From contig JAFCFS010000001.1 in the NCBI GenBank assembly GCA_017608525.1, forward strand, positions 1,934 to 65,933: a DNA stretch of 64,000 nucleotides, written 5' to 3'. The position numbers and the translations under genes are program-made. Shown piece after piece: positions 1-64,000 of this stretch. A model generated the notes under the pieces. That model did not search any database and was not told the origin of the DNA. It saw only the letters and a list, made by a program, of their open reading frames with translations. The stretch comes from Candidatus Woesearchaeota archaeon (GTDB taxonomy: Archaea > Nanobdellota > Nanobdellia > SCGC-AAA011-G17 > GW2011-AR17). Numbering within the stretch: position 1 is the first letter of the stretch; each line of letters begins with the position of its first letter.

Positions 1-361
1 CTATTGAAGTTCCAGATGACATGCTCCTTATATAAACCCCATCATCAAAAATATGATCCATCATCCTGATCCTGTCCCCAAGAATTGCTCCACCTGTAAA
101 TTGACTTGATGGATCGATTGCTATCACTCCAACTTTATTCCCCTCTTTCCGAAATTCCTTTATTACACAATTTATTAATGTACTCTTCCCGCTCCCTCCA
201 CTTCCTGTAAAGCCTATAATGTGAGATTCAATTTCTTTTCCTTTCTTTTTAAGCAGCTTGAGCAATTTTTTAGCCTGCCCTCTTTCAACATAAGTTATTG
301 CTCTTGCAATTGATTTTTTGTCAGCAGAAATAACACCATCGACAATTTCTTCGATTTTCAT
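1..361 (-). CDS. MeaB/ArgK-type P-loop GTPase (LAO/AO transport system ATPase family), N-terminal part; gene continues beyond window start
   Basis: Reverse-strand ATG at 361-359. Translation MKIEEIVDGVISADKKSIARAITYVERGQAKKLLKLL...GFTGSGGSGKSTLINCVIKEF...VIAIDPSSQFTGGAILGDRIRMM matches the MeaB/ArgK Walker A and DPSS-x-TGGxxLGD signature. No stop before coordinate 1. Confidence 0.6.
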   Translation of the reverse strand, partial: MKIEEIVDGVISADKKSIARAITYVERGQAKKLLKLLKKKGKEIESHIIGFTGSGGSGKSTLINCVIKEFRKEGNKVGVIAIDPSSQFTGGAILGDRIRMMDHIFDDGVYIRSMSSGTSI

Positions 362-435
362 AAAAGTTTTTGTAATCTAAAAATTTTTAAAATTATCGCA
401 AAATTTTTAAAAAATTAAGAAAGTTAAAAGCCAAT

Positions 436-1140
436 ATGTTACATGAGATTGTTTTAAAAATTGAAGAAGAAAACGGATTTTATGTTGATGAAAAATGCTA
501 TTCCATTGTAGAAGAATTTATTGAAGAAGCAAAAAAATTTCCTAGAGATAAAATACTAATAGGAATGCATTATTTAATCCATTCAAAATTCAATTTTTCA
601 CTAGATACCAAAATCGAGCTTTTTAGCGAGTGTCTCAGGAAAAGGAAATTTAATTGCAAACATAGCAGTTTACTTTACTTAGTTATTGCTGAAAAATTTA
701 ACTTACCAATCAAGAGTGTTTTTGTACCAAATCACGTTTTTGTCAGGTGGGAAGGTTCTTCGGTATTTAATTGGGAAACAACAAAAGGTGAAAAAAGAGA
801 CAATAAATATTACATAAAAAAATATAATATATCTAAAAACGCGATCAAAAATAGTGTGTATTTAAAAAGTCTAGAAGGAAAGGAGTTTATTTCTGCATTT
901 TATAATGTTGTTGGTATTCAAAACACTAAAATGAAAGAGTTTGAAAAGGCAAAGGAAAATTTTCAAAAAGCAATAGAATTGGTAAATAATTTTCCTGAAG
1001 CTTTATGGAATTATGCTTTGGCATCTAAGTATCTTGGTTGTTTTGATGAGGCTAAAGAAAAATTAGAATTCCTAATTAGCCTTGACACTCACTTAACAAA
1101 TCCAGCGAAAGAATTGCTTAAAAAATTAAAAAATAACTAG
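436..1140 (+). CDS. transglutaminase-like cysteine-protease-fold domain fused to TPR-like repeats; hypothetical
   Basis: Cys (NCKHSSLLYLVIAEKFNLP) then HVFVRWE, resembling a transglutaminase-like Cys/His core. The C-terminal half has TPR-like helices (EFEKAKENFQKAIEL, WNYALASKYLG). Confidence 0.45.
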   Translation: MLHEIVLKIEEENGFYVDEKCYSIVEEFIEEAKKFPRDKILIGMHYLIHSKFNFSLDTKIELFSECLRKRKFNCKHSSLLYLVIAEKFNLPIKSVFVPNHVFVRWEGSSVFNWETTKGEKRDNKYYIKKYNISKNAIKNSVYLKSLEGKEFISAFYNVVGIQNTKMKEFEKAKENFQKAIELVNNFPEALWNYALASKYLGCFDEAKEKLEFLISLDTHLTNPAKELLKKLKNN

Positions 1141-1646
1141 TCCCTTTTATATAGATGTGCATCCGATATTTCTTCAATTTTATGAACAAATGGTTGGATA
1201 AAAATTGCTCCTGCTGCAAAATTAACAAATGCCAATACATTTAAATTAAGCAGAGTTATTGCAATAATTGGCGGAAAGAATAAAAGAACTTCTATAAACA
1301 AAGATCTAAATTTTTTAAAGTTTGTTCCGTATTGAAGACCGTAAATAAATATAAAAGTAGAAGCCAATAGTGTAAAATCTAAAGAATGCCTTAAAAGAAG
1401 CATTAGTACACCAAAATATAAATACTCTTTTCTTATTGCATAACCAATTAACATGCCAATTATAAAAAAGGTATAGTTTGGGAGACTAACGTAAAGCATA
1501 AATAGGCCAAGAAATATGCATATGAAGTTTTTAAGAGCTAAGAAATATTTTTTTCCAGGCTCCATTTCTTCTTTACATATTTTTGAAAGAAAAAATCCTA
1601 CAAAAATTCCTAAAAATGCAACAAGTGGAACCAATATTTCTAGCAT
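1137..1646 (-). CDS. polytopic membrane protein, unknown function
   Basis: 169-aa ORF made almost entirely of hydrophobic segments, roughly 5 predicted TM helices. Confidence 0.4.
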   Translation of the reverse strand: MLEILVPLVAFLGIFVGFFLSKICKEEMEPGKKYFLALKNFICIFLGLFMLYVSLPNYTFFIIGMLIGYAIRKEYLYFGVLMLLLRHSLDFTLLASTFIFIYGLQYGTNFKKFRSLFIEVLLFFPPIIAITLLNLNVLAFVNFAAGAIFIQPFVHKIEEISDAHLYKRD

Positions 1647-1690
1647 ATTTTAATTTAATACTTTCTAATTTTATAATTTTTTGGAGAAAA

Positions 1691-1773
1691 GCCGACTGAG
1701 CTCAGAAACTGGAATTCCATAGGAATTCCGTGTCAGTGTCATTACAACACTGACGTTTCTGAGTTGCTCCGGC
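1691..1773. ncRNA. candidate structured RNA element: GC-rich three-way-junction hairpin in a divergent intergenic region
   Basis: GCCG-A-CTGAGCTCAGAAAC ... GTTTCTGAG-TT-GCTC-CGGC closes a long stem around two internal perfect hairpins (GGAATTCC-ATA-GGAATTCC and GTCAGTGT-CATTACA-ACACTGAC). It is much more GC-rich than the flanking AT-rich spacer. Confidence 0.3.
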
Positions 1774-2035
1774 TTATTTAATAGTAAATTTTAAACTTTA
1801 AATAGTTTACGTTAATTGGATTTCAAAAAAATTATATATTAAAAACTATTTTGTTTTAGTATGGAAGAAAACCCCTTAGTCAAATTGATGTTGGAAAAGG
1901 CAAAGAAAAAAGAGATTGCAAAACCATTTAACGTAAATAAGTACGAAAATGAAGAAAGAATAAAAGAATTTACTGAGAAGATAATAAGGGGGAAAAAAGA
2001 TAAAGTTTAAAAAAGAGAGCATTTTTCCCCTCCCT

Positions 2036-2341
2036 ATGAGCTCGCTAAAAAAGAAATTCGATTTGGCATTGAAGATAGTTAATGGTGAAATTGAAGACAA
2101 GGATTTTGCATTAGAAGAGTGTGTTAATTCTATAAAAAAGATTATTGAAGCTTGTGGAGATAAAGATTTAACAGTAAGATGCTGTTTTGAAAGCTGGAAA
2201 GAAGGCGGAAAAACATGGATTAAATGCGACAGCTATTGTGCTCCTGAAGATGAATTCAAAAAGATATGTAAAGAATGCTATAAAAAAATTGTTAAAGAAT
2301 TTCCGAAGATAGAGGAAGCCTATTTAAAATTGAAAAGATGA
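2036..2341 (+). CDS. small Cys-rich hypothetical protein
   Basis: 101-aa ORF with several Cys pairs (CGDKDL..RCCFESW..CDSYC..CKECY), suggesting a metal-binding small protein. Confidence 0.35.
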   Translation: MSSLKKKFDLALKIVNGEIEDKDFALEECVNSIKKIIEACGDKDLTVRCCFESWKEGGKTWIKCDSYCAPEDEFKKICKECYKKIVKEFPKIEEAYLKLKR

Positions 2342-3058
2342 TCCTCTAGATCTTGGAATTATTCCAGCTTTTTCCAATCTGGATTTAACATTGCCATAAA
2401 ATACTAGTTCTTCAATTTCAAAATTAGCAAAATCTTCTCTTATATTTTTTAGTTTATTTCTTAAATCTTCCAAATTTTTTTCGCTTGAGAAAGATACCAT
2501 AACTGCTGGATGACACGAAACATTGTATTTAGATAAATTTTCTAAAGCCCTCAGTTGGTAATTGAATGCTTCTGGCTTTGCACCAGTTAATTTGGAAAAT
2601 TCTTCTTTATTTGCGCCTTTAAGGGAAACCCTAACATGAAGATTCTCAAATTCGCTCAATCTTTTAGCAAATTTTTTATCATAACCTATCAAGATTCCGT
2701 TGGTTTCCAGAATAAATGTTTTCTTCATGTTTTTTAAGTTCTCCAATAATTTAATTAAATGCTCATCTCCCAATGTTGGTTCATTTCCAGACACCCTCAT
2801 ATTTTCGAAAGAATATTTTTTAGCAATTGATACCAGCCTTTTGGCAATTTCCTTAGGTGAATAAAATTTTCCATACTTTTTTGGATTATGGACAACATTC
2901 CATGCCCAACAAAATATGCAAGATAAGTTGCATCCAACAACGTCAGCTGTAGCTATTCCTCCATAAAATCTTGCAGGTCTTATCCTATAGTATTTCCTTT
3001 TTTCCCCTTCACAAACTATCTTTTTAATTTTTCTTGTTATTTCTATTGGATCAAACAT
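2324..3058 (-). CDS. radical SAM domain protein (QueE/activase-like small radical SAM enzyme)
   Basis: N-terminal CNLSCIFCW (Cx3Cx2C followed by an aromatic residue) after GGIATADVVGCNL, typical of radical SAM 4Fe-4S ligation. Length about 244 aa. Confidence 0.6.
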   Translation of the reverse strand: MFDPIEITRKIKKIVCEGEKRKYYRIRPARFYGGIATADVVGCNLSCIFCWAWNVVHNPKKYGKFYSPKEIAKRLVSIAKKYSFENMRVSGNEPTLGDEHLIKLLENLKNMKKTFILETNGILIGYDKKFAKRLSEFENLHVRVSLKGANKEEFSKLTGAKPEAFNYQLRALENLSKYNVSCHPAVMVSFSSEKNLEDLRNKLKNIREDFANFEIEELVFYGNVKSRLEKAGIIPRSRGSSFQF

Positions 3059-3113
3059 TTTTAAGATAAAATGAATTTTATATTATCTTTGCTGAAAAAA
3101 AATTTGATTTAAG

Positions 3114-3184
3114 TGCAGTAGCCGGGATTCGAACCCGGATTACAGGCTTGGGAAGCCTGTGTCCTGCCGTTGGACGACTACTGC
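3114..3184 (-). tRNA. tRNA-Gly(CCC)
   Basis: The reverse complement folds as a 71-nt cloverleaf: acceptor GCAGTAG/CTACTGC, D-arm GTCC-AACGGCA-GGAC, anticodon arm CAGGC-TTCCCAA-GCCTG (anticodon CCC), T-arm CCGGG-TTCGAAT-CCCGG. Confidence 0.85.
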
Positions 3185-3185
3185 A

Positions 3186-3494
3186 CTATTCCTTTAGTTT
3201 TTCTTTTAATTTTTTTCTGCTTTCCGCCTCTATTCTTCTTTTAGTATCTTCTTCCAAAACTTTCCTAATCAATCCGCTTATATCTCGAACTTTTTTCTCA
3301 TTTCCCAATTTTTTATAGCAGTCTTTCATTCGCATCAATGCTGCATAATTTTTAGGAAAGCTTTCTTTGTATAATTCATAAGCTGCTTTAGCCCTCTCAG
3401 CTGCATCTTCAAACCTATTTTTATCAAATAGCTCCTTAGATTCGTTCATATAGTGTTCGAACAATTTTTCTTTGTCTTTATTGTCTTTCTCCAT
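3186..3494 (-). CDS. small helical (TPR-like) hypothetical protein
   Basis: ORF ending immediately upstream of tRNA-Gly. The start is uncertain (M at 3527 or 3494). Contains AAERAKAAYELYKESFPKNYAALMRMKDCYKKLG helical repeat-like segments. Confidence 0.3.
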   Translation of the reverse strand: MEKDNKDKEKLFEHYMNESKELFDKNRFEDAAERAKAAYELYKESFPKNYAALMRMKDCYKKLGNEKKVRDISGLIRKVLEEDTKRRIEAESRKKLKEKLKE

Positions 3495-4245
3495 TTTCCC
3501 ACATTTGTTCGAATATTTGTTGTACATTGTATGCTAATCTTTTATCTTCTATAAATATTACGCCTCCAAACAAAATTGGATCCTCATAAGATAACTTTAA
3601 TAAAACTTTTTTTCTATCAATGATATCACATCTAATAAATGCTGTGTCCAATCTTCTTACTTGAAACAATTTTGGATATTTTTTGTTAAGCTTACTTAAT
3701 TTTCTAGGCAATATTGTATTTCTTGGATAAATTGCCCTAAAAACAACGCCCCTCTCAACTGCATTTTCTATTTCTTTTTCCCAAATAGTTTTACTTTTCC
3801 TATTTATTGTTGGCTTGTGGAAAATGTTTAAGACTTGGCATACTTCTTTTTCGGCTTCAAGAAATGATCTAAGTTGTATTTTTTCATTTTCTTCAAGGGT
3901 TGTGCCAATTTGAAAAAATCGAGTTTGCTTCTCTTTCTTAACCCTATCAATTTCGGTTGCTACCATCTTTATCTCAGAAATTATTTTTTCATATTCTTTC
4001 TGTTTCTCATTTATTAATTTAGCCAATGTTTCCGAAGCATTTCTTACAAAAACTTTTTTCGGCCTAGAATCGGTTTCTTGAACGAGTCCTTTTTTAACCA
4101 ATGCATTGACAATAGAGTAAACTTTTCCAAATGGAATCCCAGCTTTTTTGCTTAACTGTTTTAACGTAATCTCCTCTCTTAAAATAGTATTTAATGCTTT
4201 GCTTTCATAATACGTTAATCCTAAGTTTTTTAGTTCTTCTATCAT
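3478..4245 (-). CDS. TrmB-family transcriptional regulator
   Basis: N-terminal winged HTH (LGLTYYESKALNTILREEITLKQLSKKAGIPFGKVYSIVNALVKKGLV) typical of archaeal TrmB regulators, plus a C-terminal sensor-like domain. Divergently oriented to 4314-6096. Confidence 0.65.
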   Translation of the reverse strand: MIEELKNLGLTYYESKALNTILREEITLKQLSKKAGIPFGKVYSIVNALVKKGLVQETDSRPKKVFVRNASETLAKLINEKQKEYEKIISEIKMVATEIDRVKKEKQTRFFQIGTTLEENEKIQLRSFLEAEKEVCQVLNIFHKPTINRKSKTIWEKEIENAVERGVVFRAIYPRNTILPRKLSKLNKKYPKLFQVRRLDTAFIRCDIIDRKKVLLKLSYEDPILFGGVIFIEDKRLAYNVQQIFEQMWENGERQ

Positions 4246-4313
4246 TTTTCACCCTAAGTGAGAGTTAAAGTATAGAAAATATTTATAAAATTATCGCAAA
4301 TTGTTTAATTAAA

Positions 4314-4697
4314 ATGGCAACGAAAAATTCAACTTTTTATGTTGAACTGCTTTATTCTTATGATGGAATACCATTAGGAAAGGGGCATAAAAAAATAAAG
4401 AAATTATACAACGGAGGCGATTTAGTTACTAAAATTTTAAATTATTTCGGCGTAAATTTTTCAATCCAGCTTGCTTCAGATTTTTATTACAGAGAACCAA
4501 TTCTTCAATGTGTAAAAAAGGCGGACAAAAATGGAAAAGTTTACACTATCTACTCTAGGTATTCAGATTCGTATCCGTATACAATTGACGGATATGAAGT
4601 AATAGAATATTTAGAGATTTTTGGGGTTATTCCGTGCTCACCCGAAGAAGCAAAAAAATTACTAAATGGTGAAAGTAAAAATGGAAAAAACCAATAA
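4314..4697 (+). CDS. hypothetical protein
   Basis: 127-aa ORF, first gene of a two-gene unit divergent from the TrmB regulator. No recognisable motif. Confidence 0.35.
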   Translation: MATKNSTFYVELLYSYDGIPLGKGHKKIKKLYNGGDLVTKILNYFGVNFSIQLASDFYYREPILQCVKKADKNGKVYTIYSRYSDSYPYTIDGYEVIEYLEIFGVIPCSPEEAKKLLNGESKNGKNQ

Positions 4698-6096
4698 AGA
4701 TCCTTTGGAGATTGTCATTAAAAATCTTATAGAAAGTAATTACGGAACATATGAGCCCCAAAATTCTGAATTATGGCTAAAAATAGTTGGCCAAAATTGG
4801 AATGAAGCTAAAAAACATATAGCAAAAATGCTTTATGATGGGAAGGAAGTTTTTTGCATAAGTAAAATTCTTAAAAATCTCAAAAGAAAAATGAATTGTT
4901 GCTTTGACGAATCTGAAATGAGAGAAATTTACAATCACCTAATTCAAAAAAATGAAATTAATAAAGTTTCGTGGCTTTCTGAATACACTGAAATAAAACC
5001 TTCAGAAAGCCAATTAATGAATATTTGGAAAAAATTTTTTTCAGGATATTGGAATATTTACGAGCTGGAAGAATTGGAAAAGATATTTGGAAAACCAAAG
5101 CTAAGTCAAAAAGATGTAGATGAAATATGCAGCAAATACCTTAGAATATGGCTTGGTAAAGAAAAAACAGATACGGGAATGATGATTCAACCAAAGCAAG
5201 TTAAAAAGTTTATCGAAGAGGTTGGAATAAAACCTAGATGGGACAAAAAAACTGCTGAATTGGTCTACGATAGATGGTTAAGTCATGAAAATCTTATACT
5301 TTTCCTTCAAGAAGAAATTGGCATAAAACCGAATGAGGAAAAGGTACAAGAATACTACAGAAAATTACTTTCAGAAGATATAAGTACAGAATATATTATA
5401 GAAAAGTTAATAAAAGCCGTAAATGTAACAGGGATAATACCAAAAGAAGAATTCGTCGAAAATTTTTATAGAAAACATTTGGGTTATTCGAATGTAGAAG
5501 AAATCAAAAAAGTAGAAAAATTGACCAAAATAAAATGTGATGAAAAAATAGTAAATTTAGTATATTTAAAATTGCTGAAAAAGGGCGATATTGGAGGAAT
5601 TAATTTATTAAGAAATAAAACAAAAATAAAACCAAAATTTTTAGAGAAAGAGGTACAAGTTATTTACGAAAACTTGTTAAGAAATGGCGAAGTTAGAAAA
5701 GCGCTGCATGTTTATTTGTTTACAGAGATAGAACCAAATATCCTAAAAGAAATTGTTATTAAAGCATGCAATCAATTGTTGGTCAAAAAAGTTGATTTTG
5801 AAAATATAGAGCTTTTGGATTGGCTTTTAACGTACTTTGAAGAAGAAGTTACACCATTGCTCCAAGAACACATTTCAAAACTTATTGCCAATGAAAAGTT
5901 TCAAACAGCCGAATATTTGATTTCTAAACTGAATTTTAGATTAAAACCAGAAGAAAAATATGTAGTGCTTTGTAGAAAAGGAGAATGGGAAAAGGCAAAA
6001 AAACTTTACGAAGAATACAAGGATAAAATAAAAACAAAATACCCAGATTATGCAGGCTTAATGGATTTAATCGAGAAGACAGATAAATTTATTTAA
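4681..6096 (+). CDS. helical-repeat protein with ~9 tandem ~34-aa repeats beginning G/K-I-K-P
   Basis: Repeats such as GIKPRWDKKTAELVYDRWL, GIKPNEEKVQEYYRKLL, GIIPKEEFVENFYRKHL, KIKCDEKIVNLVYLKLL, KIKPKFLEKEVQVIYENLL and IEPNILKEIVIKACNQLL, with a TPR/PPR-like period. The start is taken at the internal Met (MEKTNK) to limit overlap. Confidence 0.5.
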   Translation: MEKTNKDPLEIVIKNLIESNYGTYEPQNSELWLKIVGQNWNEAKKHIAKMLYDGKEVFCISKILKNLKRKMNCCFDESEMREIYNHLIQKNEINKVSWLSEYTEIKPSESQLMNIWKKFFSGYWNIYELEELEKIFGKPKLSQKDVDEICSKYLRIWLGKEKTDTGMMIQPKQVKKFIEEVGIKPRWDKKTAELVYDRWLSHENLILFLQEEIGIKPNEEKVQEYYRKLLSEDISTEYIIEKLIKAVNVTGIIPKEEFVENFYRKHLGYSNVEEIKKVEKLTKIKCDEKIVNLVYLKLLKKGDIGGINLLRNKTKIKPKFLEKEVQVIYENLLRNGEVRKALHVYLFTEIEPNILKEIVIKACNQLLVKKVDFENIELLDWLLTYFEEEVTPLLQEHISKLIANEKFQTAEYLISKLNFRLKPEEKYVVLCRKGEWEKAKKLYEEYKDKIKTKYPDYAGLMDLIEKTDKFI

Positions 6097-6120
6097 ACTA
6101 AAGTTCTTATTAATTATGAA

Positions 6121-7398
6121 ATGGAGTTGCTATTGCCAAAAGGTACTAGAGATTTTAAGTTTAATGAAGAGATATTAAGGCAAAGAATAATAGCAACAAT
6201 AAAAAAGATTTTCGAACTCCATGGCTTTCTTCCTTTAGAAACGCCTATTTTAGAAAGGTTCGAAATATTAAAGGCAAAATATGCTGGTGGAGCAGAAATA
6301 CTCAAAGAGGTGTTTAAACTAAGAGACCAAGGAGGAAGAATTCTTGGTTTGAGGTATGATCTAACAGTGCCATTAGCTAGATTTATTGCAATTAATCCCA
6401 CTGTCAAGCTTCCTTTCAAAAGGTATCAATTTGGTCCTGTTTTTAGAGACGGGCCTATAAGAACAGGAAGGTACAGACAATTTTATCAGTTTGATGGAGA
6501 CATAATTGGTGTAAAAAATATTTTGGCAGAGGTTGAATTAATCAATATTGTAAAAGAAGTTTTCAAAACCCTTGGTATTGATGTTGTAGTAAAAGTGAAC
6601 AATAGAAAACTGCTCAGCTCGATTCTGAAATACAGTGGTGTGAAGGAAAAATACATTGAAAAAACGATTCTGGCTGTTGATAAGTTGGAGAAAATTGGAA
6701 AAAAAGGTGTTGAAAAAGAATTAAAAGCTATAGGTTTAGAAAACAGAGTAATAAAAAAATTATTTTGGTTTTTAAATAAAAAAGGGAAAGATTTAATTCG
6801 AATTCTTAAAGATTTAATGCCTGAAAATGAAGGACTAAAAGAAATTGACAGTTTGTTTAAGTACATAAAAGAAAAAGATGTCATATTTGATGCTTCTTTA
6901 GCAAGAGGTCTTGTTTATTACACAGGAACAATTTTTGAGGTGTTTGATAAGGAAGGTAGAATTAAAAGCAGTTTGGCAGCTGGTGGAAGATATGACGAAA
7001 TGATTGGAAAATTTGTACAAAAGAATATGGAATTCCCTGCTGTTGGCGTTTCTTTTGGGATTGATGTAATATTTGATTTGCTTAGGAAAAATTTACCAAA
7101 ATTAAGCATTGATGTTTTAGTTATACCAATAAAAGAGTATAAAGAAGCTTTAGAAATTGCAAAAAAATTGAGAAAAAATGGCATCAATACAGACTTTGCG
7201 CTTTCTGAAAGAAGTTTAAGCAAAAATTTGGAGTATGCAAATTCGTTAGGAATCCCTTACGTTATATTTGTCGGAAAGAAAGAACTTGAAAAAGGGAAGA
7301 TTAAATTAAAAAATATGCTTGATGGGGAAGAAAGGTTGATCACTTTGGAGAAAGCAATTAATATCTTAAAAAAGAATCGAAATATTTCTGGATCATAA
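6121..7398 (+). CDS. hisS: histidyl-tRNA synthetase
   Basis: Class II HisRS motifs: LPKGTRDF, GLRYDLTVPLAR, RYQFGPVFRDGPIRTGRYRQFYQFDGDIIG, AAGGRYD. Followed by a C-terminal anticodon-binding domain. Confidence 0.9.
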   Translation: MELLLPKGTRDFKFNEEILRQRIIATIKKIFELHGFLPLETPILERFEILKAKYAGGAEILKEVFKLRDQGGRILGLRYDLTVPLARFIAINPTVKLPFKRYQFGPVFRDGPIRTGRYRQFYQFDGDIIGVKNILAEVELINIVKEVFKTLGIDVVVKVNNRKLLSSILKYSGVKEKYIEKTILAVDKLEKIGKKGVEKELKAIGLENRVIKKLFWFLNKKGKDLIRILKDLMPENEGLKEIDSLFKYIKEKDVIFDASLARGLVYYTGTIFEVFDKEGRIKSSLAAGGRYDEMIGKFVQKNMEFPAVGVSFGIDVIFDLLRKNLPKLSIDVLVIPIKEYKEALEIAKKLRKNGINTDFALSERSLSKNLEYANSLGIPYVIFVGKKELEKGKIKLKNMLDGEERLITLEKAINILKKNRNISGS

Positions 7399-7436
7399 GG
7401 AAGAAAACATATTAAAAATATTTCTTTATCTTTCTC

Positions 7437-7445
7437 AGGAGGTGG
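7437..7445 (+). promoter_or_regulatory. Shine-Dalgarno-like ribosome-binding site (AGGAGGTGG) 6 nt upstream of TTG start at 7452
   Basis: Seen directly in the sequence. Confidence 0.5.
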
Positions 7446-7451
7446 ACAAAC

Positions 7452-7799
7452 TTGAAAAAGGGCTGTAAAGTTCTATCTTTTTTTGTTGCATGTAGTATAG
7501 CTATGGGTTTAGGAGACAAATTTGATGTACTAGATAAAATGTATTATCCAGTAAAATACAGAAAAATTAAGGTCGACAAAGATTGCTACCAAGAGCCTTT
7601 TAAAATAAAAAAGAAATACCTTGTGAATAAAGATGGTTTTCTCGAGGTTTATATTGGGGACGGAAAAAATTTTTACAAAGTTAAGAAGGGGTTTAGAGTA
7701 AATGAAAGGAGTTTTGAAGAGATTCTAAAAGAGGAAATAAAAAAGATTGTGAAGAAAGGAAAGAGCTGGTACAAATTTATCGAAGAGATTCTTGATTAG
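7452..7799 (+). CDS. small exported/lipoprotein-like hypothetical protein
   Basis: TTG start with a strong RBS. N-terminal hydrophobic signal-like segment with Cys (LSFFVACSIAMG). Confidence 0.4.
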   Translation: MKKGCKVLSFFVACSIAMGLGDKFDVLDKMYYPVKYRKIKVDKDCYQEPFKIKKKYLVNKDGFLEVYIGDGKNFYKVKKGFRVNERSFEEILKEEIKKIVKKGKSWYKFIEEILD

Positions 7800-7804
7800 G
7801 AGGT
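7798..7804 (+). promoter_or_regulatory. Shine-Dalgarno-like RBS (AGGAGGT) 4 nt upstream of ATG 7809
   Basis: Seen directly in the sequence. Confidence 0.5.
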
Positions 7805-7808
7805 AAAT

Positions 7809-8729
7809 ATGGGAAACATAATTGAGGAAACACTTTTATTTGACAAAGAAAACGAGCCTAATTATATAAAATTGAGAAAACAGGTAGAAAATTTAATAAT
7901 CTACCAAAGACAAATCGAAAAGAGAATCAAAAAGATAGGAAAATGGAGCACGGGTTTTAGGTTCAAAAAATTTGTTTACGAAAAAATTTTTAGGAGAAAA
8001 CAGTATACTCTTGAAGAATTGTTTAATATACAATTGGCAAATATAGGCTGTCTTAATGCTAATCTAAAAAGTATAATTTTGAGGTCAAGGAAGGAATTGG
8101 AAAGGATAGAGAAGTATCATTCTAAACTAGATGATGAATTAATATCAAATTTAAGAAACGTAAAGACTGAGAAAAATAATTTGGAAAGCAAAATCAACGA
8201 TTACAAAGTTATGAAAGAATCTATTTCGGCAATGAAAAGGAATGAGGATTACTTTAAAAAAGAAAAGGAGTTAAAAAATTTAAAAAGAAACATCAGCGAA
8301 AAACTTCATTACTACAATTTAAAAAGTGAATCTATAGTGGACATAATAAATGAAAGAAGATTCTTGGAAAAAATTGAAGACCTAATGAGGCTCTCTATCC
8401 AAATGTGTGAAAGAATTGGTGCTAAAGTAGAAAGAATGGAAAGGCATGTAAATAATACAAAAAGAGCATATGATTCCTTTAAAAAACAGCAGATAACAAT
8501 TTCTTCCTTATGTGAAGCTGTTTATACATTGAGAGAGTTTACCATCCAAATACACAAAATGCTTGGAGAAGGCCTTTCAACTATAGCTAAAATTGCAAAC
8601 GAGAGCAAAATGGAAGATTTTTATTCTATTAATGAATCGAGGGTTGAAAATATAATTAAAGAAATAATTGAAGCGAACAAAGTTAAAAATAAAAAAATTG
8701 AAGAAGCAATTAAGGAGTATATTACTTAA
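7809..8729 (+). CDS. coiled-coil hypothetical protein
   Basis: 306-aa Lys/Glu-rich heptad-like sequence. Translationally coupled to 7452-7799. Confidence 0.45.
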   Translation: MGNIIEETLLFDKENEPNYIKLRKQVENLIIYQRQIEKRIKKIGKWSTGFRFKKFVYEKIFRRKQYTLEELFNIQLANIGCLNANLKSIILRSRKELERIEKYHSKLDDELISNLRNVKTEKNNLESKINDYKVMKESISAMKRNEDYFKKEKELKNLKRNISEKLHYYNLKSESIVDIINERRFLEKIEDLMRLSIQMCERIGAKVERMERHVNNTKRAYDSFKKQQITISSLCEAVYTLREFTIQIHKMLGEGLSTIAKIANESKMEDFYSINESRVENIIKEIIEANKVKNKKIEEAIKEYIT

Positions 8730-9216
8730 TTTTTTTTCTTTTTTCGTATTCCTCTTTCATCCTTATTAAATCCCCTATTGTTAATGTCGTGCTTTTGAAA
8801 TCTATCTTCTTCTTTAACGGTTCTTCCTTATACTCTGTAATTAAATTTATTCTCAAAAAGTGTTCAAGTTTTCTTGCAAGTTCTATCGTTGGTACCATAG
8901 TGCCTGCTTCCAATTTATGTATTACAGACTCTTTTTCTCCAATCGCTTTTCCAAGTTTTTCCTGTGTTAACTCCATTTTTTCCCTCGCTTCTTTAATTCT
9001 CTTTGGGTAATCTGGAACAATAGTCTCTATCGGTTCTTCAAAGACATTGCTCTCCGTTAATTTTATCCTCTTTGTAACTTCATTAACTTCTTTTTTTGGC
9101 TCTTCCACTATTTTGCCGTATTTTGAACAGAATTTGCATACTTTAAGAAAAACACCCTCTACAAGAATTTTGAATAGTTTATCAGATTTTCTACCACACA
9201 TCTCACAAATCGGCAT
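8722..9216 (-). CDS. archaeal multiprotein-bridging factor 1 (aMBF1): N-terminal zinc ribbon plus Cro/C1-type HTH
   Basis: MPICEMCGRK...CKFCSKYG (two CxxC pairs) followed by ELTQEKLGKAIGEKESVIHKLEAG (XRE-type HTH). Size about 164 aa. Confidence 0.65.
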   Translation of the reverse strand: MPICEMCGRKSDKLFKILVEGVFLKVCKFCSKYGKIVEEPKKEVNEVTKRIKLTESNVFEEPIETIVPDYPKRIKEAREKMELTQEKLGKAIGEKESVIHKLEAGTMVPTIELARKLEHFLRINLITEYKEEPLKKKIDFKSTTLTIGDLIRMKEEYEKRKKIK

Positions 9217-9314
9217 AAAAAATTAAATTACAACAAATTTTTTAAATTTTTTTACATTTCTGAAATTGAAAAAATTTTTAAGCCCTATTATTAATTTATT
9301 TATTTGGTGATAGT

Positions 9315-9947
9315 TTGAAACATGTTATTATTTTTTGTGCCCATTCTGATGATGAAGCTGTTGGAATGGGTGGAACAATTCAAAAGTTTGTTGATGAAGG
9401 ATTTAACATTGTAAAGATCGTTTTTTCTTTTGGAGAAGCAAGCCATCCTCATTTAAAAGAAAAATTAATTATTAAAAAAAGGGTTTTTGAAAGTGAAAAA
9501 ATTGCTGAAAAGTTTGGAATTAAAAAGACAATATTTTTGGGTTTGACAGACGGTAAAATTAAAGAAGAAGTTGAGAAATACAACATTAAAGACAAAATTA
9601 AAAAACTCATCAGAAAGTACAGGCCAATTAAAATTTTTGTTCCTTCTGAAAATGACCCCCATCCCGATCATAAGGCAGTAAATAAAATTGTTCTTTTGGC
9701 AATAGACGAATTAAAAAAACATTACGAAGTTTACAGCTATGAGGTTTGGAATTTAGTTAAAGAAGAAAAACCAACGATGTATGTTGATATAAGCAGATAT
9801 ATGGGTAAAAAATTGGAGTTTATGAAAAGTTTTGAAAGCCAGAAACATTTTATTTGGGTTCTTCTTCTACCAGTTATAATAAGAGGAAAAATTTACGGAT
9901 TTAAAAATGGCTGTAGATATGCAGAAAAATTTTATAAATTAAGGTGA
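9315..9947 (+). CDS. PIG-L/LmbE-family deacetylase
   Basis: N-terminal AHSDDEAVGMGGT (the HxDDE zinc-binding motif of LmbE-like N-acetylglucosaminyl deacetylases). TTG start as in the ORF track. Confidence 0.6.
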   Translation: MKHVIIFCAHSDDEAVGMGGTIQKFVDEGFNIVKIVFSFGEASHPHLKEKLIIKKRVFESEKIAEKFGIKKTIFLGLTDGKIKEEVEKYNIKDKIKKLIRKYRPIKIFVPSENDPHPDHKAVNKIVLLAIDELKKHYEVYSYEVWNLVKEEKPTMYVDISRYMGKKLEFMKSFESQKHFIWVLLLPVIIRGKIYGFKNGCRYAEKFYKLR

Positions 9948-10871
9948 TATTTCAAGAAAAACTTTGTAATCTAAGTCTATTTCTTCCCCAATAGCTGATG
10001 AAACAGCTTTTTTGATATTTTTCGGGGCCTTATAACCAAGCAGTTTAGTTAGGTCAACCGCTATATGTCCTTTTTCAACGAACTCTTTTCTTAATTTTTC
10101 TGCAAGCCTATTTATTTTTTCCACTTTTTTCCTTGTTTCTTTAAAGCATTTTTGGTAGTATAGGCATTTGTGTTTAAATTTGCTATCTTCTCTGCTTTTT
10201 AATTTGGCATTTATTAAATCTTTACATTTCCCATCAAATATGCATGATGGGCCTGCATTTTCAAATATCTTAGGGGAAACAATTTTTACAGCTAATAATT
10301 GAGTATAAGCCAGCATATTAATTTCCCATTGTGCATTCTGGCAGCATCTCAAATAGAAGAAGTTTTGAAGAAGCTCCCTTGCGTTCATTTTGCAAACTAT
10401 ATTTGTTTTTACGCCAATTGGAAGTATTGTTCTTGCATCCTCTTCATTCAAACCAAGTTCTATTGCCTCTCTATATAAATCGAATGCCTCCTTCTGTTGC
10501 TTTATATATTTTATTATCAATCCCAGATTTTTACTCTCGATCAATTTTGGTGGAACAATAAAATTGTATCCTTTTGGTTTAACGCTCCTCAAACTTTGTT
10601 GTAAATAAGAAGCGATTCTGTGCCTTACGTATTGATGAGTTAACTGCCTACTAACACCCTCAACAGAAAAAATAAATTCTCCAAATTCAAATGGACTCAT
10701 ATGTCCAACATTTAACAACTCTTCTATAGTTTTTTCTAAATTTTTTTGAGTAAAATTTTTCTTGAATAATTCTGCAGCACTTTTTTCACTCTTACATGAC
10801 TTAGTAGCACTTACAATATATTTTTCCATATCTTCCGTATAATAAAGAAGGGCAACTTTTATTTTAATCAC
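9939..10871 (-). CDS. thyX: flavin-dependent thymidylate synthase ThyX (with C-terminal extension)
   Basis: ThyX signature RHRIASYLQQS (RHRx7S) and the downstream ARTILPIGVKTNIVCKMNARELLQNFFYLRCCQNAQWEI block. Confidence 0.75.
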   Translation of the reverse strand: MIKIKVALLYYTEDMEKYIVSATKSCKSEKSAAELFKKNFTQKNLEKTIEELLNVGHMSPFEFGEFIFSVEGVSRQLTHQYVRHRIASYLQQSLRSVKPKGYNFIVPPKLIESKNLGLIIKYIKQQKEAFDLYREAIELGLNEEDARTILPIGVKTNIVCKMNARELLQNFFYLRCCQNAQWEINMLAYTQLLAVKIVSPKIFENAGPSCIFDGKCKDLINAKLKSREDSKFKHKCLYYQKCFKETRKKVEKINRLAEKLRKEFVEKGHIAVDLTKLLGYKAPKNIKKAVSSAIGEEIDLDYKVFLEISP

Positions 10872-11257
10872 CTCACAGATACTATTATTTTTCTCGATCT
10901 TGGTCCATCCAGTTCAACTAGAGCGATGCTTTGCCAAGTACCGAGAAGTAATTTTCCATTTTTAATAGGTACTGTTTCAGACGGACCGAGAATTGCTGCT
11001 TTGATGTGAGCTGCACCATTGTTATCAATTTTATCGTGTTCCCAAATACCTTCAGGAATCAATTTAGATAGTGCATTTAATATATCAGATCTCACATTTG
11101 GATCATAATTCTCGTTGATAATGATTGCTGCAGTTGCGTGTGGTACATATATAGTAACATTGCCTTCTTTCACATCTTTAACAATGTCCTCTATCTCGTT
11201 AGTTATATCAACAATTTCGTATTTTTTATTAGTTTTAATTGTTATTTCCTTTTGCAT
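10868..11257 (-). CDS. YjbQ/UPF0047 family protein (secondary thiamine-phosphate synthase-like fold)
   Basis: 129 aa. VPHATAAIIINENYDPNVRSDI ... AAHIKAAILGPSETVPIKNGKLLLGTWQSIALVELDGPRSR matches the conserved UPF0047 pattern. Confidence 0.6.
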   Translation of the reverse strand: MQKEITIKTNKKYEIVDITNEIEDIVKDVKEGNVTIYVPHATAAIIINENYDPNVRSDILNALSKLIPEGIWEHDKIDNNGAAHIKAAILGPSETVPIKNGKLLLGTWQSIALVELDGPRSRKIIVSVR

Positions 11258-13080
11258 ACTTCCACCCTTACTGCTGCTTTTTTCAAATTTGGTTCATAAA
11301 CCACTGGTGAAAATTCAATCGGTATTAATTTGTTAACAAGTATATTTCTATAATGATAAGGAACTATTATTAAATTTTTTGGAACTTTTTTACTTAGCCT
11401 CACATTTGCTTTAATTTTTCCAACTCTAGAAACAAGACATATTAATTCACCATCTTCTAAACCAATTTCTTTACCATTCTCCTCACTAATAAAACATTCC
11501 GGATGGGAAATCTCTCTCAATTTTTTAGAAGACACGCTCATGTCGCTTGTACAAAATTGATAGGGTCTTCTTGCAGTTGAGAGAATAAAAGGATAATCTT
11601 TAGATGTTGGTTCTTCAAAACCTTCGAACTCAGCAACATGATACTTTTTAAACCTAATCACTCTTTCAACAAATTGACTTTCCCCTTTTATCAATTTTTC
11701 AATGTTAATTTTGTTATAGCCCACAACATTTTTGATGATATCTTTGGTTATGCTTAAAGTATTTGTATAATTATAATGCTTACCTACATATTTTGCAAAT
11801 TCCTTTAAAATAACCCAGTTTGGTTTCGAATCAAACAATGGATTAATTGCGTTTTTAAAATACCTAACTCTACTTTCTGCACTTGTAAATGTTCCGTCTA
11901 CTTCTGCAAAACTGGAACTTGGTAGAACAACATCAGAAAATTCCATTGTTAAATTTTTGTAGCTACATTGAAGAACAATAAATGCCTTCCTAAAAACCTT
12001 ATGAACTTTATTCAAATCCGGCATCGATTGTGCTGGATTTGTCTCAAGAATCCAAAATGCTTTAGAAGGATAAAGAAAGACAGACTCTATAATAGTGTTT
12101 CCATTTTTTCCAGGAACGAGACCCATATCTTGAACACCTTGTATATTTGCCTTCCCCCTCATTGGAATTATTTTACCATTTTTTGCTATTACTAAATTTG
12201 CTGCTGAAAAAACATTTTCTACACCATAGGTATGTTGTGTTAAGACCATCCCATACATCAAACAAAAATTTTTACTTTTCTCTATTTCGTCAACGACTTT
12301 TCTAAAATCGTTTTTTTTAATTCTGCACAACTCACAAACGTATTTTTCTGTGTATTTCATTAAGAATTCAGAAATTTTTTCTTCCACTTTAACATTATTT
12401 CTCAACACCAACTCATTCAAAATGCCATTTAAAAAGATAATATGCGAGCCAGGATAAATTTTAACAAAAATATCAGCATATTCTGTAGTCTCGTCTTCTG
12501 TTTGTTTTACACAAATTATCTTGCAACCCTTCTTTTTTGCATCCAGAATTTTATTAAATGCGACTGGATAATTAGATTTTGGATTCGAGCCTGTTATAAG
12601 AATACAATCAGCATTTTTTATGTCTTTAAGCATCGCATGCGGCATTGCACTAATCCCAAAAGCCTCTTTAAGAGCATAACATGTTGAAGCATGACATAAC
12701 CTTGCACAACTGTCAATATTCTCAGTTTTGTAGATTTCGCGTGCAACTTTTTGAAAAAGAAATGCATCCTCATTTGTTGCTGGGCTTGAACCATAGAAAG
12801 TTATATCACTGGGATCAAACTTTTCCAAATTTTTAGCTATAAATTCAAATGCTTCTTCCCAATTTACTTCTCTCAATTTTCCATTTTTTCTCACCATTGG
12901 CTTTTTAATTCTGTTTTTAGAGTAAATTACTTCGTGAACAGTTAATCCCTTAATGCACGGTTTTCCCTCACTTACAGGATCATCTTTCACCGGCAAAGCA
13001 GAAATTATTTTCCCTTTTTCTATTTTTAAGTATAAAGCACAACCACAACCACAGTATGGACAAATTATTTTCTTAATCAT
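11242..13080 (-). CDS. molybdopterin (bis-MGD) oxidoreductase, formate dehydrogenase alpha-like, Cys-type
   Basis: N-terminal 4Fe-4S motif CPYCGCGCALYL...GKPCIKG. Putative active-site region CARLCHAST (Cys in place of Sec, no in-frame TGA). C-terminal molybdopterin-binding-like beta domain. Confidence 0.7.
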   Translation of the reverse strand: MIKKIICPYCGCGCALYLKIEKGKIISALPVKDDPVSEGKPCIKGLTVHEVIYSKNRIKKPMVRKNGKLREVNWEEAFEFIAKNLEKFDPSDITFYGSSPATNEDAFLFQKVAREIYKTENIDSCARLCHASTCYALKEAFGISAMPHAMLKDIKNADCILITGSNPKSNYPVAFNKILDAKKKGCKIICVKQTEDETTEYADIFVKIYPGSHIIFLNGILNELVLRNNVKVEEKISEFLMKYTEKYVCELCRIKKNDFRKVVDEIEKSKNFCLMYGMVLTQHTYGVENVFSAANLVIAKNGKIIPMRGKANIQGVQDMGLVPGKNGNTIIESVFLYPSKAFWILETNPAQSMPDLNKVHKVFRKAFIVLQCSYKNLTMEFSDVVLPSSSFAEVDGTFTSAESRVRYFKNAINPLFDSKPNWVILKEFAKYVGKHYNYTNTLSITKDIIKNVVGYNKINIEKLIKGESQFVERVIRFKKYHVAEFEGFEEPTSKDYPFILSTARRPYQFCTSDMSVSSKKLREISHPECFISEENGKEIGLEDGELICLVSRVGKIKANVRLSKKVPKNLIIVPYHYRNILVNKLIPIEFSPVVYEPNLKKAAVRVEVCKRK

Positions 13081-13113
13081 TAAAAATTAAAAGAAAAAAC
13101 TCATTTATATAAT

Positions 13114-13560
13114 TTACACAAGGAAAATAATTAAGCCGATAAGTAAAAAAGAAAGTATTATCTCTACTATACCTCCAGTTTTAAGAAAACCCCTCACTTT
13201 AAATTTAAATGGGTAAAATGGCCTAATTCCTTCTACAGTTAAAGCATCTAAAATAATATGGGATGAAAAACCAATTAAGAAAGGGTTTGAAAAATCTCTG
13301 AAAAAAGCAAAAAGAATGAAATAACATAAAAACATAAAAATTAAAGAGTGAAAAAATCCTCTGTGTGAAAAAAAGAAATTAATCATAGAAGAAAAAGGCT
13401 TGAATAACTTTCCAATTTTACTTTTTTTCAAATCTATATCCGGCACTAAAGAAGATATAGCAATTATTACAAAATGAAGATAGCTAAAATTTAGACCAAT
13501 AAATTTGTTTAGGCAAAGCCCAAAAAATATCGAAAATAGCAAATGGGTTATGAATATCAA
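13114..13560 (-). CDS. membrane-bound metal-dependent hydrolase-like protein (YdjM/DUF457-like)
   Basis: 148 aa, 4-5 TM segments. SHIILDALTVEGIRPFYPF resembles the DUF457 His/Asp motif. Confidence 0.4.
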   Translation of the reverse strand: MIFITHLLFSIFFGLCLNKFIGLNFSYLHFVIIAISSLVPDIDLKKSKIGKLFKPFSSMINFFFSHRGFFHSLIFMFLCYFILFAFFRDFSNPFLIGFSSHIILDALTVEGIRPFYPFKFKVRGFLKTGGIVEIILSFLLIGLIIFLV

Positions 13561-14546
13561 TTTTCTATTCTTTTTAACACTTCTCCAGGATTGAGCTCAA
13601 AAACGTCTCTTGCCATGAATTCAAGTCTTTCTTCAAACATATTATTTTTTGTAACTTTCCCCACAACCCCAACTTGCATACCAAGAAGTTTTTCTCTTAT
13701 TGGTTCAAAAATTTCATAATCTTGCCTTATTTTTTCCAGCTCTTCCCTTTGCAAACCGATTAATTTTTCTGCATTTTCTCTAAAGCAAACAACCCTTATA
13801 TTTTCTGTTCCGTCGTCCAAAAAGAAAGTTAATACTGGTATTAGTACCTCATTTACAAACCCGTGTTCTTTGCATGAAAATTTATCGCCCACCAATTCTA
13901 ATCTCTTTCCACATTCCGGGCAAGCTTCAAAAAAAGAAGGTCTAAAAACTTGGACTATTGTGCCTTCAATTTTGGCAAAATCATTTTCTTTTAAATCCTT
14001 AATTTTCTTTTTTTGGATTTCCAATTTTGAAGAAACATTTTCTATTTTTTCACCCTCAGGATTAACTTCTATTTCTGCAAGACTTCCAAGATGGATTTCT
14101 TTCACCCCATTATTTTCCTTAACATACCCACTTTTTATTAGAAGAGTATCACCCTCTTTAAATAAACCATTTTCGATTTTGTTTATAAGTTTTTCATCCC
14201 ATACAACAACTCTTGTAGTTCCTGTTTCATCGCCAAACAAAAAAGAAACAATCCTTCCTTCCCTTTTAGGAGTCTTAAAATTTTTAACCTCGTAGATTTT
14301 AATAACCTTCCCTAAAACCTCCACATTCCTCAGCACTGAAGATAGCTGATTAATTTTAAATCTTTTTAATGTTTTATCAATAAGTTTTACTCCCAATTCG
14401 TTAGCAACTATGTAAGCAGCACCTTCTTTAGATATTAAATAAGATAGTTGCTCCAGTTTTTCTTTAATCAATTCTTCAACTTTACTCTCCTCTAAATTTT
14501 TATCTTTACAAATTTTTTTAATTATTTCCTCATAGGCAAGTTGCAT
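13557..14546 (-). CDS. replication protein A (ssDNA-binding, OB folds plus zinc ribbon)
   Basis: Two OB-fold-like segments (RIVSFLFGDETGTTRVVVWDEKL; IRVVCFRENAEKL) and a CPECGKR...CKEHG C4/C3H zinc ribbon, as in archaeal RPA. Confidence 0.6.
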   Translation of the reverse strand: MQLAYEEIIKKICKDKNLEESKVEELIKEKLEQLSYLISKEGAAYIVANELGVKLIDKTLKRFKINQLSSVLRNVEVLGKVIKIYEVKNFKTPKREGRIVSFLFGDETGTTRVVVWDEKLINKIENGLFKEGDTLLIKSGYVKENNGVKEIHLGSLAEIEVNPEGEKIENVSSKLEIQKKKIKDLKENDFAKIEGTIVQVFRPSFFEACPECGKRLELVGDKFSCKEHGFVNEVLIPVLTFFLDDGTENIRVVCFRENAEKLIGLQREELEKIRQDYEIFEPIREKLLGMQVGVVGKVTKNNMFEERLEFMARDVFELNPGEVLKRIEN

Positions 14547-14599
14547 TTTAAAAAAAGAAATCCTTTTCTATTTAAAAAATTATTCAAAAAAAGAAAAAA

Positions 14600-15514
14600 T
14601 TACGGTTCAAGCCATATTTTTACTGGCTCTATTTTATCTTCGTATGCAAAGTTTTTTAAGGTTATTGTTAATTCACTTGGATCGGGTCCTAGTATTGAAG
14701 GATCGATTTCCGTGATTCTACATGAAATTGTCCTTGATTTGTCTTCCCTCGATAGTGTAATCTCTCCATTGTTTTCACAGCTAACAGGGAATGCACCTTT
14801 CACTTCCACCTTTAGCTCTTCTTTCGGCCTTTTCTCGTATTTAAAGCAATCACCCAATGATTTAACCAAACGACCTGTTCCAACATTTTTAATTGTAATT
14901 TTAAAGTTTAATTTTCCAACACCATTCTCCACTTTCACGACTCCCTGCTCCAAATCCACAACTTGAACCGATGATGCTGGATTCGAACCCGTAGGAAGAT
15001 TTTCACCAATCTCTGTTGCTTTATCTGTATAATAAATATTTGCTTTTACATTAATTGGAATCTCATAACAATATTCACCCTTAATTTCTTTTGATATCTT
15101 CGTTGTTATTTCCCCAACATATTTAATCGGTCCTAAACTAATCTCTTTTGGATAAGAATCACAAGTAGCTGGATCAACACCACTTAACTCTGGATTTGTT
15201 GCTTGTTTTGCACCTACGAAAAAAGCAGGAATGGCAGCATCACCAATTAGCCTTAGTTTCACTTTTCCTGCCGGGATATCTTGTTGGAGTTTATTTGTCA
15301 GTTCAACCATAACATCAATATCTTCACCAGGTAAGTAGGTATCAATTTCAGAGGAAACAGGCGCATCCGGAGCAAATCTAGCCTCTATCGCTTTGGATCC
15401 TGTACATTTATAGTAACCAGGCGCCGTAGTTTTCTTCCTTTCGCATTCTTCAGCACCAAAAACAAGAAATAGGGAAACCATCAATATAAATGTTAATGCA
15501 ATTTTTCTCTTCAT
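14600..15514 (-). CDS. secreted hypothetical protein (signal peptide)
   Basis: N-terminal MKRKIALTFILMVSLFLVFGA signal/anchor, Cys-containing mature part. Third gene of a co-directional exported-protein operon. Confidence 0.45.
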   Translation of the reverse strand: MKRKIALTFILMVSLFLVFGAEECERKKTTAPGYYKCTGSKAIEARFAPDAPVSSEIDTYLPGEDIDVMVELTNKLQQDIPAGKVKLRLIGDAAIPAFFVGAKQATNPELSGVDPATCDSYPKEISLGPIKYVGEITTKISKEIKGEYCYEIPINVKANIYYTDKATEIGENLPTGSNPASSVQVVDLEQGVVKVENGVGKLNFKITIKNVGTGRLVKSLGDCFKYEKRPKEELKVEVKGAFPVSCENNGEITLSREDKSRTISCRITEIDPSILGPDPSELTITLKNFAYEDKIEPVKIWLEP

Positions 15515-15563
15515 ATCAACACCCCCATAATTTAAATCGATTTGATTCTATATAAATTTTTGG

Positions 15564-16469
15564 TTAGTAAACAGTGAAAGTACTCGATTTTATCTTCTCA
15601 AATGAATAGGAAACCTCTATTTTAATTTTTGGTTGATAATTTTTGTATAGGTAAGCTCCACTTTCGTCAAAGAGATTAAATTTCATATTACAATCAACTT
15701 CGGCTTCACCATCCTTAAATACCGCCCTTCCACAATAAAATTCTCCATAATCTGGAACGTCTTTAAGAATAACCTCTACTTCCTCCTCATATTCTTGCAA
15801 AATACAGCCATATTCCCTAAAACTCTCCAGACCCAAAATATTCCCATCCTTTGATTTTTTAAGTTTGATATGGAAAACTACATCAGCAAAATTTTTCTCG
15901 GGCATTAAAGTTTCAGTAATTTGAACAATCTCAATTGGAGCTTTGGATGAAGTTTTCAATAAATTTCCCTCTTGCCTGCATTCCGGTCCATTTAATTCCT
16001 TTTTAATGCACGGCTTGAATTCACCAGTTGTTTTATAAGAATACCTTGCTGAAAATGTTAGTGTATAAGCCCCGGATGCATCGGGTGAAATGCTAAAAGG
16101 TCCAAACTCTATTGTCTCCTCTCTATAATTTGGCGAATTGGGATTTGTACTTATTTCGAAAGGGACACATTCGCAATCTCTAAAACCATAAAACGTTTCT
16201 CCATCAAGACCAAAAATACACAACGTGCCTTCAGTATCAATATCTCCAGTATTTTCTATCCTAACTGCTGGTCTAAATTCATATTCTTTATTGATTTTTT
16301 CTCTGTTTTTCGGGAATAAAATATAAAAATCCACATCACCACCAGATACTGAAATTTTTCCTCCTTTTGGTAATCCAGGAAGTTTTTCTACTAAATGCTG
16401 AAAATTCTCTACACAACCCCCAAAGAAGATGCAACATGCAATTAAAATAACAAGCATTTCCTTTTTCAT
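15564..16469 (-). CDS. secreted hypothetical protein (signal peptide)
   Basis: N-terminal MKKEMLVILIACCIFFGGCV. Multiple Cys. 4-nt overlap with the upstream gene. Confidence 0.45.
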   Translation of the reverse strand: MKKEMLVILIACCIFFGGCVENFQHLVEKLPGLPKGGKISVSGGDVDFYILFPKNREKINKEYEFRPAVRIENTGDIDTEGTLCIFGLDGETFYGFRDCECVPFEISTNPNSPNYREETIEFGPFSISPDASGAYTLTFSARYSYKTTGEFKPCIKKELNGPECRQEGNLLKTSSKAPIEIVQITETLMPEKNFADVVFHIKLKKSKDGNILGLESFREYGCILQEYEEEVEVILKDVPDYGEFYCGRAVFKDGEAEVDCNMKFNLFDESGAYLYKNYQPKIKIEVSYSFEKIKSSTFTVY

Positions 16470-17584
16470 TTTTCTATCGTTACATATTCTTTTTTCTCTT
16501 TTGGGCCATAAACATAGCTTGCTTTAACAATATACATTTTTTTCAAATACGGGCCAACAACAATATTCTCAGGTATTTTTAAAAAGCATTCAAAATTTAT
16601 AACTTCTTTTCCTCCTTCAAATTTTAAACTTTCAAGTATGTCATTTGGGGCAACATATTCTGTAAAACCTCTTAACTGGGATGCTTTAACAAATGGGCAA
16701 ACAACAGAAGGGTTCTTTGAAAGTTCTGAATCAATCTCTATTCCATCAGGCAAGTACAATCTAATTTCTGTAATGTTTATAAGTTTACCATCCCACATAT
16801 TTCTAAGAATAATCCCAACAAAAGGGGTATAACCTTCTCCAATAATCACTGGCTGTTCTGTGTCAGTTACACCAATAGATATTTCAATTGGTTCACCATT
16901 ATAAGTTACCCTTATTGGTTTAGAAACGTCTATACCGAAATGCCTAAAAAAATCTTCCCCTTTAAGTCTCTCGAAAATTCTGCTTGTCGTTATAAACACA
17001 TCAATCTTTGCTTCCTGTTCGATTGGAAATGTAAATCCACCTACTATTTCTTCTTTTCCACTCAGATTCTCAGTTTTTGAAATCAAACACCTGACATTTG
17101 TTCTTCCATATGGTGAAATTATTGGATTCTTGGGTATAATTTCTCCCTTTATATCTTCATAAGGCATACTACAATAAAATTGAGGGAATATTTCTTTTTC
17201 GTAATTTTTTAATTCAATCTCATATTTTAAAGTTATTGGTGTTCCCGGTGGAATCCTTTTACTACCGACCAATTTGAAATCTTTGAATACTAAACCCCTT
17301 ATAGTTGAGGACTTATTTAGTTCTGTTCCCCAACCGCTTTCTCCAATTTTTTTAGCCCTCTCGAGCTGTTCAGAGTACCAAAATAGGTATCTCTTCATAC
17401 CTTCAAAGGCATGCGATATTTTTTTCTTCCCTTCTTCACTAGTTGCCCAATAATAAGCTACAACACCCAAATATAATAATCCAGCCAACAAAATAAGAAT
17501 TGCGATGATTTTAATAATAGATTTAATGGACCTCGGACCTGGAAAATATGCTCTATAATAGAATTTAGGACTTTCTTGCTCCAT
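16466..17584 (-). CDS. membrane-anchored extracellular hypothetical protein
   Basis: Single N-terminal TM (IIKIIAILILLAGLLYLGVVAYYWAT) followed by about 320 aa with no cytoplasmic-type motifs. First gene of the exported-protein operon. Confidence 0.45.
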   Translation of the reverse strand: MEQESPKFYYRAYFPGPRSIKSIIKIIAILILLAGLLYLGVVAYYWATSEEGKKKISHAFEGMKRYLFWYSEQLERAKKIGESGWGTELNKSSTIRGLVFKDFKLVGSKRIPPGTPITLKYEIELKNYEKEIFPQFYCSMPYEDIKGEIIPKNPIISPYGRTNVRCLISKTENLSGKEEIVGGFTFPIEQEAKIDVFITTSRIFERLKGEDFFRHFGIDVSKPIRVTYNGEPIEISIGVTDTEQPVIIGEGYTPFVGIILRNMWDGKLINITEIRLYLPDGIEIDSELSKNPSVVCPFVKASQLRGFTEYVAPNDILESLKFEGGKEVINFECFLKIPENIVVGPYLKKMYIVKASYVYGPKEKKEYVTIEK

Positions 17585-17621
17585 ATGAAAAATAAATTAT
17601 ATAAAGTATAAAAACTTTTTT

Positions 17622-18134
17622 GTGAGTATGCTCCCAATATGTGTAGAAGCAATAATAAGGGCATTCTTCCACTTTCTAAAATTTTTATTGCATAAATGGT
17701 TCCTAGTTCTTCTTTTAATTATTATTTTAGCTATACTAAGAAAGCCGCTCATTATAGGGATTGCAGGCTATATTGCTAAACTTCCTACTTTAATTCCTGC
17801 AATTTCAACTGCATGGTATTACAACCCATTTGTTCAAATCATTGTTTGGATTACGATGTTGCTTTTTTCTCCCGTAAACATTTTCATTAAAATAGCCTCT
17901 CTTCCATTTTTCTTTTTCGCAGGACTCGTCATTGGTGTTCTTTCAATAATCCCCTATGTTGGTAAAGTAATTACTCTAATCCCTTTTGCCCCTGTTGTTG
18001 GTTATTTACTTTCCGTGCCAACGATAAATAACTTTCTAGCTTTAGTTCCAGCTTTTTATGGATTAAAAATATGGCTATTTGGAGGAAAATATTTTTGTAC
18101 AGCAATAAACAAATTCTTAAAGTTCTTTGAATGA
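17622..18134 (+). CDS. polytopic membrane protein, unknown function
   Basis: 170 aa, 4-5 hydrophobic helices. Divergent from the exported-protein operon. Confidence 0.35.
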   Translation: MSMLPICVEAIIRAFFHFLKFLLHKWFLVLLLIIILAILRKPLIIGIAGYIAKLPTLIPAISTAWYYNPFVQIIVWITMLLFSPVNIFIKIASLPFFFFAGLVIGVLSIIPYVGKVITLIPFAPVVGYLLSVPTINNFLALVPAFYGLKIWLFGGKYFCTAINKFLKFFE

Positions 18135-18219
18135 ACCACTATTAAGTGATTAAAAAATGGAAAAATTTAAATATGATTTCTAAAAATTAACAAAAAAAGG
18201 AATTGCCGGAGGACTTAAA

Positions 18220-20607
18220 ATGGTAAAAGAATTAAAAGCTGAAGAATTAAAACTTCATATACCAAAGGATCTTCCTGAAACGACAAAGGAAGTTGAACCC
18301 TTAGAGTCTATCGTCAGCCAAGAGAGAGTTCTTGACGCAATAAAAAGCGGAATAGATATTGAAGAAAAAGGTTTTAATATTTATATTTCGGGTTTGAATT
18401 CACCAGATAGATTAAATATCGTAAAAGAACTTGTTGAAAAATTAACCCAAGATAAAGAATCCAAATTATATGATTTTTGTTACGTTTACAATTTTAAAAA
18501 TCCAGAAGAGCCGAGAATTTTAATCTTTCCAGCAGGAGAAGGAAAAAAATTTAAAGAAAGAATGGACAATCTCGTAGAAATCCTCAAAAAAGATATAAGA
18601 AAGGCTTTAACAGATTCAGTATATGAGAAAAAAATATCGGGTTTGCGTTCAGAGCTTAATTCTAAAATAATGGAACTGGAAGCGAACTTAAAAAATGAGG
18701 TATCAAGTTTCGGATTTGTTATAGTTTCTACCCAAACAGGAGGATTTGATGTTGGGATTCCAATAATGAACAACAACATAGGTAGGCAAGTTGTAGAAAC
18801 AAAACTAGATAGATTAAAGGGAATTTATAGTGAGGAAGAAATAAAAAATTTGAAAAATACACAAAACGAGTTGAGAAGAAAGTTGAAAAAAGTCGGAAAA
18901 CAAATAATGTATTTGAAAGAAGAATATGCAAAAAAAGAAAGAGAAGTAAAAAAGGAATGGTTGTTTACAGTTGTTGAGTCACCAATAGAAGCGCTAAAGC
19001 AACTATACCCTGACAATGAAAAGGTTAAAGAACATTTGGAAGAAATGAAGGAAGATGTTGTTACTTATTCTTCATCTTTCGAAGGAACATCGCAACAAAA
19101 CGTTATGGGTTTATTGGGTTTAATGGGAGGTTCTAGTGGAAATATATCAAGTGTGGTAGAAAGTGAAACATTTGGAGTTTACGATGTTAATATTGTGGTT
19201 GATAATTCAGGGAAGAAAAGAAGACCTGTTATCGTAGAAACAAATCCGAGTTTTTTAAATTTAAATGGTAAAATAGAAAAAATATCATCACAGGGTATTG
19301 TCCATAGCGACTTTAGAAAAATTAAGGCAGGAAGTATAGCCAAATCAAGCGGAGGGTATTTAATTGTTGACGTGTATGATTTGTTAAGAAAGCCAAAGGC
19401 ATGGGAAGTTCTAAAAAGGACATTAAAGACAGGAGAAGTAAAAATTGAAGACATATACGAAAATATAGGGGTTCTTTCAAGCGTTTTGGATCCTCAACCG
19501 ATTCCAGTAAAATTAAAAGTTATAATGTTAGGTGATGAATACGCTTATTATGTGCTTTCGCAATATGATGAAGATTTTAAAGAGTTATTTAAAATAAAAG
19601 CGCAGTTTGATCCAGAATTAGATTTGGAAAAGGGAACAAAAAATTATGTCTCATTTGCTGCAAAAGTTGTAAAGGAAAAAGAGCTTCCACCAATTGATAA
19701 AACCGGATTAGAGGCGATTATAGAATACGGTGCTAGATTAGCAGGAAGAAGGGAAAAGCTTGCAGAACTAACGAAAATTGAGGAGGTAATTGTTGAAGCG
19801 GGTACATTGGCAAAGAAAGGAAAAAAAGATGTTGTAACAAGAAAGGATGTTGAAAAAGCAATAGAAGCAAAAACAAAGAGGCACAGCTTGTATATGGAAA
19901 AATATCAGGAAGTAATAAATAAGGGGTTAAAGCTTATAGAAACAGATGGCGAAAAAATTGGGCAAATTAATGGTTTGGTATATTATGATGCAGATTTTGC
20001 CTTTGGAGCACCGATAAAAATAACTGCAGTGACATCTGTTGGTAGGAACGGAATTGTAAGTATAGAAAAGGAAACAGGGTTGTCCAAAAAAATACACAAT
20101 AAAGGTGTTTTCACAATAGAAGGTTATCTGAGGCATAAATTTGGACAAGATATGCCATTATCTGTTCATATTAATCTAGCATTTGAGCAACTTTATAATT
20201 ACTTAGATGGAGATAGTGCTTCCTCAACAGAACTATATGCTATACTTTCAAGTTTGGCTGGGGCACCAATAAAACAGGGAATTGCTGTAACAGGTTCAGT
20301 TAACCAATTTGGAGAAATACAACCGATAGGTGGGGTAAATGAAAAGATTGAAGGATTTTTCGATATTTGTAAAGCAAGAGGTTTAACAGGGGAACAAGGA
20401 GTAATAATCCCTGAACAGAATGTAAATGACTTAGTTTTGAAAAAAGAAGTAGTCAAAGCAGTAGAAGAAGGTAAGTTCCATATTTACCCCGTAAAAAGAA
20501 TCGAAGAAGGCATTGAAATATTAACAGGGAAACCTTTTGAAGAGATTGCAACAAAAGTTAAGGAAAAACTTAAAACTTATCTAAATGCAATGAAAAACTC
20601 AGAGTAA
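18220..20607 (+). CDS. Lon-like S16 serine protease with degenerate AAA+ module (LonC-like, probably ATP-independent)
   Basis: C-terminal Lon proteolytic domain: GDSASS (catalytic Ser context) and PIGGVNEKIEGF (catalytic Lys). The N-terminal AAA-like region lacks a canonical GxxGxGKT Walker A (ISGLNSPDRLN). No TM insertion, unlike archaeal LonB. Confidence 0.7.
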   Translation: MVKELKAEELKLHIPKDLPETTKEVEPLESIVSQERVLDAIKSGIDIEEKGFNIYISGLNSPDRLNIVKELVEKLTQDKESKLYDFCYVYNFKNPEEPRILIFPAGEGKKFKERMDNLVEILKKDIRKALTDSVYEKKISGLRSELNSKIMELEANLKNEVSSFGFVIVSTQTGGFDVGIPIMNNNIGRQVVETKLDRLKGIYSEEEIKNLKNTQNELRRKLKKVGKQIMYLKEEYAKKEREVKKEWLFTVVESPIEALKQLYPDNEKVKEHLEEMKEDVVTYSSSFEGTSQQNVMGLLGLMGGSSGNISSVVESETFGVYDVNIVVDNSGKKRRPVIVETNPSFLNLNGKIEKISSQGIVHSDFRKIKAGSIAKSSGGYLIVDVYDLLRKPKAWEVLKRTLKTGEVKIEDIYENIGVLSSVLDPQPIPVKLKVIMLGDEYAYYVLSQYDEDFKELFKIKAQFDPELDLEKGTKNYVSFAAKVVKEKELPPIDKTGLEAIIEYGARLAGRREKLAELTKIEEVIVEAGTLAKKGKKDVVTRKDVEKAIEAKTKRHSLYMEKYQEVINKGLKLIETDGEKIGQINGLVYYDADFAFGAPIKITAVTSVGRNGIVSIEKETGLSKKIHNKGVFTIEGYLRHKFGQDMPLSVHINLAFEQLYNYLDGDSASSTELYAILSSLAGAPIKQGIAVTGSVNQFGEIQPIGGVNEKIEGFFDICKARGLTGEQGVIIPEQNVNDLVLKKEVVKAVEEGKFHIYPVKRIEEGIEILTGKPFEEIATKVKEKLKTYLNAMKNSE

Positions 20608-20670
20608 ATTATTTCCTTTTTTTCTTTATAAAAAAATTTAAAAACTTGCTAATGAAAAATTTAATACTGT

Positions 20671-20743
20671 GGCGGTAGTAGTATAGTGGCTAGTACACAG
20701 GGCTGTGGCCCCTGGGATGTGGGTTCGATTCCCACCTACCGCC
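20671..20743 (+). tRNA. tRNA-His(GTG) with encoded G-1
   Basis: G-1 + GCGGTAG ... CTACCGC + C73; anticodon arm CAGGG-CTGTGGC-CCCTG; T-arm GTGGG-TTCGATT-CCCAC. Confidence 0.85.
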
Positions 20744-20748
20744 TTAAA

Positions 20749-22137
20749 ATGAGTTTAAAACTATACAATACTTTAACAAGGAAAAAAGAAACATTTAAGT
20801 CAATTAAACCAGGATTCGTTGGTATGTATTGCTGTGGGCCAACTGTTTACAATTACGCTCATATTGGAAATTTAAGAACTTATATATTTGAAGATATCCT
20901 AAAAAGGGTTTTAATTTATAACGGATTTAAAGTAAAGCATGTAATGAACATAACTGATGTTGGGCATTTAACTTCAGATGCAGATGTTGGTGAAGACAAA
21001 ATCGAATTGAGAGCAAGAAGAGAAAAGAAAACGGCATGGGAAATAGCAAAATTCTATACAAGAAAATTTTTTGAAGATATTGAAAGGTTAAATATAATCA
21101 AGCCAGATATAACTCCAAAAGCAACAGAACACATTAAAGATATGATAAGCCTTATAAAAATTCTTGAAAAAAAGGGTTATACTTATATTATAGAAAATGA
21201 TGGTGTATATTTTGATACATCGAAATTTAAGGATTATGGAAAGCTAGCAAGATTAAAGATTGAAGGGCTAAAAGCAGGAGCAAGGGTAGGGTTTGTTAAA
21301 GGGAAAAGAAATAAAACAGATTTTGCATTGTGGAAATTTTCTCCAAAGGGGGTAAAAAGGCAGATGGAATGGGAAAGTCCATGGGGTATTGGGTTTCCTG
21401 GATGGCATATCGAATGTTCTGCTATGGCAATGAAGTATTTAGGAGAACACTTTGATATTCATTGCGGAGGGGTTGACCATATTCCAATACACCATACAAA
21501 TGAAATTGCACAAAGTGAAGCAGCAACAGGAAAAAAATGGGTTAATTACTGGTTGCATGGGGAATTTTTAATTTTGGAAAAAGGCAAAATGGCAAAGTCA
21601 ACTGGAATGTTCATAACGTTACAAAAATTAATAGATGACGGATTTGATCCATTAGATTATAGATATTTCTGTTTAAACGCGCATTATAGGACTCAGTTAA
21701 GATTTAGTTATAAAGCTTTGGAAGATGCAAAAAGGGGATTCGAGCACCTAAAAAACAAGATTATAGAAGTGCTCTCGATTAAAAATAAAGGAAAAAAATC
21801 TACTATAGCTTATGAAAAAAGATTTATGGAAGCTATAAATGACGATCTGAATATGCCAAAAGCTTTAGCAATAGTATGGGATATGCTAAAAGACAATGAA
21901 GTAAGAAATGATTTAAAGTATAAAGCAATATTGAAATTCGATAGGGTTCTTGGTTTGAAATTAGATAAAATTAAAATAGAAATACCTAAAAAAATTAAAG
22001 AATTGTTGGAAAAAAGGGAGGAAGCAAGGAAAAAGAAAGATTTTGAATTGGCTGATAAGATTAGGGAGGAAATTAAAAAAGAGGGCTATGTTATTGAGGA
22101 CACAAAAGAAGGGCCAATTCTTAAAAAAGCAATATAA
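20749..22137 (+). CDS. cysS: cysteinyl-tRNA synthetase
   Basis: [18 protein letters not shown] (HIGH), WHIECS zinc-site context, KMAKSTG (KMSKS). The start is moved to MSLKLYNTL at 20749 because the track ORF's N-terminal 21 codons overlap tRNA-His. Confidence 0.9.
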
Positions 22138-22175
22138 AAAAATTTTTAAAATAGAAAAAATAATTTACTTAAGAA

Positions 22176-22583
22176 ATGGAATGCGTATTCTGCAAAATAG
22201 CAAATAAGGAAGTACCTGCAGAAATTGTTTACGAAGATGAAAATGTAATTGCTTTTTTGGACATTAGTCCTGCAGCAAAAGGTCATACACTAGTAGTACC
22301 GAAAGAACATTTTGAAGATTTAACAAATGTTCCTGAAGAAATAGTTTCAAAAGTAATCAGAGTTGTAAAGAGGGTAACAAAAGCTTTGAAAAGTTTTAAC
22401 GACGGAGTAAATGTATTGCAGAATAACGGAAAAGCAGCTGGACAATTAATTCCTCACATTCATTTCCATATCATACCCAGAAAAGAAAATGACAACTTGG
22501 AAATAGCAAAATGGAAAGCAAACAATTACGACAACGATGAAGAGATGAAAGCTATTGCAAAGATGATAAAAGAAAATTTATAA
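22176..22583 (+). CDS. HIT-family (histidine triad) hydrolase
   Basis: HIHFHIIPR histidine-triad motif. 135 aa. Confidence 0.75.
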   Translation: MECVFCKIANKEVPAEIVYEDENVIAFLDISPAAKGHTLVVPKEHFEDLTNVPEEIVSKVIRVVKRVTKALKSFNDGVNVLQNNGKAAGQLIPHIHFHIIPRKENDNLEIAKWKANNYDNDEEMKAIAKMIKENL

Positions 22584-22621
22584 TAAAATTTAAAAACTAA
22601 AAATAAAATAAGAATAGCTGA

Positions 22622-22694
22622 GCCACCGTAGCTTAGCGGCTAAAGCACGAGTCTCATGAGCTCGCGATCGCCGGTTCGAATCCGGCCGGTGGCA
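22622..22694 (+). tRNA. tRNA with CAT anticodon (elongator Met or Ile2-type)
   Basis: GCCACCG/CGGTGGC acceptor, D-arm GCTT-AGCGGCTA-AAGC, anticodon arm CGAGT-CTCATGA-GCTCG, T-arm GCCGG-TTCGAAT-CCGGC. It lacks initiator features (no A1:U72, no three G-C pairs at the stem base). Confidence 0.8.
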
Positions 22695-22839
22695 TTAGTT
22701 TTTAATTTGCAAAAATTTTCATAAAATCAAAGTATAAATTAAAAACTTCGTTAAGAAATTTGTGCATTTTGCCTCTCGGATTCTTAGTTTTAAGTGCTTC
22801 TCCAAAAATTTTATAAAAACAAAAAATAAATAGGATAAC

Positions 22840-23013
22840 ATGGGTATCGGAAATTTCTTTAAAAGGGTTGGGAGTACAATTGGAAAACAAATAAAAAAAT
22901 CTCAAATTAATTTTAAGCGAAGAGAAGAAATAAGAGTCGTAAAAGAGAAGTACCTTTCTCAACTCTCTCATCGTGAATTGGTTCAAATTTATAAAACATA
23001 TTTAAGTGAATAA
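22840..23013 (+). CDS. possible small basic protein (58 aa)
   Basis: ORF MGIGNFFKRVGSTIGKQIKK... just upstream of 23006-23803 on the same strand. It competes with an antisense 94-aa track ORF; neither has a recognisable motif. Confidence 0.2.
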   Translation: MGIGNFFKRVGSTIGKQIKKSQINFKRREEIRVVKEKYLSQLSHRELVQIYKTYLSE

Positions 23014-23803
23014 AATGCCAAGAAAAAAACCTAAAAAAAGAAAAAGTAAAGGAAAAGAGGATATATTTGGTTTAGATTTTGATACACCAAAAATTGAAGT
23101 TCCTGAAATAAAAATACCTTTGGATTTTGGTCTTGACCAAGAACAGAAAAGGATAGATCCAAATAAAATACCTAAAGTAAAACTTGTTGGGATTCTTTCG
23201 AAACAACTTTCCATAAATCAAGTTTATCAGTCATTCATTAGGCTAGGTAAACATAGAATGGCAGAAGAATTTTTAAGCGAGACAGATTTTATAAACAAAA
23301 AATACGACAAAATGCTTCTTAAAATTGAGGGGAAAGAAGAAGAAACTATGGGAGATAAAATATTAGGTACAGTAGTAGATGAAATAATTAACCATATGAA
23401 AAAATTATATTCTATGTCCTTCAAACCAAAAGATGAGATTGATTTTCATAAACAAATAGAACCATTTCTCAGTGGACTAGTTTCTGTGATGGAAACTTCT
23501 TTAATTAGATTTGGTTGGAAAGCTAACGTAAGTAGAGAATACAAATTACCTTCAAATGAAAGAATCGATTTAATGGTTTCACTTGGAGGGGTTAAGATTG
23601 GAATAGAAGTTAAGTATGATTTAAAAGAGACATCAAAACTTCAAAGATTATTGGGACAAATCGATAGGTATATTCCGTATATGGACTTATTAATTATAAT
23701 TTCCTATCATCCATTAAATGCAAATGCGATTAGTGCGATTAAAAATAAAGAAATTGAAAAAGGAAAACCAATAAAAATCCTAACTCCCAATAAAATAGTG
23801 TAA
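23006..23803 (+). CDS. protein with C-terminal Hjc-like/PD-(D/E)xK nuclease-fold domain and Lys-rich N-terminal extension
   Basis: C-terminal METSLIRFGW...REY...ERIDLMVSLGGVKIGIEVKYD matches the E...D...E-x-K restriction-endonuclease-like core (Hjc-like spacing). The N-terminal ~60 aa are highly basic (PRKKPKKRKSKGK). Confidence 0.4.
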   Translation: MNKMPRKKPKKRKSKGKEDIFGLDFDTPKIEVPEIKIPLDFGLDQEQKRIDPNKIPKVKLVGILSKQLSINQVYQSFIRLGKHRMAEEFLSETDFINKKYDKMLLKIEGKEEETMGDKILGTVVDEIINHMKKLYSMSFKPKDEIDFHKQIEPFLSGLVSVMETSLIRFGWKANVSREYKLPSNERIDLMVSLGGVKIGIEVKYDLKETSKLQRLLGQIDRYIPYMDLLIIISYHPLNANAISAIKNKEIEKGKPIKILTPNKIV

Positions 23804-24144
23804 AACTTGACTTACATTTAGCAAATTCCATTTACACTAATAAAACTACATAATTTTTATTTGATTTTTTCTTTAACGACCAAATTAAACTTCATTATAT
23901 ATCTTTCTTTTTCTAGTTGATTAGAAAAATACCAACCCAAAATCGGCTAAGTATTGTAGTAAATGTGGTCAAGAATTTTGGATGTAATACGAAATTTTAC
24001 TGGGCCGATTTTTACTTTTCCAAAATTAATTTAATCAGAACAGTTAATAGATTTATAAAAATTGAAAAATTGCATTTGAATTAGAGAACAATTTCTTTAA
24101 AATTTGAGATTTGTAGAGAATCTAGGAAAATCTACTTGAGTTTT

Positions 24145-24741
24145 TTATACCTTAATTTTCCTTCTCAATCTTATCAATCCAGCTTCTATTCTAACAAATT
24201 TTATCGTTTTTCTATTGTATTTGTTTAGATTTATTTTCAGTTTCTTTGCTATTTTCTTAACAATTGGCAGTATCTCAGGATCACTTTTTTTCCAGAAAGG
24301 CCTTAATTCTCTAAGAAAAATATTAACAGTAACGGGTCCAACTCCGTAAAATTCGAGTAATCTTCTTTCCAAATCTTTTGGGTTTTTTGATTTTGAGTGC
24401 AATTTTTTTAAACTTCCTCCATATTTTTCAAGAAGAAATTCGCATACCTTTATTAGTTGGGCTGATGTTTTTCCGTCATACCTTGCATAACCGCCTTCCC
24501 TCATTATTGGGTCAACCAAAAAATCCCATCCCACATTAATAATTTTTTTAGGATCTAAAAGTTTATGTTTTTCCAATGTTTTGTAAGTATTTTTTGCAAT
24601 CGTTTCAGTTATTCTTGCCCCAAATAGGATGCTTGCTATAAACCATTTAAATAATTCTTTATCGTTATTTTTTCTTAAATCTATTCCTAATTCTTCGGAA
24701 TAGAGTTTAGATTTCTCAAGTTCTTTTAGACTTATTTTCAT
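24145..24741 (-). CDS. HhH-GPD-like DNA glycosylase superfamily protein (tentative)
   Basis: Helix-hairpin-helix-like LEFYGVGPVTVNIFLREL followed by an acidic SDPE segment, 198 aa. Assignment by motif resemblance only. Confidence 0.35.
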   Translation of the reverse strand: MKISLKELEKSKLYSEELGIDLRKNNDKELFKWFIASILFGARITETIAKNTYKTLEKHKLLDPKKIINVGWDFLVDPIMREGGYARYDGKTSAQLIKVCEFLLEKYGGSLKKLHSKSKNPKDLERRLLEFYGVGPVTVNIFLRELRPFWKKSDPEILPIVKKIAKKLKINLNKYNRKTIKFVRIEAGLIRLRRKIKV

Positions 24742-24817
24742 AAATTAAACTATTAACTTATTAATTTTAAATTTTTTTTCGGTAGATTTATAAAGAGATT
24801 TACAAACGTCCAAATTT

Positions 24818-25321
24818 ATGGCTAAAAAACGTTCCTTAAATGAGATTGTAAATAATGAAGAAACATCTACATTGGTAATCAAAACTCCAACTAAGGTTGC
24901 TTACCCAGAGGAAGCTATCGATTTTGTTGTAAAGAATTTTAAAAAGAAAGTTAAGGATGAAACAATGATAGAAGATGTTAGATTTGCTGCAGGTGAAATG
25001 GTTGCTAATGCAATAGAACATGGGAATAAACGGGATGAAACGAAACTTGTAAAAATTTATTGTTCTTGGTTTGGCGATGATTTCTATTTCGTTGTACAAG
25101 ATGAAGGTGAAGGATTTGATATAGAAAATCCGAGATATAAGCATTCTCCTCCTGAAGGCGGTTTGGGGATTATTTATACAAAACAAAGGATGGATTTGGT
25201 TTATAATTTTGAAGATTCTGCTTCTTACTTATGCAAAATCTATAAAAGAAAAAAATCAAATTTGCAAAAATCAAGTTTACTAAAGAAAGTTCACAAATTT
25301 TTAAAATCGATAACTTTATAA
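24818..25321 (+). CDS. GHKL/HATPase_c domain protein (RsbW-like anti-sigma-factor-type kinase fold)
   Basis: N-box (AAGEMVANAIEHGN), G1 box (VQDEGEGFD) and G2 (GGLGII) in a 167-aa protein. Confidence 0.55.
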   Translation: MAKKRSLNEIVNNEETSTLVIKTPTKVAYPEEAIDFVVKNFKKKVKDETMIEDVRFAAGEMVANAIEHGNKRDETKLVKIYCSWFGDDFYFVVQDEGEGFDIENPRYKHSPPEGGLGIIYTKQRMDLVYNFEDSASYLCKIYKRKKSNLQKSSLLKKVHKFLKSITL

Positions 25322-25345
25322 TTTTTTTAAAAAGAGAATAGTAAT

Positions 25346-25978
25346 ATGGAACTAAAAAAAGGGCTGCTTCTTCTCTCAAGCGGAATAGATTCTGTAATTG
25401 CTGGATATATTATTTTAAGCAGTAATATAGAAATTGTTGCAGTGCATTTCATCAATTATCCATACTCAAGTGGAACTTTAGAAAAAGCTAAAATGTTAGT
25501 TAAAAAATTAGAAAAGATAACTAAAAAAGATATTAAGCTATATTCTGTACCAATTGGAGAGCATCTAAAGAATTTTAAAAATAGAGCAAATGAAAAATTA
25601 ACCTGTATTTTTTGTAAAAGGCTGATGTTCAGGATAGGAGAAAAAATTGCAAAAAAAGAGGGCTGTAATTTTTTACTAACAGGGGAGAACTTAGGACAGG
25701 TTGCATCACAGACTTTAGAAAATATGGCAACGATTGAAAGTTGCATCAAAATTCCAGTAATAAGGCCCCTACTATGTTTCGATAAAGAAGAAACTATAAA
25801 AATAGCTAAAAAAATCGGAACATACGATATTTCAATTCAAAAAGAAATAGGTTGTAAAGCTGTTCCAAAATATCCGAGAACAAAGACAACATTGCATGAA
25901 ATTGAAAGGGAAGAAAAAAAATTTAACATTGGAAAAATGATTAAAGAAAGTTTAAAAAGAGTTATTTTAGTTCTTTAA
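25346..25978 (+). CDS. ThiI-like PP-loop sulfurtransferase domain protein (lacks THUMP domain)
   Basis: PP-loop LLLSSGIDS, the ThiI block TGENLGQVASQTLENM, and a CIFC (CxxC) motif like archaeal ThiI. Only about 210 aa, with no N-terminal THUMP region. Confidence 0.6.
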   Translation: MELKKGLLLLSSGIDSVIAGYIILSSNIEIVAVHFINYPYSSGTLEKAKMLVKKLEKITKKDIKLYSVPIGEHLKNFKNRANEKLTCIFCKRLMFRIGEKIAKKEGCNFLLTGENLGQVASQTLENMATIESCIKIPVIRPLLCFDKEETIKIAKKIGTYDISIQKEIGCKAVPKYPRTKTTLHEIEREEKKFNIGKMIKESLKRVILVL

Positions 25979-26618
25979 GTGCCTTCTTCATTTCTTTTCT
26001 TTTTCCAGCCTCCCTAAGCACTATTAAAGTTGCTCCATCTTTTATTACTGTATTTGGCAGGAAGTGAAATTCACCATCTTGATATACTGCAAGCGTTGTA
26101 AAAAAGTTTCCTTTAACCTTATTTATCCTTTTCCCAATTAAATTTGGATAAAATTCAGTTTTCTTTTCCACAATTTCGAATTTTCCACTTCCCAAAACAA
26201 GTTCTGAAACTAATGGTTCTTCAATTTTCAATGCTACATTTGAGGCTGCTGATTCATCAAAGTTTATTGGTATAATATCACTCATTTCCTCTAATAGTTT
26301 GCCGGTTCTCTTATTAACAACCTTTGCGAATATCTTGCTTACGCCTTCTTTTTTGGCATACAAACAAGTTAAAAGATTTGTTTCTTCTCTCTTATCAGCT
26401 GCTACAAATACCTCACATTCTTTTAGGTTCAATTCTTCTAAAATTTTTGGATCGAGTGGATTTCCATTAATTACTATTATACCGCTCTCGGAAGAACTTA
26501 TGTCAAGAGCTTTTTCCTTATCTTCCACAACAACGATTATTTTATTTTCCTTTCTTTCTAGTCTTTTTGCAAGTTCGATAACAAAATCGCTACTTCCTAC
26601 AATAACTATATTGGTCAT
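25962..26618 (-). CDS. trkA: TrkA-like regulatory protein (RCK/TrkA-N NAD-binding plus TrkA-C domains)
   Basis: N-terminal Rossmann IVIVGSSDFVIELAKRL and a C-terminal TrkA-C-like beta domain. Confidence 0.6.
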   Translation of the reverse strand: MTNIVIVGSSDFVIELAKRLERKENKIIVVVEDKEKALDISSSESGIIVINGNPLDPKILEELNLKECEVFVAADKREETNLLTCLYAKKEGVSKIFAKVVNKRTGKLLEEMSDIIPINFDESAASNVALKIEEPLVSELVLGSGKFEIVEKKTEFYPNLIGKRINKVKGNFFTTLAVYQDGEFHFLPNTVIKDGATLIVLREAGKRKEMKKALKELK

Positions 26619-26724
26619 TTTTTAATTTAAGAAATAAAGAGTGCTTAAAAATTTTTTGCATATAAAGAATATCAATTTTCGAAAATTTTATAAATAATTC
26701 GTTACTCTCCAATGGTGTCATTTC

Positions 26725-26730
26725 GGAGGT
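26725..26730 (+). promoter_or_regulatory. Shine-Dalgarno-like RBS (GGAGGT) 5 nt upstream of ATG 26736
   Basis: Seen directly; it supports the internal start for the MoxR gene. Confidence 0.45.
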
Positions 26731-26735
26731 TTAAA

Positions 26736-28088
26736 ATGAAAATCGTTGAAAAACTTAAGGCTTTTGTTGAAAAAACAGCAAATTCAGTACACTACGATAC
26801 GACAAAATTAGATACTGGAACCGAAATAATAGAACACGGCATACTTACACTAGAAACACTCGTTTTTTTACTTAATAAAAAAGCTTTAGTTATGGGTAAC
26901 CCAGGAACAGGTAAAACAAGTTCTGTTAATAAATTAGCTTCCCTTTTAGTTGGTATTCCATTACCATTGGCAGAATCTATCCATTTAAGAGGAAACCCAG
27001 AAGAAACAAAAGAATCGCTAATCGGTAGACCAGATTTTGGAAAATTAAATTTGGGGGATGAAAAGGCATTATTTATATTTGCGCATTTTTTTCCATATCT
27101 TCTTATTGATGAATTAAACAGGCTTAAACCTGGAAAACAGAGTTTGTTACTTCAGGGACTCCAATCTGGGATTTGGAAATACTTAAACGATTATATTAAA
27201 ACAGGAGACAGGCCAGTATTTGCAACCGCCAACCATACTGATGAAGGAACAGAAAAAATAATACCTCCATTGGAAGACAGATTCAATATTTGTTTTGAAA
27301 TACCCCCTTTAAAAACAACCTACGATGTTTTTGATGTCGAAGCCGCTGACACATACGCAAGAAATTTATTAAGTAATGATGAAATAGAAGAAAAAATGTT
27401 AAAGATATTGCTAGATAATAAAAAACCAAATAAAGAAAAACAAATAGAAATCTCGAGGCTTTGCAGAGAATTCCAAGATTACTTAAAAAAAGAGGGTGTA
27501 TTTTTGCTTAGTGAAGAAGATAAGAAGGAGATAAAGAGAAAAATTGAAGAAACTGAATTGTCAACACATTGCAAACTTTACATTGAAGCTGTTTTTCAAG
27601 AAATTAACTATTCCGAATTATACGGTTTTAAAAGGGCGTCTGATCCAATAATTTTAGATACAACTGATAAGAATTATGCCGGAGGAGATGTAGGGTGTGG
27701 ACTTGGAAACAGAGCTGTAGTTGATATGTGGCACATCACTAAAATTTTTGCATTTTTAAGTGGGTGTGAAGAAGCAAATGTAGAACATGCAAAGATGGCA
27801 ATACCTTATGTTTTAAACCATAGATTAAAGTTTACAGCAGATTTTGAAGCGAGATCTGAAAGGAAAAGCAGAAAGGAAATGAAACAACTTGGTCTAACAA
27901 GAATATTACTTGAAGAAATCAATGCAAGGTTCAACCAAGAAGCTAAAAATTTACAGGAAGCATTGTATTGGAGAAAGGAGAAAGGGATCAAAAAAATAGA
28001 GGATTTACCAGACAGGATTAAAGAAAAACTCAAGAATACTAAGTACCCACCTCTTGTAGTTTTTAGAGACTTATATTTTGAAAAATAA
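26736..28088 (+). CDS. MoxR-family AAA+ ATPase
   Basis: Walker A LVMGNPGTGKTS, Walker B LLIDELNR, and a sensor/arginine region. A C-terminal ~150-aa extension follows. Confidence 0.75.
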   Translation: MKIVEKLKAFVEKTANSVHYDTTKLDTGTEIIEHGILTLETLVFLLNKKALVMGNPGTGKTSSVNKLASLLVGIPLPLAESIHLRGNPEETKESLIGRPDFGKLNLGDEKALFIFAHFFPYLLIDELNRLKPGKQSLLLQGLQSGIWKYLNDYIKTGDRPVFATANHTDEGTEKIIPPLEDRFNICFEIPPLKTTYDVFDVEAADTYARNLLSNDEIEEKMLKILLDNKKPNKEKQIEISRLCREFQDYLKKEGVFLLSEEDKKEIKRKIEETELSTHCKLYIEAVFQEINYSELYGFKRASDPIILDTTDKNYAGGDVGCGLGNRAVVDMWHITKIFAFLSGCEEANVEHAKMAIPYVLNHRLKFTADFEARSERKSRKEMKQLGLTRILLEEINARFNQEAKNLQEALYWRKEKGIKKIEDLPDRIKEKLKNTKYPPLVVFRDLYFEK

Positions 28089-29919
28089 AATGTTTGAAAA
28101 AATAATTGAAAAAGAATGGGAAAAAGTTAAAAGAAGATTTATACCTAGTGTTTGGGGTGTAGTAATTGAAGAAGGTGAACACATAAGCATAAATGGTGAG
28201 AAAGAAGAAGTTAAGACTGCAGTATATTCACCAAAAAGGAGAACAATCGTAATAAATCCAGAATTTGTAAAATTTGTTAGCCAAAATCTAGATAACAGTG
28301 AAGTAATAAAAGCGATATTGCTCCATGAGATTGGCCATGAAAGATTCTTTCCGATGAATGCAAAAGCAACCATACTATTGTCTTATTATGCCCATGAAAA
28401 ATTTCCTGAAATAGGCGGTAGAGTGTGGGAGTTGTACGTTGATGTTGTGTGTAATCTCAAAAATATCCTTGTTGGCAATAATGAAATATTAGAATTTTAC
28501 AGAGCTTTGGATAAGCCACCACTCACTATATCTCCAGAAGATAAAGTTTGCAAATACTATTATGAACTCCAGGCAATTGAAGTAAATGAAAAAAATTTAG
28601 ACCAAAAATTAAAAGAGTTGAAAGTTGAAAAAGAACTTATTCCTTATGTTAAAAGAATGCTAGGGATTCCATTTATTCAAGAAGATGGTAGGGTTTTCAA
28701 AAATAGCTGTACAGACAAAGAATCCCTTGAAATCCACAAATCATTAATTTTACGTTTCGGGTTTATTATGGAAGATCTTCTTAAAGATCCTAAATTAGAG
28801 AATGTAAGAAGGAAAAACGAACAAGGGAAAAAGGGACAAGGTAGAGGAGGTGGAAAAGGAAAAAGGCTCGGAGATATAAAATTTACAGAGAAAGAAGTAA
28901 GGGAAGCTATGAAAGAAATAATGAAAGACGTAAGCAAAGAAGAATACGAGAAGATTAAAAAATTTCTTAAAGATAAGTATGGAATTGATTTAGACAAAGA
29001 AAACTCAAATATATTCAAAGGAATAGGAGTTGGGGGCGGAAAGTTTAGATATAATCCAGAAATCATATCATATTATCATGAATTAGCTTCTTCTTTCCCG
29101 TTATATATTAAGAAAAAGCCGATCGTTAGCAATACAGAAGATTTATACCCTGATCACTATACAGAGTGGAATGTCGGCGACCCTGTAAAAAGACTGAATA
29201 TTTATGTTTCTGGTGGCAAAATTTTTCCTGGTATAACTCAAAAAATGGAAGAGAAAAGAGGAAAAGCCTTGCTTGAGCTTGATATACCTCATGCTTTAAT
29301 TATGCTAGATTGTTCCGGAAGTATGCCAAATCCGGTAACAACCAAATCTATGGCTGTTGTTTCAGCTTATTGTTTAGCGATAAACTATCTGCAAAATGGC
29401 TCATATGTTGGCGGGATTGTTTTTGGAGGCGATACATATGTTCATCCATTTACTAGGGATTTATTGGAAATCGAAAGACACTTTACAATTTATGATGGGG
29501 GAGGAACAACAATAAACTTCGAAAAAGTAAAAGAGTTAATTCCAATCCCTGAGTTAAAAAAAATTGAAAAGGGCAAAGAAAATATCGAAGAAAGTGTTAA
29601 AAATTATTTGAAAGAAGAAATGCTTTACAAATATGCATTAGAAAAGAATGTTAAAATAAATACAAATTTCAAAATTGAAGAGTTGAAAAATTTAGACATA
29701 TTTGTCATTACTGATGGAGGAATTTGGAATCTTGGAGAGACTTTAACTTATCTTCATAGTTTTGCAAAGAAGAAAGCAAGAACACATATATTCCACACAG
29801 GGAACAGATACTCTTTTGATAAAAGTAAATTTCCAGAAAATGTTAGTGTTATTCCTATAGATAGCGAGGAGGATTTAATGAAAACAACAATTGGTGTTCT
29901 TAAACAGATTTTCACATAA
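28078..29919 (+). CDS. VWA-domain protein with N-terminal HExxH putative metallopeptidase-like domain (DUF2201_N/DUF2201-like, MoxR partner)
   Basis: N-terminal LLHEIGHERFF (HExxH), a Gly-rich linker, and a C-terminal VWA MIDAS motif LDCSGSM with downstream T and D residues. The alternative start at 28090 gives a 1-nt gap after the MoxR stop. Confidence 0.65.
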   Translation: MKNKMFEKIIEKEWEKVKRRFIPSVWGVVIEEGEHISINGEKEEVKTAVYSPKRRTIVINPEFVKFVSQNLDNSEVIKAILLHEIGHERFFPMNAKATILLSYYAHEKFPEIGGRVWELYVDVVCNLKNILVGNNEILEFYRALDKPPLTISPEDKVCKYYYELQAIEVNEKNLDQKLKELKVEKELIPYVKRMLGIPFIQEDGRVFKNSCTDKESLEIHKSLILRFGFIMEDLLKDPKLENVRRKNEQGKKGQGRGGGKGKRLGDIKFTEKEVREAMKEIMKDVSKEEYEKIKKFLKDKYGIDLDKENSNIFKGIGVGGGKFRYNPEIISYYHELASSFPLYIKKKPIVSNTEDLYPDHYTEWNVGDPVKRLNIYVSGGKIFPGITQKMEEKRGKALLELDIPHALIMLDCSGSMPNPVTTKSMAVVSAYCLAINYLQNGSYVGGIVFGGDTYVHPFTRDLLEIERHFTIYDGGGTTINFEKVKELIPIPELKKIEKGKENIEESVKNYLKEEMLYKYALEKNVKINTNFKIEELKNLDIFVITDGGIWNLGETLTYLHSFAKKKARTHIFHTGNRYSFDKSKFPENVSVIPIDSEEDLMKTTIGVLKQIFT

Positions 29920-29921
29920 AA

Positions 29922-30554
29922 ATGGATTCGTTAGAAAAGTGTTTCAAAAATGTGGAAAACCCAACAGAAGAAAAAGCTTCTGTTGTACTTGGAAATTCAA
30001 TAACAGTTGACGAACTTATTAATATTTTCAAAATAAAAGATGGAAAAATTTTAGGGGTAGTAGATAAAGATGGCCATATAGAATGGAATGAAAAGAAATT
30101 TATGGAAAAATGTGAAGTATTACAATCCTATACTGTAGAAAGGAAAATTCTTAATGAATTTATTTCTTATACAAGAAAAAATATTGATTTTTCATCAAGA
30201 ACAAACCTCCTTGGAGTTGGTGCAATAATCTCTGTTCTTGTACAAATCCTTTACGATAAAGGTGAAAACTACTTTAAATTTGGTGACGTAATTGCTAATG
30301 GCTTTTGTAGTTTTTTGAAAGGCAAAGAGAAAAACAAAATATGGATTCATGTTGATAAACTTTATGGTGAGGGTTGTCTTTTTGGAGCTCAAAATGTGAT
30401 TTTTGATGTCGATGCTCTTTATGGAAACGATCATGCAAATATGATTAAAAATTGTATCATTACTGTTGATGTATTTTCAGGAGAATCATTTTGCAACGTA
30501 AATTTTAATTCCTATTATTGCATAAAAAGAAAATTAAAAAGTTTCAAAAACTAA
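29922..30554 (+). CDS. hypothetical protein, third gene of the MoxR-VWA operon
   Basis: Starts 2 nt after the VWA gene stop. 210 aa with several Cys and no recognisable motif. Confidence 0.4.
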   Translation: MDSLEKCFKNVENPTEEKASVVLGNSITVDELINIFKIKDGKILGVVDKDGHIEWNEKKFMEKCEVLQSYTVERKILNEFISYTRKNIDFSSRTNLLGVGAIISVLVQILYDKGENYFKFGDVIANGFCSFLKGKEKNKIWIHVDKLYGEGCLFGAQNVIFDVDALYGNDHANMIKNCIITVDVFSGESFCNVNFNSYYCIKRKLKSFKN

Positions 30555-31505
30555 ATACACCATATACATTAAATAAATTACAAACAGCAATGTCCCTTCT
30601 ACCCTTGAAAGTCTCAATCTATGAAGAATAAAAAGAAGAAATATAGTTGAAATTATAAGCATAATTGCTGTATCAACTATTAGCCTAGGTACAATTTGTA
30701 ATGGCCTTGTTAATGCGCTTATCCCAACAATCATCAATGTATTAAAAACGCAACTCCCTATAACATTCCCCAAAGCTATGTTTCCTTCTTTCTTTAATGC
30801 TGCCACCACCGAAGTTACTAATTCTGGAAGTGAGGTTCCTATAGCGATAATTGAGAGACTTATTATGGCTTCATTAATCCCAAGATGTTCAGCAATTAGT
30901 ATTGACGAATCAACAGTAAGTTCTGCACCAAGAACAACACCAATTATCGACAAAACTATAAAAATGCAATGCATCAAAAAACTTTTCTTTTTCATCTTAA
31001 ATTCTTTTTCAAATTCTCTAAAAAGCCTAGTAGTTCTCCTTTGCTTGAGTGAAAGTATAGCAGTATAGACCATAAACATAAAAAAGAAAAATAATAGAAT
31101 TATCCCTGCCAACCTTGTTAAAACATATGGCTTATAAAAGAACAAGAGAAAAAAGAGAAGAAGACTACTACCAAGCATGAACGGAGCATCAATAATTAAA
31201 GTTGTTCTCTCAACCAATATTGGGGTAATCAAAGCTGCTAAACCTAGAACTAAACAAATATTTGCAATGTTACTCCCTATTATATTTCCTAACGAAAGAT
31301 TTCCTGAGCCTTTAATTGCGGCAATTACACTAACACTTAACTCAGGAGCGGATGTACCTATGGAAACAATCGTTAAACCAATTATTAATGGCGAAATCCC
31401 CAGATATCTAGCTATTCTTGAAGAACTATCCACTAAAGTTCCTGCAGCCTTCAAAAGGAGAGCTAAGCCAATTATTAAAACCATAAAATAAAATCTTAAC
31501 TCCAT
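30534..31505 (-). CDS. Ca2+/cation antiporter (CaCA family, YrbG-like)
   Basis: Two alpha-repeat signatures, GTSAPELSVSVIAA and GTSLPELVTSVVAA, in a 10-TM protein. Confidence 0.7.
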   Translation of the reverse strand: MELRFYFMVLIIGLALLLKAAGTLVDSSSRIARYLGISPLIIGLTIVSIGTSAPELSVSVIAAIKGSGNLSLGNIIGSNIANICLVLGLAALITPILVERTTLIIDAPFMLGSSLLLFFLLFFYKPYVLTRLAGIILLFFFFMFMVYTAILSLKQRRTTRLFREFEKEFKMKKKSFLMHCIFIVLSIIGVVLGAELTVDSSILIAEHLGINEAIISLSIIAIGTSLPELVTSVVAALKKEGNIALGNVIGSCVFNTLMIVGISALTRPLQIVPRLIVDTAIMLIISTIFLLFILHRLRLSRVEGTLLFVIYLMYMVYLVFETF

Positions 31506-31545
31506 ACTAATTTCTTATTATGGATTTTATTTAATTTTATCGATT

Positions 31546-32976
31546 TTACATCCTTTTAACAATTATAAAGCTTCTTAAGAATACCAAAAATGGGATAATC
31601 TCCATTCTTCCTAAAAGCATATGGATCATAAGTTGAATCTTTAATAATGGAGACATAAAAAAATATTCGTTTGGTTCAAGTACATTAAGACCAACATTTC
31701 CCTGAGCTGAAGCTACAGTAAATACAGATTTCATTACTGGATAACCTGCAAGCATAAAAATCATCGAACCTCCAACCAAAAATGCCAAATAAAGCAAAAT
31801 ATACGATATAGTTTTTAATGCTTCTTCATCAGACATGACTGTGTTTCCCATTTTTATATGTGTTATTGCATGCTCTGGCAAAAAGACTTTTAGTATTTGT
31901 CTTCTAATGACCTTAAACAATACCAAAGTACGCCATAATTTTATTGCCCCACCTGTAGATCCGTATGTTGGGCCGGAAATCATTAAAAAAATAAGAATAA
32001 GCGTAGCAACAGACGGAAATGCTCCTACTGGAAATTTAGTTGTGGCTCCAGTTCCAGTCAATGCTGATACAATATAAAACAACCCATCAAAATAGTTTCC
32101 CTTCTTTGTTAAATAGATTTCAAGAGAAACAAAAGCAAATGCAAATACTATTATGATAAACATAAATATTATTTCAGGATTTTTAAAGAACTGTTTTATT
32201 TTTCCTTTTATAAGATTATAGTGGCTTGCGAAACTTATTCCACCTATAAGCATTAATAAAATTGTTATACACATAGGCATAATTCCAAAATAACCAACTC
32301 CTATCTCATTTGTTGTAAAGCCACCAGTCGCTATTGAAGTAAGAGTGTTAATGAATGCATCAAATAAGGGTACACCAGAAATTAACATTAAACAAAAACC
32401 CAAAAGTGTAAAGAAAGCATATACAAGAACAATCATCCTGGCCACTTTAAGCAAATCTGTATAAAAATTTTCAGATCTTCCTTCTGCCAAAAAAAGAGTA
32501 AATGCCGTTTTTGGTCTTTCATAAAGCAATAAGACTAAGACAACAATACCAAAACCACCAACCCATTGAATTAAACCCCTCCAAAAATTTAAACTTAATG
32601 GTAGATTTTGTGGATTTTGTATCATACTAAAGCCAGTTCCTGTCCACCCAGAAAATGCTTCAAAAAATGCGTCTATAAATTTAATTCCATGCACCAAAAA
32701 TGGTATTGCTGAAGCTAAAGCTATGGATGTCCAGGCCAATGCAAGAGATATTACCGCATGCTTAAGCCTACATTCCTCCTTTTTTAAGAAATATTTGATT
32801 GTTGAAAATACTGCTATGAAGATAACAGCCATCAGTCCAAACAATTTAGTGAATTCTATTTCTTCAACAGCAAAAGAAAAAATTGTTGGCACAAGCAACA
32901 AAAAACCGAACGCCCTAAACATATTTGCTAGAATTTGCAATATGATAAGCCAATCCTTCCTGTGTATTTCCCCCAT
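31546..32976 (-). CDS. trkH: Trk/Ktr-type K+ transporter membrane subunit (TrkH family)
   Basis: Multiple pore-loop-like repeats (GWTGTGFS, SIATGGFTTNE, LTGTGATT) in a 476-aa polytopic protein. Confidence 0.7.
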   Translation of the reverse strand: MGEIHRKDWLIILQILANMFRAFGFLLLVPTIFSFAVEEIEFTKLFGLMAVIFIAVFSTIKYFLKKEECRLKHAVISLALAWTSIALASAIPFLVHGIKFIDAFFEAFSGWTGTGFSMIQNPQNLPLSLNFWRGLIQWVGGFGIVVLVLLLYERPKTAFTLFLAEGRSENFYTDLLKVARMIVLVYAFFTLLGFCLMLISGVPLFDAFINTLTSIATGGFTTNEIGVGYFGIMPMCITILLMLIGGISFASHYNLIKGKIKQFFKNPEIIFMFIIIVFAFAFVSLEIYLTKKGNYFDGLFYIVSALTGTGATTKFPVGAFPSVATLILIFLMISGPTYGSTGGAIKLWRTLVLFKVIRRQILKVFLPEHAITHIKMGNTVMSDEEALKTISYILLYLAFLVGGSMIFMLAGYPVMKSVFTVASAQGNVGLNVLEPNEYFFMSPLLKIQLMIHMLLGRMEIIPFLVFLRSFIIVKRM

Positions 32977-32996
32977 GAAAATGAAAGAAATTTTTT

Positions 32997-33752
32997 TTGT
33001 TTAAAATTTTTTTTGGAAAAGTTTATAAAAACCTCCTATTTGGGAAAGAAAAAATGTCATTAGAAAAAATCTTTAAAGAGAAAATTGAAAATGAAAACTC
33101 TAAAGATTTAAGTTTCGTCAAGCATGATTACTTAATTGAAGAAATACTAAAATTTATAGAAAAAGAACTGGGGAAAAACACTCTTGATTTCAATGGTGTA
33201 ACAAAAAGAACAAAAGATTTTATAAAAAATTATGGGATAACTCCAATGGACATTAGTAAATTGGTTTGTATCGCAAATGACTTTCAACAGGTAAAGAAGA
33301 TGAGGTATTTTCTCGGGACTATTTTTTCAGCAATAATTCAAGAATGCTATGAGCAAGGAAACAGATTTTTCAAATTCGAAAATCTAGAGATACCAGATTT
33401 TGGAAATTGCTTAAAATGTAGCGAAAATGAAAAAATCGAAATTGTGGTAGGGAGAGCAAATGCGGATAATTTATTTTCTGAAGCTCAAAATATTTCGATC
33501 AGTTGTGAAATTCTTGACACCGGTGCTTGGCTATTCTTACATAGAGCAAAAAATTGCTATGCTGAAATTAATAAAGCTAAAGGTTATTTTCTTTTCTGTG
33601 GAGCTGATGGGTGTAGGGCAAAAGTTATCGAATTGGACGAAGAAAAATATCCGTTATACAACTCAATAAATTGTTCACTTTATATAGAAAAAAGTGGGAT
33701 TAAATTAGAAACAACATACTTGGGATTTCTAGAAAGGTCTAAAAGGAAATGA
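32997..33752 (+). CDS. hypothetical protein (Cys-containing)
   Basis: 251-aa ORF. A more likely start is MSLEKIF at about 33054. No motif recognised. Confidence 0.35.
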   Translation: MFKIFFGKVYKNLLFGKEKMSLEKIFKEKIENENSKDLSFVKHDYLIEEILKFIEKELGKNTLDFNGVTKRTKDFIKNYGITPMDISKLVCIANDFQQVKKMRYFLGTIFSAIIQECYEQGNRFFKFENLEIPDFGNCLKCSENEKIEIVVGRANADNLFSEAQNISISCEILDTGAWLFLHRAKNCYAEINKAKGYFLFCGADGCRAKVIELDEEKYPLYNSINCSLYIEKSGIKLETTYLGFLERSKRK

Positions 33753-34000
33753 GAACTGTAAAAGAAGAGCTAAATAAAATCAAATGGGATAAAAGGGAAA
33801 ATCCAGAAGTTTATGAAATCGGGTATTATGATAGAATTTCACAAAAAGAGATAAGAATAAAATTTTGTGAGATAGAAAAAATAGAAGAAGGTTTCATTGT
33901 TGTTAGAGGGAAATTTATACCATTACACAGAATAAGAAAAATTTATAAGAAAGGAAGGCTGGTATGGGAAAGACATGGAATGCAAAAAAAACGAGAATAA
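33749..34000 (+). CDS. small conserved archaeal-type protein (possibly UPF0248/DUF504-like)
   Basis: 83 aa. [22 protein letters not shown] resembles the DUF504 C-terminal motif; assignment tentative. Confidence 0.3.
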
Positions 34001-34172
34001 AAAATTTTGCAATTGCACCTATCCTTGTGAAAAGAAGGGAATTTGTTGCGAATGTATAAAGTATCATAGAGAAAGAAACGAACTCCCTGCATGCTTTTTT
34101 GACGCTGAAACAGAAAAAACATATGATAGAAGTTTTGAAGCATTCATAGAAATGCACAAAAGAAAAGGATAA
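33975..34172 (+). CDS. small Cys-rich protein
   Basis: [20 protein letters not shown]...PACFF, seven Cys in 65 aa. Overlaps the previous ORF by 26 nt. Confidence 0.3.
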
Positions 34173-34207
34173 AAAAATTTTTATACCACCATCATATTAG
34201 TGAATTT

Positions 34208-35737
34208 ATGAACATTATAGAGATGCTTCATCCGTTGGAGAGGAAAGTTCTTCCATTTTTAAAAGAAGAAAAAACACTAAAGGGTCTAGTAAAAAAAACA
34301 GGACTTAAAGAAGTGGAGGTTATGAGAGCCCTCCAATGGTTGGAAAATAAGGGTTTGTTAAAAATCAAAATAGAACTCAAAGAAATTGTAACATTGGACA
34401 AATTTGGGAAAAAATATTGTGAAGAGGGCCTTCCTGAAAAAAAGTTTCTGACTTGTATTAAGGATGGGGAAAAAACAATACAGGAAATTAAAGAAAAAAC
34501 TAAATTAAACAACAATGAAATTAACGCATGTATAGGGATATTAAAAAATAGGGCTTTGATAGAATTTAAAAAAGGAGGTCTTATCACAATTACTAAGGAG
34601 GGAAAATTGTTTTTAGAAAGAGAAACTCTAGAAGAAAAATTTTTAAAGAAATTAAATGTTTGCGCAGAACTTGATGTATCTTCTTTGCAACCTGAAGAAA
34701 AATTTGCAGTTGAGGAACTGAAAAAAAGGAAGGGTTTAATTAATGTTAACATAAAAAAGATAAGGAGTATAGAATTGACCGAGTATGGAAGAAAGCTTCT
34801 CGAAAAAGGTATTCCGAGCAAGGAAGTTATAGACTCTGTAACTCCTGAAATTCTTTCCACTGGATCCTGGAAAAATAAAATTTTTAGAAAATATGATGTT
34901 AGAATTAATGTACCAAAAATATTTGGAGGTAAGAGACATTTCGTTAATTATGTTGTAGATTATATTAAAAGAATATGGCTTGATATGGGATTCAGGGAAA
35001 TGAAAGGTCCCTTACTCCTTCCATCATTCTGGAATTTTGATGCTCTGTTTGTACCGCAAGATCATCCTGCTAGAGAAATGCAGGATACATTTTACATAAA
35101 ATCTCCAAAAAAAGGAAAACTCCCGAAAAAGGAACTGGTTGAAAGAATAAGAAAAGTTCATGAAAATGGATACACAACCGGGAGCAAGGGATGGGGTTAT
35201 AAATGGGAAGCCAAAAAAGCAGAATTAAATATTTTAAGAACACAAACAACCGCTGTAAGTGCTATGACTCTGGCCAATCTTGATCTAAAAGAATTACCAA
35301 TGAAATTTTTTGCTATAGGAAAAAATTTTAGAAATGAAGCACCAGACTGGAGCCACTCATTTGAATTTATACAAACAGAAGGAATAGTTATTGATAAAAA
35401 CGCCAATTTAAGACACCTTATAGGCTATCTAAAAGAATTTTTCGGGAAGATGGGTTACAAAAAGATAAGAGTTAAACCATCTTTCTTTCCGTTTACAGAA
35501 CCATCCATGGAGGTTGAAGTTTATGACCCAAAGAGAAAGGAATGGATGGAAATAGCTGGTGCAGGTATATTTAGGCCAGAAGTTACTAAACCATTACTTG
35601 GAAAAGAAATTCCAGTCTTAGCATGGGGGATTGGTGTGGATAGGATGATGTTCAATTGCTACGATATTAAAGACATAAGAATAATTCGCAAAAATGATAT
35701 AAGTTTTTTAAGGGAAGTAAAACTTTGGCTCACGTAA
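34208..35737 (+). CDS. pheS: phenylalanyl-tRNA synthetase alpha subunit (archaeal type)
   Basis: N-terminal winged-helix repeats, then the class II core: motif 2 FRNEAPDWSHSFEFIQTEG, motif 3 GAGIFRPEV...GIGVDRMM. Confidence 0.9.
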   Translation: MNIIEMLHPLERKVLPFLKEEKTLKGLVKKTGLKEVEVMRALQWLENKGLLKIKIELKEIVTLDKFGKKYCEEGLPEKKFLTCIKDGEKTIQEIKEKTKLNNNEINACIGILKNRALIEFKKGGLITITKEGKLFLERETLEEKFLKKLNVCAELDVSSLQPEEKFAVEELKKRKGLINVNIKKIRSIELTEYGRKLLEKGIPSKEVIDSVTPEILSTGSWKNKIFRKYDVRINVPKIFGGKRHFVNYVVDYIKRIWLDMGFREMKGPLLLPSFWNFDALFVPQDHPAREMQDTFYIKSPKKGKLPKKELVERIRKVHENGYTTGSKGWGYKWEAKKAELNILRTQTTAVSAMTLANLDLKELPMKFFAIGKNFRNEAPDWSHSFEFIQTEGIVIDKNANLRHLIGYLKEFFGKMGYKKIRVKPSFFPFTEPSMEVEVYDPKRKEWMEIAGAGIFRPEVTKPLLGKEIPVLAWGIGVDRMMFNCYDIKDIRIIRKNDISFLREVKLWLT

Positions 35738-35738
35738 A

Positions 35739-37373
35739 ATGCCAACAATAACAATAAACAAAAAGGATCTTTTGAAGCTGTTGGGAAGAAAAATAGACGA
35801 AAAAAGGCTTTTAGATAGGATAACTATGCTAGGTCTTAGTATAGAAGATATTCAAGGTGAAGAACTTATCATAGAAGTTTTCCCAAACAGGGCCGATTTA
35901 TTGTCAGTTGAGGGTATTGCAAGAGCGCTTTCCTCTTTTTTGGGCATTAAAAAAGGATTAAGAAAATTTAAAGTTTATAATTCAAATTATCTTGCAAAAA
36001 TTGATAAAAAAGTTAAAAAAGTCAGACCTTATGCTGTTGCTGCTGTGGTTAAAGGAATTAAACTAAATGATTACATTATTCAAAGTATAATGCAGCTCCA
36101 AGAAAAATTACACGAAACATATGGAAGAAAAAGAAGAAAAGCATCTATAGGTATTTACGATTTGGACACCATAAAGTTTCCATTAATATATACAACCAAG
36201 CCAAAAAATTTTAAATTCGTTCCACTAGATATGGAAAAAGAATTAACACTTTCTGAAATTCTTGAAGTTCATCCAAAAGGTATAGAGTATAAACATCTAC
36301 TTGAAAATTTCAAAGAATTCCCTATTTGGATTGACTCAAATGGACAAGTATTATCTATGCCACCCGTAATAAATTCTAACGAAACAAGAGTGAAAGAAAC
36401 AACAAAAAACCTTTTTATCGATGTTACAGGACTTGATAAAAAAACTGTTGAGGATACACTTAATATAGTTGTCACTTCTTTAGCTGAAAGAGGAGGTAAG
36501 GTATATAGAGTTAAAATAGAAAACAAAAATTACCCAAATCTCGAACCAAAGACAATAAAAGTAGATATAGGCTATTGTAACAAAGTTTTGGGTCTTAAAT
36601 TGGATACTAAAAAATTTGCATTGCTCGCTAAGAAAATGGGGTTTGATTTTTTAAAAAACAAAATTTATTATCCTTGTTACAGAACAGATATAATGCACCA
36701 AATAGATATAGTAGAGGACATAGCAATTGCTTACGGCTATGAAAATATTAAAGAGAGTATTCCAAAAATTGCAACTATCGGCAAAGAGGACAAATTGGAG
36801 ATTATAAAAAGAAAAATTGCGGAAGCGTTGATTGGTTTAGGTTTTATAGAAACATTTACTTACCATCTAACAAGCAAAGAAAATCAATGCTCTAAAACTT
36901 GCGTGGAAATTCCTTTGGTAGAAATAGAAAACCCACAAAGTGAAGAATACAGTGTTTTGAGAAGTTGGTTAATCCCAATTCTCCTAGATGTACTTTCAAA
37001 AAATAAACATAATGAATACCCGCAAAAAATATTTGAGTCGGGAACAATATTCAAACTAAAAAATGGACAGGTTGAAGAAAATATTAGGCTTGCAGTTGCT
37101 ATATGCGATACAAAAGCAGATTTCACTGACATAAAACAAATTTTTGAGTATTTGATAAGGTTGCTTGGGCTAAACTACGAAATTGTTGAGGAAAAAGATC
37201 ATCCAAGTTTTATTCCAGGGAGAGTTATAAGGATAGCTATTAACGGGAAAAAAGTGGCTTGGTTGGGGGAAATCCATCCTAAAGTTCTTGAAAATTTTGA
37301 AATTGAAATGCCAGTTGCTGCATTCGAATTAAATCTGTCAGAATTATTCGGAAAGGAAAAAAATAAATACTAA
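35739..37373 (+). CDS. pheT: phenylalanyl-tRNA synthetase beta subunit (archaeal type)
   Basis: N-terminal B1/B3-B4-like region (EVFPNRADLLSVEGIARAL), B5 and a class II-like C-terminal domain. Starts 2 nt after pheS. Confidence 0.9.
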   Translation: MPTITINKKDLLKLLGRKIDEKRLLDRITMLGLSIEDIQGEELIIEVFPNRADLLSVEGIARALSSFLGIKKGLRKFKVYNSNYLAKIDKKVKKVRPYAVAAVVKGIKLNDYIIQSIMQLQEKLHETYGRKRRKASIGIYDLDTIKFPLIYTTKPKNFKFVPLDMEKELTLSEILEVHPKGIEYKHLLENFKEFPIWIDSNGQVLSMPPVINSNETRVKETTKNLFIDVTGLDKKTVEDTLNIVVTSLAERGGKVYRVKIENKNYPNLEPKTIKVDIGYCNKVLGLKLDTKKFALLAKKMGFDFLKNKIYYPCYRTDIMHQIDIVEDIAIAYGYENIKESIPKIATIGKEDKLEIIKRKIAEALIGLGFIETFTYHLTSKENQCSKTCVEIPLVEIENPQSEEYSVLRSWLIPILLDVLSKNKHNEYPQKIFESGTIFKLKNGQVEENIRLAVAICDTKADFTDIKQIFEYLIRLLGLNYEIVEEKDHPSFIPGRVIRIAINGKKVAWLGEIHPKVLENFEIEMPVAAFELNLSELFGKEKNKY

Positions 37374-37389
37374 AAATCTTCTTAAAAAT

Positions 37390-37472
37390 GGGCCTATGAT
37401 GTAACGGATAGCATGCACGGCTTCGGATGCAGAAGAAACCGTGTCGTGGAGGTTCGAATCCTCCTAGGCCCA
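37390..37472 (+). tRNA. tRNA-Arg(TCG) with 11-nt intron at canonical position 37/38
   Basis: Acceptor GGGCCTA/TAGGCCC, D-arm ATGT-AACGGATA-GCAT, anticodon stem CACGG, loop CTTCGG^[ATGCAGAAGAA]^A, CCGTG, T-arm GGAGG-TTCGAAT-CCTCC. Loop residues CTTC pair with intron GAAG, giving a bulge-helix-bulge-like splice motif. Confidence 0.65.
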
Positions 37473-37510
37473 TCAAAAACATTTTAAATTTCTAAAATTA
37501 TATTTTTATT

Positions 37511-38656
37511 ATGAAAAAAGATACTAGAAATTTTCTCGAAGCAACTGCAACATTAATCGGCTGCATAATAGGGGCTGGAATTTTTGGCATACCATATGTT
37601 GTCGTAAGGTCTGGCTTCCTTACAAGTTTAATAGATTTCCTAATTGTTGGTATTGCTATATTAATGATTCATCTCTATATTGGAGAAATAACATTAAGAA
37701 CAAAAGGAAAACACCAATTGACAGGATTTGCAGAAAAATATTTGGGGAAAAATGGAAAGGCATTAATGCTTTTTGCAATGCTTTCGGGAAATTATGGGGC
37801 CCTAATCGCTTATATGATTGGTGAAGGAAAGGCCATAAAAGCAATTTTTGGTATACCTGAAATTTATGGAACATTGATCTTTTTTGCAGGAATGGCGATT
37901 TTAGTATGGTTTGGTTTAAAAGTTATTAGAAAATGGGAGCTATATTTAAGTGCACTAATGATATTTGTTGTTATGGTAATATGTTTTATTTGTTTGGGAA
38001 AGATAAATCTCCAAAATTTAATGGTGTTCAAACCTGGATTTGAGAGTCTTTTTGTTCCGTATGGTGTTTTGCTTTTTGCATGTGTTGGTACAGTAGCAAT
38101 ACCTGATCTTGAAGTTGAGGTTAGAGAAAATAAAAAACTATTAAAGAGAGCAATAATAGTTGGAACGATCATTCCGTTACTTATTTATTTGTTTTTTGGA
38201 TTTTGCGTTGTTGGGGTTACTGGTTCTTTAACAACAGAAGTTGCAACAGTCGGTTTAGGTAAAGCTATAGGCACTTATATGGTTTTGCTTGGAAATATAT
38301 TTGCAATTTTTGCCATGGCAACAAGTTTTCTGGTTTTAGCTTTGGGTCTTAAATGGGTATTCAGATATGACTACAAATTTGGAAATTTCAATTCTTGGGC
38401 CCTCACATGCTTTATTCCATTGATTGTTGTGCTGTCTAAAATTACAACATTTGTTAAAACAATATCAATAGCAGGTGCGGTAGCTGGCGGTCTTGAAGGA
38501 ATACTAATCGTTTTAATGCATAGAAGGGCTAAAAAATATGGTGATAAAAAATTTAGGGAATGGATCAAGCCAAGGATTTTAATAGATATGATACTAATAT
38601 TTATATTTATTGGAGGGATAATTTATACCATATTTGAAACAATGAAGGTGATATAA
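37511..38656 (+). CDS. amino-acid transporter (APC-superfamily-like, 11 TM)
   Basis: N-terminal TLIGCIIGAGIFGIPYVV, typical of amino-acid/aromatic permeases. 381 aa, polytopic. Confidence 0.55.
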   Translation: MKKDTRNFLEATATLIGCIIGAGIFGIPYVVVRSGFLTSLIDFLIVGIAILMIHLYIGEITLRTKGKHQLTGFAEKYLGKNGKALMLFAMLSGNYGALIAYMIGEGKAIKAIFGIPEIYGTLIFFAGMAILVWFGLKVIRKWELYLSALMIFVVMVICFICLGKINLQNLMVFKPGFESLFVPYGVLLFACVGTVAIPDLEVEVRENKKLLKRAIIVGTIIPLLIYLFFGFCVVGVTGSLTTEVATVGLGKAIGTYMVLLGNIFAIFAMATSFLVLALGLKWVFRYDYKFGNFNSWALTCFIPLIVVLSKITTFVKTISIAGAVAGGLEGILIVLMHRRAKKYGDKKFREWIKPRILIDMILIFIFIGGIIYTIFETMKVI

Positions 38657-38657
38657 A

Positions 38658-39731
38658 ATGGAAAGGTTAAAACAATATGCAAAAATTCTTGTTGGGTATT
38701 CAATTAAAGTTAGAAAGGGTGATGTAATTCAAATCAAAGCCGGCATAGAAGCTGAGCCGTTGATTTTAGAAATTTATGAAATGTTGCTAAAAAAAGGTGC
38801 CATACCAAAGTTGAATTTATACCTACCAGGACAAAAATATAAATATTTCAGGTATGCAAATATTGAACAACTAAAGCATTTCCCAAAAATAGACTACTAT
38901 GAAGAAAGGAATATTGATGGAAGCATTATTATAATAACAGAAAGTAACACAAGAGAGCTTACAAATATCCCACCTGAAAAAATTTCAATAAGATCAAAGG
39001 TTTTAAAACCACTTTTAGATGCTAGACTTAAAAAGAAAAATTGGGTTCTTTGCGCTTATCCAACAAATGCGCTTGCACAGGATGCGGAAATGAGTCTTGA
39101 AGAATTTAGAGATTTTGTTTATGATTCAGTTTGCCAAAATTGGTATGAAGAATCAAAAAGACAGGATAAACTGAAAAAGATTTTGGATAAAGGAAAAAGG
39201 GTAAGCATAATTGGTGAAGAAACAGAGCTTGAATTTGGAATAAAAGGAAGAAAAGCAATAAAATGCGATGGTCATTATAATATGCCAGATGGTGAAGTTT
39301 TCATAGCGCCTGAAGAAAAAACTGTCAATGGAAAAATATTTTATTCGTTTCCAGCCATCTACAATGGAAGAGAGGTTTCAGGAATAAGGTTGGAGTTTAA
39401 GAATGGGAAGGTTATAAAGGCAAAAGCTGAGAAAAATGAAGAATTTCTCAAAACAATAATTAACACAGATAATGGTTCAAAGTATCTTGGAGAATTTGGA
39501 ATTGGAACAAATTACAAAATTAAGAAATTTATTAAAAACATTCTATTCGATGAAAAAATAGGAGGAACGATTCATTTAGCACTTGGTAATGCGTATAAAG
39601 AAGGTGGCGGAAGGAACAGCTCATCTATTCACTGGGATATGATAAAGGATTTAAGACATGGAGGAGAAATTTACGTTGATGATATCTTAATACAAAAAAA
39701 TGGGAAGTTTAAAATTAAAGGGTTAAGTTAA
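38658..39731 (+). CDS. aminopeptidase (M29/AmpS-like thermophilic metalloaminopeptidase family)
   Basis: Length and the conserved C-terminal GEFGIGTN...GGTIHLALG...HWDM pattern characteristic of peptidase M29. Confidence 0.6.
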   Translation: MERLKQYAKILVGYSIKVRKGDVIQIKAGIEAEPLILEIYEMLLKKGAIPKLNLYLPGQKYKYFRYANIEQLKHFPKIDYYEERNIDGSIIIITESNTRELTNIPPEKISIRSKVLKPLLDARLKKKNWVLCAYPTNALAQDAEMSLEEFRDFVYDSVCQNWYEESKRQDKLKKILDKGKRVSIIGEETELEFGIKGRKAIKCDGHYNMPDGEVFIAPEEKTVNGKIFYSFPAIYNGREVSGIRLEFKNGKVIKAKAEKNEEFLKTIINTDNGSKYLGEFGIGTNYKIKKFIKNILFDEKIGGTIHLALGNAYKEGGGRNSSSIHWDMIKDLRHGGEIYVDDILIQKNGKFKIKGLS

Positions 39732-41035
39732 GCTTTACCAACGACCTTTATTTTTGGAACAAACAATTCTGGAACGTAAAATCCTCCAGTTCCGCAAAAG
39801 CAATGTTCAATACTTTTCCCAAGCTCAACGTCTTTTATCATATCAAAAAAATTTCCTACTATCATGACATTCTTCACTGGGAATTTTATTTCTCCTTTTT
39901 CAACATAATAGCCTTCTAAAACCCCCAATGAAAAATCTCCTGTTGCCGTATTGATTGTGTGGGTACCTATAAGCCCTCTCACATACAAACCCTTATCTAT
40001 TTCATCAAGTAATCTTTTTTTCCCTGGCTTTATTATAAAATTATTGCAGTCTATTATTGGTAATGTTTCAACCGTTCTATATGCATTAGAAGTGCTTTCC
40101 TTCCCCTCTTTGTTTGCTGTATAAGTATTATAGATGAAATTTTTGAGTACACCATTTTTAACGATTAGCGTTTTTTTAGAAGGTATCCCCTCACAATCGA
40201 AACTTCTTGTACAAAATAAACCTCTTGTCATCCCATCATCAATTATATTAAATTTTTTGTCGCATATCCTTTCATCAATTTTCCCAAAGTATACAGATTT
40301 TTTATGCTGTACATTTTCAGAATTTATTGCAAAAACAAAGCATTCATTAAAAAAATTCGCTACAGCTTCTGGATGAAGAAGCAATTGCATTTCACCACTA
40401 ACTACCGGATTTTTATTAAAGCAATTTATAAGCCTCTTACCCAAATCTAAGCCAATCTTTGGATTAATCGGTGCTAGCTCCCCTTTAGATACATCAAGTG
40501 CTTCTTTCCTTCCATTTCTTTCCAAAACAGCTTCAGAATCGAAGATATTTTTCAAATTTGTTTCCTCCAGATCAACACCTTCAGAATTGATAACTCTTAC
40601 ATTTTCTTCAATTTTATAGTAGGCTGAGGAACTGATTTTTATTTTTTTGTCAACCTCTTTAACATAAGAAATAAATTCGCGGTGGAATTTTAAAAAGTCC
40701 TTTGGGCCATATTCCAAAAGATTTTTATTTATCTTTACCAAATTTTTGCATTTTTCTTTCTTAGCAAAAGAAACGAAATCTTTGTCTTTTTTGTTTACCT
40801 TTGCAAGTTTTATCGCACTTTTAGCACATTCCATAATTTTTCTTTGATCACTGGTTGAAGCAAAGCCAAGTTTTCCATTAATATAAACTCTTATACCTAA
40901 TCCAAAAGAATTTGATTCGGAAATAAAATCTGTTTTTTCGTTAAACACCTCAATATTCAAAATCGATGCTTTAGTAGAATAAATTTCGAACATGTCTGAA
41001 TTTTTCTTTAAAAAATAAACTAATTTTTCAAACAT
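39728..41035 (-). CDS. pmbA: PmbA/TldE-family protein (TldD partner)
   Basis: U62-family fold without HExxxH, with a C-terminal Gly-rich segment (GTGGFYVPE). The start is set to the Met whose ATG overlaps the tldD stop (ATGA coupling). Confidence 0.7.
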   Translation of the reverse strand: MFEKLVYFLKKNSDMFEIYSTKASILNIEVFNEKTDFISESNSFGLGIRVYINGKLGFASTSDQRKIMECAKSAIKLAKVNKKDKDFVSFAKKEKCKNLVKINKNLLEYGPKDFLKFHREFISYVKEVDKKIKISSSAYYKIEENVRVINSEGVDLEETNLKNIFDSEAVLERNGRKEALDVSKGELAPINPKIGLDLGKRLINCFNKNPVVSGEMQLLLHPEAVANFFNECFVFAINSENVQHKKSVYFGKIDERICDKKFNIIDDGMTRGLFCTRSFDCEGIPSKKTLIVKNGVLKNFIYNTYTANKEGKESTSNAYRTVETLPIIDCNNFIIKPGKKRLLDEIDKGLYVRGLIGTHTINTATGDFSLGVLEGYYVEKGEIKFPVKNVMIVGNFFDMIKDVELGKSIEHCFCGTGGFYVPELFVPKIKVVGKA

Positions 41036-42378
41036 CACAGACCACCAACCTTCGCCTTTTCTATAAGTATATGAGGAGAACCACAAGATATAGGAACCCC
41101 CTGTGAAGATTTTCCACACGTACCTCCACTGAATTTTAGATCGTTACCAATCAATCTTATATTTTTTAATGTTTCTAATATGTTCCCCAACAATGAAACA
41201 CCTTTAACTATACCATTAAACTCCCCATTTTTTATGATATACCCTTCTTTAGCATTAAATAAAAAATCTCCACCTGCTGTATCAACTTGACCACCTGCCG
41301 ATCCTTTCAAATAATAGCCATTTTTGATTTCGCTAAGCATTTCCTCAAAATTTGAATCACCATTTTCAATATAAGTGTTTGTCATTCTTGGGATTATTTT
41401 GTTAGCCAAGGAATCGTTTCTTCCATTGCCAGAAGGCTCGGCACCAAAAACTTTAGACGTTTCCCTACTATGTAAAAAGTTTAAAAGTACACCTTTTTTA
41501 ACCAAATACGTTTTTTTAGCCAGAACTCCCTCCGAATCAAACGGTGTCCATCCCCATTCCCTCAAATTCCCGTCGTCAACAATGTTAACAATATCTGAAC
41601 CAATTTTTTCCCCCAATTTTTTCGAAAAGGATGATGAGTTGTTGAGCACGAGATCAGCTTCGCAAGCATGACCAACTGCTTCGTGTGTAAAAACACCACC
41701 CAATTTTTGGTCTAAAATAACATCAAAAATCCCTCCTTTAGCATGTTTTGCTCTTAATAATTCCTCAGCTTTTGACATAGCATATCTTGCCGTCTCTTCT
41801 GATTTTTTCATCAATTCGTAACCACACCTTCCCCTCTCAATTTCCATAAAATTTTCCAGTTTATTTCTTGTTTTAGCAAATGCCCATGCCACAAATACCG
41901 TATAAATGTCCCTTACAAATAACTCTGAACCTTCTGAATTTATGAATCTATGATTAACTGTGCCATCAAAATAACTGATTTTAAGGGTATTGACTTTACG
42001 ATAATCCTTTCTTAATTTATCAACGTATACTAAATCCTTAATTTTCCTTTCATAATCCACATCCTCTGGATTAATTTTAAATTTTGTATAAAATCTTTTT
42101 TTCACCGCTTTACAGGAGGCTATTTCGCTTCTTTTTTCCATAACCTTTGAATTTTTTATGGCTTTATCTATTAAATTTTTGATTTCTTCTTTATTTGAAA
42201 AAGCATTCCCGAATTTTGATTTGTATAACACCCTAACACCATACCCGACTTTAAATCTCGAAGAAAGTTCTCTTATTTTTCCATTGTATAGCTCTATTGT
42301 CGTTCCCCTACCTTCAACACTAGATATCTCTACATATTCTGCGCCTTTCTTTTCTGCATAGCGTATCCACTTCTTCAT
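41035..42378 (-). CDS. tldD: TldD-family metalloprotease (peptidase U62)
   Basis: HEAVGHACEADL (TldD HExxxH zinc motif) and a C-terminal GxGG-containing domain. Immediately upstream of pmbA. Confidence 0.8.
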   Translation of the reverse strand: MKKWIRYAEKKGAEYVEISSVEGRGTTIELYNGKIRELSSRFKVGYGVRVLYKSKFGNAFSNKEEIKNLIDKAIKNSKVMEKRSEIASCKAVKKRFYTKFKINPEDVDYERKIKDLVYVDKLRKDYRKVNTLKISYFDGTVNHRFINSEGSELFVRDIYTVFVAWAFAKTRNKLENFMEIERGRCGYELMKKSEETARYAMSKAEELLRAKHAKGGIFDVILDQKLGGVFTHEAVGHACEADLVLNNSSSFSKKLGEKIGSDIVNIVDDGNLREWGWTPFDSEGVLAKKTYLVKKGVLLNFLHSRETSKVFGAEPSGNGRNDSLANKIIPRMTNTYIENGDSNFEEMLSEIKNGYYLKGSAGGQVDTAGGDFLFNAKEGYIIKNGEFNGIVKGVSLLGNILETLKNIRLIGNDLKFSGGTCGKSSQGVPISCGSPHILIEKAKVGGL

Positions 42379-42379
42379 T

Positions 42380-43147
42380 CTACTTTTTAAATTCCAGAAT
42401 TGATTTTGCCAGCCTTTTTCCGCTTACACTTTCGGGAAGAACAACGATTTGTGCACCAACTTTGTGTAGTCTTCTTATTGCTTCTTCATTAACTGCTCTC
42501 GCCGCAAAAATTAAATCTTCTCTAATATCTTTTGCAGTCATTATTAAATATAGATTTTCTGCATCATCTGGTAGTGTTGCAACCAATGCTTTTGCTCTTT
42601 CTATACCTGCCTCTCTTAACAATCTTGGGTCTAGTGCATTACCTGTTACAACGAACTCTCCATTTTTTATTAGATCACTTACTTTAGCTTCATCCTTTTC
42701 AATAATTACATATGGTTGTTTCTCTTCCCTTAATGCTGCACAAACATACTTACCAAATTTTCCATAACCGCATACTATAACATGATTCTTTAACCTTTTC
42801 ATTTTTTTCAAACCCCCTTTAATTACAATAAAAATCGAAACTATTTCGCCTTCAATAACTGCTATTGCAAATTGCATTGCTATATACAGAGTTATACCCA
42901 TACCAGCTAAAATAATAAATACTCCTAAAGCCTTTCCTACAGATGTGGAAGGAAGAAACTCCCTTGGTGCACCCACTGTTGTTATGCTCAGAAAAACATA
43001 ATACAAAGAGGAATAGAAGCTCTTTTTTTCAATTGTACTAAATAAAGCTGAGCCTCCGAAAACAATTAAAAATAGAGCAAACAAGCCAACAAAAAGATTC
43101 TTTACTCTTTTTTCCAGTTTAATTTTCTTTTCGTATCTTCCAAACAT
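42380..43147 (-). CDS. 2-TM ion channel with cytoplasmic RCK (TrkA-N) domain, MthK-like, non-canonical filter
   Basis: M1, pore helix and M2 topology. The pore sequence SITTVGAP replaces canonical TTVGYG. RCK Rossmann VIVCGYGKFGKYV. Confidence 0.55.
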   Translation of the reverse strand: MFGRYEKKIKLEKRVKNLFVGLFALFLIVFGGSALFSTIEKKSFYSSLYYVFLSITTVGAPREFLPSTSVGKALGVFIILAGMGITLYIAMQFAIAVIEGEIVSIFIVIKGGLKKMKRLKNHVIVCGYGKFGKYVCAALREEKQPYVIIEKDEAKVSDLIKNGEFVVTGNALDPRLLREAGIERAKALVATLPDDAENLYLIMTAKDIREDLIFAARAVNEEAIRRLHKVGAQIVVLPESVSGKRLAKSILEFKK

Positions 43148-43239
43148 AAAATAATTCTTTAATTTAGAAATTTAAATAAGTTTTTCTTATTTACTCTTAT
43201 CAGTAAAAAATATAAATGTTAGATTTTTTCTAATGAAAG

Positions 43240-44475
43240 ATGGAAATTTTTTGCGATCTTCACATTCATTCAAGATTTAGTAGGGCGTGCAGTTCCAAAA
43301 TTTCTGTTAAAAATTTAGAAATCGGTGCCAGAGAAAAAGGCATTCATTTATTGGGAACTGGCGATTTTACGCATGAAAAATGGTTAAATGAGATTAAAAA
43401 TAGTACAGAAGAGGAAGATGGAATACTTAAAACAAAAAATGGCTTTAGTTTTTTGCTTACAGGTGAAGTTTCGAATATTTTCTTTCAGAATGGAAAACAA
43501 AGAAGGATACATAGCTTAATTATCGCACCAAGCATAGATGTTGTTGAACAAATAAGATATGAGTTATTGAAAAAAGGAAATCTAAATTATGATGGTAGGC
43601 CAACATTCGGTATGTCATGCATAGAACTTGCAGATATAATTTTTAGTGTAAGCGAAGATTGTATAATAATTCCTGCACATTGTATGACTCCTTGGTATGG
43701 AATATTTGGGAGCAAATCTGGATTCGATTCTGTTGAGGAATGTTATGAAGAATACACCAAAAAAATATTTGCTCTTGAAACAGGGTTGAGTGCAACACCT
43801 GATATGCTATGGAGAATATCTTCTTTGGACAAATTCAATCTTGTTTCATTTTCTGATGCACATTCTATTGGAAACATAGGCAGAGAATGCGTTATTCTGG
43901 ATCTTAAAAAATTGACTTATAAAAATATTGTTCAAGCGATAAAAGAAAACAAAATTAAAACGATAGAATTTTATGCTGAGGAAGGGAAATACCATTATGA
44001 TGGACATAGGTTTTGCAATGTCTGCCTTTCCCCTAAAGAAGCAATAAGATTAAACAACATTTGTCCAGTTTGTAAAAAACCGTTGACTATTGGTGTTGCC
44101 CATAGAGTTGAAGAGCTGGCAGATAGAGAAGAGGGTTTTGTTCCAAAAAACTGCATGGAATTCAAAAAATTGGTTCCACTAAAAAAATTAATAGCTGCAA
44201 TATTAAACATTGGCGAATATACAAAAAAAGTTAATGGAATTTATTCAGATTTAATAAAAAATTTTGGTTCTGAATTCGATGTTTTATTGAAAGTAGAAGA
44301 AAATGATTTATGCAAAGTTGCTGGAGAAAAAATAACAAAATGGATCATTAAAAATAGGGATGGAAAAATAAAAGTTAAGCCTGGTTATGATGGAGTATAT
44401 GGAAAGATTGTTATAGAGGATTCGGTGGATGAAGAAAAACAATCTTTCTTAAGTGGATTTATCCAAAATAATTGA
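43240..44475 (+). CDS. endonuclease Q (EndoQ)-like PHP-domain nuclease with C-terminal zinc finger
   Basis: CDLHIHSRFS PHP motif, LLGTGDFTHEKW, IIPAHCMTPWYGIFG, LETGLSATPDM, SFSDAHS, then CNVC...CPVCKK (Zn finger), matching the EndoQ architecture. Confidence 0.65.
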   Translation: MEIFCDLHIHSRFSRACSSKISVKNLEIGAREKGIHLLGTGDFTHEKWLNEIKNSTEEEDGILKTKNGFSFLLTGEVSNIFFQNGKQRRIHSLIIAPSIDVVEQIRYELLKKGNLNYDGRPTFGMSCIELADIIFSVSEDCIIIPAHCMTPWYGIFGSKSGFDSVEECYEEYTKKIFALETGLSATPDMLWRISSLDKFNLVSFSDAHSIGNIGRECVILDLKKLTYKNIVQAIKENKIKTIEFYAEEGKYHYDGHRFCNVCLSPKEAIRLNNICPVCKKPLTIGVAHRVEELADREEGFVPKNCMEFKKLVPLKKLIAAILNIGEYTKKVNGIYSDLIKNFGSEFDVLLKVEENDLCKVAGEKITKWIIKNRDGKIKVKPGYDGVYGKIVIEDSVDEEKQSFLSGFIQNN

Positions 44476-45214
44476 GTTTTCTCTTCTCCATAAAAGGCTT
44501 AAGCAATTCTTTACCTTTTTCGAATCTTATTTTAAGCTCCTTTTCAAGTTGGTTTATTTCTTCGTCAAATCTTTTAATGTCTATCTCCAAATTATAAGTT
44601 TTGTTTAGAACATTCATAATTTCTCTCGATGCAGATATCCCCAAATGTGCCAAGTGAGCATAAGTTTGGGCTAGCAAAGCAACAGCGGGAATCCCGTAAA
44701 AGCCAGCCATGCCAACCAAAACCCCTGTCACTCCAACTATGGGACCAACAACACCGTATATTTTTTTGTTACACCCTTTAAAATTGTTAATCAATTTTTT
44801 ATTGTTTCCTGTTATATAAACAATTGGTTTTTTTGGGATTTCACTTAATCCGATCCCTCCTATCGTTACAATTTCCTTTGTTTTCCACTTCTTTAAAATA
44901 TTCAGAAGATTAGCACAAAATTCGTAACAGCTTGGCTCATCTATTGGTTGAACATCACCTGCCATAAAAACAAAATCCTTATCTCCTATTTTTTTATGAA
45001 ATAATTCTATTTTTGGAAGCTGAACTAAATTATTTTCTCCAATAAATACATAATGAGGGAAGTATTTTGAAATAATATACCCGATTTTCTTCGGTGCTAA
45101 TGTATCTATTATAAAATCGACAGCAACCTTCCCCACATTTCCTATCCCTGGTAAGCCCTCTATAAAGATGGGATTTTTGATTTTTTTCTTGTAAAGACAT
45201 ATTTCAAAATCCAT
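44459..45214 (-). CDS. PAC2-family protein (proteasome assembly chaperone-like, archaeal PbaA/PbaB type)
   Basis: N-terminal IFIEGLPGIGNVGKVAVDFI signature of the PAC2/ATP-grasp-like family. 251 aa with a C-terminal helical tail. Confidence 0.55.
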   Translation of the reverse strand: MDFEICLYKKKIKNPIFIEGLPGIGNVGKVAVDFIIDTLAPKKIGYIISKYFPHYVFIGENNLVQLPKIELFHKKIGDKDFVFMAGDVQPIDEPSCYEFCANLLNILKKWKTKEIVTIGGIGLSEIPKKPIVYITGNNKKLINNFKGCNKKIYGVVGPIVGVTGVLVGMAGFYGIPAVALLAQTYAHLAHLGISASREIMNVLNKTYNLEIDIKRFDEEINQLEKELKIRFEKGKELLKPFMEKRKLNYFG

Positions 45215-45248
45215 TTTATTTAAGGAATTGGTATTATGTTTATAAAGA

Positions 45249-45416
45249 TTATGATATAATGCCTTTTTCTTTTTTGACTTTTATCCTGTATTTAGAGAAT
45301 CTGTCAAGTGGACTGAACCTTGCTGGTTTTGGAGTGACTGTTTTTTTTCCACATTTAGGGCATTTCTTCTTTAAGGTATATTCTTTACATTCAGAACAAT
45401 AAAATATTCTGTTCAT
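45249..45416 (-). CDS. nop10: H/ACA ribonucleoprotein subunit Nop10
   Basis: 55-aa MNRIFYCSECKEYTLKKKCPKCGKKTVTPKPARFSPLDRFSKYRIK, the canonical Nop10 zinc ribbon with PxRFSP. Not in the ORF track (too short). Its ATG overlaps the aIF2alpha stop (ATGA). Confidence 0.7.
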   Translation of the reverse strand: MNRIFYCSECKEYTLKKKCPKCGKKTVTPKPARFSPLDRFSKYRIKVKKEKGIIS

Positions 45417-46204
45417 TTCTCCTCTATTGAAATTTCTCCCCTGTTCTTTTGAAAGAATTCAATTATTGTATTTTTCGTTTCCTCCAAGACTTTTTCGACT
45501 TCTTTATAATTTTTAGCTTTCGCCATCAATTTATACCTTGGTGCTCCTAAGTAGGTTATTTCTATGTTATACTTTTTTCTTTTAGCAAATTCTTCACCCG
45601 CCTTTAATGCATTTTTAATTACCTCAATACCATTAGGTTCGTAGCATTTCATCATTATTACAACTGACTTTGTTACTTCTGGGGGCTTTATTCTTTCTCT
45701 TATGAACTCTACCAATGGCCCAATGATTTCTTTTTTCACTTTCAATTCTTTAAGAACATTTTCTCCCTTATTCAATATTTCTTGAAATGCAGCATGCAAA
45801 GAACCGTATCTTTCAATAAGTCTGTAGCCAACTTCTTCATAAATTTCTTTCAGGCTCTTTTTTAGTTTATTGCCAACCAATTCAAGTATTTTTTCAGCTT
45901 TTGTTTCTAGTTTATATTCTTCATTCTTAGCTTTTGCCGCTTGTAGTGAAACCCTTCTTAATGAAAGATCGAACTGATTCTTACCTGGATATATTTTAAG
46001 AACCTTACAAATTATTCTTTTTCCTTCCACAACATAATCTCTTATATTTCTTATTCTCCCCGGTGCAATTTCTGAAATGTGAATCATTCCCTCTAGATTT
46101 TCATACTCTTCCAAATCAACAAAAACAGAATGCGGTAATATTTTTTTAACAACGCATATTACTATTTCATTCTCCTCTGGTGTTCCTTTCTTTTTATAGA
46201 ACAT
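45413..46204 (-). CDS. eif2a: translation initiation factor 2 alpha subunit (aIF2-alpha)
   Basis: S1 domain with GMIHISEIAPGRIRNIRDYVVEGKRIICKVLKI, plus helical and alpha-beta C-domains. The start is taken at MFYKKKGTPEENEIVIC. Confidence 0.85.
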   Translation of the reverse strand: MFYKKKGTPEENEIVICVVKKILPHSVFVDLEEYENLEGMIHISEIAPGRIRNIRDYVVEGKRIICKVLKIYPGKNQFDLSLRRVSLQAAKAKNEEYKLETKAEKILELVGNKLKKSLKEIYEEVGYRLIERYGSLHAAFQEILNKGENVLKELKVKKEIIGPLVEFIRERIKPPEVTKSVVIMMKCYEPNGIEVIKNALKAGEEFAKRKKYNIEITYLGAPRYKLMAKAKNYKEVEKVLEETKNTIIEFFQKNRGEISIEEK

Positions 46205-46205
46205 T

Positions 46206-46391
46206 TTATTCAAGTATTTCAAGTATCCTTGCTTTTATTTTTGATTTTCCACCAGTGCTTTCAGCCAGTACTTTATTACAAACCAAGCATTTTACTGTTG
46301 TAGCGCACTTTCCAAAAATTATTTGTTCATTTTTGCATTTAGGGCACCTTACTTTTACAAATTTACTTTTTGGTTCTGTTATGTATTCCAT
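46206..46391 (-). CDS. rps27e: ribosomal protein S27e
   Basis: VRCPKCKNEQIIFGKCATTVKCLVCNKVLAESTGGK, the C4 zinc ribbon of eS27. Confidence 0.85.
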   Translation of the reverse strand: MEYITEPKSKFVKVRCPKCKNEQIIFGKCATTVKCLVCNKVLAESTGGKSKIKARILEILE

Positions 46392-46393
46392 TT

Positions 46394-46711
46394 TTATTTG
46401 ATTTCAATTCTTTTTGCCCTAAATCCTGAAGATTGGACCATAATTTTGCCACAAACGCTGCACTTAAACCTTAAATCTGTTTTTTTGCTGCTTTTCACTC
46501 CATATCTTTTCCAAGAAGAGACTGCTCCTTTCGAAGTTTTTCCTTTGTTTCCGGCACCTCTATCAAGGCCCCTTCTTCTCATTCTAAGCCTAGAACCCCA
46601 ACTCATTGGATGTGCTTTGTTCCTACCCATAGATTTTGCCTGCGATACTGTCATCTCTTGATATTTGCCGCAATATTTGCAATACTTCCTTATTTTCTTA
46701 GGCATTTTCAT
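46394..46711 (-). CDS. rpl44e: ribosomal protein L44e (eL42)
   Basis: MKMPKKIRKYCKYCGKYQEMTV...FKCSVCGK, the eL42 zinc-ribbon pattern. Highly basic. Confidence 0.8.
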   Translation of the reverse strand: MKMPKKIRKYCKYCGKYQEMTVSQAKSMGRNKAHPMSWGSRLRMRRRGLDRGAGNKGKTSKGAVSSWKRYGVKSSKKTDLRFKCSVCGKIMVQSSGFRAKRIEIK

Positions 46712-47294
46712 CTTTTATTGCAACTCCCCTATTAAGCAATATTTTTGCATAGTCAAGTGGAATTTCAGCAGTTTCTCCTTTTTTAAATGGCCCATATTTA
46801 TTTTTCTTATCATCAACAAATGAAACTGTGTCCTTTAAAAATTTTATTGTTAGCGTATTCTTTTCATTCTCTCTTTTTAATTCTTTCGGTTTAGATGAAA
46901 ATTCAGTTAAATTAAACAATATTTTTCTTCTAAACTTATTTAAAACTTCAATCAACTCGTTTAAGAATTCTTTTTCCTCTGGTAGAAGTCCCTCAACTTC
47001 TCTACCTTCATTAACTCTTGAACATAATAAAGCATGCTCGATTATTTTGTTCTCCCTTTTTTCGTATAATTCCTTCAGTAACCTTTTTGCATTTTCAAGT
47101 TGTTTTTTAATATTTTTAATTTCAGACACAAATATTCCCGATTTTTCCTGGTTTTCGAGAATCTCTCCCTTCTCCCTTAAATAATCTTTAATATCCTCAA
47201 AAAAGTTTTCACCTAAATTTTGTAAATTCTTTTCTCTTTTTTCCTTCATTAACAATTCGTATATTTTATCATAAGTTATTATTCTCTTTGCCAT
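46698..47294 (-). CDS. GINS subunit (Gins51/Gins15-like)
   Basis: N-terminal alpha-helical A-domain (ITYDKIYELLMKEKREKNLQNLGENFFEDIKDYLREK) and C-terminal small beta B-domain (VSFVDDKKNKYGPFKKGETAEIPLDYAKILLNRGVAIK), as in archaeal Gins51. Motif/architecture resemblance only. Confidence 0.5.
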   Translation of the reverse strand: MAKRIITYDKIYELLMKEKREKNLQNLGENFFEDIKDYLREKGEILENQEKSGIFVSEIKNIKKQLENAKRLLKELYEKRENKIIEHALLCSRVNEGREVEGLLPEEKEFLNELIEVLNKFRRKILFNLTEFSSKPKELKRENEKNTLTIKFLKDTVSFVDDKKNKYGPFKKGETAEIPLDYAKILLNRGVAIKDENA

Positions 47295-47304
47295 CTTAAT
47301 TATT

Positions 47305-48444
47305 CTAAGTTGATTTGTTTATATAATTTTCCAAGATTTTCAACATCTGCACTCCATAGATTTTACCAATTTTTCCATTTCTGCAAGCTTTTTCTGAAAA
47401 TATTTTAACTTTGTCTTTAAAACCACCATACATCACTATTGGAACAGGATTTTTTGAGTGCGCCATATACTTGCAGGGTGTTGAATGATCTGCGGTTACA
47501 CAAATAAAAGCGTCTAATTTTAGTAATCTTGATATAAATTCTTCGTCAATCTTTTCTATTGCTGATTTCTTTCCTAATGGATCGCCTGCATGTCCAAATG
47601 TATCCGGCCCTTTAATTTGGAGGTAAAAGTTATCAAATTTCTTAAAATTATTTTTTATCGTATAAAATGTCTTTTTCAAATTTTTGCTCTTCTCCAAAAT
47701 TTTCATTCCAGTTAGTTTTCCTATTGCCTTTTCTACTGGCATATCAGCAAGGAGAGCCCATTTTCCAGGCAGTTTCTTCAATTTAGGAAGCCTATTACCT
47801 GCACCGCGAAGTATTATCGTTTTATTTTTTAATATTCTTTTTGCCCTATAAACAAAATCGTTAATGAGTTTTGCTGTTTCTTTAGCAGCACTTTCCAATG
47901 GCCTGCATTTTCTTTCTTTTAATCGTCTTCCAGCAATTCTTTTTGCTGATGTGACAAAATTTTTGACTATTTTATATCCTGGATGTGTATTTGTCACTCT
48001 TGGCGATGATTTTGTTGAGAGAAGCATAACAGCTCTATAGCCGATAGTTGGAATTATTTTAATTTTTTCTGTAGACAAAAGTTTTGAAAATTTTCGTGTT
48101 TCTTTTTCACTAGCACCCTGAATCTTTGTTATATAACCATTTTTTATTTCTGAGAAATTGCATCTTATTGCTATTTTCCCCCTGAAATCTATCCCACTAC
48201 CATACGCCTCAAGTGGCCCCCTCCCTGTATAATATTTAAAAGGATCGAAACCTAGTAAAGCGAGCATTGCCTGATCAGATTCAGGAGCAATCTCTTTATT
48301 TATTGGCCACATTATTCCGTTTATCCCATTTTCAGTCAAAAAATCTAAATTTGGAGTATTTGCTGCTTCTAGTGGTGTTTTTCCTTTTAACGTCTTGCAT
48401 GGAAGCCCAGAAGCACCATCCAAAATAACAATAATTTTTTTCAT
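47305..48444 (-). CDS. apgM: 2,3-bisphosphoglycerate-independent phosphoglycerate mutase, archaeal type (ApgM)
   Basis: N-terminal KKIIVILDGASGLP...GKTPLEAANTPNLD and the metalloenzyme-superfamily layout (about 380 aa) typical of archaeal iPGM. Confidence 0.75.
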   Translation of the reverse strand: MKKIIVILDGASGLPCKTLKGKTPLEAANTPNLDFLTENGINGIMWPINKEIAPESDQAMLALLGFDPFKYYTGRGPLEAYGSGIDFRGKIAIRCNFSEIKNGYITKIQGASEKETRKFSKLLSTEKIKIIPTIGYRAVMLLSTKSSPRVTNTHPGYKIVKNFVTSAKRIAGRRLKERKCRPLESAAKETAKLINDFVYRAKRILKNKTIILRGAGNRLPKLKKLPGKWALLADMPVEKAIGKLTGMKILEKSKNLKKTFYTIKNNFKKFDNFYLQIKGPDTFGHAGDPLGKKSAIEKIDEEFISRLLKLDAFICVTADHSTPCKYMAHSKNPVPIVMYGGFKDKVKIFSEKACRNGKIGKIYGVQMLKILENYINKST

Positions 48445-48483
48445 AAGGTTAAAAAAATATTGCTAACTTAAAATATTTTTGGA

Positions 48484-49443
48484 ATGAAAATAAAACAAAT
48501 ATATGACGATTTTATAGTGAAAGAAGTATCGGAAATAAATTTAGGTAGAGGAAATTATGCATATTTTATTTTAGAAAAATGGGGAATAGGAACACCAGAA
48601 GCAATAGGACTAATCGCTAAAAAAGCAAATGTAGAAAAAAAATTTATTAATTTCGCAGGGCTCAAGGATAAAAATGCACATACTTTTCAATATATTTCTT
48701 GTCCGAAATTTTTGAAAGCAAAACTTGAAAAATTAAAATTTAACAGAATTAAACTTAAATTTCTTGGTTATGGTAAAAAAAGAATTGGTATTGGAGATTT
48801 GAAAGCAAATGAATTCGTCATTACTATTAGGGATTTAGAAAAACCTATTGAAAAAAAAGTTGAACAAATACCAAATTATTTTGATGAACAAAGATTTGGC
48901 ACCGAAAGAAAAAATCATATAATTGGGAAGTTAATAATAAAAAAGGAATTTGAAAAAGTTTGTGAATTATTGAATCTGAAGGTTGAAGAAAAAGATTACA
49001 TTAATTCGTTGAGAAAAATCGGGATAAGAAATTTAAGATTTTATATCAGCGCCTATCAAAGTTATTTATTCAATAAACTTCTTTCAAATATTTTAAAAAG
49101 AAGAAAACATATAAGGGTGAAATATTCTTTGGGCAACTTTATTTTTCCTTTAAGAAAATTGAAGAACAAAAAAATAGATATCCCGGGATTTTTACATTAC
49201 AAAGGATATAAGTTGATTTTAAAGAAAGAGAAAATAAGACCTAAAGATTTTATAATTAATGAAATTCCTGAATTAAGTTCCGAGGGTGACAAAAGGGATA
49301 TGCTGGTTAAAGTTAAAAATTTCAAAATTCTCGGGTACAGTAAAGATGAATTAAATAAAGGAAAATTTAAAGAGAAAATTAGTTTTTTATTGCCAAAGGG
49401 AAGCTATGGTACTTTAGTTTTAAAATTTTTAGCAAGTAGTTAA
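48484..49443 (+). CDS. truD: tRNA pseudouridine synthase TruD/Pus7-family
   Basis: FIVKEV...GLKDKNAHTFQ (GxKDxxAxTxQ with catalytic Asp) and NYFDEQRFG. Confidence 0.7.
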   Translation: MKIKQIYDDFIVKEVSEINLGRGNYAYFILEKWGIGTPEAIGLIAKKANVEKKFINFAGLKDKNAHTFQYISCPKFLKAKLEKLKFNRIKLKFLGYGKKRIGIGDLKANEFVITIRDLEKPIEKKVEQIPNYFDEQRFGTERKNHIIGKLIIKKEFEKVCELLNLKVEEKDYINSLRKIGIRNLRFYISAYQSYLFNKLLSNILKRRKHIRVKYSLGNFIFPLRKLKNKKIDIPGFLHYKGYKLILKKEKIRPKDFIINEIPELSSEGDKRDMLVKVKNFKILGYSKDELNKGKFKEKISFLLPKGSYGTLVLKFLASS

Positions 49444-49720
49444 TTGTTAGTTTTTATATTTTGAATGTTATAGAAATATTTTTTAATCTGAGTCTATTAA
49501 CATACCTTTTTAAACGATACAAAAATCAAATTCTGTAAACTTATTATGAAGCAAGTGCAACAAACTCTAAATTGCTTAACTTACTAATACTTGAAGCAAA
49601 GCCGTAATTTGAGAAGTTTTTATTGCAAGTTTTAAAAGCAGTCAATTAATATTGTTTTTACTATAAAGTGATTAAAAAACCGAAAAATTTAAATACTTAT
49701 TTTTAGTGTTATTACTTAAA

Positions 49721-49727
49721 GGAGGTG
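49721..49727 (+). promoter_or_regulatory. Shine-Dalgarno-like RBS (GGAGGTG) upstream of ATG 49732
   Basis: Seen directly in the sequence. Confidence 0.45.
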
Positions 49728-49731
49728 AAAA

Positions 49732-50220
49732 ATGAAAGGTAAACCCAAAATCGAAAAACCCCTAGAAGATAGAATAAAAGAAGCTGAAAAGTTCATAGGG
49801 GTTGAGATAGGAAAAAAATATAACACAAATTTTGCCTCTTGGGGTTTCTATTGGAGCTACCAAATTAGAGATATAATTTATAAAAAAATTGGTGAATATA
49901 AGGTTGTAGCTCTTCATGTAGAAAGACACGAAAGTGCACTTGAAAATGCAAATAGGGGAGTAGAATGGGAGTACCGTACAGAATTAATAGTATCGGATAA
50001 TAAAAAAACAATTAAAAAAACAGCTTATAAAGAAGTTGTAAGAGATGCGTACTCAGATTATTACGACAAACCTCACTTATGGGATTACACAAAAATAGGT
50101 TTGGTAAATAAGGGCGGTAAAAAAATTAAAGTTTACTGGAAAAATTCAAAAGGAGAAAAATACAAAGGAAGCGAAAAAGAATACAATCTAGAGGAGCTTT
50201 TCAATAGCTCTAAAAAATAA
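49732..50220 (+). CDS. hypothetical protein
   Basis: 162-aa Lys/Tyr/Trp-rich ORF with a strong RBS. Preceded by an unusually long (~290 nt) non-coding spacer. Confidence 0.4.
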   Translation: MKGKPKIEKPLEDRIKEAEKFIGVEIGKKYNTNFASWGFYWSYQIRDIIYKKIGEYKVVALHVERHESALENANRGVEWEYRTELIVSDNKKTIKKTAYKEVVRDAYSDYYDKPHLWDYTKIGLVNKGGKKIKVYWKNSKGEKYKGSEKEYNLEELFNSSKK

Positions 50221-50321
50221 AGATGGGCAGCTAAAATTGAAAAAAGCTTTAATTTTCCTTTTCTTTTTAATTGAATTGAGCGAAAAAATTAAAAATAAAT
50301 TTGAAATATCTCTATTCAAGT

Positions 50322-50452
50322 GGGCCCGTAGCTTAGCCTGGTGGAGCATCGGTCTTATATGGCACCATCGGCAACAGCCTAAGAGAGCCGAGGGTCAAGG
50401 GAAGACTCCAGCTCTTGCTGAAGTCTCTTGAATTCAAATCCCTTCGGGCCCA
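50322..50452 (+). tRNA. candidate tRNA-Ile(TAT) carrying two introns (26-nt at 37/38 and ~31-nt in the T-arm at 53/54)
   Basis: Exons assemble to a 74-nt cloverleaf: GGGCCCG-TA-GCTT-AGCCTGGTG-GAGC-A-TCGGT-CTTATA[intron]A-GCCGA-GGGTC-AAGGG[intron]TTCAAAT-CCCTT-CGGGCCC-A. Loop CTTA pairs with intron TAAG (BHB-like). The T-arm intron carries its own hairpin (GACTCCAGC/GCTGAAGTC). Confidence 0.5.
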
Positions 50453-51862
50453 CTATTTTTTAATTTTTTCAACATATTCTTCTATCTTCAACAATTTTGG
50501 TTTTTTGGCCTTCGCTCTTATAAATAAAATTACTAAGAAAACAACTAGTAGGATAATTACCACTACAATTGTTCTTAATATTTTTTTCTTTTTTTCCTCT
50601 CTTAATTCTTCTTTTGGTGTTTTGGTTTCTGTATAATTCACAATAACTACCTCCTTTTCCTTAGAAATATTTAATTCAACCAATTCTGTTTTATTTTTAA
50701 CTTCTTCTGCAACGTTAGTGAAAAGAAAAGACATTGGAAATTCTATCCTTCCTTCTTTACTGGAAACAATCAGATTTCCATAGTATAGTTTTCCAGGAAT
50801 TGCGTTCTTATCTTCGTTAACTACAATATTGAGGCTAGTTGTTTCGTAAGGTTGCAGTACATTGATTGTTTTTTTGTCTATTTTTACAATTTCATTAAGA
50901 TTACCATCTAACTTAATAGAAATCTGGTTTATTGGGTATTCTCCATCGTTTTTGAATTTAATTTCGCCAATGAAAATTTTGTTAACTGGAGCTCTTTTAC
51001 TTAATGATTTATTTTTCATCAAAAATTTAAGTTTAAATTCTTTCTCAACTATTTCGCAAGGTCCACAAACTCCACCACAATCAACACCCTCTTCACCCTC
51101 ATCCTTTACACCATTATTACAACAATCGTCAATTGCTTCGCATGGTCCACCACAATCAACACCTCTCTCACCTTGGTTTTTAATTCCATCGTTGCATGTT
51201 GGAGCTTCTTTCTCCTCTTTTTTAATGATTACTGGAATTTCGTAAAATTTGTTTCCGTAATTTAAAATGACACTCGTTTCTTTTACAGTTATATTTTTTA
51301 CATCAACTGAGAAATATACATTTAGTGAAGAAAGTGGTTCTATTATTAAACTCTCTCTAAATGGCCTAATTGCATCCTCGTTTGATTTTGGTTTTACTTC
51401 GGTTTTGTTGAGGCCCTTATTGCTTAATTTTATGGCGAAAGTTTTCGTGTCTTCCGTTACAAATACAATTGAAGGTTTTATACACAAGTATGGTTCCTCA
51501 TTTTTTATTGTAAAATTTTTATAAAAAGAAAATGTCTTTAGCGTTGCATTTATTCTTTTTTTATAAGAGATCACAATACTACAATCGCTCTCCTCAAGCT
51601 CTGGTAATTCAAAAGATAAAAAATACGTGTTATTCTTTAGATGAAAAATTAAAAGACCAATATCTATTTTTGTTTCGTTACAAATCAATTTTACATTCTC
51701 TGGTGTAAGTAAAATTTCTGAATAAACCCAAAATTGAACACTTTCGTATTCTGAATAAGTATCTCTTTCTATTTTAATTGTGTCTTCACCATAAACGAAA
51801 GGAAAGAGAAAAACAAACAACAAAAATATACAAAATAATTTACTTTCTTTGAAAAATTTCAT
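50453..51862 (-). CDS. secreted/surface protein with Cys-rich modules and C-terminal TM anchor
   Basis: N-terminal signal (LFCIFLLFVFLFPFVYG), a C-terminal TM (ILRTIVVVIILLVVFLVILFI), and an internal module PTCNDGIKNQGERGVDCGGPCEAIDDCCNNGVKDEGEEGVDCGGVCGPCE shared with the next gene. Confidence 0.5.
   Translation of the reverse strand: MKFFKESKLFCIFLLFVFLFPFVYGEDTIKIERDTYSEYESVQFWVYSEILLTPENVKLICNETKIDIGLLIFHLKNNTYFLSFELPELEESDCSIVISYKKRINATLKTFSFYKNFTIKNEEPYLCIKPSIVFVTEDTKTFAIKLSNKGLNKTEVKPKSNEDAIRPFRESLIIEPLSSLNVYFSVDVKNITVKETSVILNYGNKFYEIPVIIKKEEKEAPTCNDGIKNQGERGVDCGGPCEAIDDCCNNGVKDEGEEGVDCGGVCGPCEIVEKEFKLKFLMKNKSLSKRAPVNKIFIGEIKFKNDGEYPINQISIKLDGNLNEIVKIDKKTINVLQPYETTSLNIVVNEDKNAIPGKLYYGNLIVSSKEGRIEFPMSFLFTNVAEEVKNKTELVELNISKEKEVVIVNYTETKTPKEELREEKKKKILRTIVVVIILLVVFLVILFIRAKAKKPKLLKIEEYVEKIKK
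51053..51204. repeat. 152-bp direct repeat copy A (97% identical to 52393-52544)
   Basis: Aligned by eye, with 4 mismatches. Encodes the shared 50-aa Cys-rich module in the two adjacent paralogous surface-protein genes. Confidence 0.85.
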
Positions 51863-53679
51863 ATTCTAAATTTATATTCTGGTTTTTCTGGCAGTGATTC
51901 GAATATTCCTTTTGGTCCTCCTTCTTCTTTCTTACCTTTTTTTGGAGGTGTTAAGAATTTTTTATAGAATATGAAGCCAATTATTAGGAGCAAAACAATC
52001 ACAACTCCTATAATTGCCCAATAGTTAATTCCACCCTCCTCCTCGACTTCAGGAGGTGTAGGTGCGGGAGTTTCAGGAGCCTCTCTAGCTCTTTTTTCTT
52101 CCTCACAATCTTCAGGACATGTATCTTCATCTTCCGTATCATCGCAAACACCATCTCCACAATAACAATCTGCTGGACAATTTTCGCTATTCTCACCTTC
52201 ATCAACTTCGCACACATCATTTTCTAAGCATACACATGGATTAACACATGGTCCACCACAATCAACACCTTCTTCAAATCCGTTTTGAATTCCGTCATGG
52301 CATGTGTCCTCACAATCGCTCGGGCAATTTATTACATTTTCACCTGCATCAATATCGCACTCCCCATCATTATCACAAACTTCCATTTCCTCTTCGCAAG
52401 GTCCACAAACTCCACCGCAATCAACACCCTCTTCACCCTCATCCTTTACACCATTATTACAACAATCGTCAATTGCTTCGCATGGTCCACCACAATCAAT
52501 TCCTCTTTCACCTTGGTTTTTAATTCCATCGTTGCATGTTGGAGTATGCGGAACCTCTATTGTTGTGATTAATGCATCTGGAAATGCAGCGTACAAAACA
52601 AGAGCAGTACTTTTAACATCTTCACCCCAGCTACCATCAGCTCTTTGGTGATTTTCTAACCATGTTATTCCATTTGTAACTTCATCAGCATAGTCTGGAT
52701 TTTCTTTTAATGCAAGAATAGCAAATGCTGTATCTAAAGGATTTTTATTCCAGCTTCCATCAGGTTTTTGCAACTTTTTTAAATTTTTTAAATATTCCTC
52801 ATCGTTTGTTAAAAGGTATAAAATAGAGTTATCCAAAACTCTACTTTCATCATAGTTTTCTTTGAGATAGAGGTTTACATTAGATTCACTGTTTAATTCT
52901 TTAAGAGCCCATCCACCATATAAACTTGCTTCAACATTGCAAGACTTACGAAATCTCATACCAAAACAACCGTTGTTTATTCTTAATATTGCAGAAGTTC
53001 CCCTCACGCTTTCTAAAAGGTAATAAGTATTGCCTTCCTTGTACAATAAGGTTATTATCGCATCAGGTAAATCGCAGTCAATTTCTATTACTAAAGAAGG
53101 ATTTCTATCAACAAGATTCGTTCTTTGTAAATGTCTATTCAAATTCAGGAATGTTGTGTTCCCGTGATCTGGAAAATAACCCTTATTCACTTTTATCTCC
53201 ACATCTCTTATTATCTCATTTAATGTATAAGAAATCGTACATTTTCCCTCACCAGAGGTTGAAATCTGCAATAACCAATCACCAACCTTTAATCCTGCAG
53301 ACTGGGACTGAACCAACCAATTTTCGATTTCGCTTATGTTTTCATAACCCATCAAATTAAGTGCAATTGCTACCATTGCTGTATCTTTCACATTACATCG
53401 CTGAGGCCAACAATTAAGCTTTTCATTCCTTTTGGACATCAACCAATCGTAAATATCTCCTGCTGTAACTGTGTCGCCGTATGTATTAAATGTTAATAAA
53501 GCTAAAGCGGTGTCAAAAACATTGCCGTATGCTTTTTCACTATCATAGGTTTTAACTAACCAGTCATATGCTCTTTGTTCACTAAAATTCGCAACTGCAT
53601 GAACACTAGGAATTAACAGGAACGAAACAAGAAATACAAAAAATAGAACCTTTTCTCTCATAAAAATTCCTAATATCAA
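51859..53679 (-). CDS. secreted/surface protein with prenyltransferase/squalene-oxidase-like alpha/alpha-toroid repeats, Cys-rich repeat modules and C-terminal TM anchor
   Basis: Signal peptide; repeats KPDGSWNKNPLDTAFAILAL and RADGSWGEDVKSTALVLYAA (QxxDGSWG-type); tandem Cys-rich modules (CNDGIQNGFEEGVDCGGPC, CGDGVCDDTEDEDTCPEDC); a Pro/Glu linker; C-terminal TM YWAIIGVVIVLLLIIGFIFY. Confidence 0.5.
   Translation of the reverse strand: MILGIFMREKVLFFVFLVSFLLIPSVHAVANFSEQRAYDWLVKTYDSEKAYGNVFDTALALLTFNTYGDTVTAGDIYDWLMSKRNEKLNCWPQRCNVKDTAMVAIALNLMGYENISEIENWLVQSQSAGLKVGDWLLQISTSGEGKCTISYTLNEIIRDVEIKVNKGYFPDHGNTTFLNLNRHLQRTNLVDRNPSLVIEIDCDLPDAIITLLYKEGNTYYLLESVRGTSAILRINNGCFGMRFRKSCNVEASLYGGWALKELNSESNVNLYLKENYDESRVLDNSILYLLTNDEEYLKNLKKLQKPDGSWNKNPLDTAFAILALKENPDYADEVTNGITWLENHQRADGSWGEDVKSTALVLYAAFPDALITTIEVPHTPTCNDGIKNQGERGIDCGGPCEAIDDCCNNGVKDEGEEGVDCGGVCGPCEEEMEVCDNDGECDIDAGENVINCPSDCEDTCHDGIQNGFEEGVDCGGPCVNPCVCLENDVCEVDEGENSENCPADCYCGDGVCDDTEDEDTCPEDCEEEKRAREAPETPAPTPPEVEEEGGINYWAIIGVVIVLLLIIGFIFYKKFLTPPKKGKKEEGGPKGIFESLPEKPEYKFRI
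52393..52544. repeat. 152-bp direct repeat copy B
   Basis: See copy A; same reading frame on the minus strand. Confidence 0.85.
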
Positions 53680-53713
53680 TTACTTTAAAAACTTTTCTGT
53701 ATTAAAAATTTAC

Positions 53714-54322
53714 ATGAAAATTTCAATACCAAATGTGAAAGATTTAAAGTTTTTGGCCAAAGGAAAAAGGGCTGTTGTTTATAAAGGATTTCTAAATGGG
53801 ATTCCTGTTGTAGTTAAAAAAGAAAAACCTGATATAAAGGCAAAAGGAAGAATTAAAAATGAAGCAAGATGGCTCAAAATTCTCAACAAATACCAAATTG
53901 GTCCAAGATTGTATTTTTCTGGTAAGGATTATGTTGTTTGTCAATTTATAGAAGGTGATACAATATTAAGATGGATACCCAAAAGCAAAAAATCAGAAAT
54001 CAAAAAAATCATAATAGAGGTTTTGGAGCAATGCAGGATACTAGATCAGCTTGGTATTAATAAAAAAGAACTTCACAGGCCATTAAAGCACATAATTATA
54101 AAAAAACATCCAGTAATGATAGATTTTGAAAGAACATACAGAACAAAGAGGCCAAAAAATGTTACACAATTCTGTCAATTCATTTTTTCTATTTCAAACA
54201 TACTAAAGGAAAAGGGAATCAAAATAGATAAAGAAAAATTAAAAAAATTATTGATTAATTATAAAAAAAGAATGCGTGAAAAAGACTTCATTAAAATAAT
54301 TTCTTTCTTTAAAAAAATTTGA
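53714..54322 (+). CDS. Bud32/RIO-like small protein-kinase-fold protein, probable pseudokinase
   Basis: Gly-rich loop AKGKRAVVYKG, VVVKK lysine, EARWLKIL, FIEGDTI. The catalytic-loop position reads LHRPLKHIII (no Asp where HGDL is expected) and IDFERT replaces IDFG. Confidence 0.45.
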   Translation: MKISIPNVKDLKFLAKGKRAVVYKGFLNGIPVVVKKEKPDIKAKGRIKNEARWLKILNKYQIGPRLYFSGKDYVVCQFIEGDTILRWIPKSKKSEIKKIIIEVLEQCRILDQLGINKKELHRPLKHIIIKKHPVMIDFERTYRTKRPKNVTQFCQFIFSISNILKEKGIKIDKEKLKKLLINYKKRMREKDFIKIISFFKKI

Positions 54323-54360
54323 TATAGGAAGATTTTTATAGGAATTTTCACTAATTCATT

Positions 54361-55440
54361 TTGATGAAAATTAGGAATCTACTTTTGATTATATTTGTAA
54401 TTTTCCTTTTTACTCTTGCATATGCACAAGAAAAAAAATATGTAGTTATAGAGTTCGAAAGCTTTGGAGGCAATAAGACGGTAACTATCAATTTAAAAGA
54501 AATATTTGGGAAGAGTTACTATTTTGTTCATAGCGAAACTGAGCATGTCGACATTAAAATCAATATTGGGGAGGGTACTGCAGTATTAAAGGCGAAAGAT
54601 CCTAGATGGAAAGGAAAAGAAAGGGTAGTTTTTGCAATAAATAAAAAGGCCCTCGAAGAGGCTCTTTTAATAGAGGGCCTAAAAAAACAACCTGAAAAGA
54701 AAGAAAAGAAGGTTGGGAAAGAAGAGGTTCCAAAGTTAAAAATCGATGTTGAAGATGTAATCCATGCACTGGAGCCGATCCTAAAAAAAAGCTTTATTGG
54801 GATACTGCATGACATACCGCTGGTTGATGCAAAAATATATGCTTATAAAACAAACGATTCATTAATTCTTGACCTAAACAGAGAAATAATCATGAATATA
54901 AGCTTTGCACAATTTGGTTACAAACCGACTATTAAATTAAACATAACTTTGAATAAAACGGGCTTGGCCCCCCCCAAATACGAGCCAAAAGATACTGAAA
55001 ATTATTATCTTGCAGTTGTTATCTTCCTTACAATTACAGTAATTGGATTTTATTTAAAATTTGGAGAAAATCTATTCCCAAAATTCAAAAGGAGAAAAAA
55101 AGAACTCAAGGAAGAGAAGTTGTTGGAGCATATTAAAATTCAGAAAGAGAATATAATCGGAAAGATAAAAGCTTTGAAAGGTGAAAAAAATATTGAAAGG
55201 GCATATAAAAGTGCTGTTAAATCAATGAACGATTTCTTAATAGAGTTTTTAAAGCTGAAAGATTTGACGAACAAAGCCGTAATTTCAACAATGAAAAAGA
55301 AAAAGTATCCGCAACAATTAATAGATGAGGTTAGGTCATATTTAAGAAAGTCCCAAAAGCTTTATAGCCCTGAAGGTGTAAATAAAAAAGATCTAGACGA
55401 ACTATTGGAAAAAATAGAAGACATAGTTAAAAAAATCTAA
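54361..55440 (+). CDS. membrane protein with N-terminal signal/TM, internal TM and coiled-coil C-terminus; unknown function
   Basis: Hydrophobic N-terminus (LLLIIFVIFLFTLAYA), a mid TM (YYLAVVIFLTITVIGFYL), and a Lys/Glu-rich helical tail. Confidence 0.4.
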   Translation: MMKIRNLLLIIFVIFLFTLAYAQEKKYVVIEFESFGGNKTVTINLKEIFGKSYYFVHSETEHVDIKINIGEGTAVLKAKDPRWKGKERVVFAINKKALEEALLIEGLKKQPEKKEKKVGKEEVPKLKIDVEDVIHALEPILKKSFIGILHDIPLVDAKIYAYKTNDSLILDLNREIIMNISFAQFGYKPTIKLNITLNKTGLAPPKYEPKDTENYYLAVVIFLTITVIGFYLKFGENLFPKFKRRKKELKEEKLLEHIKIQKENIIGKIKALKGEKNIERAYKSAVKSMNDFLIEFLKLKDLTNKAVISTMKKKKYPQQLIDEVRSYLRKSQKLYSPEGVNKKDLDELLEKIEDIVKKI

Positions 55441-55441
55441 A

Positions 55442-56767
55442 ATGAGATTAATTATCTTTTTGTTTTTGCTATTTATTGATCTTTGTCAAAGTGCAAAAGC
55501 GGAAACAATTTTAATTTTTGGAAGAGAATACTCAATTGTTGTTCTTGTACCATTCATCCTAATTATTTTATCTTTTGCATTTCTTACTTTTATCCAATTG
55601 AAAAGAAAAAAGGAAAAAATTATTGAAATTCTGAAAAGTTTTCTGGCTTTATTCATTGCTATTCATGGAGTAGTTGAAAAACTTGGTATTAGGAAGATCT
55701 TTGAATATTTGAAAGAAAAATTGCCAAGAAAGGAGAAAAAAATCATTGTTGAAGAAAAACCGAAAAAAGTTATAGATTATGAAAAAGAGGTGGGAAATAT
55801 TAGAAAAGGGATTAAAAGACATAGCCCAATGGTTAGCTTCGAAAAAATTGCAAAACTTTCAAGAGATTTCTTCAAGGAATATTTAGGAATAGAATACGAA
55901 GCTACTTATGAAGAACTTGAAGAAAAATTGCGTGAAAGAAATAAAAAAATGGCTGATTTTGTTAGAGATATTTCATTCATAAAATACAAAGGAAAAAATA
56001 TCACGAGGGGGGATGTAAGAAAACTACTAAACGATTTTGAGAAATTTGTTACAAAAAAAAGAAAGAAAAAAATTGGTGTTACAAAGAAAGGAATATTACA
56101 AAGAATAATAGAGGAGGATAAAAAAATACTCCTAGCAATAAAAGATTTAATAGAGGGTGCAAAGGAGAAAGATAAACTTAATAGGCTAAACAAACTTCTC
56201 ATTGAGGAAAGAATAATACTAGCGAGAGATTTCAGGAAAGTTAAAAGTGCCTATAGAAAAATTCTAAGATTGTACTCCAGATTAAATGAAGAAGAGAAGA
56301 AGAAAATCTTCCCAAAGATAATAGAATTTTACAAATTTATAAGTGTTCATCCAATGATTACAGAAAAGCAGAGAAAGGATTTAGAAGTTTTCATGAAAAA
56401 AATAAGCAAAGAGGGAAACTTTAGTTTTCTCTCAAAAATTAAGGAAGCTGTTCTTAATGAAGAGAAAATTATAAGCGAGAAAGTTATGGAAAGAATAGAT
56501 AAACTTCATGAAGAAGAAAGAAAGCTCTTGGAAAAAATATCCGAGCTGTCAAAAAAAGAAGGTGCAAGAATTGAACTTTCTGAAAAATTGGAAAAAGAAA
56601 TTGAAAAATTAATAGAACTTGGAAAAAAGGCATTGGAGGAAGGAAAGAAAGAGAAAGCAGAAATACATTATAAAAAAATCAAAGAGCTATATTACAAACT
56701 CAAGAAAGAAAGCAGGGAGAAGATAAAAGATAAAATAAATAGATTTGTTGAATTATTTTCTAAATAG
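55442..56767 (+). CDS. membrane-anchored coiled-coil protein, unknown function
   Basis: Signal-like N-terminus, a TM (VVLVPFILIILSFAFLTFI), then about 370 aa of heptad-like Lys/Glu-rich sequence. Starts 2 nt after the previous gene. Confidence 0.4.
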   Translation: MRLIIFLFLLFIDLCQSAKAETILIFGREYSIVVLVPFILIILSFAFLTFIQLKRKKEKIIEILKSFLALFIAIHGVVEKLGIRKIFEYLKEKLPRKEKKIIVEEKPKKVIDYEKEVGNIRKGIKRHSPMVSFEKIAKLSRDFFKEYLGIEYEATYEELEEKLRERNKKMADFVRDISFIKYKGKNITRGDVRKLLNDFEKFVTKKRKKKIGVTKKGILQRIIEEDKKILLAIKDLIEGAKEKDKLNRLNKLLIEERIILARDFRKVKSAYRKILRLYSRLNEEEKKKIFPKIIEFYKFISVHPMITEKQRKDLEVFMKKISKEGNFSFLSKIKEAVLNEEKIISEKVMERIDKLHEEERKLLEKISELSKKEGARIELSEKLEKEIEKLIELGKKALEEGKKEKAEIHYKKIKELYYKLKKESREKIKDKINRFVELFSK

Positions 56768-58042
56768 CTTTTTCTTCTTGAATGCTTTAAATGCATAATT
56801 TACAGGATTCTTAAATACTGCACATTCTTTATTTGCATCACATATTCCCATATCTTTGTAGTAAGAACTATTGCTGCAATTCGGTGGCAAAAGTTTGTTT
56901 TTCTGTTGTTTATGCCATCTCAACTGGGCAGCTATATAACCCTGTTTCAGCGGAGGATTGTTTTTGCTGTTCCATTCCCATACTAATTTTTCTATAGACC
57001 CAAAATCCCAACCAACGCTTCTTAAAAAATTTATCAGAATGAACAAGCTCCTTTTTCTTCCATCATTTAAACCAGCTGCAAGTATTTTTTTAATGCATGG
57101 TGGAAAAAATTTTTCACCTATTGCACTCTCTGGAATGAAACTTTTTTTCTCAATGTTGCTTAGTACGGGTTTATCAATTTTCTTAAGTGTGTCAAATGCC
57201 TGTATTATCAACTTTTTTGCCTCCTCCAGTTTTGTACTTTTTGCATCAAGAAACTTCAGATTTGCATCGACATTTTCAGGAAGGGCCATTTCTCTCTTAA
57301 AATTTTTAATCTTCTCAGGATCAATAGGCAAGCTAACTAACCCGCTTTTTTCATGGAGCGAATAAGGACACCTGTATAAATGCCTACTAGAAATAAGAAT
57401 AGTGTCTATTTCTATTACACTAAATGGGTCAAAGTTGCCGTTTGGAAAAATTTCTTCTTCCTTTTTTCCTGTGTCTTTTAGAATGCTTTCAATATCAACC
57501 TTCTTCATTATAAGTTTTGAAAGACCTTCCCTAACAAAATTTTTTAGATAAAGAGATATTATTTTTGGACCATCTGGAAAAAGCAATCTTGTTTCAACAC
57601 CATTAACTTCTGGAGGAAAAGCCTCAAAAGGAACTGCAATATGAAATCCCTTATTCCCGCTAAATTTACAACTAATGTTTTCCACGCCAAAAAATCTTAA
57701 TGCTTCAACAAGAATCTCCGCTGTCAGTTTTGCACAATCCCATATTTTCGTATCTATATCCAAAACAAGATCCCACCCAACCCTCATATCATCGAGTTGT
57801 TTTTTACTCATTCCCGACCTCAATTCTAAAGGATTTGCCCACTTCTCTTCAGAAACATGGAATGATGTCGCACCCTGCTTAACAAACTCCATTATATCTG
57901 CTTTAAAATTCAAAACATCAGGCCTTCTAAAATTCTTCCCAAAAAACATAATCCCAACTTCTCTGTTCTTGGAGGAAAATAAAATTGCTTCTTGTATTTC
58001 AGCCCTCGAATAATAATCCATTACATACTTTTGGTTAATCAT
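56753..58042 (-). CDS. priS: DNA primase catalytic subunit (PriS-type AEP) with C-terminal Cys-containing PriL-CTD-like extension
   Basis: AEP motifs WDLVLDIDTK (DxD) and SGNKGFHIAV (SGxRGxH). The C-terminal ~110 aa carry 4 Cys (PPC...NCS...GIC...KEC) in a helical region, reminiscent of the PriL Fe-S domain fused in Nanoarchaeum-type primases. Confidence 0.65.
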   Translation of the reverse strand: MINQKYVMDYYSRAEIQEAILFSSKNREVGIMFFGKNFRRPDVLNFKADIMEFVKQGATSFHVSEEKWANPLELRSGMSKKQLDDMRVGWDLVLDIDTKIWDCAKLTAEILVEALRFFGVENISCKFSGNKGFHIAVPFEAFPPEVNGVETRLLFPDGPKIISLYLKNFVREGLSKLIMKKVDIESILKDTGKKEEEIFPNGNFDPFSVIEIDTILISSRHLYRCPYSLHEKSGLVSLPIDPEKIKNFKREMALPENVDANLKFLDAKSTKLEEAKKLIIQAFDTLKKIDKPVLSNIEKKSFIPESAIGEKFFPPCIKKILAAGLNDGRKRSLFILINFLRSVGWDFGSIEKLVWEWNSKNNPPLKQGYIAAQLRWHKQQKNKLLPPNCSNSSYYKDMGICDANKECAVFKNPVNYAFKAFKKKKLFRK

Positions 58043-58079
58043 GAATTCAAAAGAAATATCTTGGTATTTAATTTTATCG

Positions 58080-58475
58080 TTATTTTTTCAGCTTCTCTAT
58101 CTCCTCTTGTAAATCCTTAACTTTAATCGCCTGCCTTTGCAACTCCATTTCCAGCCTAACCAGCAAATCATTTAATTCACGAATCTGCTTTTCTATAAAC
58201 TCCCTTGCTTCCTGAACGCTTTTAACCACTATAATGTTTGAACCAACATTTATAAGAATCTCGTCATTTTTCTTTAATTTTGTTTTAATATAGAGCCCGC
58301 CACCTATTTGCGATAATATCTCTGTTCCCTCCTCCAATTTTTCTATTTCTTCCAGAGAATTTTTTATAGTTTTCAAGGTTATAATTTCTTGATCTATAAC
58401 GCTTAGTTCATTGTTTATTAATCTCATCTGTTCTTTGTGGGTTAGCAATTCTGCTTTTTTCTTTTCTATACTCAT
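58080..58475 (-). CDS. pfdA: prefoldin alpha subunit
   Basis: 131 aa: coiled coil, two beta hairpins (IGGGLYIKTKL ... EILINVGSNIIVVKS), coiled coil. Confidence 0.7.
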   Translation of the reverse strand: MSIEKKKAELLTHKEQMRLINNELSVIDQEIITLKTIKNSLEEIEKLEEGTEILSQIGGGLYIKTKLKKNDEILINVGSNIIVVKSVQEAREFIEKQIRELNDLLVRLEMELQRQAIKVKDLQEEIEKLKK

Positions 58476-58777
58476 TTTTTACTTTCCCTTTTTTCTTTTG
58501 GTTTTTCTTGTTTTTTTGCTTCTTTTTCCTTTTTCTTGATTTTTTTCTTCACCTCAATTCCAGCTTTTTTCATTGCTTTGAGAATTTCTTCTGTTGTGGC
58601 ATTTTTTTTGATTTTTAGAACTTTATCGGTAGGTTCTATATGCCTTATGTTACATTTTCTTCTTCTAACATTGCCGTCTATTAAAACATATTTATCGTTT
58701 AAAACATCAACAACAACTGCAATTTCCCCTGCATCTCTTCCTGCTATTTTAACACAAACTCTACCTATCTCTATCAT
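58472..58777 (-). CDS. rpl14e: ribosomal protein L14e
   Basis: KOW-like N-terminus IEIGRVCVKIAGRDAGEIAVVVDVLNDKYVLIDG and a Lys-rich tail. Confidence 0.75.
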   Translation of the reverse strand: MIEIGRVCVKIAGRDAGEIAVVVDVLNDKYVLIDGNVRRRKCNIRHIEPTDKVLKIKKNATTEEILKAMKKAGIEVKKKIKKKEKEAKKQEKPKEKRESKK

Positions 58778-58857
58778 TTTAAAATAGAAATAAATGAGCT
58801 GTTTATAAAATTTTTGGAAATCGTTGTTTAAAGCTTTTAAAAGATTTTTTATTCCCT

Positions 58858-59334
58858 TTGTATATGTCTATAAGGAAAATGTTGATTACAGTAATTTTTT
58901 TAATTCTGATTTTAGAATTAAAGTTCGGACTCTTTCATAATTTTTCAAAAAAATCTAGTGCCTTAGTTATTAAAGTTATAGATGGAGACACAATTGTTAT
59001 AGAAAGTGGAGAAAGAGTAAGGTTATTGGGTATAGATGCCCCAGAAAAAGGTGAAAATTATTACAAGGAAGCAAAAGAAAGGCTGGAAGATTTAATTTTA
59101 TTTAAGAATGTAACTCTAGAAAGTTATGGAAGGAATAGAGACAAATATGGAAGATTATTGAGATATATTTGGGTTAATGAAGAGAACATTAATATCAAAA
59201 TGATTAAAGAAGGATTTGCATTTCCATATATAGAAAAGAACACAAAATATAAGGATGAATTAATTTATGCCGCAAAAACAGCAATGCTCAATAAATCTAA
59301 TTTATGGAAAGCTAGAAAAAAATTTAAACGCTAG
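58858..59334 (+). CDS. membrane-anchored staphylococcal-nuclease (SNase/thermonuclease) homolog
   Basis: N-terminal TM, then VIKVIDGDTIVIESGERVRLLGIDAPEKGENYYKEAKERLEDL..YGRLL, the classic SNase Ca2+/active-site pattern. Confidence 0.75.
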   Translation: MYMSIRKMLITVIFLILILELKFGLFHNFSKKSSALVIKVIDGDTIVIESGERVRLLGIDAPEKGENYYKEAKERLEDLILFKNVTLESYGRNRDKYGRLLRYIWVNEENINIKMIKEGFAFPYIEKNTKYKDELIYAAKTAMLNKSNLWKARKKFKR

Positions 59335-59350
59335 GAATATTAAAGATTTT

Positions 59351-61006
59351 ATGGAAAAAGAAATAACTAAATATGCTTTGCTTAATGCTATTAAATTTGA
59401 TGGTAAGGCCAATCCTGGTGCTGTGATGGGAAAGCTCATTTCTGAACATCCGGAATTAAAACAAAATGCTAAAGAATTAAGCAAGAAAGTTTTGTCCATT
59501 GTTAAGGAAATAAACAAACTAAGTCTAGGAGAACAAAAGAAAAAATTTTCAGAACTTTTTCCAGAATATAAAGAAAGAAAGAAAAAAGAGAAAGAGAAAG
59601 ATTTGCCTCCACTAAAAAAAGTTAAGTATGGTAAAATAGTTACGAGAATTGCTCCTGAGCCAAGCAAACACATACACCTTGGCCATGCTTTAAGCTTCGT
59701 AATTAACTATTACTATGCAAAAAGGTATGGAGGAAAATGTATACTAAGATTCGAAGATACAAATCCAGCAACTGCAAAAAAAGAATTCTACAAAGAAATA
59801 GAAAAAGACATAAAGTGGTTGAAAATAAATTACGATAAAAAATTGATTGTTTCCAACCACATGCCAATTTTTTATAAATATGCAAAAAAATTGATTGAAA
59901 AAGGAAATGCATATGTTTGTTTCTGTCCAAAAGAAAAAATGGACAGGTTTAGACAGAAAAGCATGATTTGTGATTGCAGAGAAAATTCTGTTGAAAAAAA
60001 CTTAATCGAATGGAAAAAGATGTTATCAAAAAAATACAAGGAAGGGGAATGTACATTGAGATTGAAGGGAATTATGGATTCTTTTAATGCTGTAATGAGA
60101 GACCCTGTTATATTTAGGATATGCAAGGAAAAACACCCAATTCAAGGGAAAAAATATGCTGTGTGGCCAATGTATGATTTTGAAAATGCAATTGAAGACT
60201 CGATTAATGGGGTAACACACATTTTTAGAAGTTCAGAATTCGGAACGATGAGGGTTGAGCTTCAAAACTATATAAAAGAATTACTAAATTTGAAAAAGCA
60301 AGAAGTTGTTCAATACACAAGATTTAATGTAATCGGTGCAATAACAAAAGGGAGAGAAATAAGAAAATTAATTAAAGAAAAAAAGGTTATTGGTTGGGAC
60401 GATCCTAGGCTAGTAACGATAAAAGCTTTGAGAAGAAGAGGAATACAACCTGAAACATTTCACGAATTGATTAAGGAAGTTGGTATAAGCCTTTCTTCGA
60501 AGAATATAGATTTCAGTTTGGTCGCTTCGATAAACAGAAAAATTTTGGATCCAATAACTCCCAGGTATTTTTTCGTTGCTAACCCAAAGTTAATAAAGAT
60601 TAAAAATGCACCAAAAATGGTAGCGGAAATTGAAGTGCATCCAGACAAACCAGAAATGGGAAAAAGGAAACTTATAGCTCATGACAAATTTTATGTTTCT
60701 GATGACATAAAAAAAGGAAAAATATACAGACTAAAGCACCTTTTTAACTTTAAAGATTTTAAATTCATTTCAACAGATTATATACCACAATTAAATGCTG
60801 AAATAATACACTGGTTGCCGGCAGACAAAAAACAATTAGTTAAAGCAGAAATTCTTATGCCGGACTGTAAACTTATAAAAGGATTTGCTGAAAAATCTGT
60901 AAAAAGACTTAAGATAGGAAGCATAGTCCAATTTGAAAGATTTGGTTTTTGTAGACTAGATAAAAAATTAAAAAATTCTTTGAGATTTTGGTTTACTCAT
61001 AAATAA
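59351..61006 (+). CDS. gltX: glutamyl-tRNA synthetase (archaeal/eukaryal-type GlxRS) with N-terminal GatB/YqeY-like appended domain
   Basis: N-terminal KYALLNAIKFDGKANPGAVMGKLIS (YqeY-like), then the class I core with HIGH variant PSKHIHLGHALS and GlxRS catalytic and anticodon-binding domains. Start chosen at MEKEITKY (59351) to avoid overlap with the nuclease gene. Confidence 0.85.
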   Translation: MEKEITKYALLNAIKFDGKANPGAVMGKLISEHPELKQNAKELSKKVLSIVKEINKLSLGEQKKKFSELFPEYKERKKKEKEKDLPPLKKVKYGKIVTRIAPEPSKHIHLGHALSFVINYYYAKRYGGKCILRFEDTNPATAKKEFYKEIEKDIKWLKINYDKKLIVSNHMPIFYKYAKKLIEKGNAYVCFCPKEKMDRFRQKSMICDCRENSVEKNLIEWKKMLSKKYKEGECTLRLKGIMDSFNAVMRDPVIFRICKEKHPIQGKKYAVWPMYDFENAIEDSINGVTHIFRSSEFGTMRVELQNYIKELLNLKKQEVVQYTRFNVIGAITKGREIRKLIKEKKVIGWDDPRLVTIKALRRRGIQPETFHELIKEVGISLSSKNIDFSLVASINRKILDPITPRYFFVANPKLIKIKNAPKMVAEIEVHPDKPEMGKRKLIAHDKFYVSDDIKKGKIYRLKHLFNFKDFKFISTDYIPQLNAEIIHWLPADKKQLVKAEILMPDCKLIKGFAEKSVKRLKIGSIVQFERFGFCRLDKKLKNSLRFWFTHK

Positions 61007-61144
61007 TTGGTCTATAAACGCATAAAACAGAATAACATTTCTCTAAACGAAATCCCTCAATTAACTTTTCTTGATTCTCTAAAACCAATAGCAATTTTTC
61101 TCTTTTTAAATTGATTGGGGTTCTTTTAAGTTTCCCTTCTAATT

Positions 61145-62395
61145 CTAAGATTTTGTAGGAATGTTTTTTTGGTTTGCTACTTTTGGTTTGCTACCAATTT
61201 TGTATTTAACAAAGTATGTTTTATTTTCTTTTAGCATCTTGTATTCCTCTAGCCAAATCAAATAAGGGTCATTTTTATCCCAAGATAAAGATGCTATTCT
61301 TAAAGCTGAATCAGTTACTATTTGATCATCTTTAGTTAAATTAAAGTCCTTTTTGATTCTATTGAAATCTTTTAATGCTAAAGCATCATTGTTCATCTCA
61401 AAATAGGGAAAAACAAGAAGTAGAATTATTGGTAGTGAAAGAAGACAAGTCAAAATTGTTTCTTTTTTCTTGAAAATAGTCGACAGCAATAGTGCTATAA
61501 ATGGAGAAACCAAAAGAAAATATTTAAATATGCCTCCTCTCACTAAAATTATTGCACTTGAAAGAAAAACAAACAGAATTTCTTTAAAATATTTTTTCAA
61601 ATCAATTTTGTAAATTCTAAAAAATAAAGGAGTAATTCCTATTAAAAACAAAATCCATGCACTAGGCCTAAATAAACCCTGGGAAAAGGACCAAGAAGCT
61701 TGTTTTGCTAACTTAAAAAAAACAACAAAATTATTTCCAACATATCTAATAAGAGAATAGACACAAAGACCAAAAAGATATTGATCGAGGATGAGCCTTG
61801 GTAAAAAGCCAATCAAAAATGCAAAAAAATAGATAAAGATTGTATAGAATTTTTTATTAAAAAAGAAAAAGAGAAGAAATATAATTAACAATATGAAACT
61901 TGCTGTATAAAATGCACAACTTAAACCAAAGAATAATCCAGAAAAAAACAGCATCTTGAAGTTTTTCCTTTTTTGAAAATCCTTAAAAAAATAATATGCA
62001 AGAAAAAGGAAAAAGGATGAAGGGAGAATAGGAGAAATCAGTACAGAAAGATGCCAGGTCAATGGGGAAAAAATAAAGATTAAATATGCTTTTTTATTTT
62101 TAAACAAAAGCAAGAGAAGCAAAGCTATTAATATAAGCCATAGAGTATTCAATAATTTCAAAGTTAGAATATTTGGAAAAAATCTTGTTAGTAGCGAAAG
62201 GAAAAATGGATAAAGAGGAGAATGCGTTAAAAAAACTTTAACATTTCCCATTCCTGCTAACTCTTTTGTGAATGATATAAACTCATGCGTATCATGAAAG
62301 GATATCCTTGTAGAGAATACCGAAAAAAGAAAAAGCAAGATAACAAATGTGATCGTAGCATACAAATATGAAAAATTTTTAAGTTTAAGTTTCAT
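61145..62395 (-). CDS. large polytopic membrane protein, possible GT-C-type glycosyltransferase (divergent from aglB)
   Basis: 416 aa, about 11 hydrophobic helices, no soluble-domain motif. Position next to the oligosaccharyltransferase is the only functional hint. Confidence 0.35.
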   Translation of the reverse strand: MKLKLKNFSYLYATITFVILLFLFSVFSTRISFHDTHEFISFTKELAGMGNVKVFLTHSPLYPFFLSLLTRFFPNILTLKLLNTLWLILIALLLLLLFKNKKAYLIFIFSPLTWHLSVLISPILPSSFFLFLAYYFFKDFQKRKNFKMLFFSGLFFGLSCAFYTASFILLIIFLLFFFFNKKFYTIFIYFFAFLIGFLPRLILDQYLFGLCVYSLIRYVGNNFVVFFKLAKQASWSFSQGLFRPSAWILFLIGITPLFFRIYKIDLKKYFKEILFVFLSSAIILVRGGIFKYFLLVSPFIALLLSTIFKKKETILTCLLSLPIILLLVFPYFEMNNDALALKDFNRIKKDFNLTKDDQIVTDSALRIASLSWDKNDPYLIWLEEYKMLKENKTYFVKYKIGSKPKVANQKNIPTKS

Positions 62396-62474
62396 TTATT
62401 CTTTTTCGCTCTTCAAATTTTTTAAATTTTTTCAAAAAACATTTAAATACCTAAGTAAAGAGAAGATAAAAAGA

Positions 62475-64000
62475 ATGGACGTTATCGAGAAAAGAAAAAG
62501 AGTTATTTTGGGGTATTTAAAAAATAATTTTAACTATTTGATATGGATAGTGTTTTTTCTGATAACATTTTTTGGAATGTATATTAGAACAAGAAATTTA
62601 AAATTACTTAAAGACGTAACAACAAATGATTATATTCCATTGGCCCTAGATCCATTTGCTTTTCTAAGATATGTAAAATATATTGTTGCTCATGGAAAAT
62701 TAATGGCTGTAGACACTTTAAGATATTATCCCTTAGGTTATTCAAATCTCCAGGAATTTAGCTTTTTATCCCATTTTATTGCTTACCTATACAAAATATG
62801 GCACTTAATTGACCCAAGTGTTACTGTAGCTAAAGTTCATGTGTTATACCCTCCAATTGCTTTTGGGGTTGGGTTAGTATTTTTCTTTTTATTAGTAAAA
62901 AAGATATTTAACTGGAGAGTTGCCATAATGTCCTCAACTATTCTCTCTGTTATTCCAACTTATTTGTACAGAACAATGGCCGGTTTCTCAGATAAGGAAC
63001 CATTGGCTTTAGCCTTTATGTCTGCATCTTTTTATTTTTATGTATCTTCAATTAAGAGTGAAAAAATAGTTAAAGCAATAATCTTTGGTTGTTTATCTGG
63101 TTTATTTACCGGATTTATGGGTTTGGTTTGGGGTGGTGTTAAATTTATGTTTTTAATATTTGGAACATTCGCAATTTTGGCAATAATTTTTGATCTTTTT
63201 GAAAAGAAAGATATTTTTTCTTATCTCGGATGGGGCTTCTTTACAATAATAACCCTTTACATTGGCTACCCAAATAGATACAATTTCTCAACATTTGCCT
63301 TTTCATTAACAACAATTCCAATGATTTTTGCTTTTTTAGTTTGTTTAATTAAGCTATTAATTTTTGATTTAGATAGCTTAAAATCCAAAGAAAAACTAAC
63401 CAAAAGATTGCCTTCAGGAATCCTCTCCGTAATCTTAGCATTTGCTGTAGTTTTTATTTTCTCCATTTTTTACGATCCATCATTTCTTTTTGGCAAATTT
63501 CATGATGTATTTAATCAACTTATTCACCCGTTCCAATCAAGATGGTCTTTAACTGTTGCAGAAAGCCACCAACCTTATTTTAAGGATTTAATTCACCAGC
63601 TTAATTGGAAATTTACTTTATTTATGTTGTTTGGAGGAGGATTTTTGTTTTTCGATATGCTTTCAAATTTGAAAAAGAAAAAGGCGATAAAAGGAGTAAT
63701 TTTATTTGTATGTTTTGTTATATTGTTCGTTCTAAGCAGATATTCAGGATCTTCTACAATTTTTAATGGCAAGACTTTCATTTCAAACTTTTTTTACATC
63801 GGCTCTATATTGGGAATTTTTGGTTTTTCAATTTTCTATTTGTTGCGTTCTTTTTATAAAGAAAAAGAAACCTACAGTGCTTTAACAAAGTTGAAACCAT
63901 CGTATCTTTTTGTTTTTATTTGGTTCTTTTACATGCTACTTGCAACAAGAACAGCCATTAGACTTTTCTTATTGTTTGCGCCTATTTTCTCCATCTTTTT
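62475..64000 (+). CDS. aglB: oligosaccharyltransferase AglB/STT3, N-terminal membrane domain (continues beyond window end)
   Basis: ORF open from ATG 62475 to the window end (translated by hand, no stop). External loop 1 LALDPFAFLRY...AVDTLRYYPLG, MAGFSDKEPLA, and a TVAE (TIxE/SVSE-type) motif in SRWSLTVAESHQPY, then further TM helices. Confidence 0.65.
   Translation, partial: MDVIEKRKRVILGYLKNNFNYLIWIVFFLITFFGMYIRTRNLKLLKDVTTNDYIPLALDPFAFLRYVKYIVAHGKLMAVDTLRYYPLGYSNLQEFSFLSHFIAYLYKIWHLIDPSVTVAKVHVLYPPIAFGVGLVFFFLLVKKIFNWRVAIMSSTILSVIPTYLYRTMAGFSDKEPLALAFMSASFYFYVSSIKSEKIVKAIIFGCLSGLFTGFMGLVWGGVKFMFLIFGTFAILAIIFDLFEKKDIFSYLGWGFFTIITLYIGYPNRYNFSTFAFSLTTIPMIFAFLVCLIKLLIFDLDSLKSKEKLTKRLPSGILSVILAFAVVFIFSIFYDPSFLFGKFHDVFNQLIHPFQSRWSLTVAESHQPYFKDLIHQLNWKFTLFMLFGGGFLFFDMLSNLKKKKAIKGVILFVCFVILFVLSRYSGSSTIFNGKTFISNFFYIGSILGIFGFSIFYLLRSFYKEKETYSALTKLKPSYLFVFIWFFYMLLATRTAIRLFLLFAPIFSIF

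Follow-up and report, generated by a model that had tools for sequence, protein, structure and literature searches.

A single-polypeptide DNA primase joining a PriS catalytic domain to a PriL iron-sulfur-type domain in a DPANN-type archaeal genome

The question raised by this locus is whether an open reading frame with the catalytic core of the primase small subunit, PriS, also carries on the same chain the iron-sulfur domain that heterodimeric primases keep on the large subunit, PriL. In the ORF list of the window, i.e., the whole 64-kb stretch of DNA analysed, the ATG-to-stop reading frame in question spans 56753-58042 on the minus strand, as do all of the features described below, and encodes 429 aa followed by a stop codon. 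All of the motifs quoted in a preliminary description of this DNA were recovered from this 429-aa ORF: WDLVLDIDTK at residue 90, SGNKGFHIAV at residue 128, and the cysteines of FPPC (C316), NCS (C389), GIC (C401), and KEC (C407). These last four are among only seven cysteines in the protein and lie within its last 114 residues. Public collections contain a 100% identical protein (P0001), and the search for homologs of the 429-aa protein retrieved more than 4382, the top ones being 420-460 aa long. The ORF list, the identical public protein, and the homologs together delimit a complete fused PriS-PriL(CTD) primase gene at 56753..58042. A fused primase of this kind, NEQ395 of Nanoarchaeum equitans, was reportedly described by Iyer et al. 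in 2005.

To assess residue conservation, 120 homologs with identities of about 50% were aligned, and the full-length protein was modelled with AlphaFold2. The model has a pLDDT of 91.5 and shows two domains that are well folded, with confidence low in a loop at residues 291-300. As set out below, the analyses support the assignment of 56753-58042 to a single-polypeptide DNA primase made of a PriS catalytic domain and a PriL iron-sulfur domain.

The PriS-type catalytic domain

Residues 1-256 (57275..58042) form a PriS-type catalytic domain of the AEP superfamily, on the evidence of Pfam, Foldseek, and pLDDT values that are mostly above 90 across this region. Pfam family PF01896 (DNA_primase_S) matches residues 95-241 with E=9.2e-9 and 36.3 bits, above the curated gathering score of 26.8 by which the protein is placed in the AEP superfamily and with PriS. 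When the full-length model was compared to the PDB with Foldseek, it retrieved eukaryotic and archaeal PriS, Prim-PolC, and LigD-pol structures at E ~1e-7, with the highest TM-scores going to Prim-PolC, and human PriS was matched in the PDB by sequence search as well. Only PriS, Prim-Pol, and LigD structures were returned in this full-length comparison and no PriL, which we attribute to the PriL domain being masked by the larger catalytic domain.

AEP motifs I (hhhDhD), II (sxH), and III (hD) are all present and conserved, as LVLDID, SGNKGFH, and EID, respectively, and D95, D97, H134, D213, R220, and H221 are invariant in the 120-homolog alignment. The preliminary description had called the AEP catalytic core unambiguous, and the invariance of these motifs, together with the PF01896 score, bears this out. 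Motif I (57752..57769) contains the metal-binding catalytic aspartates D95 and D97, each found in 120/120 homologs; by the residue numbers published for NEQ395, they match D87 and D89, the mutation of which abolishes activity (PMC10250227). Motif II (57641..57661) contains the invariant residues S128, G129, and H134, the last of which matches H125 of NEQ395, again by the residue numbers in PMC10250227. The motif III region, EIDTILISSRHLYR (57371..57412), contains D213, R220, H221, and R224, all four of them invariant, and the stretch that follows motif III, SRHLYRCPYSLHEKSG, aligned to INHLLKSPFSVHPKTG of human PriS.

The catalytic domain is a minimal core without the Zn-knuckle. The canonical PriS Zn-binding motif is absent, the only cysteines of the N-terminal domain being those at positions 103, 125, and 225, none of which is conserved in the 120-homolog alignment; no Cys column of the PriS domain in that alignment reaches 90% conservation. 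A Zn-binding motif is not a requirement for AEP membership.

The linker and the C-terminal PriL-type domain

The two domains are separated by about 55 residues (257-312), most of which are taken up by a single helix and a disordered loop. In the AlphaFold2 model, the inter-domain linker (57107..57217) runs from a helix at residues 276-290 into a flexible loop at residues 291-312, with the pLDDT falling below 50 at residues 291-300. Linker length varies in the family, with 29-44 residues between positions 284 and 316. Counted from the linker, the rest of the protein is a helical domain of about 115-130 residues, and we delimit the PriL C-terminal (Fe-S cluster) domain as residues 313-429 (56756..57106). 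The order along the single chain is PriS, linker, and PriL C-terminal domain, and the PriL N-terminal domain is absent. In two-subunit primases, the PriL N-terminal domain docks PriL onto PriS.

Several searches connect the C-terminal domain to PriL. A profile of this domain matches the PriL chain of Pyrococcus abyssi, PDB entry 9f26_B, with E=1.8e-6, and the FPPC and PPNC...C...C segments are aligned in this match. Several NCBIfam PriL models also align residues ~279-425 with the C-terminal third of PriL at a best E of 5.5e-4, with scores far under their curated cut-offs. Pfam family PF04104 is matched by 20/29 homolog C-terminal domains, the best at 8.5e-10; for the domain encoded in the window, no match at E=0.01 or better was obtained. 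With Foldseek, the model of the C-terminal domain retrieved nothing significant (best E=1.1), and the top matches were PriL chains. The PriL C-terminal domain of yeast aligned over 111 of its 183 residues to the domain found here, which has the helical fold of the PriL C-terminal domain. Taken together, these results support the homology of residues 313-429 to the PriL C-terminal Fe-S domain in both sequence and fold.

The four cysteines of this domain are the predicted ligands of a [4Fe-4S] cluster. The first, Cys316 (codon at 57095..57097), lies in an FPPC motif that aligned to FPPC of P. abyssi PriL and is invariant in 120/120 homologs. The second to fourth, Cys389, Cys401, and Cys407 (56822..56878), form the pattern PPNC-x11-C-x5-C, and this stretch aligned to PPNC...LC...HC of P. 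abyssi PriL. C389 and C407 are likewise invariant, and C401 is present in 106/120 homologs; in the 14 homologs without C401, a replacement Cys is found either immediately after the C401 position or three positions beyond C407, and at least 119/120 retain four cysteines. Within the 120, seven sequences have moved the third ligand: they have Lys where that Cys would be and carry an additional Cys three positions beyond the fourth, in a C-x-x-C-K-N-P arrangement. On this pattern of conservation, the four-Cys arrangement is not a product of chance, and the strictness with which four cysteines are maintained, including through the relocation of a ligand in these 7 sequences, is an indication of a metal site. 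The four cysteines had been described as embedded in helices. All four are indeed there, but only C316 sits at a helix start; C389 and C401 fall in a long loop at residues 380-404 and C407 in a one-turn helix at residues 405-408, according to the secondary structure of the AlphaFold2 model.

NEQ395 provides the closest experimental counterpart of this site. The protein is brown with a [4Fe-4S] cluster, its absorbance at 410 nm is gone in Cys mutants, and its four ligands, C289, C364, C376, and C384, have been verified experimentally (PMC10250227); they are spaced 75/12/8, as compared to 73/12/6 here. One could still suppose that the fold is PriL-CTD-like or PriX-like and that the four cysteines bind zinc or no cofactor at all. 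We consider this very unlikely, given the alignment of all four to the cluster-binding cysteines in PriL of P. abyssi, the correspondence of their spacing to that of the four verified NEQ395 ligands, and their strict upkeep in the family, relocated ligand included. Binding of a [4Fe-4S] cluster by C316, C389, C401, and C407 is accordingly what we predict for the fused primase.

Following the first Cys, R329-K-R331-S-L-F334 (57041..57058) is the predicted binding site for the initiating NTP or the primer 5' end. R331 is found in 119/120 homologs and F334 in 120/120, and residue 329 is a K or an R in every case. The same R-x-R-x-x-F spacing also follows the first Cys in NEQ395, as R301, R303, and F306; these residues were targets of mutagenesis in the NEQ395 PriL domain, where R301A and F306A yielded defective PriL-domain mutants (PMC10250227).

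The results of these tests also argue strongly against an ordinary PriS small subunit, in which the C-terminus would be the usual helical or zinc-knuckle subdomain and a canonical PriL would be encoded elsewhere. Such a reading would agree with the frequent automatic annotation of homologs as "DNA primase small subunit domain-containing protein" or "catalytic subunit", and with the Pfam scan of the window protein, which returned PF01896 only. The C-terminal cysteines, nevertheless, align with the Fe-S ligands of PriL and are conserved among the homologs, no Cys of the N-terminal domain is conserved, and the C-terminus aligns with the PriL CTD rather than behaving as a PriS helical or zinc-knuckle domain. 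We rejected a zinc-knuckle C-terminus on these grounds and regard an ordinary PriS as extremely improbable. The proposal of the preliminary description, that a PriL Fe-S CTD is fused to PriS, thus held up, on the P. abyssi PriL match, the conserved cysteines, and the NEQ395-like architecture.

Genomic context and family distribution

The neighbours of the primase gene in the window are housekeeping genes, L14e, prefoldin, and GluRS, and L14e, prefoldin, and the primase are adjacent and co-oriented both in the window and in at least 23 of the 80 best genomic loci of the family. Those 80 loci all belong to metagenome-assembled genomes (MAGs) labelled as Woesearchaeota, Nanoarchaeota, or Nanoarchaeia, or to mislabelled DPANN-like ones, and relatives of the primase are found in at least 586 species-level genomes, every one a DPANN-type MAG. 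The closest listed relative is 57% identical, and the best match among the scanned genome contigs has 54% identity. A search of 229 six-frame ORFs with family HMMs found no second PriS, PriL, or PriX in the 64-kb window, and no separate priS, priL, or priX was found with Pfam or NCBIfam among all window ORFs of at least 150 aa. The genome as a whole may likewise be without another priL.

A different kind of single-chain origin was weighed against this context, namely a mobile-element primase-polymerase of the type of PolpTN2 or the pRN1-type replicases, not a cellular primase, that gained a PriL-like or PriCT-like C-terminus independently. Archaeal plasmids do carry independent PriS-PriL-like fusions, as described in PMC3973330 and PMC3914693; the window protein has a weak Pfam match to LigD_Prim-Pol (E=1.2e-4, under the cut-off), and the Prim-PolC structures with the best TM-scores for the full-length model would fit as well. 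Against it stand the housekeeping neighbours, the gene order shared with those relatives, the breadth of the family over species-level genomes, a GC content that is uniform at ~0.30, and the fact that no integrase or plasmid genes were seen among the window ORFs. According to Raymann et al. (PMC3914693), moreover, the primases of nanosized archaea and PolpTN2 share no sequence similarity. We rejected a plasmid or virus primase-polymerase on the conserved housekeeping synteny and the lack of any mobile-element gene in the window, and find it scarcely credible.

The labels of the 80 best loci and the housekeeping synteny place the gene on the chromosome in DPANN-type genomes. We are highly confident that it encodes the primase for chromosome replication in a DPANN archaeon of the Woesearchaeota/Nanoarchaeota type, in the single-chain form that is usual there.

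Relation to known primases and a working model

The fused primase is already known, serving as the standard replicative primase in Nanoarchaeum and the majority of other DPANN archaea, and it is ordinary for the lineage and not peculiar to one genome. It has been reported in Nanoarchaeota, Nanohaloarchaea, and Parvarchaeota (Raymann et al. 2014, PMC3914693), and in all DPANN Cluster 2, with Woesearchaeota explicitly listed, and Undinarchaeota, for which it was considered a synapomorphy (Dombrowski et al. 2020, PMC7414124). The fused priS-priL of those groups and the gene described here belong to the same family, which comprises more than 4000 proteins of 420-460 aa in Woesearchaeota- and Nanoarchaeota-labelled MAGs and in which many members carry both PF01896 and PF04104. 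There is no difference of substance between them, and the primase of the window is a further member. Used as a lineage marker, the fused gene assigns the organism to DPANN Cluster 2 or to Undinarchaeota, and the nearest relatives of the primase indicate Woesearchaeota/Nanoarchaeota.

NEQ395 has the same order of parts, an AEP domain, a linker helix, a flexible loop, and a PriL C-terminal-type domain of ~110 aa, and it too is without the PriL N-terminal domain. Its linker helix and protease-sensitive loop repeat the layout of helix 276-290 and the loop found here. The comparison rests on published residue numbers and spacings, NEQ395 being 393 aa long as compared to 429 aa here, and its architecture (PMC10250227) agrees with the Nanoarchaeum-type fused primase proposed in the preliminary description. 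NEQ395 comes from the hyperthermophilic Nanoarchaeum, whereas the present genome is mesophile-like, Woesearchaeota-type, and of 30% GC.

The heterodimeric PriS/PriL primases of P. abyssi (9f26), S. solfataricus (1zt2/5of3), and human (4rr2) have in common with the fused protein the PriS catalytic fold and motifs, and their PriL C-terminal domain is homologous to the C-terminal domain here, Cys ligands included. They consist of two chains, whereas the fused protein is one chain without the PriL N-terminal domain and without the PriS Zn-binding motif. The eukaryotic PriL C-terminal domain is also longer than the domain found here. PolpTN2 of the Thermococcus nautilus plasmid pTN2 also combines a PriS-like region and a PriL-like C-terminus in one chain (PMC3973330), but it is plasmid-encoded, in contrast to the conserved chromosomal context here, and its fusion arose independently of the DPANN fused primases (Raymann et al., PMC3914693).

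By homology with NEQ395 and the heterodimeric primases, we infer the following mechanism. The protein would have primase activity and act as a monomer; D95, D97, and D213 would coordinate the divalent metals used in catalysis, and the incoming NTP would be held by H134, R220, and H221. [quoted passage not shown] Primer length would be set in part by the length of the linker. NEQ395 itself is monomeric, needs its PriL domain in cis, and has a linker whose length influences primer length (2023 biochemistry, PMC10250227).

The family is the smallest self-contained archaeo-eukaryotic primase and offers a tractable model for the cooperation of the PriL Fe-S domain with the catalytic site. This value has already been put to use with NEQ395, and the ortholog here adds only a mesophile-type, AT-rich representative. 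A further reading, which we consider unlikely, would combine a plastic set of Fe-S ligands in the family, as suggested by the 7/120 subclade, with an L14e-prefoldin-primase operon that functionally couples priming to translation or chaperone genes in DPANN archaea; if this were true, the relocated third ligand could alter the cluster environment or redox behaviour. The window protein itself has the majority ligand pattern, and neither the plasticity nor the operon-coupling reading is specific to it.

The fused primase and its PriL-type C-terminal domain

The gene at 56753-58042 (minus strand) is an ATG-to-stop ORF of 429 aa, and its product has a 100% identical counterpart in public collections (69-kb contig; NCBI, JGI). 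The preliminary description had read it as a primase small subunit (PriS) possibly fused to the C-terminal domain of the large subunit (PriL), and every motif and cysteine string that it quoted was found in the translated ORF, with WDLVLDIDTK beginning at residue 90, SGNKGFHIAV beginning at residue 128, and cysteines at 316 (FPPC), 389 (NCS), 401 (GIC), and 407 (KEC). Four of the seven cysteines of the protein lie within its last 114 residues.

The N-terminal two-thirds were matched by the Pfam small-subunit family PF01896 (residues 95-241, E=9.2e-9, above the gathering score), by NCBIfam PriS models, and by human PriS chains in the PDB. An AlphaFold2 model based on 120 homologs was confident (mean pLDDT 91.5), and a Foldseek search with the full model retrieved, at E values of about 1e-7, PriS structures of eukaryotes and archaea as well as Prim-PolC and LigD polymerase domains. 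Across these 120 homologs, aligned at approximately 50% identity, D95, D97, H134, D213, R220, H221, and R224 are invariant, and they correspond to the three AEP motifs. The same alignment has no conserved cysteine column in the PriS domain, which is thus a minimal AEP core without the Zn-binding motif of canonical PriS.

In the model, the catalytic part is followed by a helix at 276-290, then by a loop of low confidence (pLDDT below 50 at 291-300) and a helical domain spanning approximately residues 313-429. Residues ~257-425 were matched by five NCBIfam PriL models (best E 5.5e-4, well under the curated cut-offs), and the longer of these matches cover profile positions ~194-336 of ~350-360, i.e., the C-terminal third of PriL. 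A C-terminal-domain profile made from 29 family members retrieved Pyrococcus abyssi PriL (9f26_B, E=1.8e-6), with a weak second match to S. solfataricus PriL. In the P. abyssi alignment, FPPCIKKIL pairs with FPPCVKNAL, and LPPNC..YYKD..IC..NLCKKIKNPVNY pairs with FPPNC......LC..KHCKYVRNPLTY, so that all four primase cysteines match PriL cysteines. The PriL family PF04104 was found by Pfam in 20 of the 29 homolog C-terminal domains taken alone (best 8.5e-10), and precomputed matches to both PF01896 and PF04104 exist for many of the full-length homologs; the C-terminal domain of the window primase itself did not reach 0.01 against PF04104. On the profile matches and the presence of PF04104 in homologs, the C-terminal extension is a PriL C-terminal domain, and the fusion first proposed from sequence was correct.

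Cysteine ligands and comparison with NEQ395

The four C-terminal cysteines are kept among the homologs: C316, C389, and C407 are invariant (120/120), C401 is present in 106, and all 14 homologs without it still have four cysteines. In seven of these exceptions the third cysteine lies one residue further on, and the other seven have a lysine at position 401 and an extra cysteine three residues past the fourth (…C-x-x-C-K-N-P); these Lys-for-Cys homologs are P0005, P0015, P0027, P0030, P0045, P0053, and P0114 of alignment A1, the alignment of the 120 homologs. That the number of cysteines stays constant while one of them moves argues for a metal site. After the first cysteine comes a conserved basic and aromatic motif, R329-x-R331-x-x-F334, in which position 329 is K or R, R331 is shared by 119 of the 120 homologs, and F334 by all. 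With the majority ligand pattern, the window primase is an unremarkable member of its family.

The biochemically characterised relative is NEQ395 of Nanoarchaeum equitans, with which we compared the window primase through the residue numbers and spacings given for NEQ395 (PMC10250227). The order of parts is common to both proteins: in NEQ395 (393 aa), the PriS domain, with catalytic residues D87, D89, and H125, leads into a linker helix at 251-280, the loop at 281-288 is sensitive to protease, and the PriL domain occupies 285-393. Its cluster ligands C289, C364, C376, and C384 are spaced 75/12/8, versus 73/12/6 in the window primase; the first interval is 72 in 65 of the 90 homologs fitting the spacing pattern. 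R301, R303, and F306, chosen for mutagenesis in the NEQ395 PriL domain, lie 12, 14, and 17 residues past the first cysteine, compared with 13, 15, and 18 for R329, R331, and F334, and R301A and F306A are defective PriL-domain mutants. NEQ395 is a brown monomer, and its 410-nm band disappears in cysteine mutants, which are still active in vitro; the enzyme needs Mn2+ and rNTPs, requires the PriL domain in cis, and aborts more primers when its linker is shortened (PMC10250227).

A mechanism for the window primase can be proposed with all steps borrowed from NEQ395 and heterodimeric primases. The catalytic domain would bind the template and elongating NTP via D95, D97, and D213 and H134, R220, and H221, and the tethered PriL-type domain, swinging on the flexible loop 291-312, would provide the site for the initiating nucleotide and primer 5' end through R329, R331, and F334. 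The covalent tether may stand in for the PriL N-terminal domain in docking, and the four cysteines may be the ligands of a [4Fe-4S] cluster, whose role would be structural or regulatory.

Distribution and the question of a separate priL

Matching proteins number more than 4382 at E values up to 1e-3; lengths among the best 120 range from 418 to 475 aa, and the named ones of these 120 come from Woesearchaeota or Nanoarchaeota MAGs. Relatives are encoded on at least 586 stretches of a species-representative genome collection, the best 80 of which come from Woesearchaeota, Nanoarchaeota, and Nanoarchaeia MAGs and some 'uncultured Methanosarcinales' (an automated-pipeline label). Among these 80 are CP010425.1 (archaeon GW2011_AR15, 1.16 Mb) and OY970338.1, both chromosome records.

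The PriS-PriL fusion was already known before the present analysis, having reportedly first been described by Iyer and colleagues in 2005. Raymann et al. 2014 (PMC3914693) took the description further, and Dombrowski et al. 2020 (PMC7414124) found the fused version in all DPANN Cluster 2 genomes, Woesearchaeota explicitly, and in Undinarchaeota, making it a synapomorphy of these groups, and canonical priS and priL in Cluster 1. Biochemistry of the fused primase followed in 2023 (NEQ395, PMC10250227). For the window, the gene is a helpful lineage marker, otherwise of low interest.

HMMs of the N- and C-terminal halves of the family, run with all filters off against the 229 six-frame ORFs that reach 60 aa or more, recovered only the primase itself (next best E at least 0.2). 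Every ORF of 150 aa or more was scanned with Pfam or NCBIfam; this found RPA-like, GINS51, and many translation genes and gave no PF04104, PF01896, or PriX elsewhere, so the 64-kb window has no second primase gene. Given the fused version throughout Cluster 2 and the finding of no other AEP domain in the N. equitans genome (PMC10250227), we infer that the genome behind this 64-kb search likely lacks a separate priL.

Genomic context and other features of the window

The primase lies directly downstream of, and co-oriented with, a gene for a KOW-motif ribosomal protein, read as L14e, and a prefoldin subunit gene, these two at 58080-58777 (minus strand). The order L14e, prefoldin, primase, all on one strand, recurs in at least 23 of the best 80 related loci (tblastn at 1e-5), a count that is probably too low with such short proteins; loci with this order include L001, L008, L019, L028, L037, L043, L062, L063, and L079. 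The arrangement looks like a conserved operon joining translation, chaperone, and replication. Other neighbours are GluRS and a homolog of staphylococcal nuclease. The GC content is a uniform ~0.30, no integrase or plasmid gene was found among the window's ORFs, and the primase is a housekeeping gene of the chromosome rather than the primase of a mobile element. At 54361-56767 (plus strand) are two ORFs of 359 and 441 aa, rich in Lys and Glu, with hydrophobic stretches at the start and no family match, the second convergent with the primase gene with a 15-nt 3'-end overlap.

Another replication-translation adjacency occurs at 45413-47294 (minus strand), where GINS51 (Gins51_C plus Sld5 domains) adjoins aIF2-alpha; Berthon et al. 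2008 (PMC2643942) reportedly point to adjacencies of this kind. The RPA-like OB-fold gene at 13557-14546 (minus strand; tRNA_anti-codon plus Rep_fac-A_C) adjoins, on the same strand, three consecutive ORFs of 304, 301, and 372 aa (14600-17584) without a Pfam or NCBIfam match. A molybdopterin oxidoreductase of 612 aa at 11242-13080 (minus strand; Fe4S4, Molybdopterin, and Molydop_binding domains) is a surprising redox enzyme beside otherwise reduced-DPANN-like genes. In the 606 aa product of 51859-53679 (minus strand), only residues 297-357 are covered by a borderline match (26.3 bits, cut-off 26.1) to the C-terminal domain of squalene-hopene cyclase. Lastly, an Rfam tRNA match over 131 nt at 50322-50452 (plus strand, 34.6 bits), where ARAGORN made no call, is probably an intron-containing archaeal tRNA.
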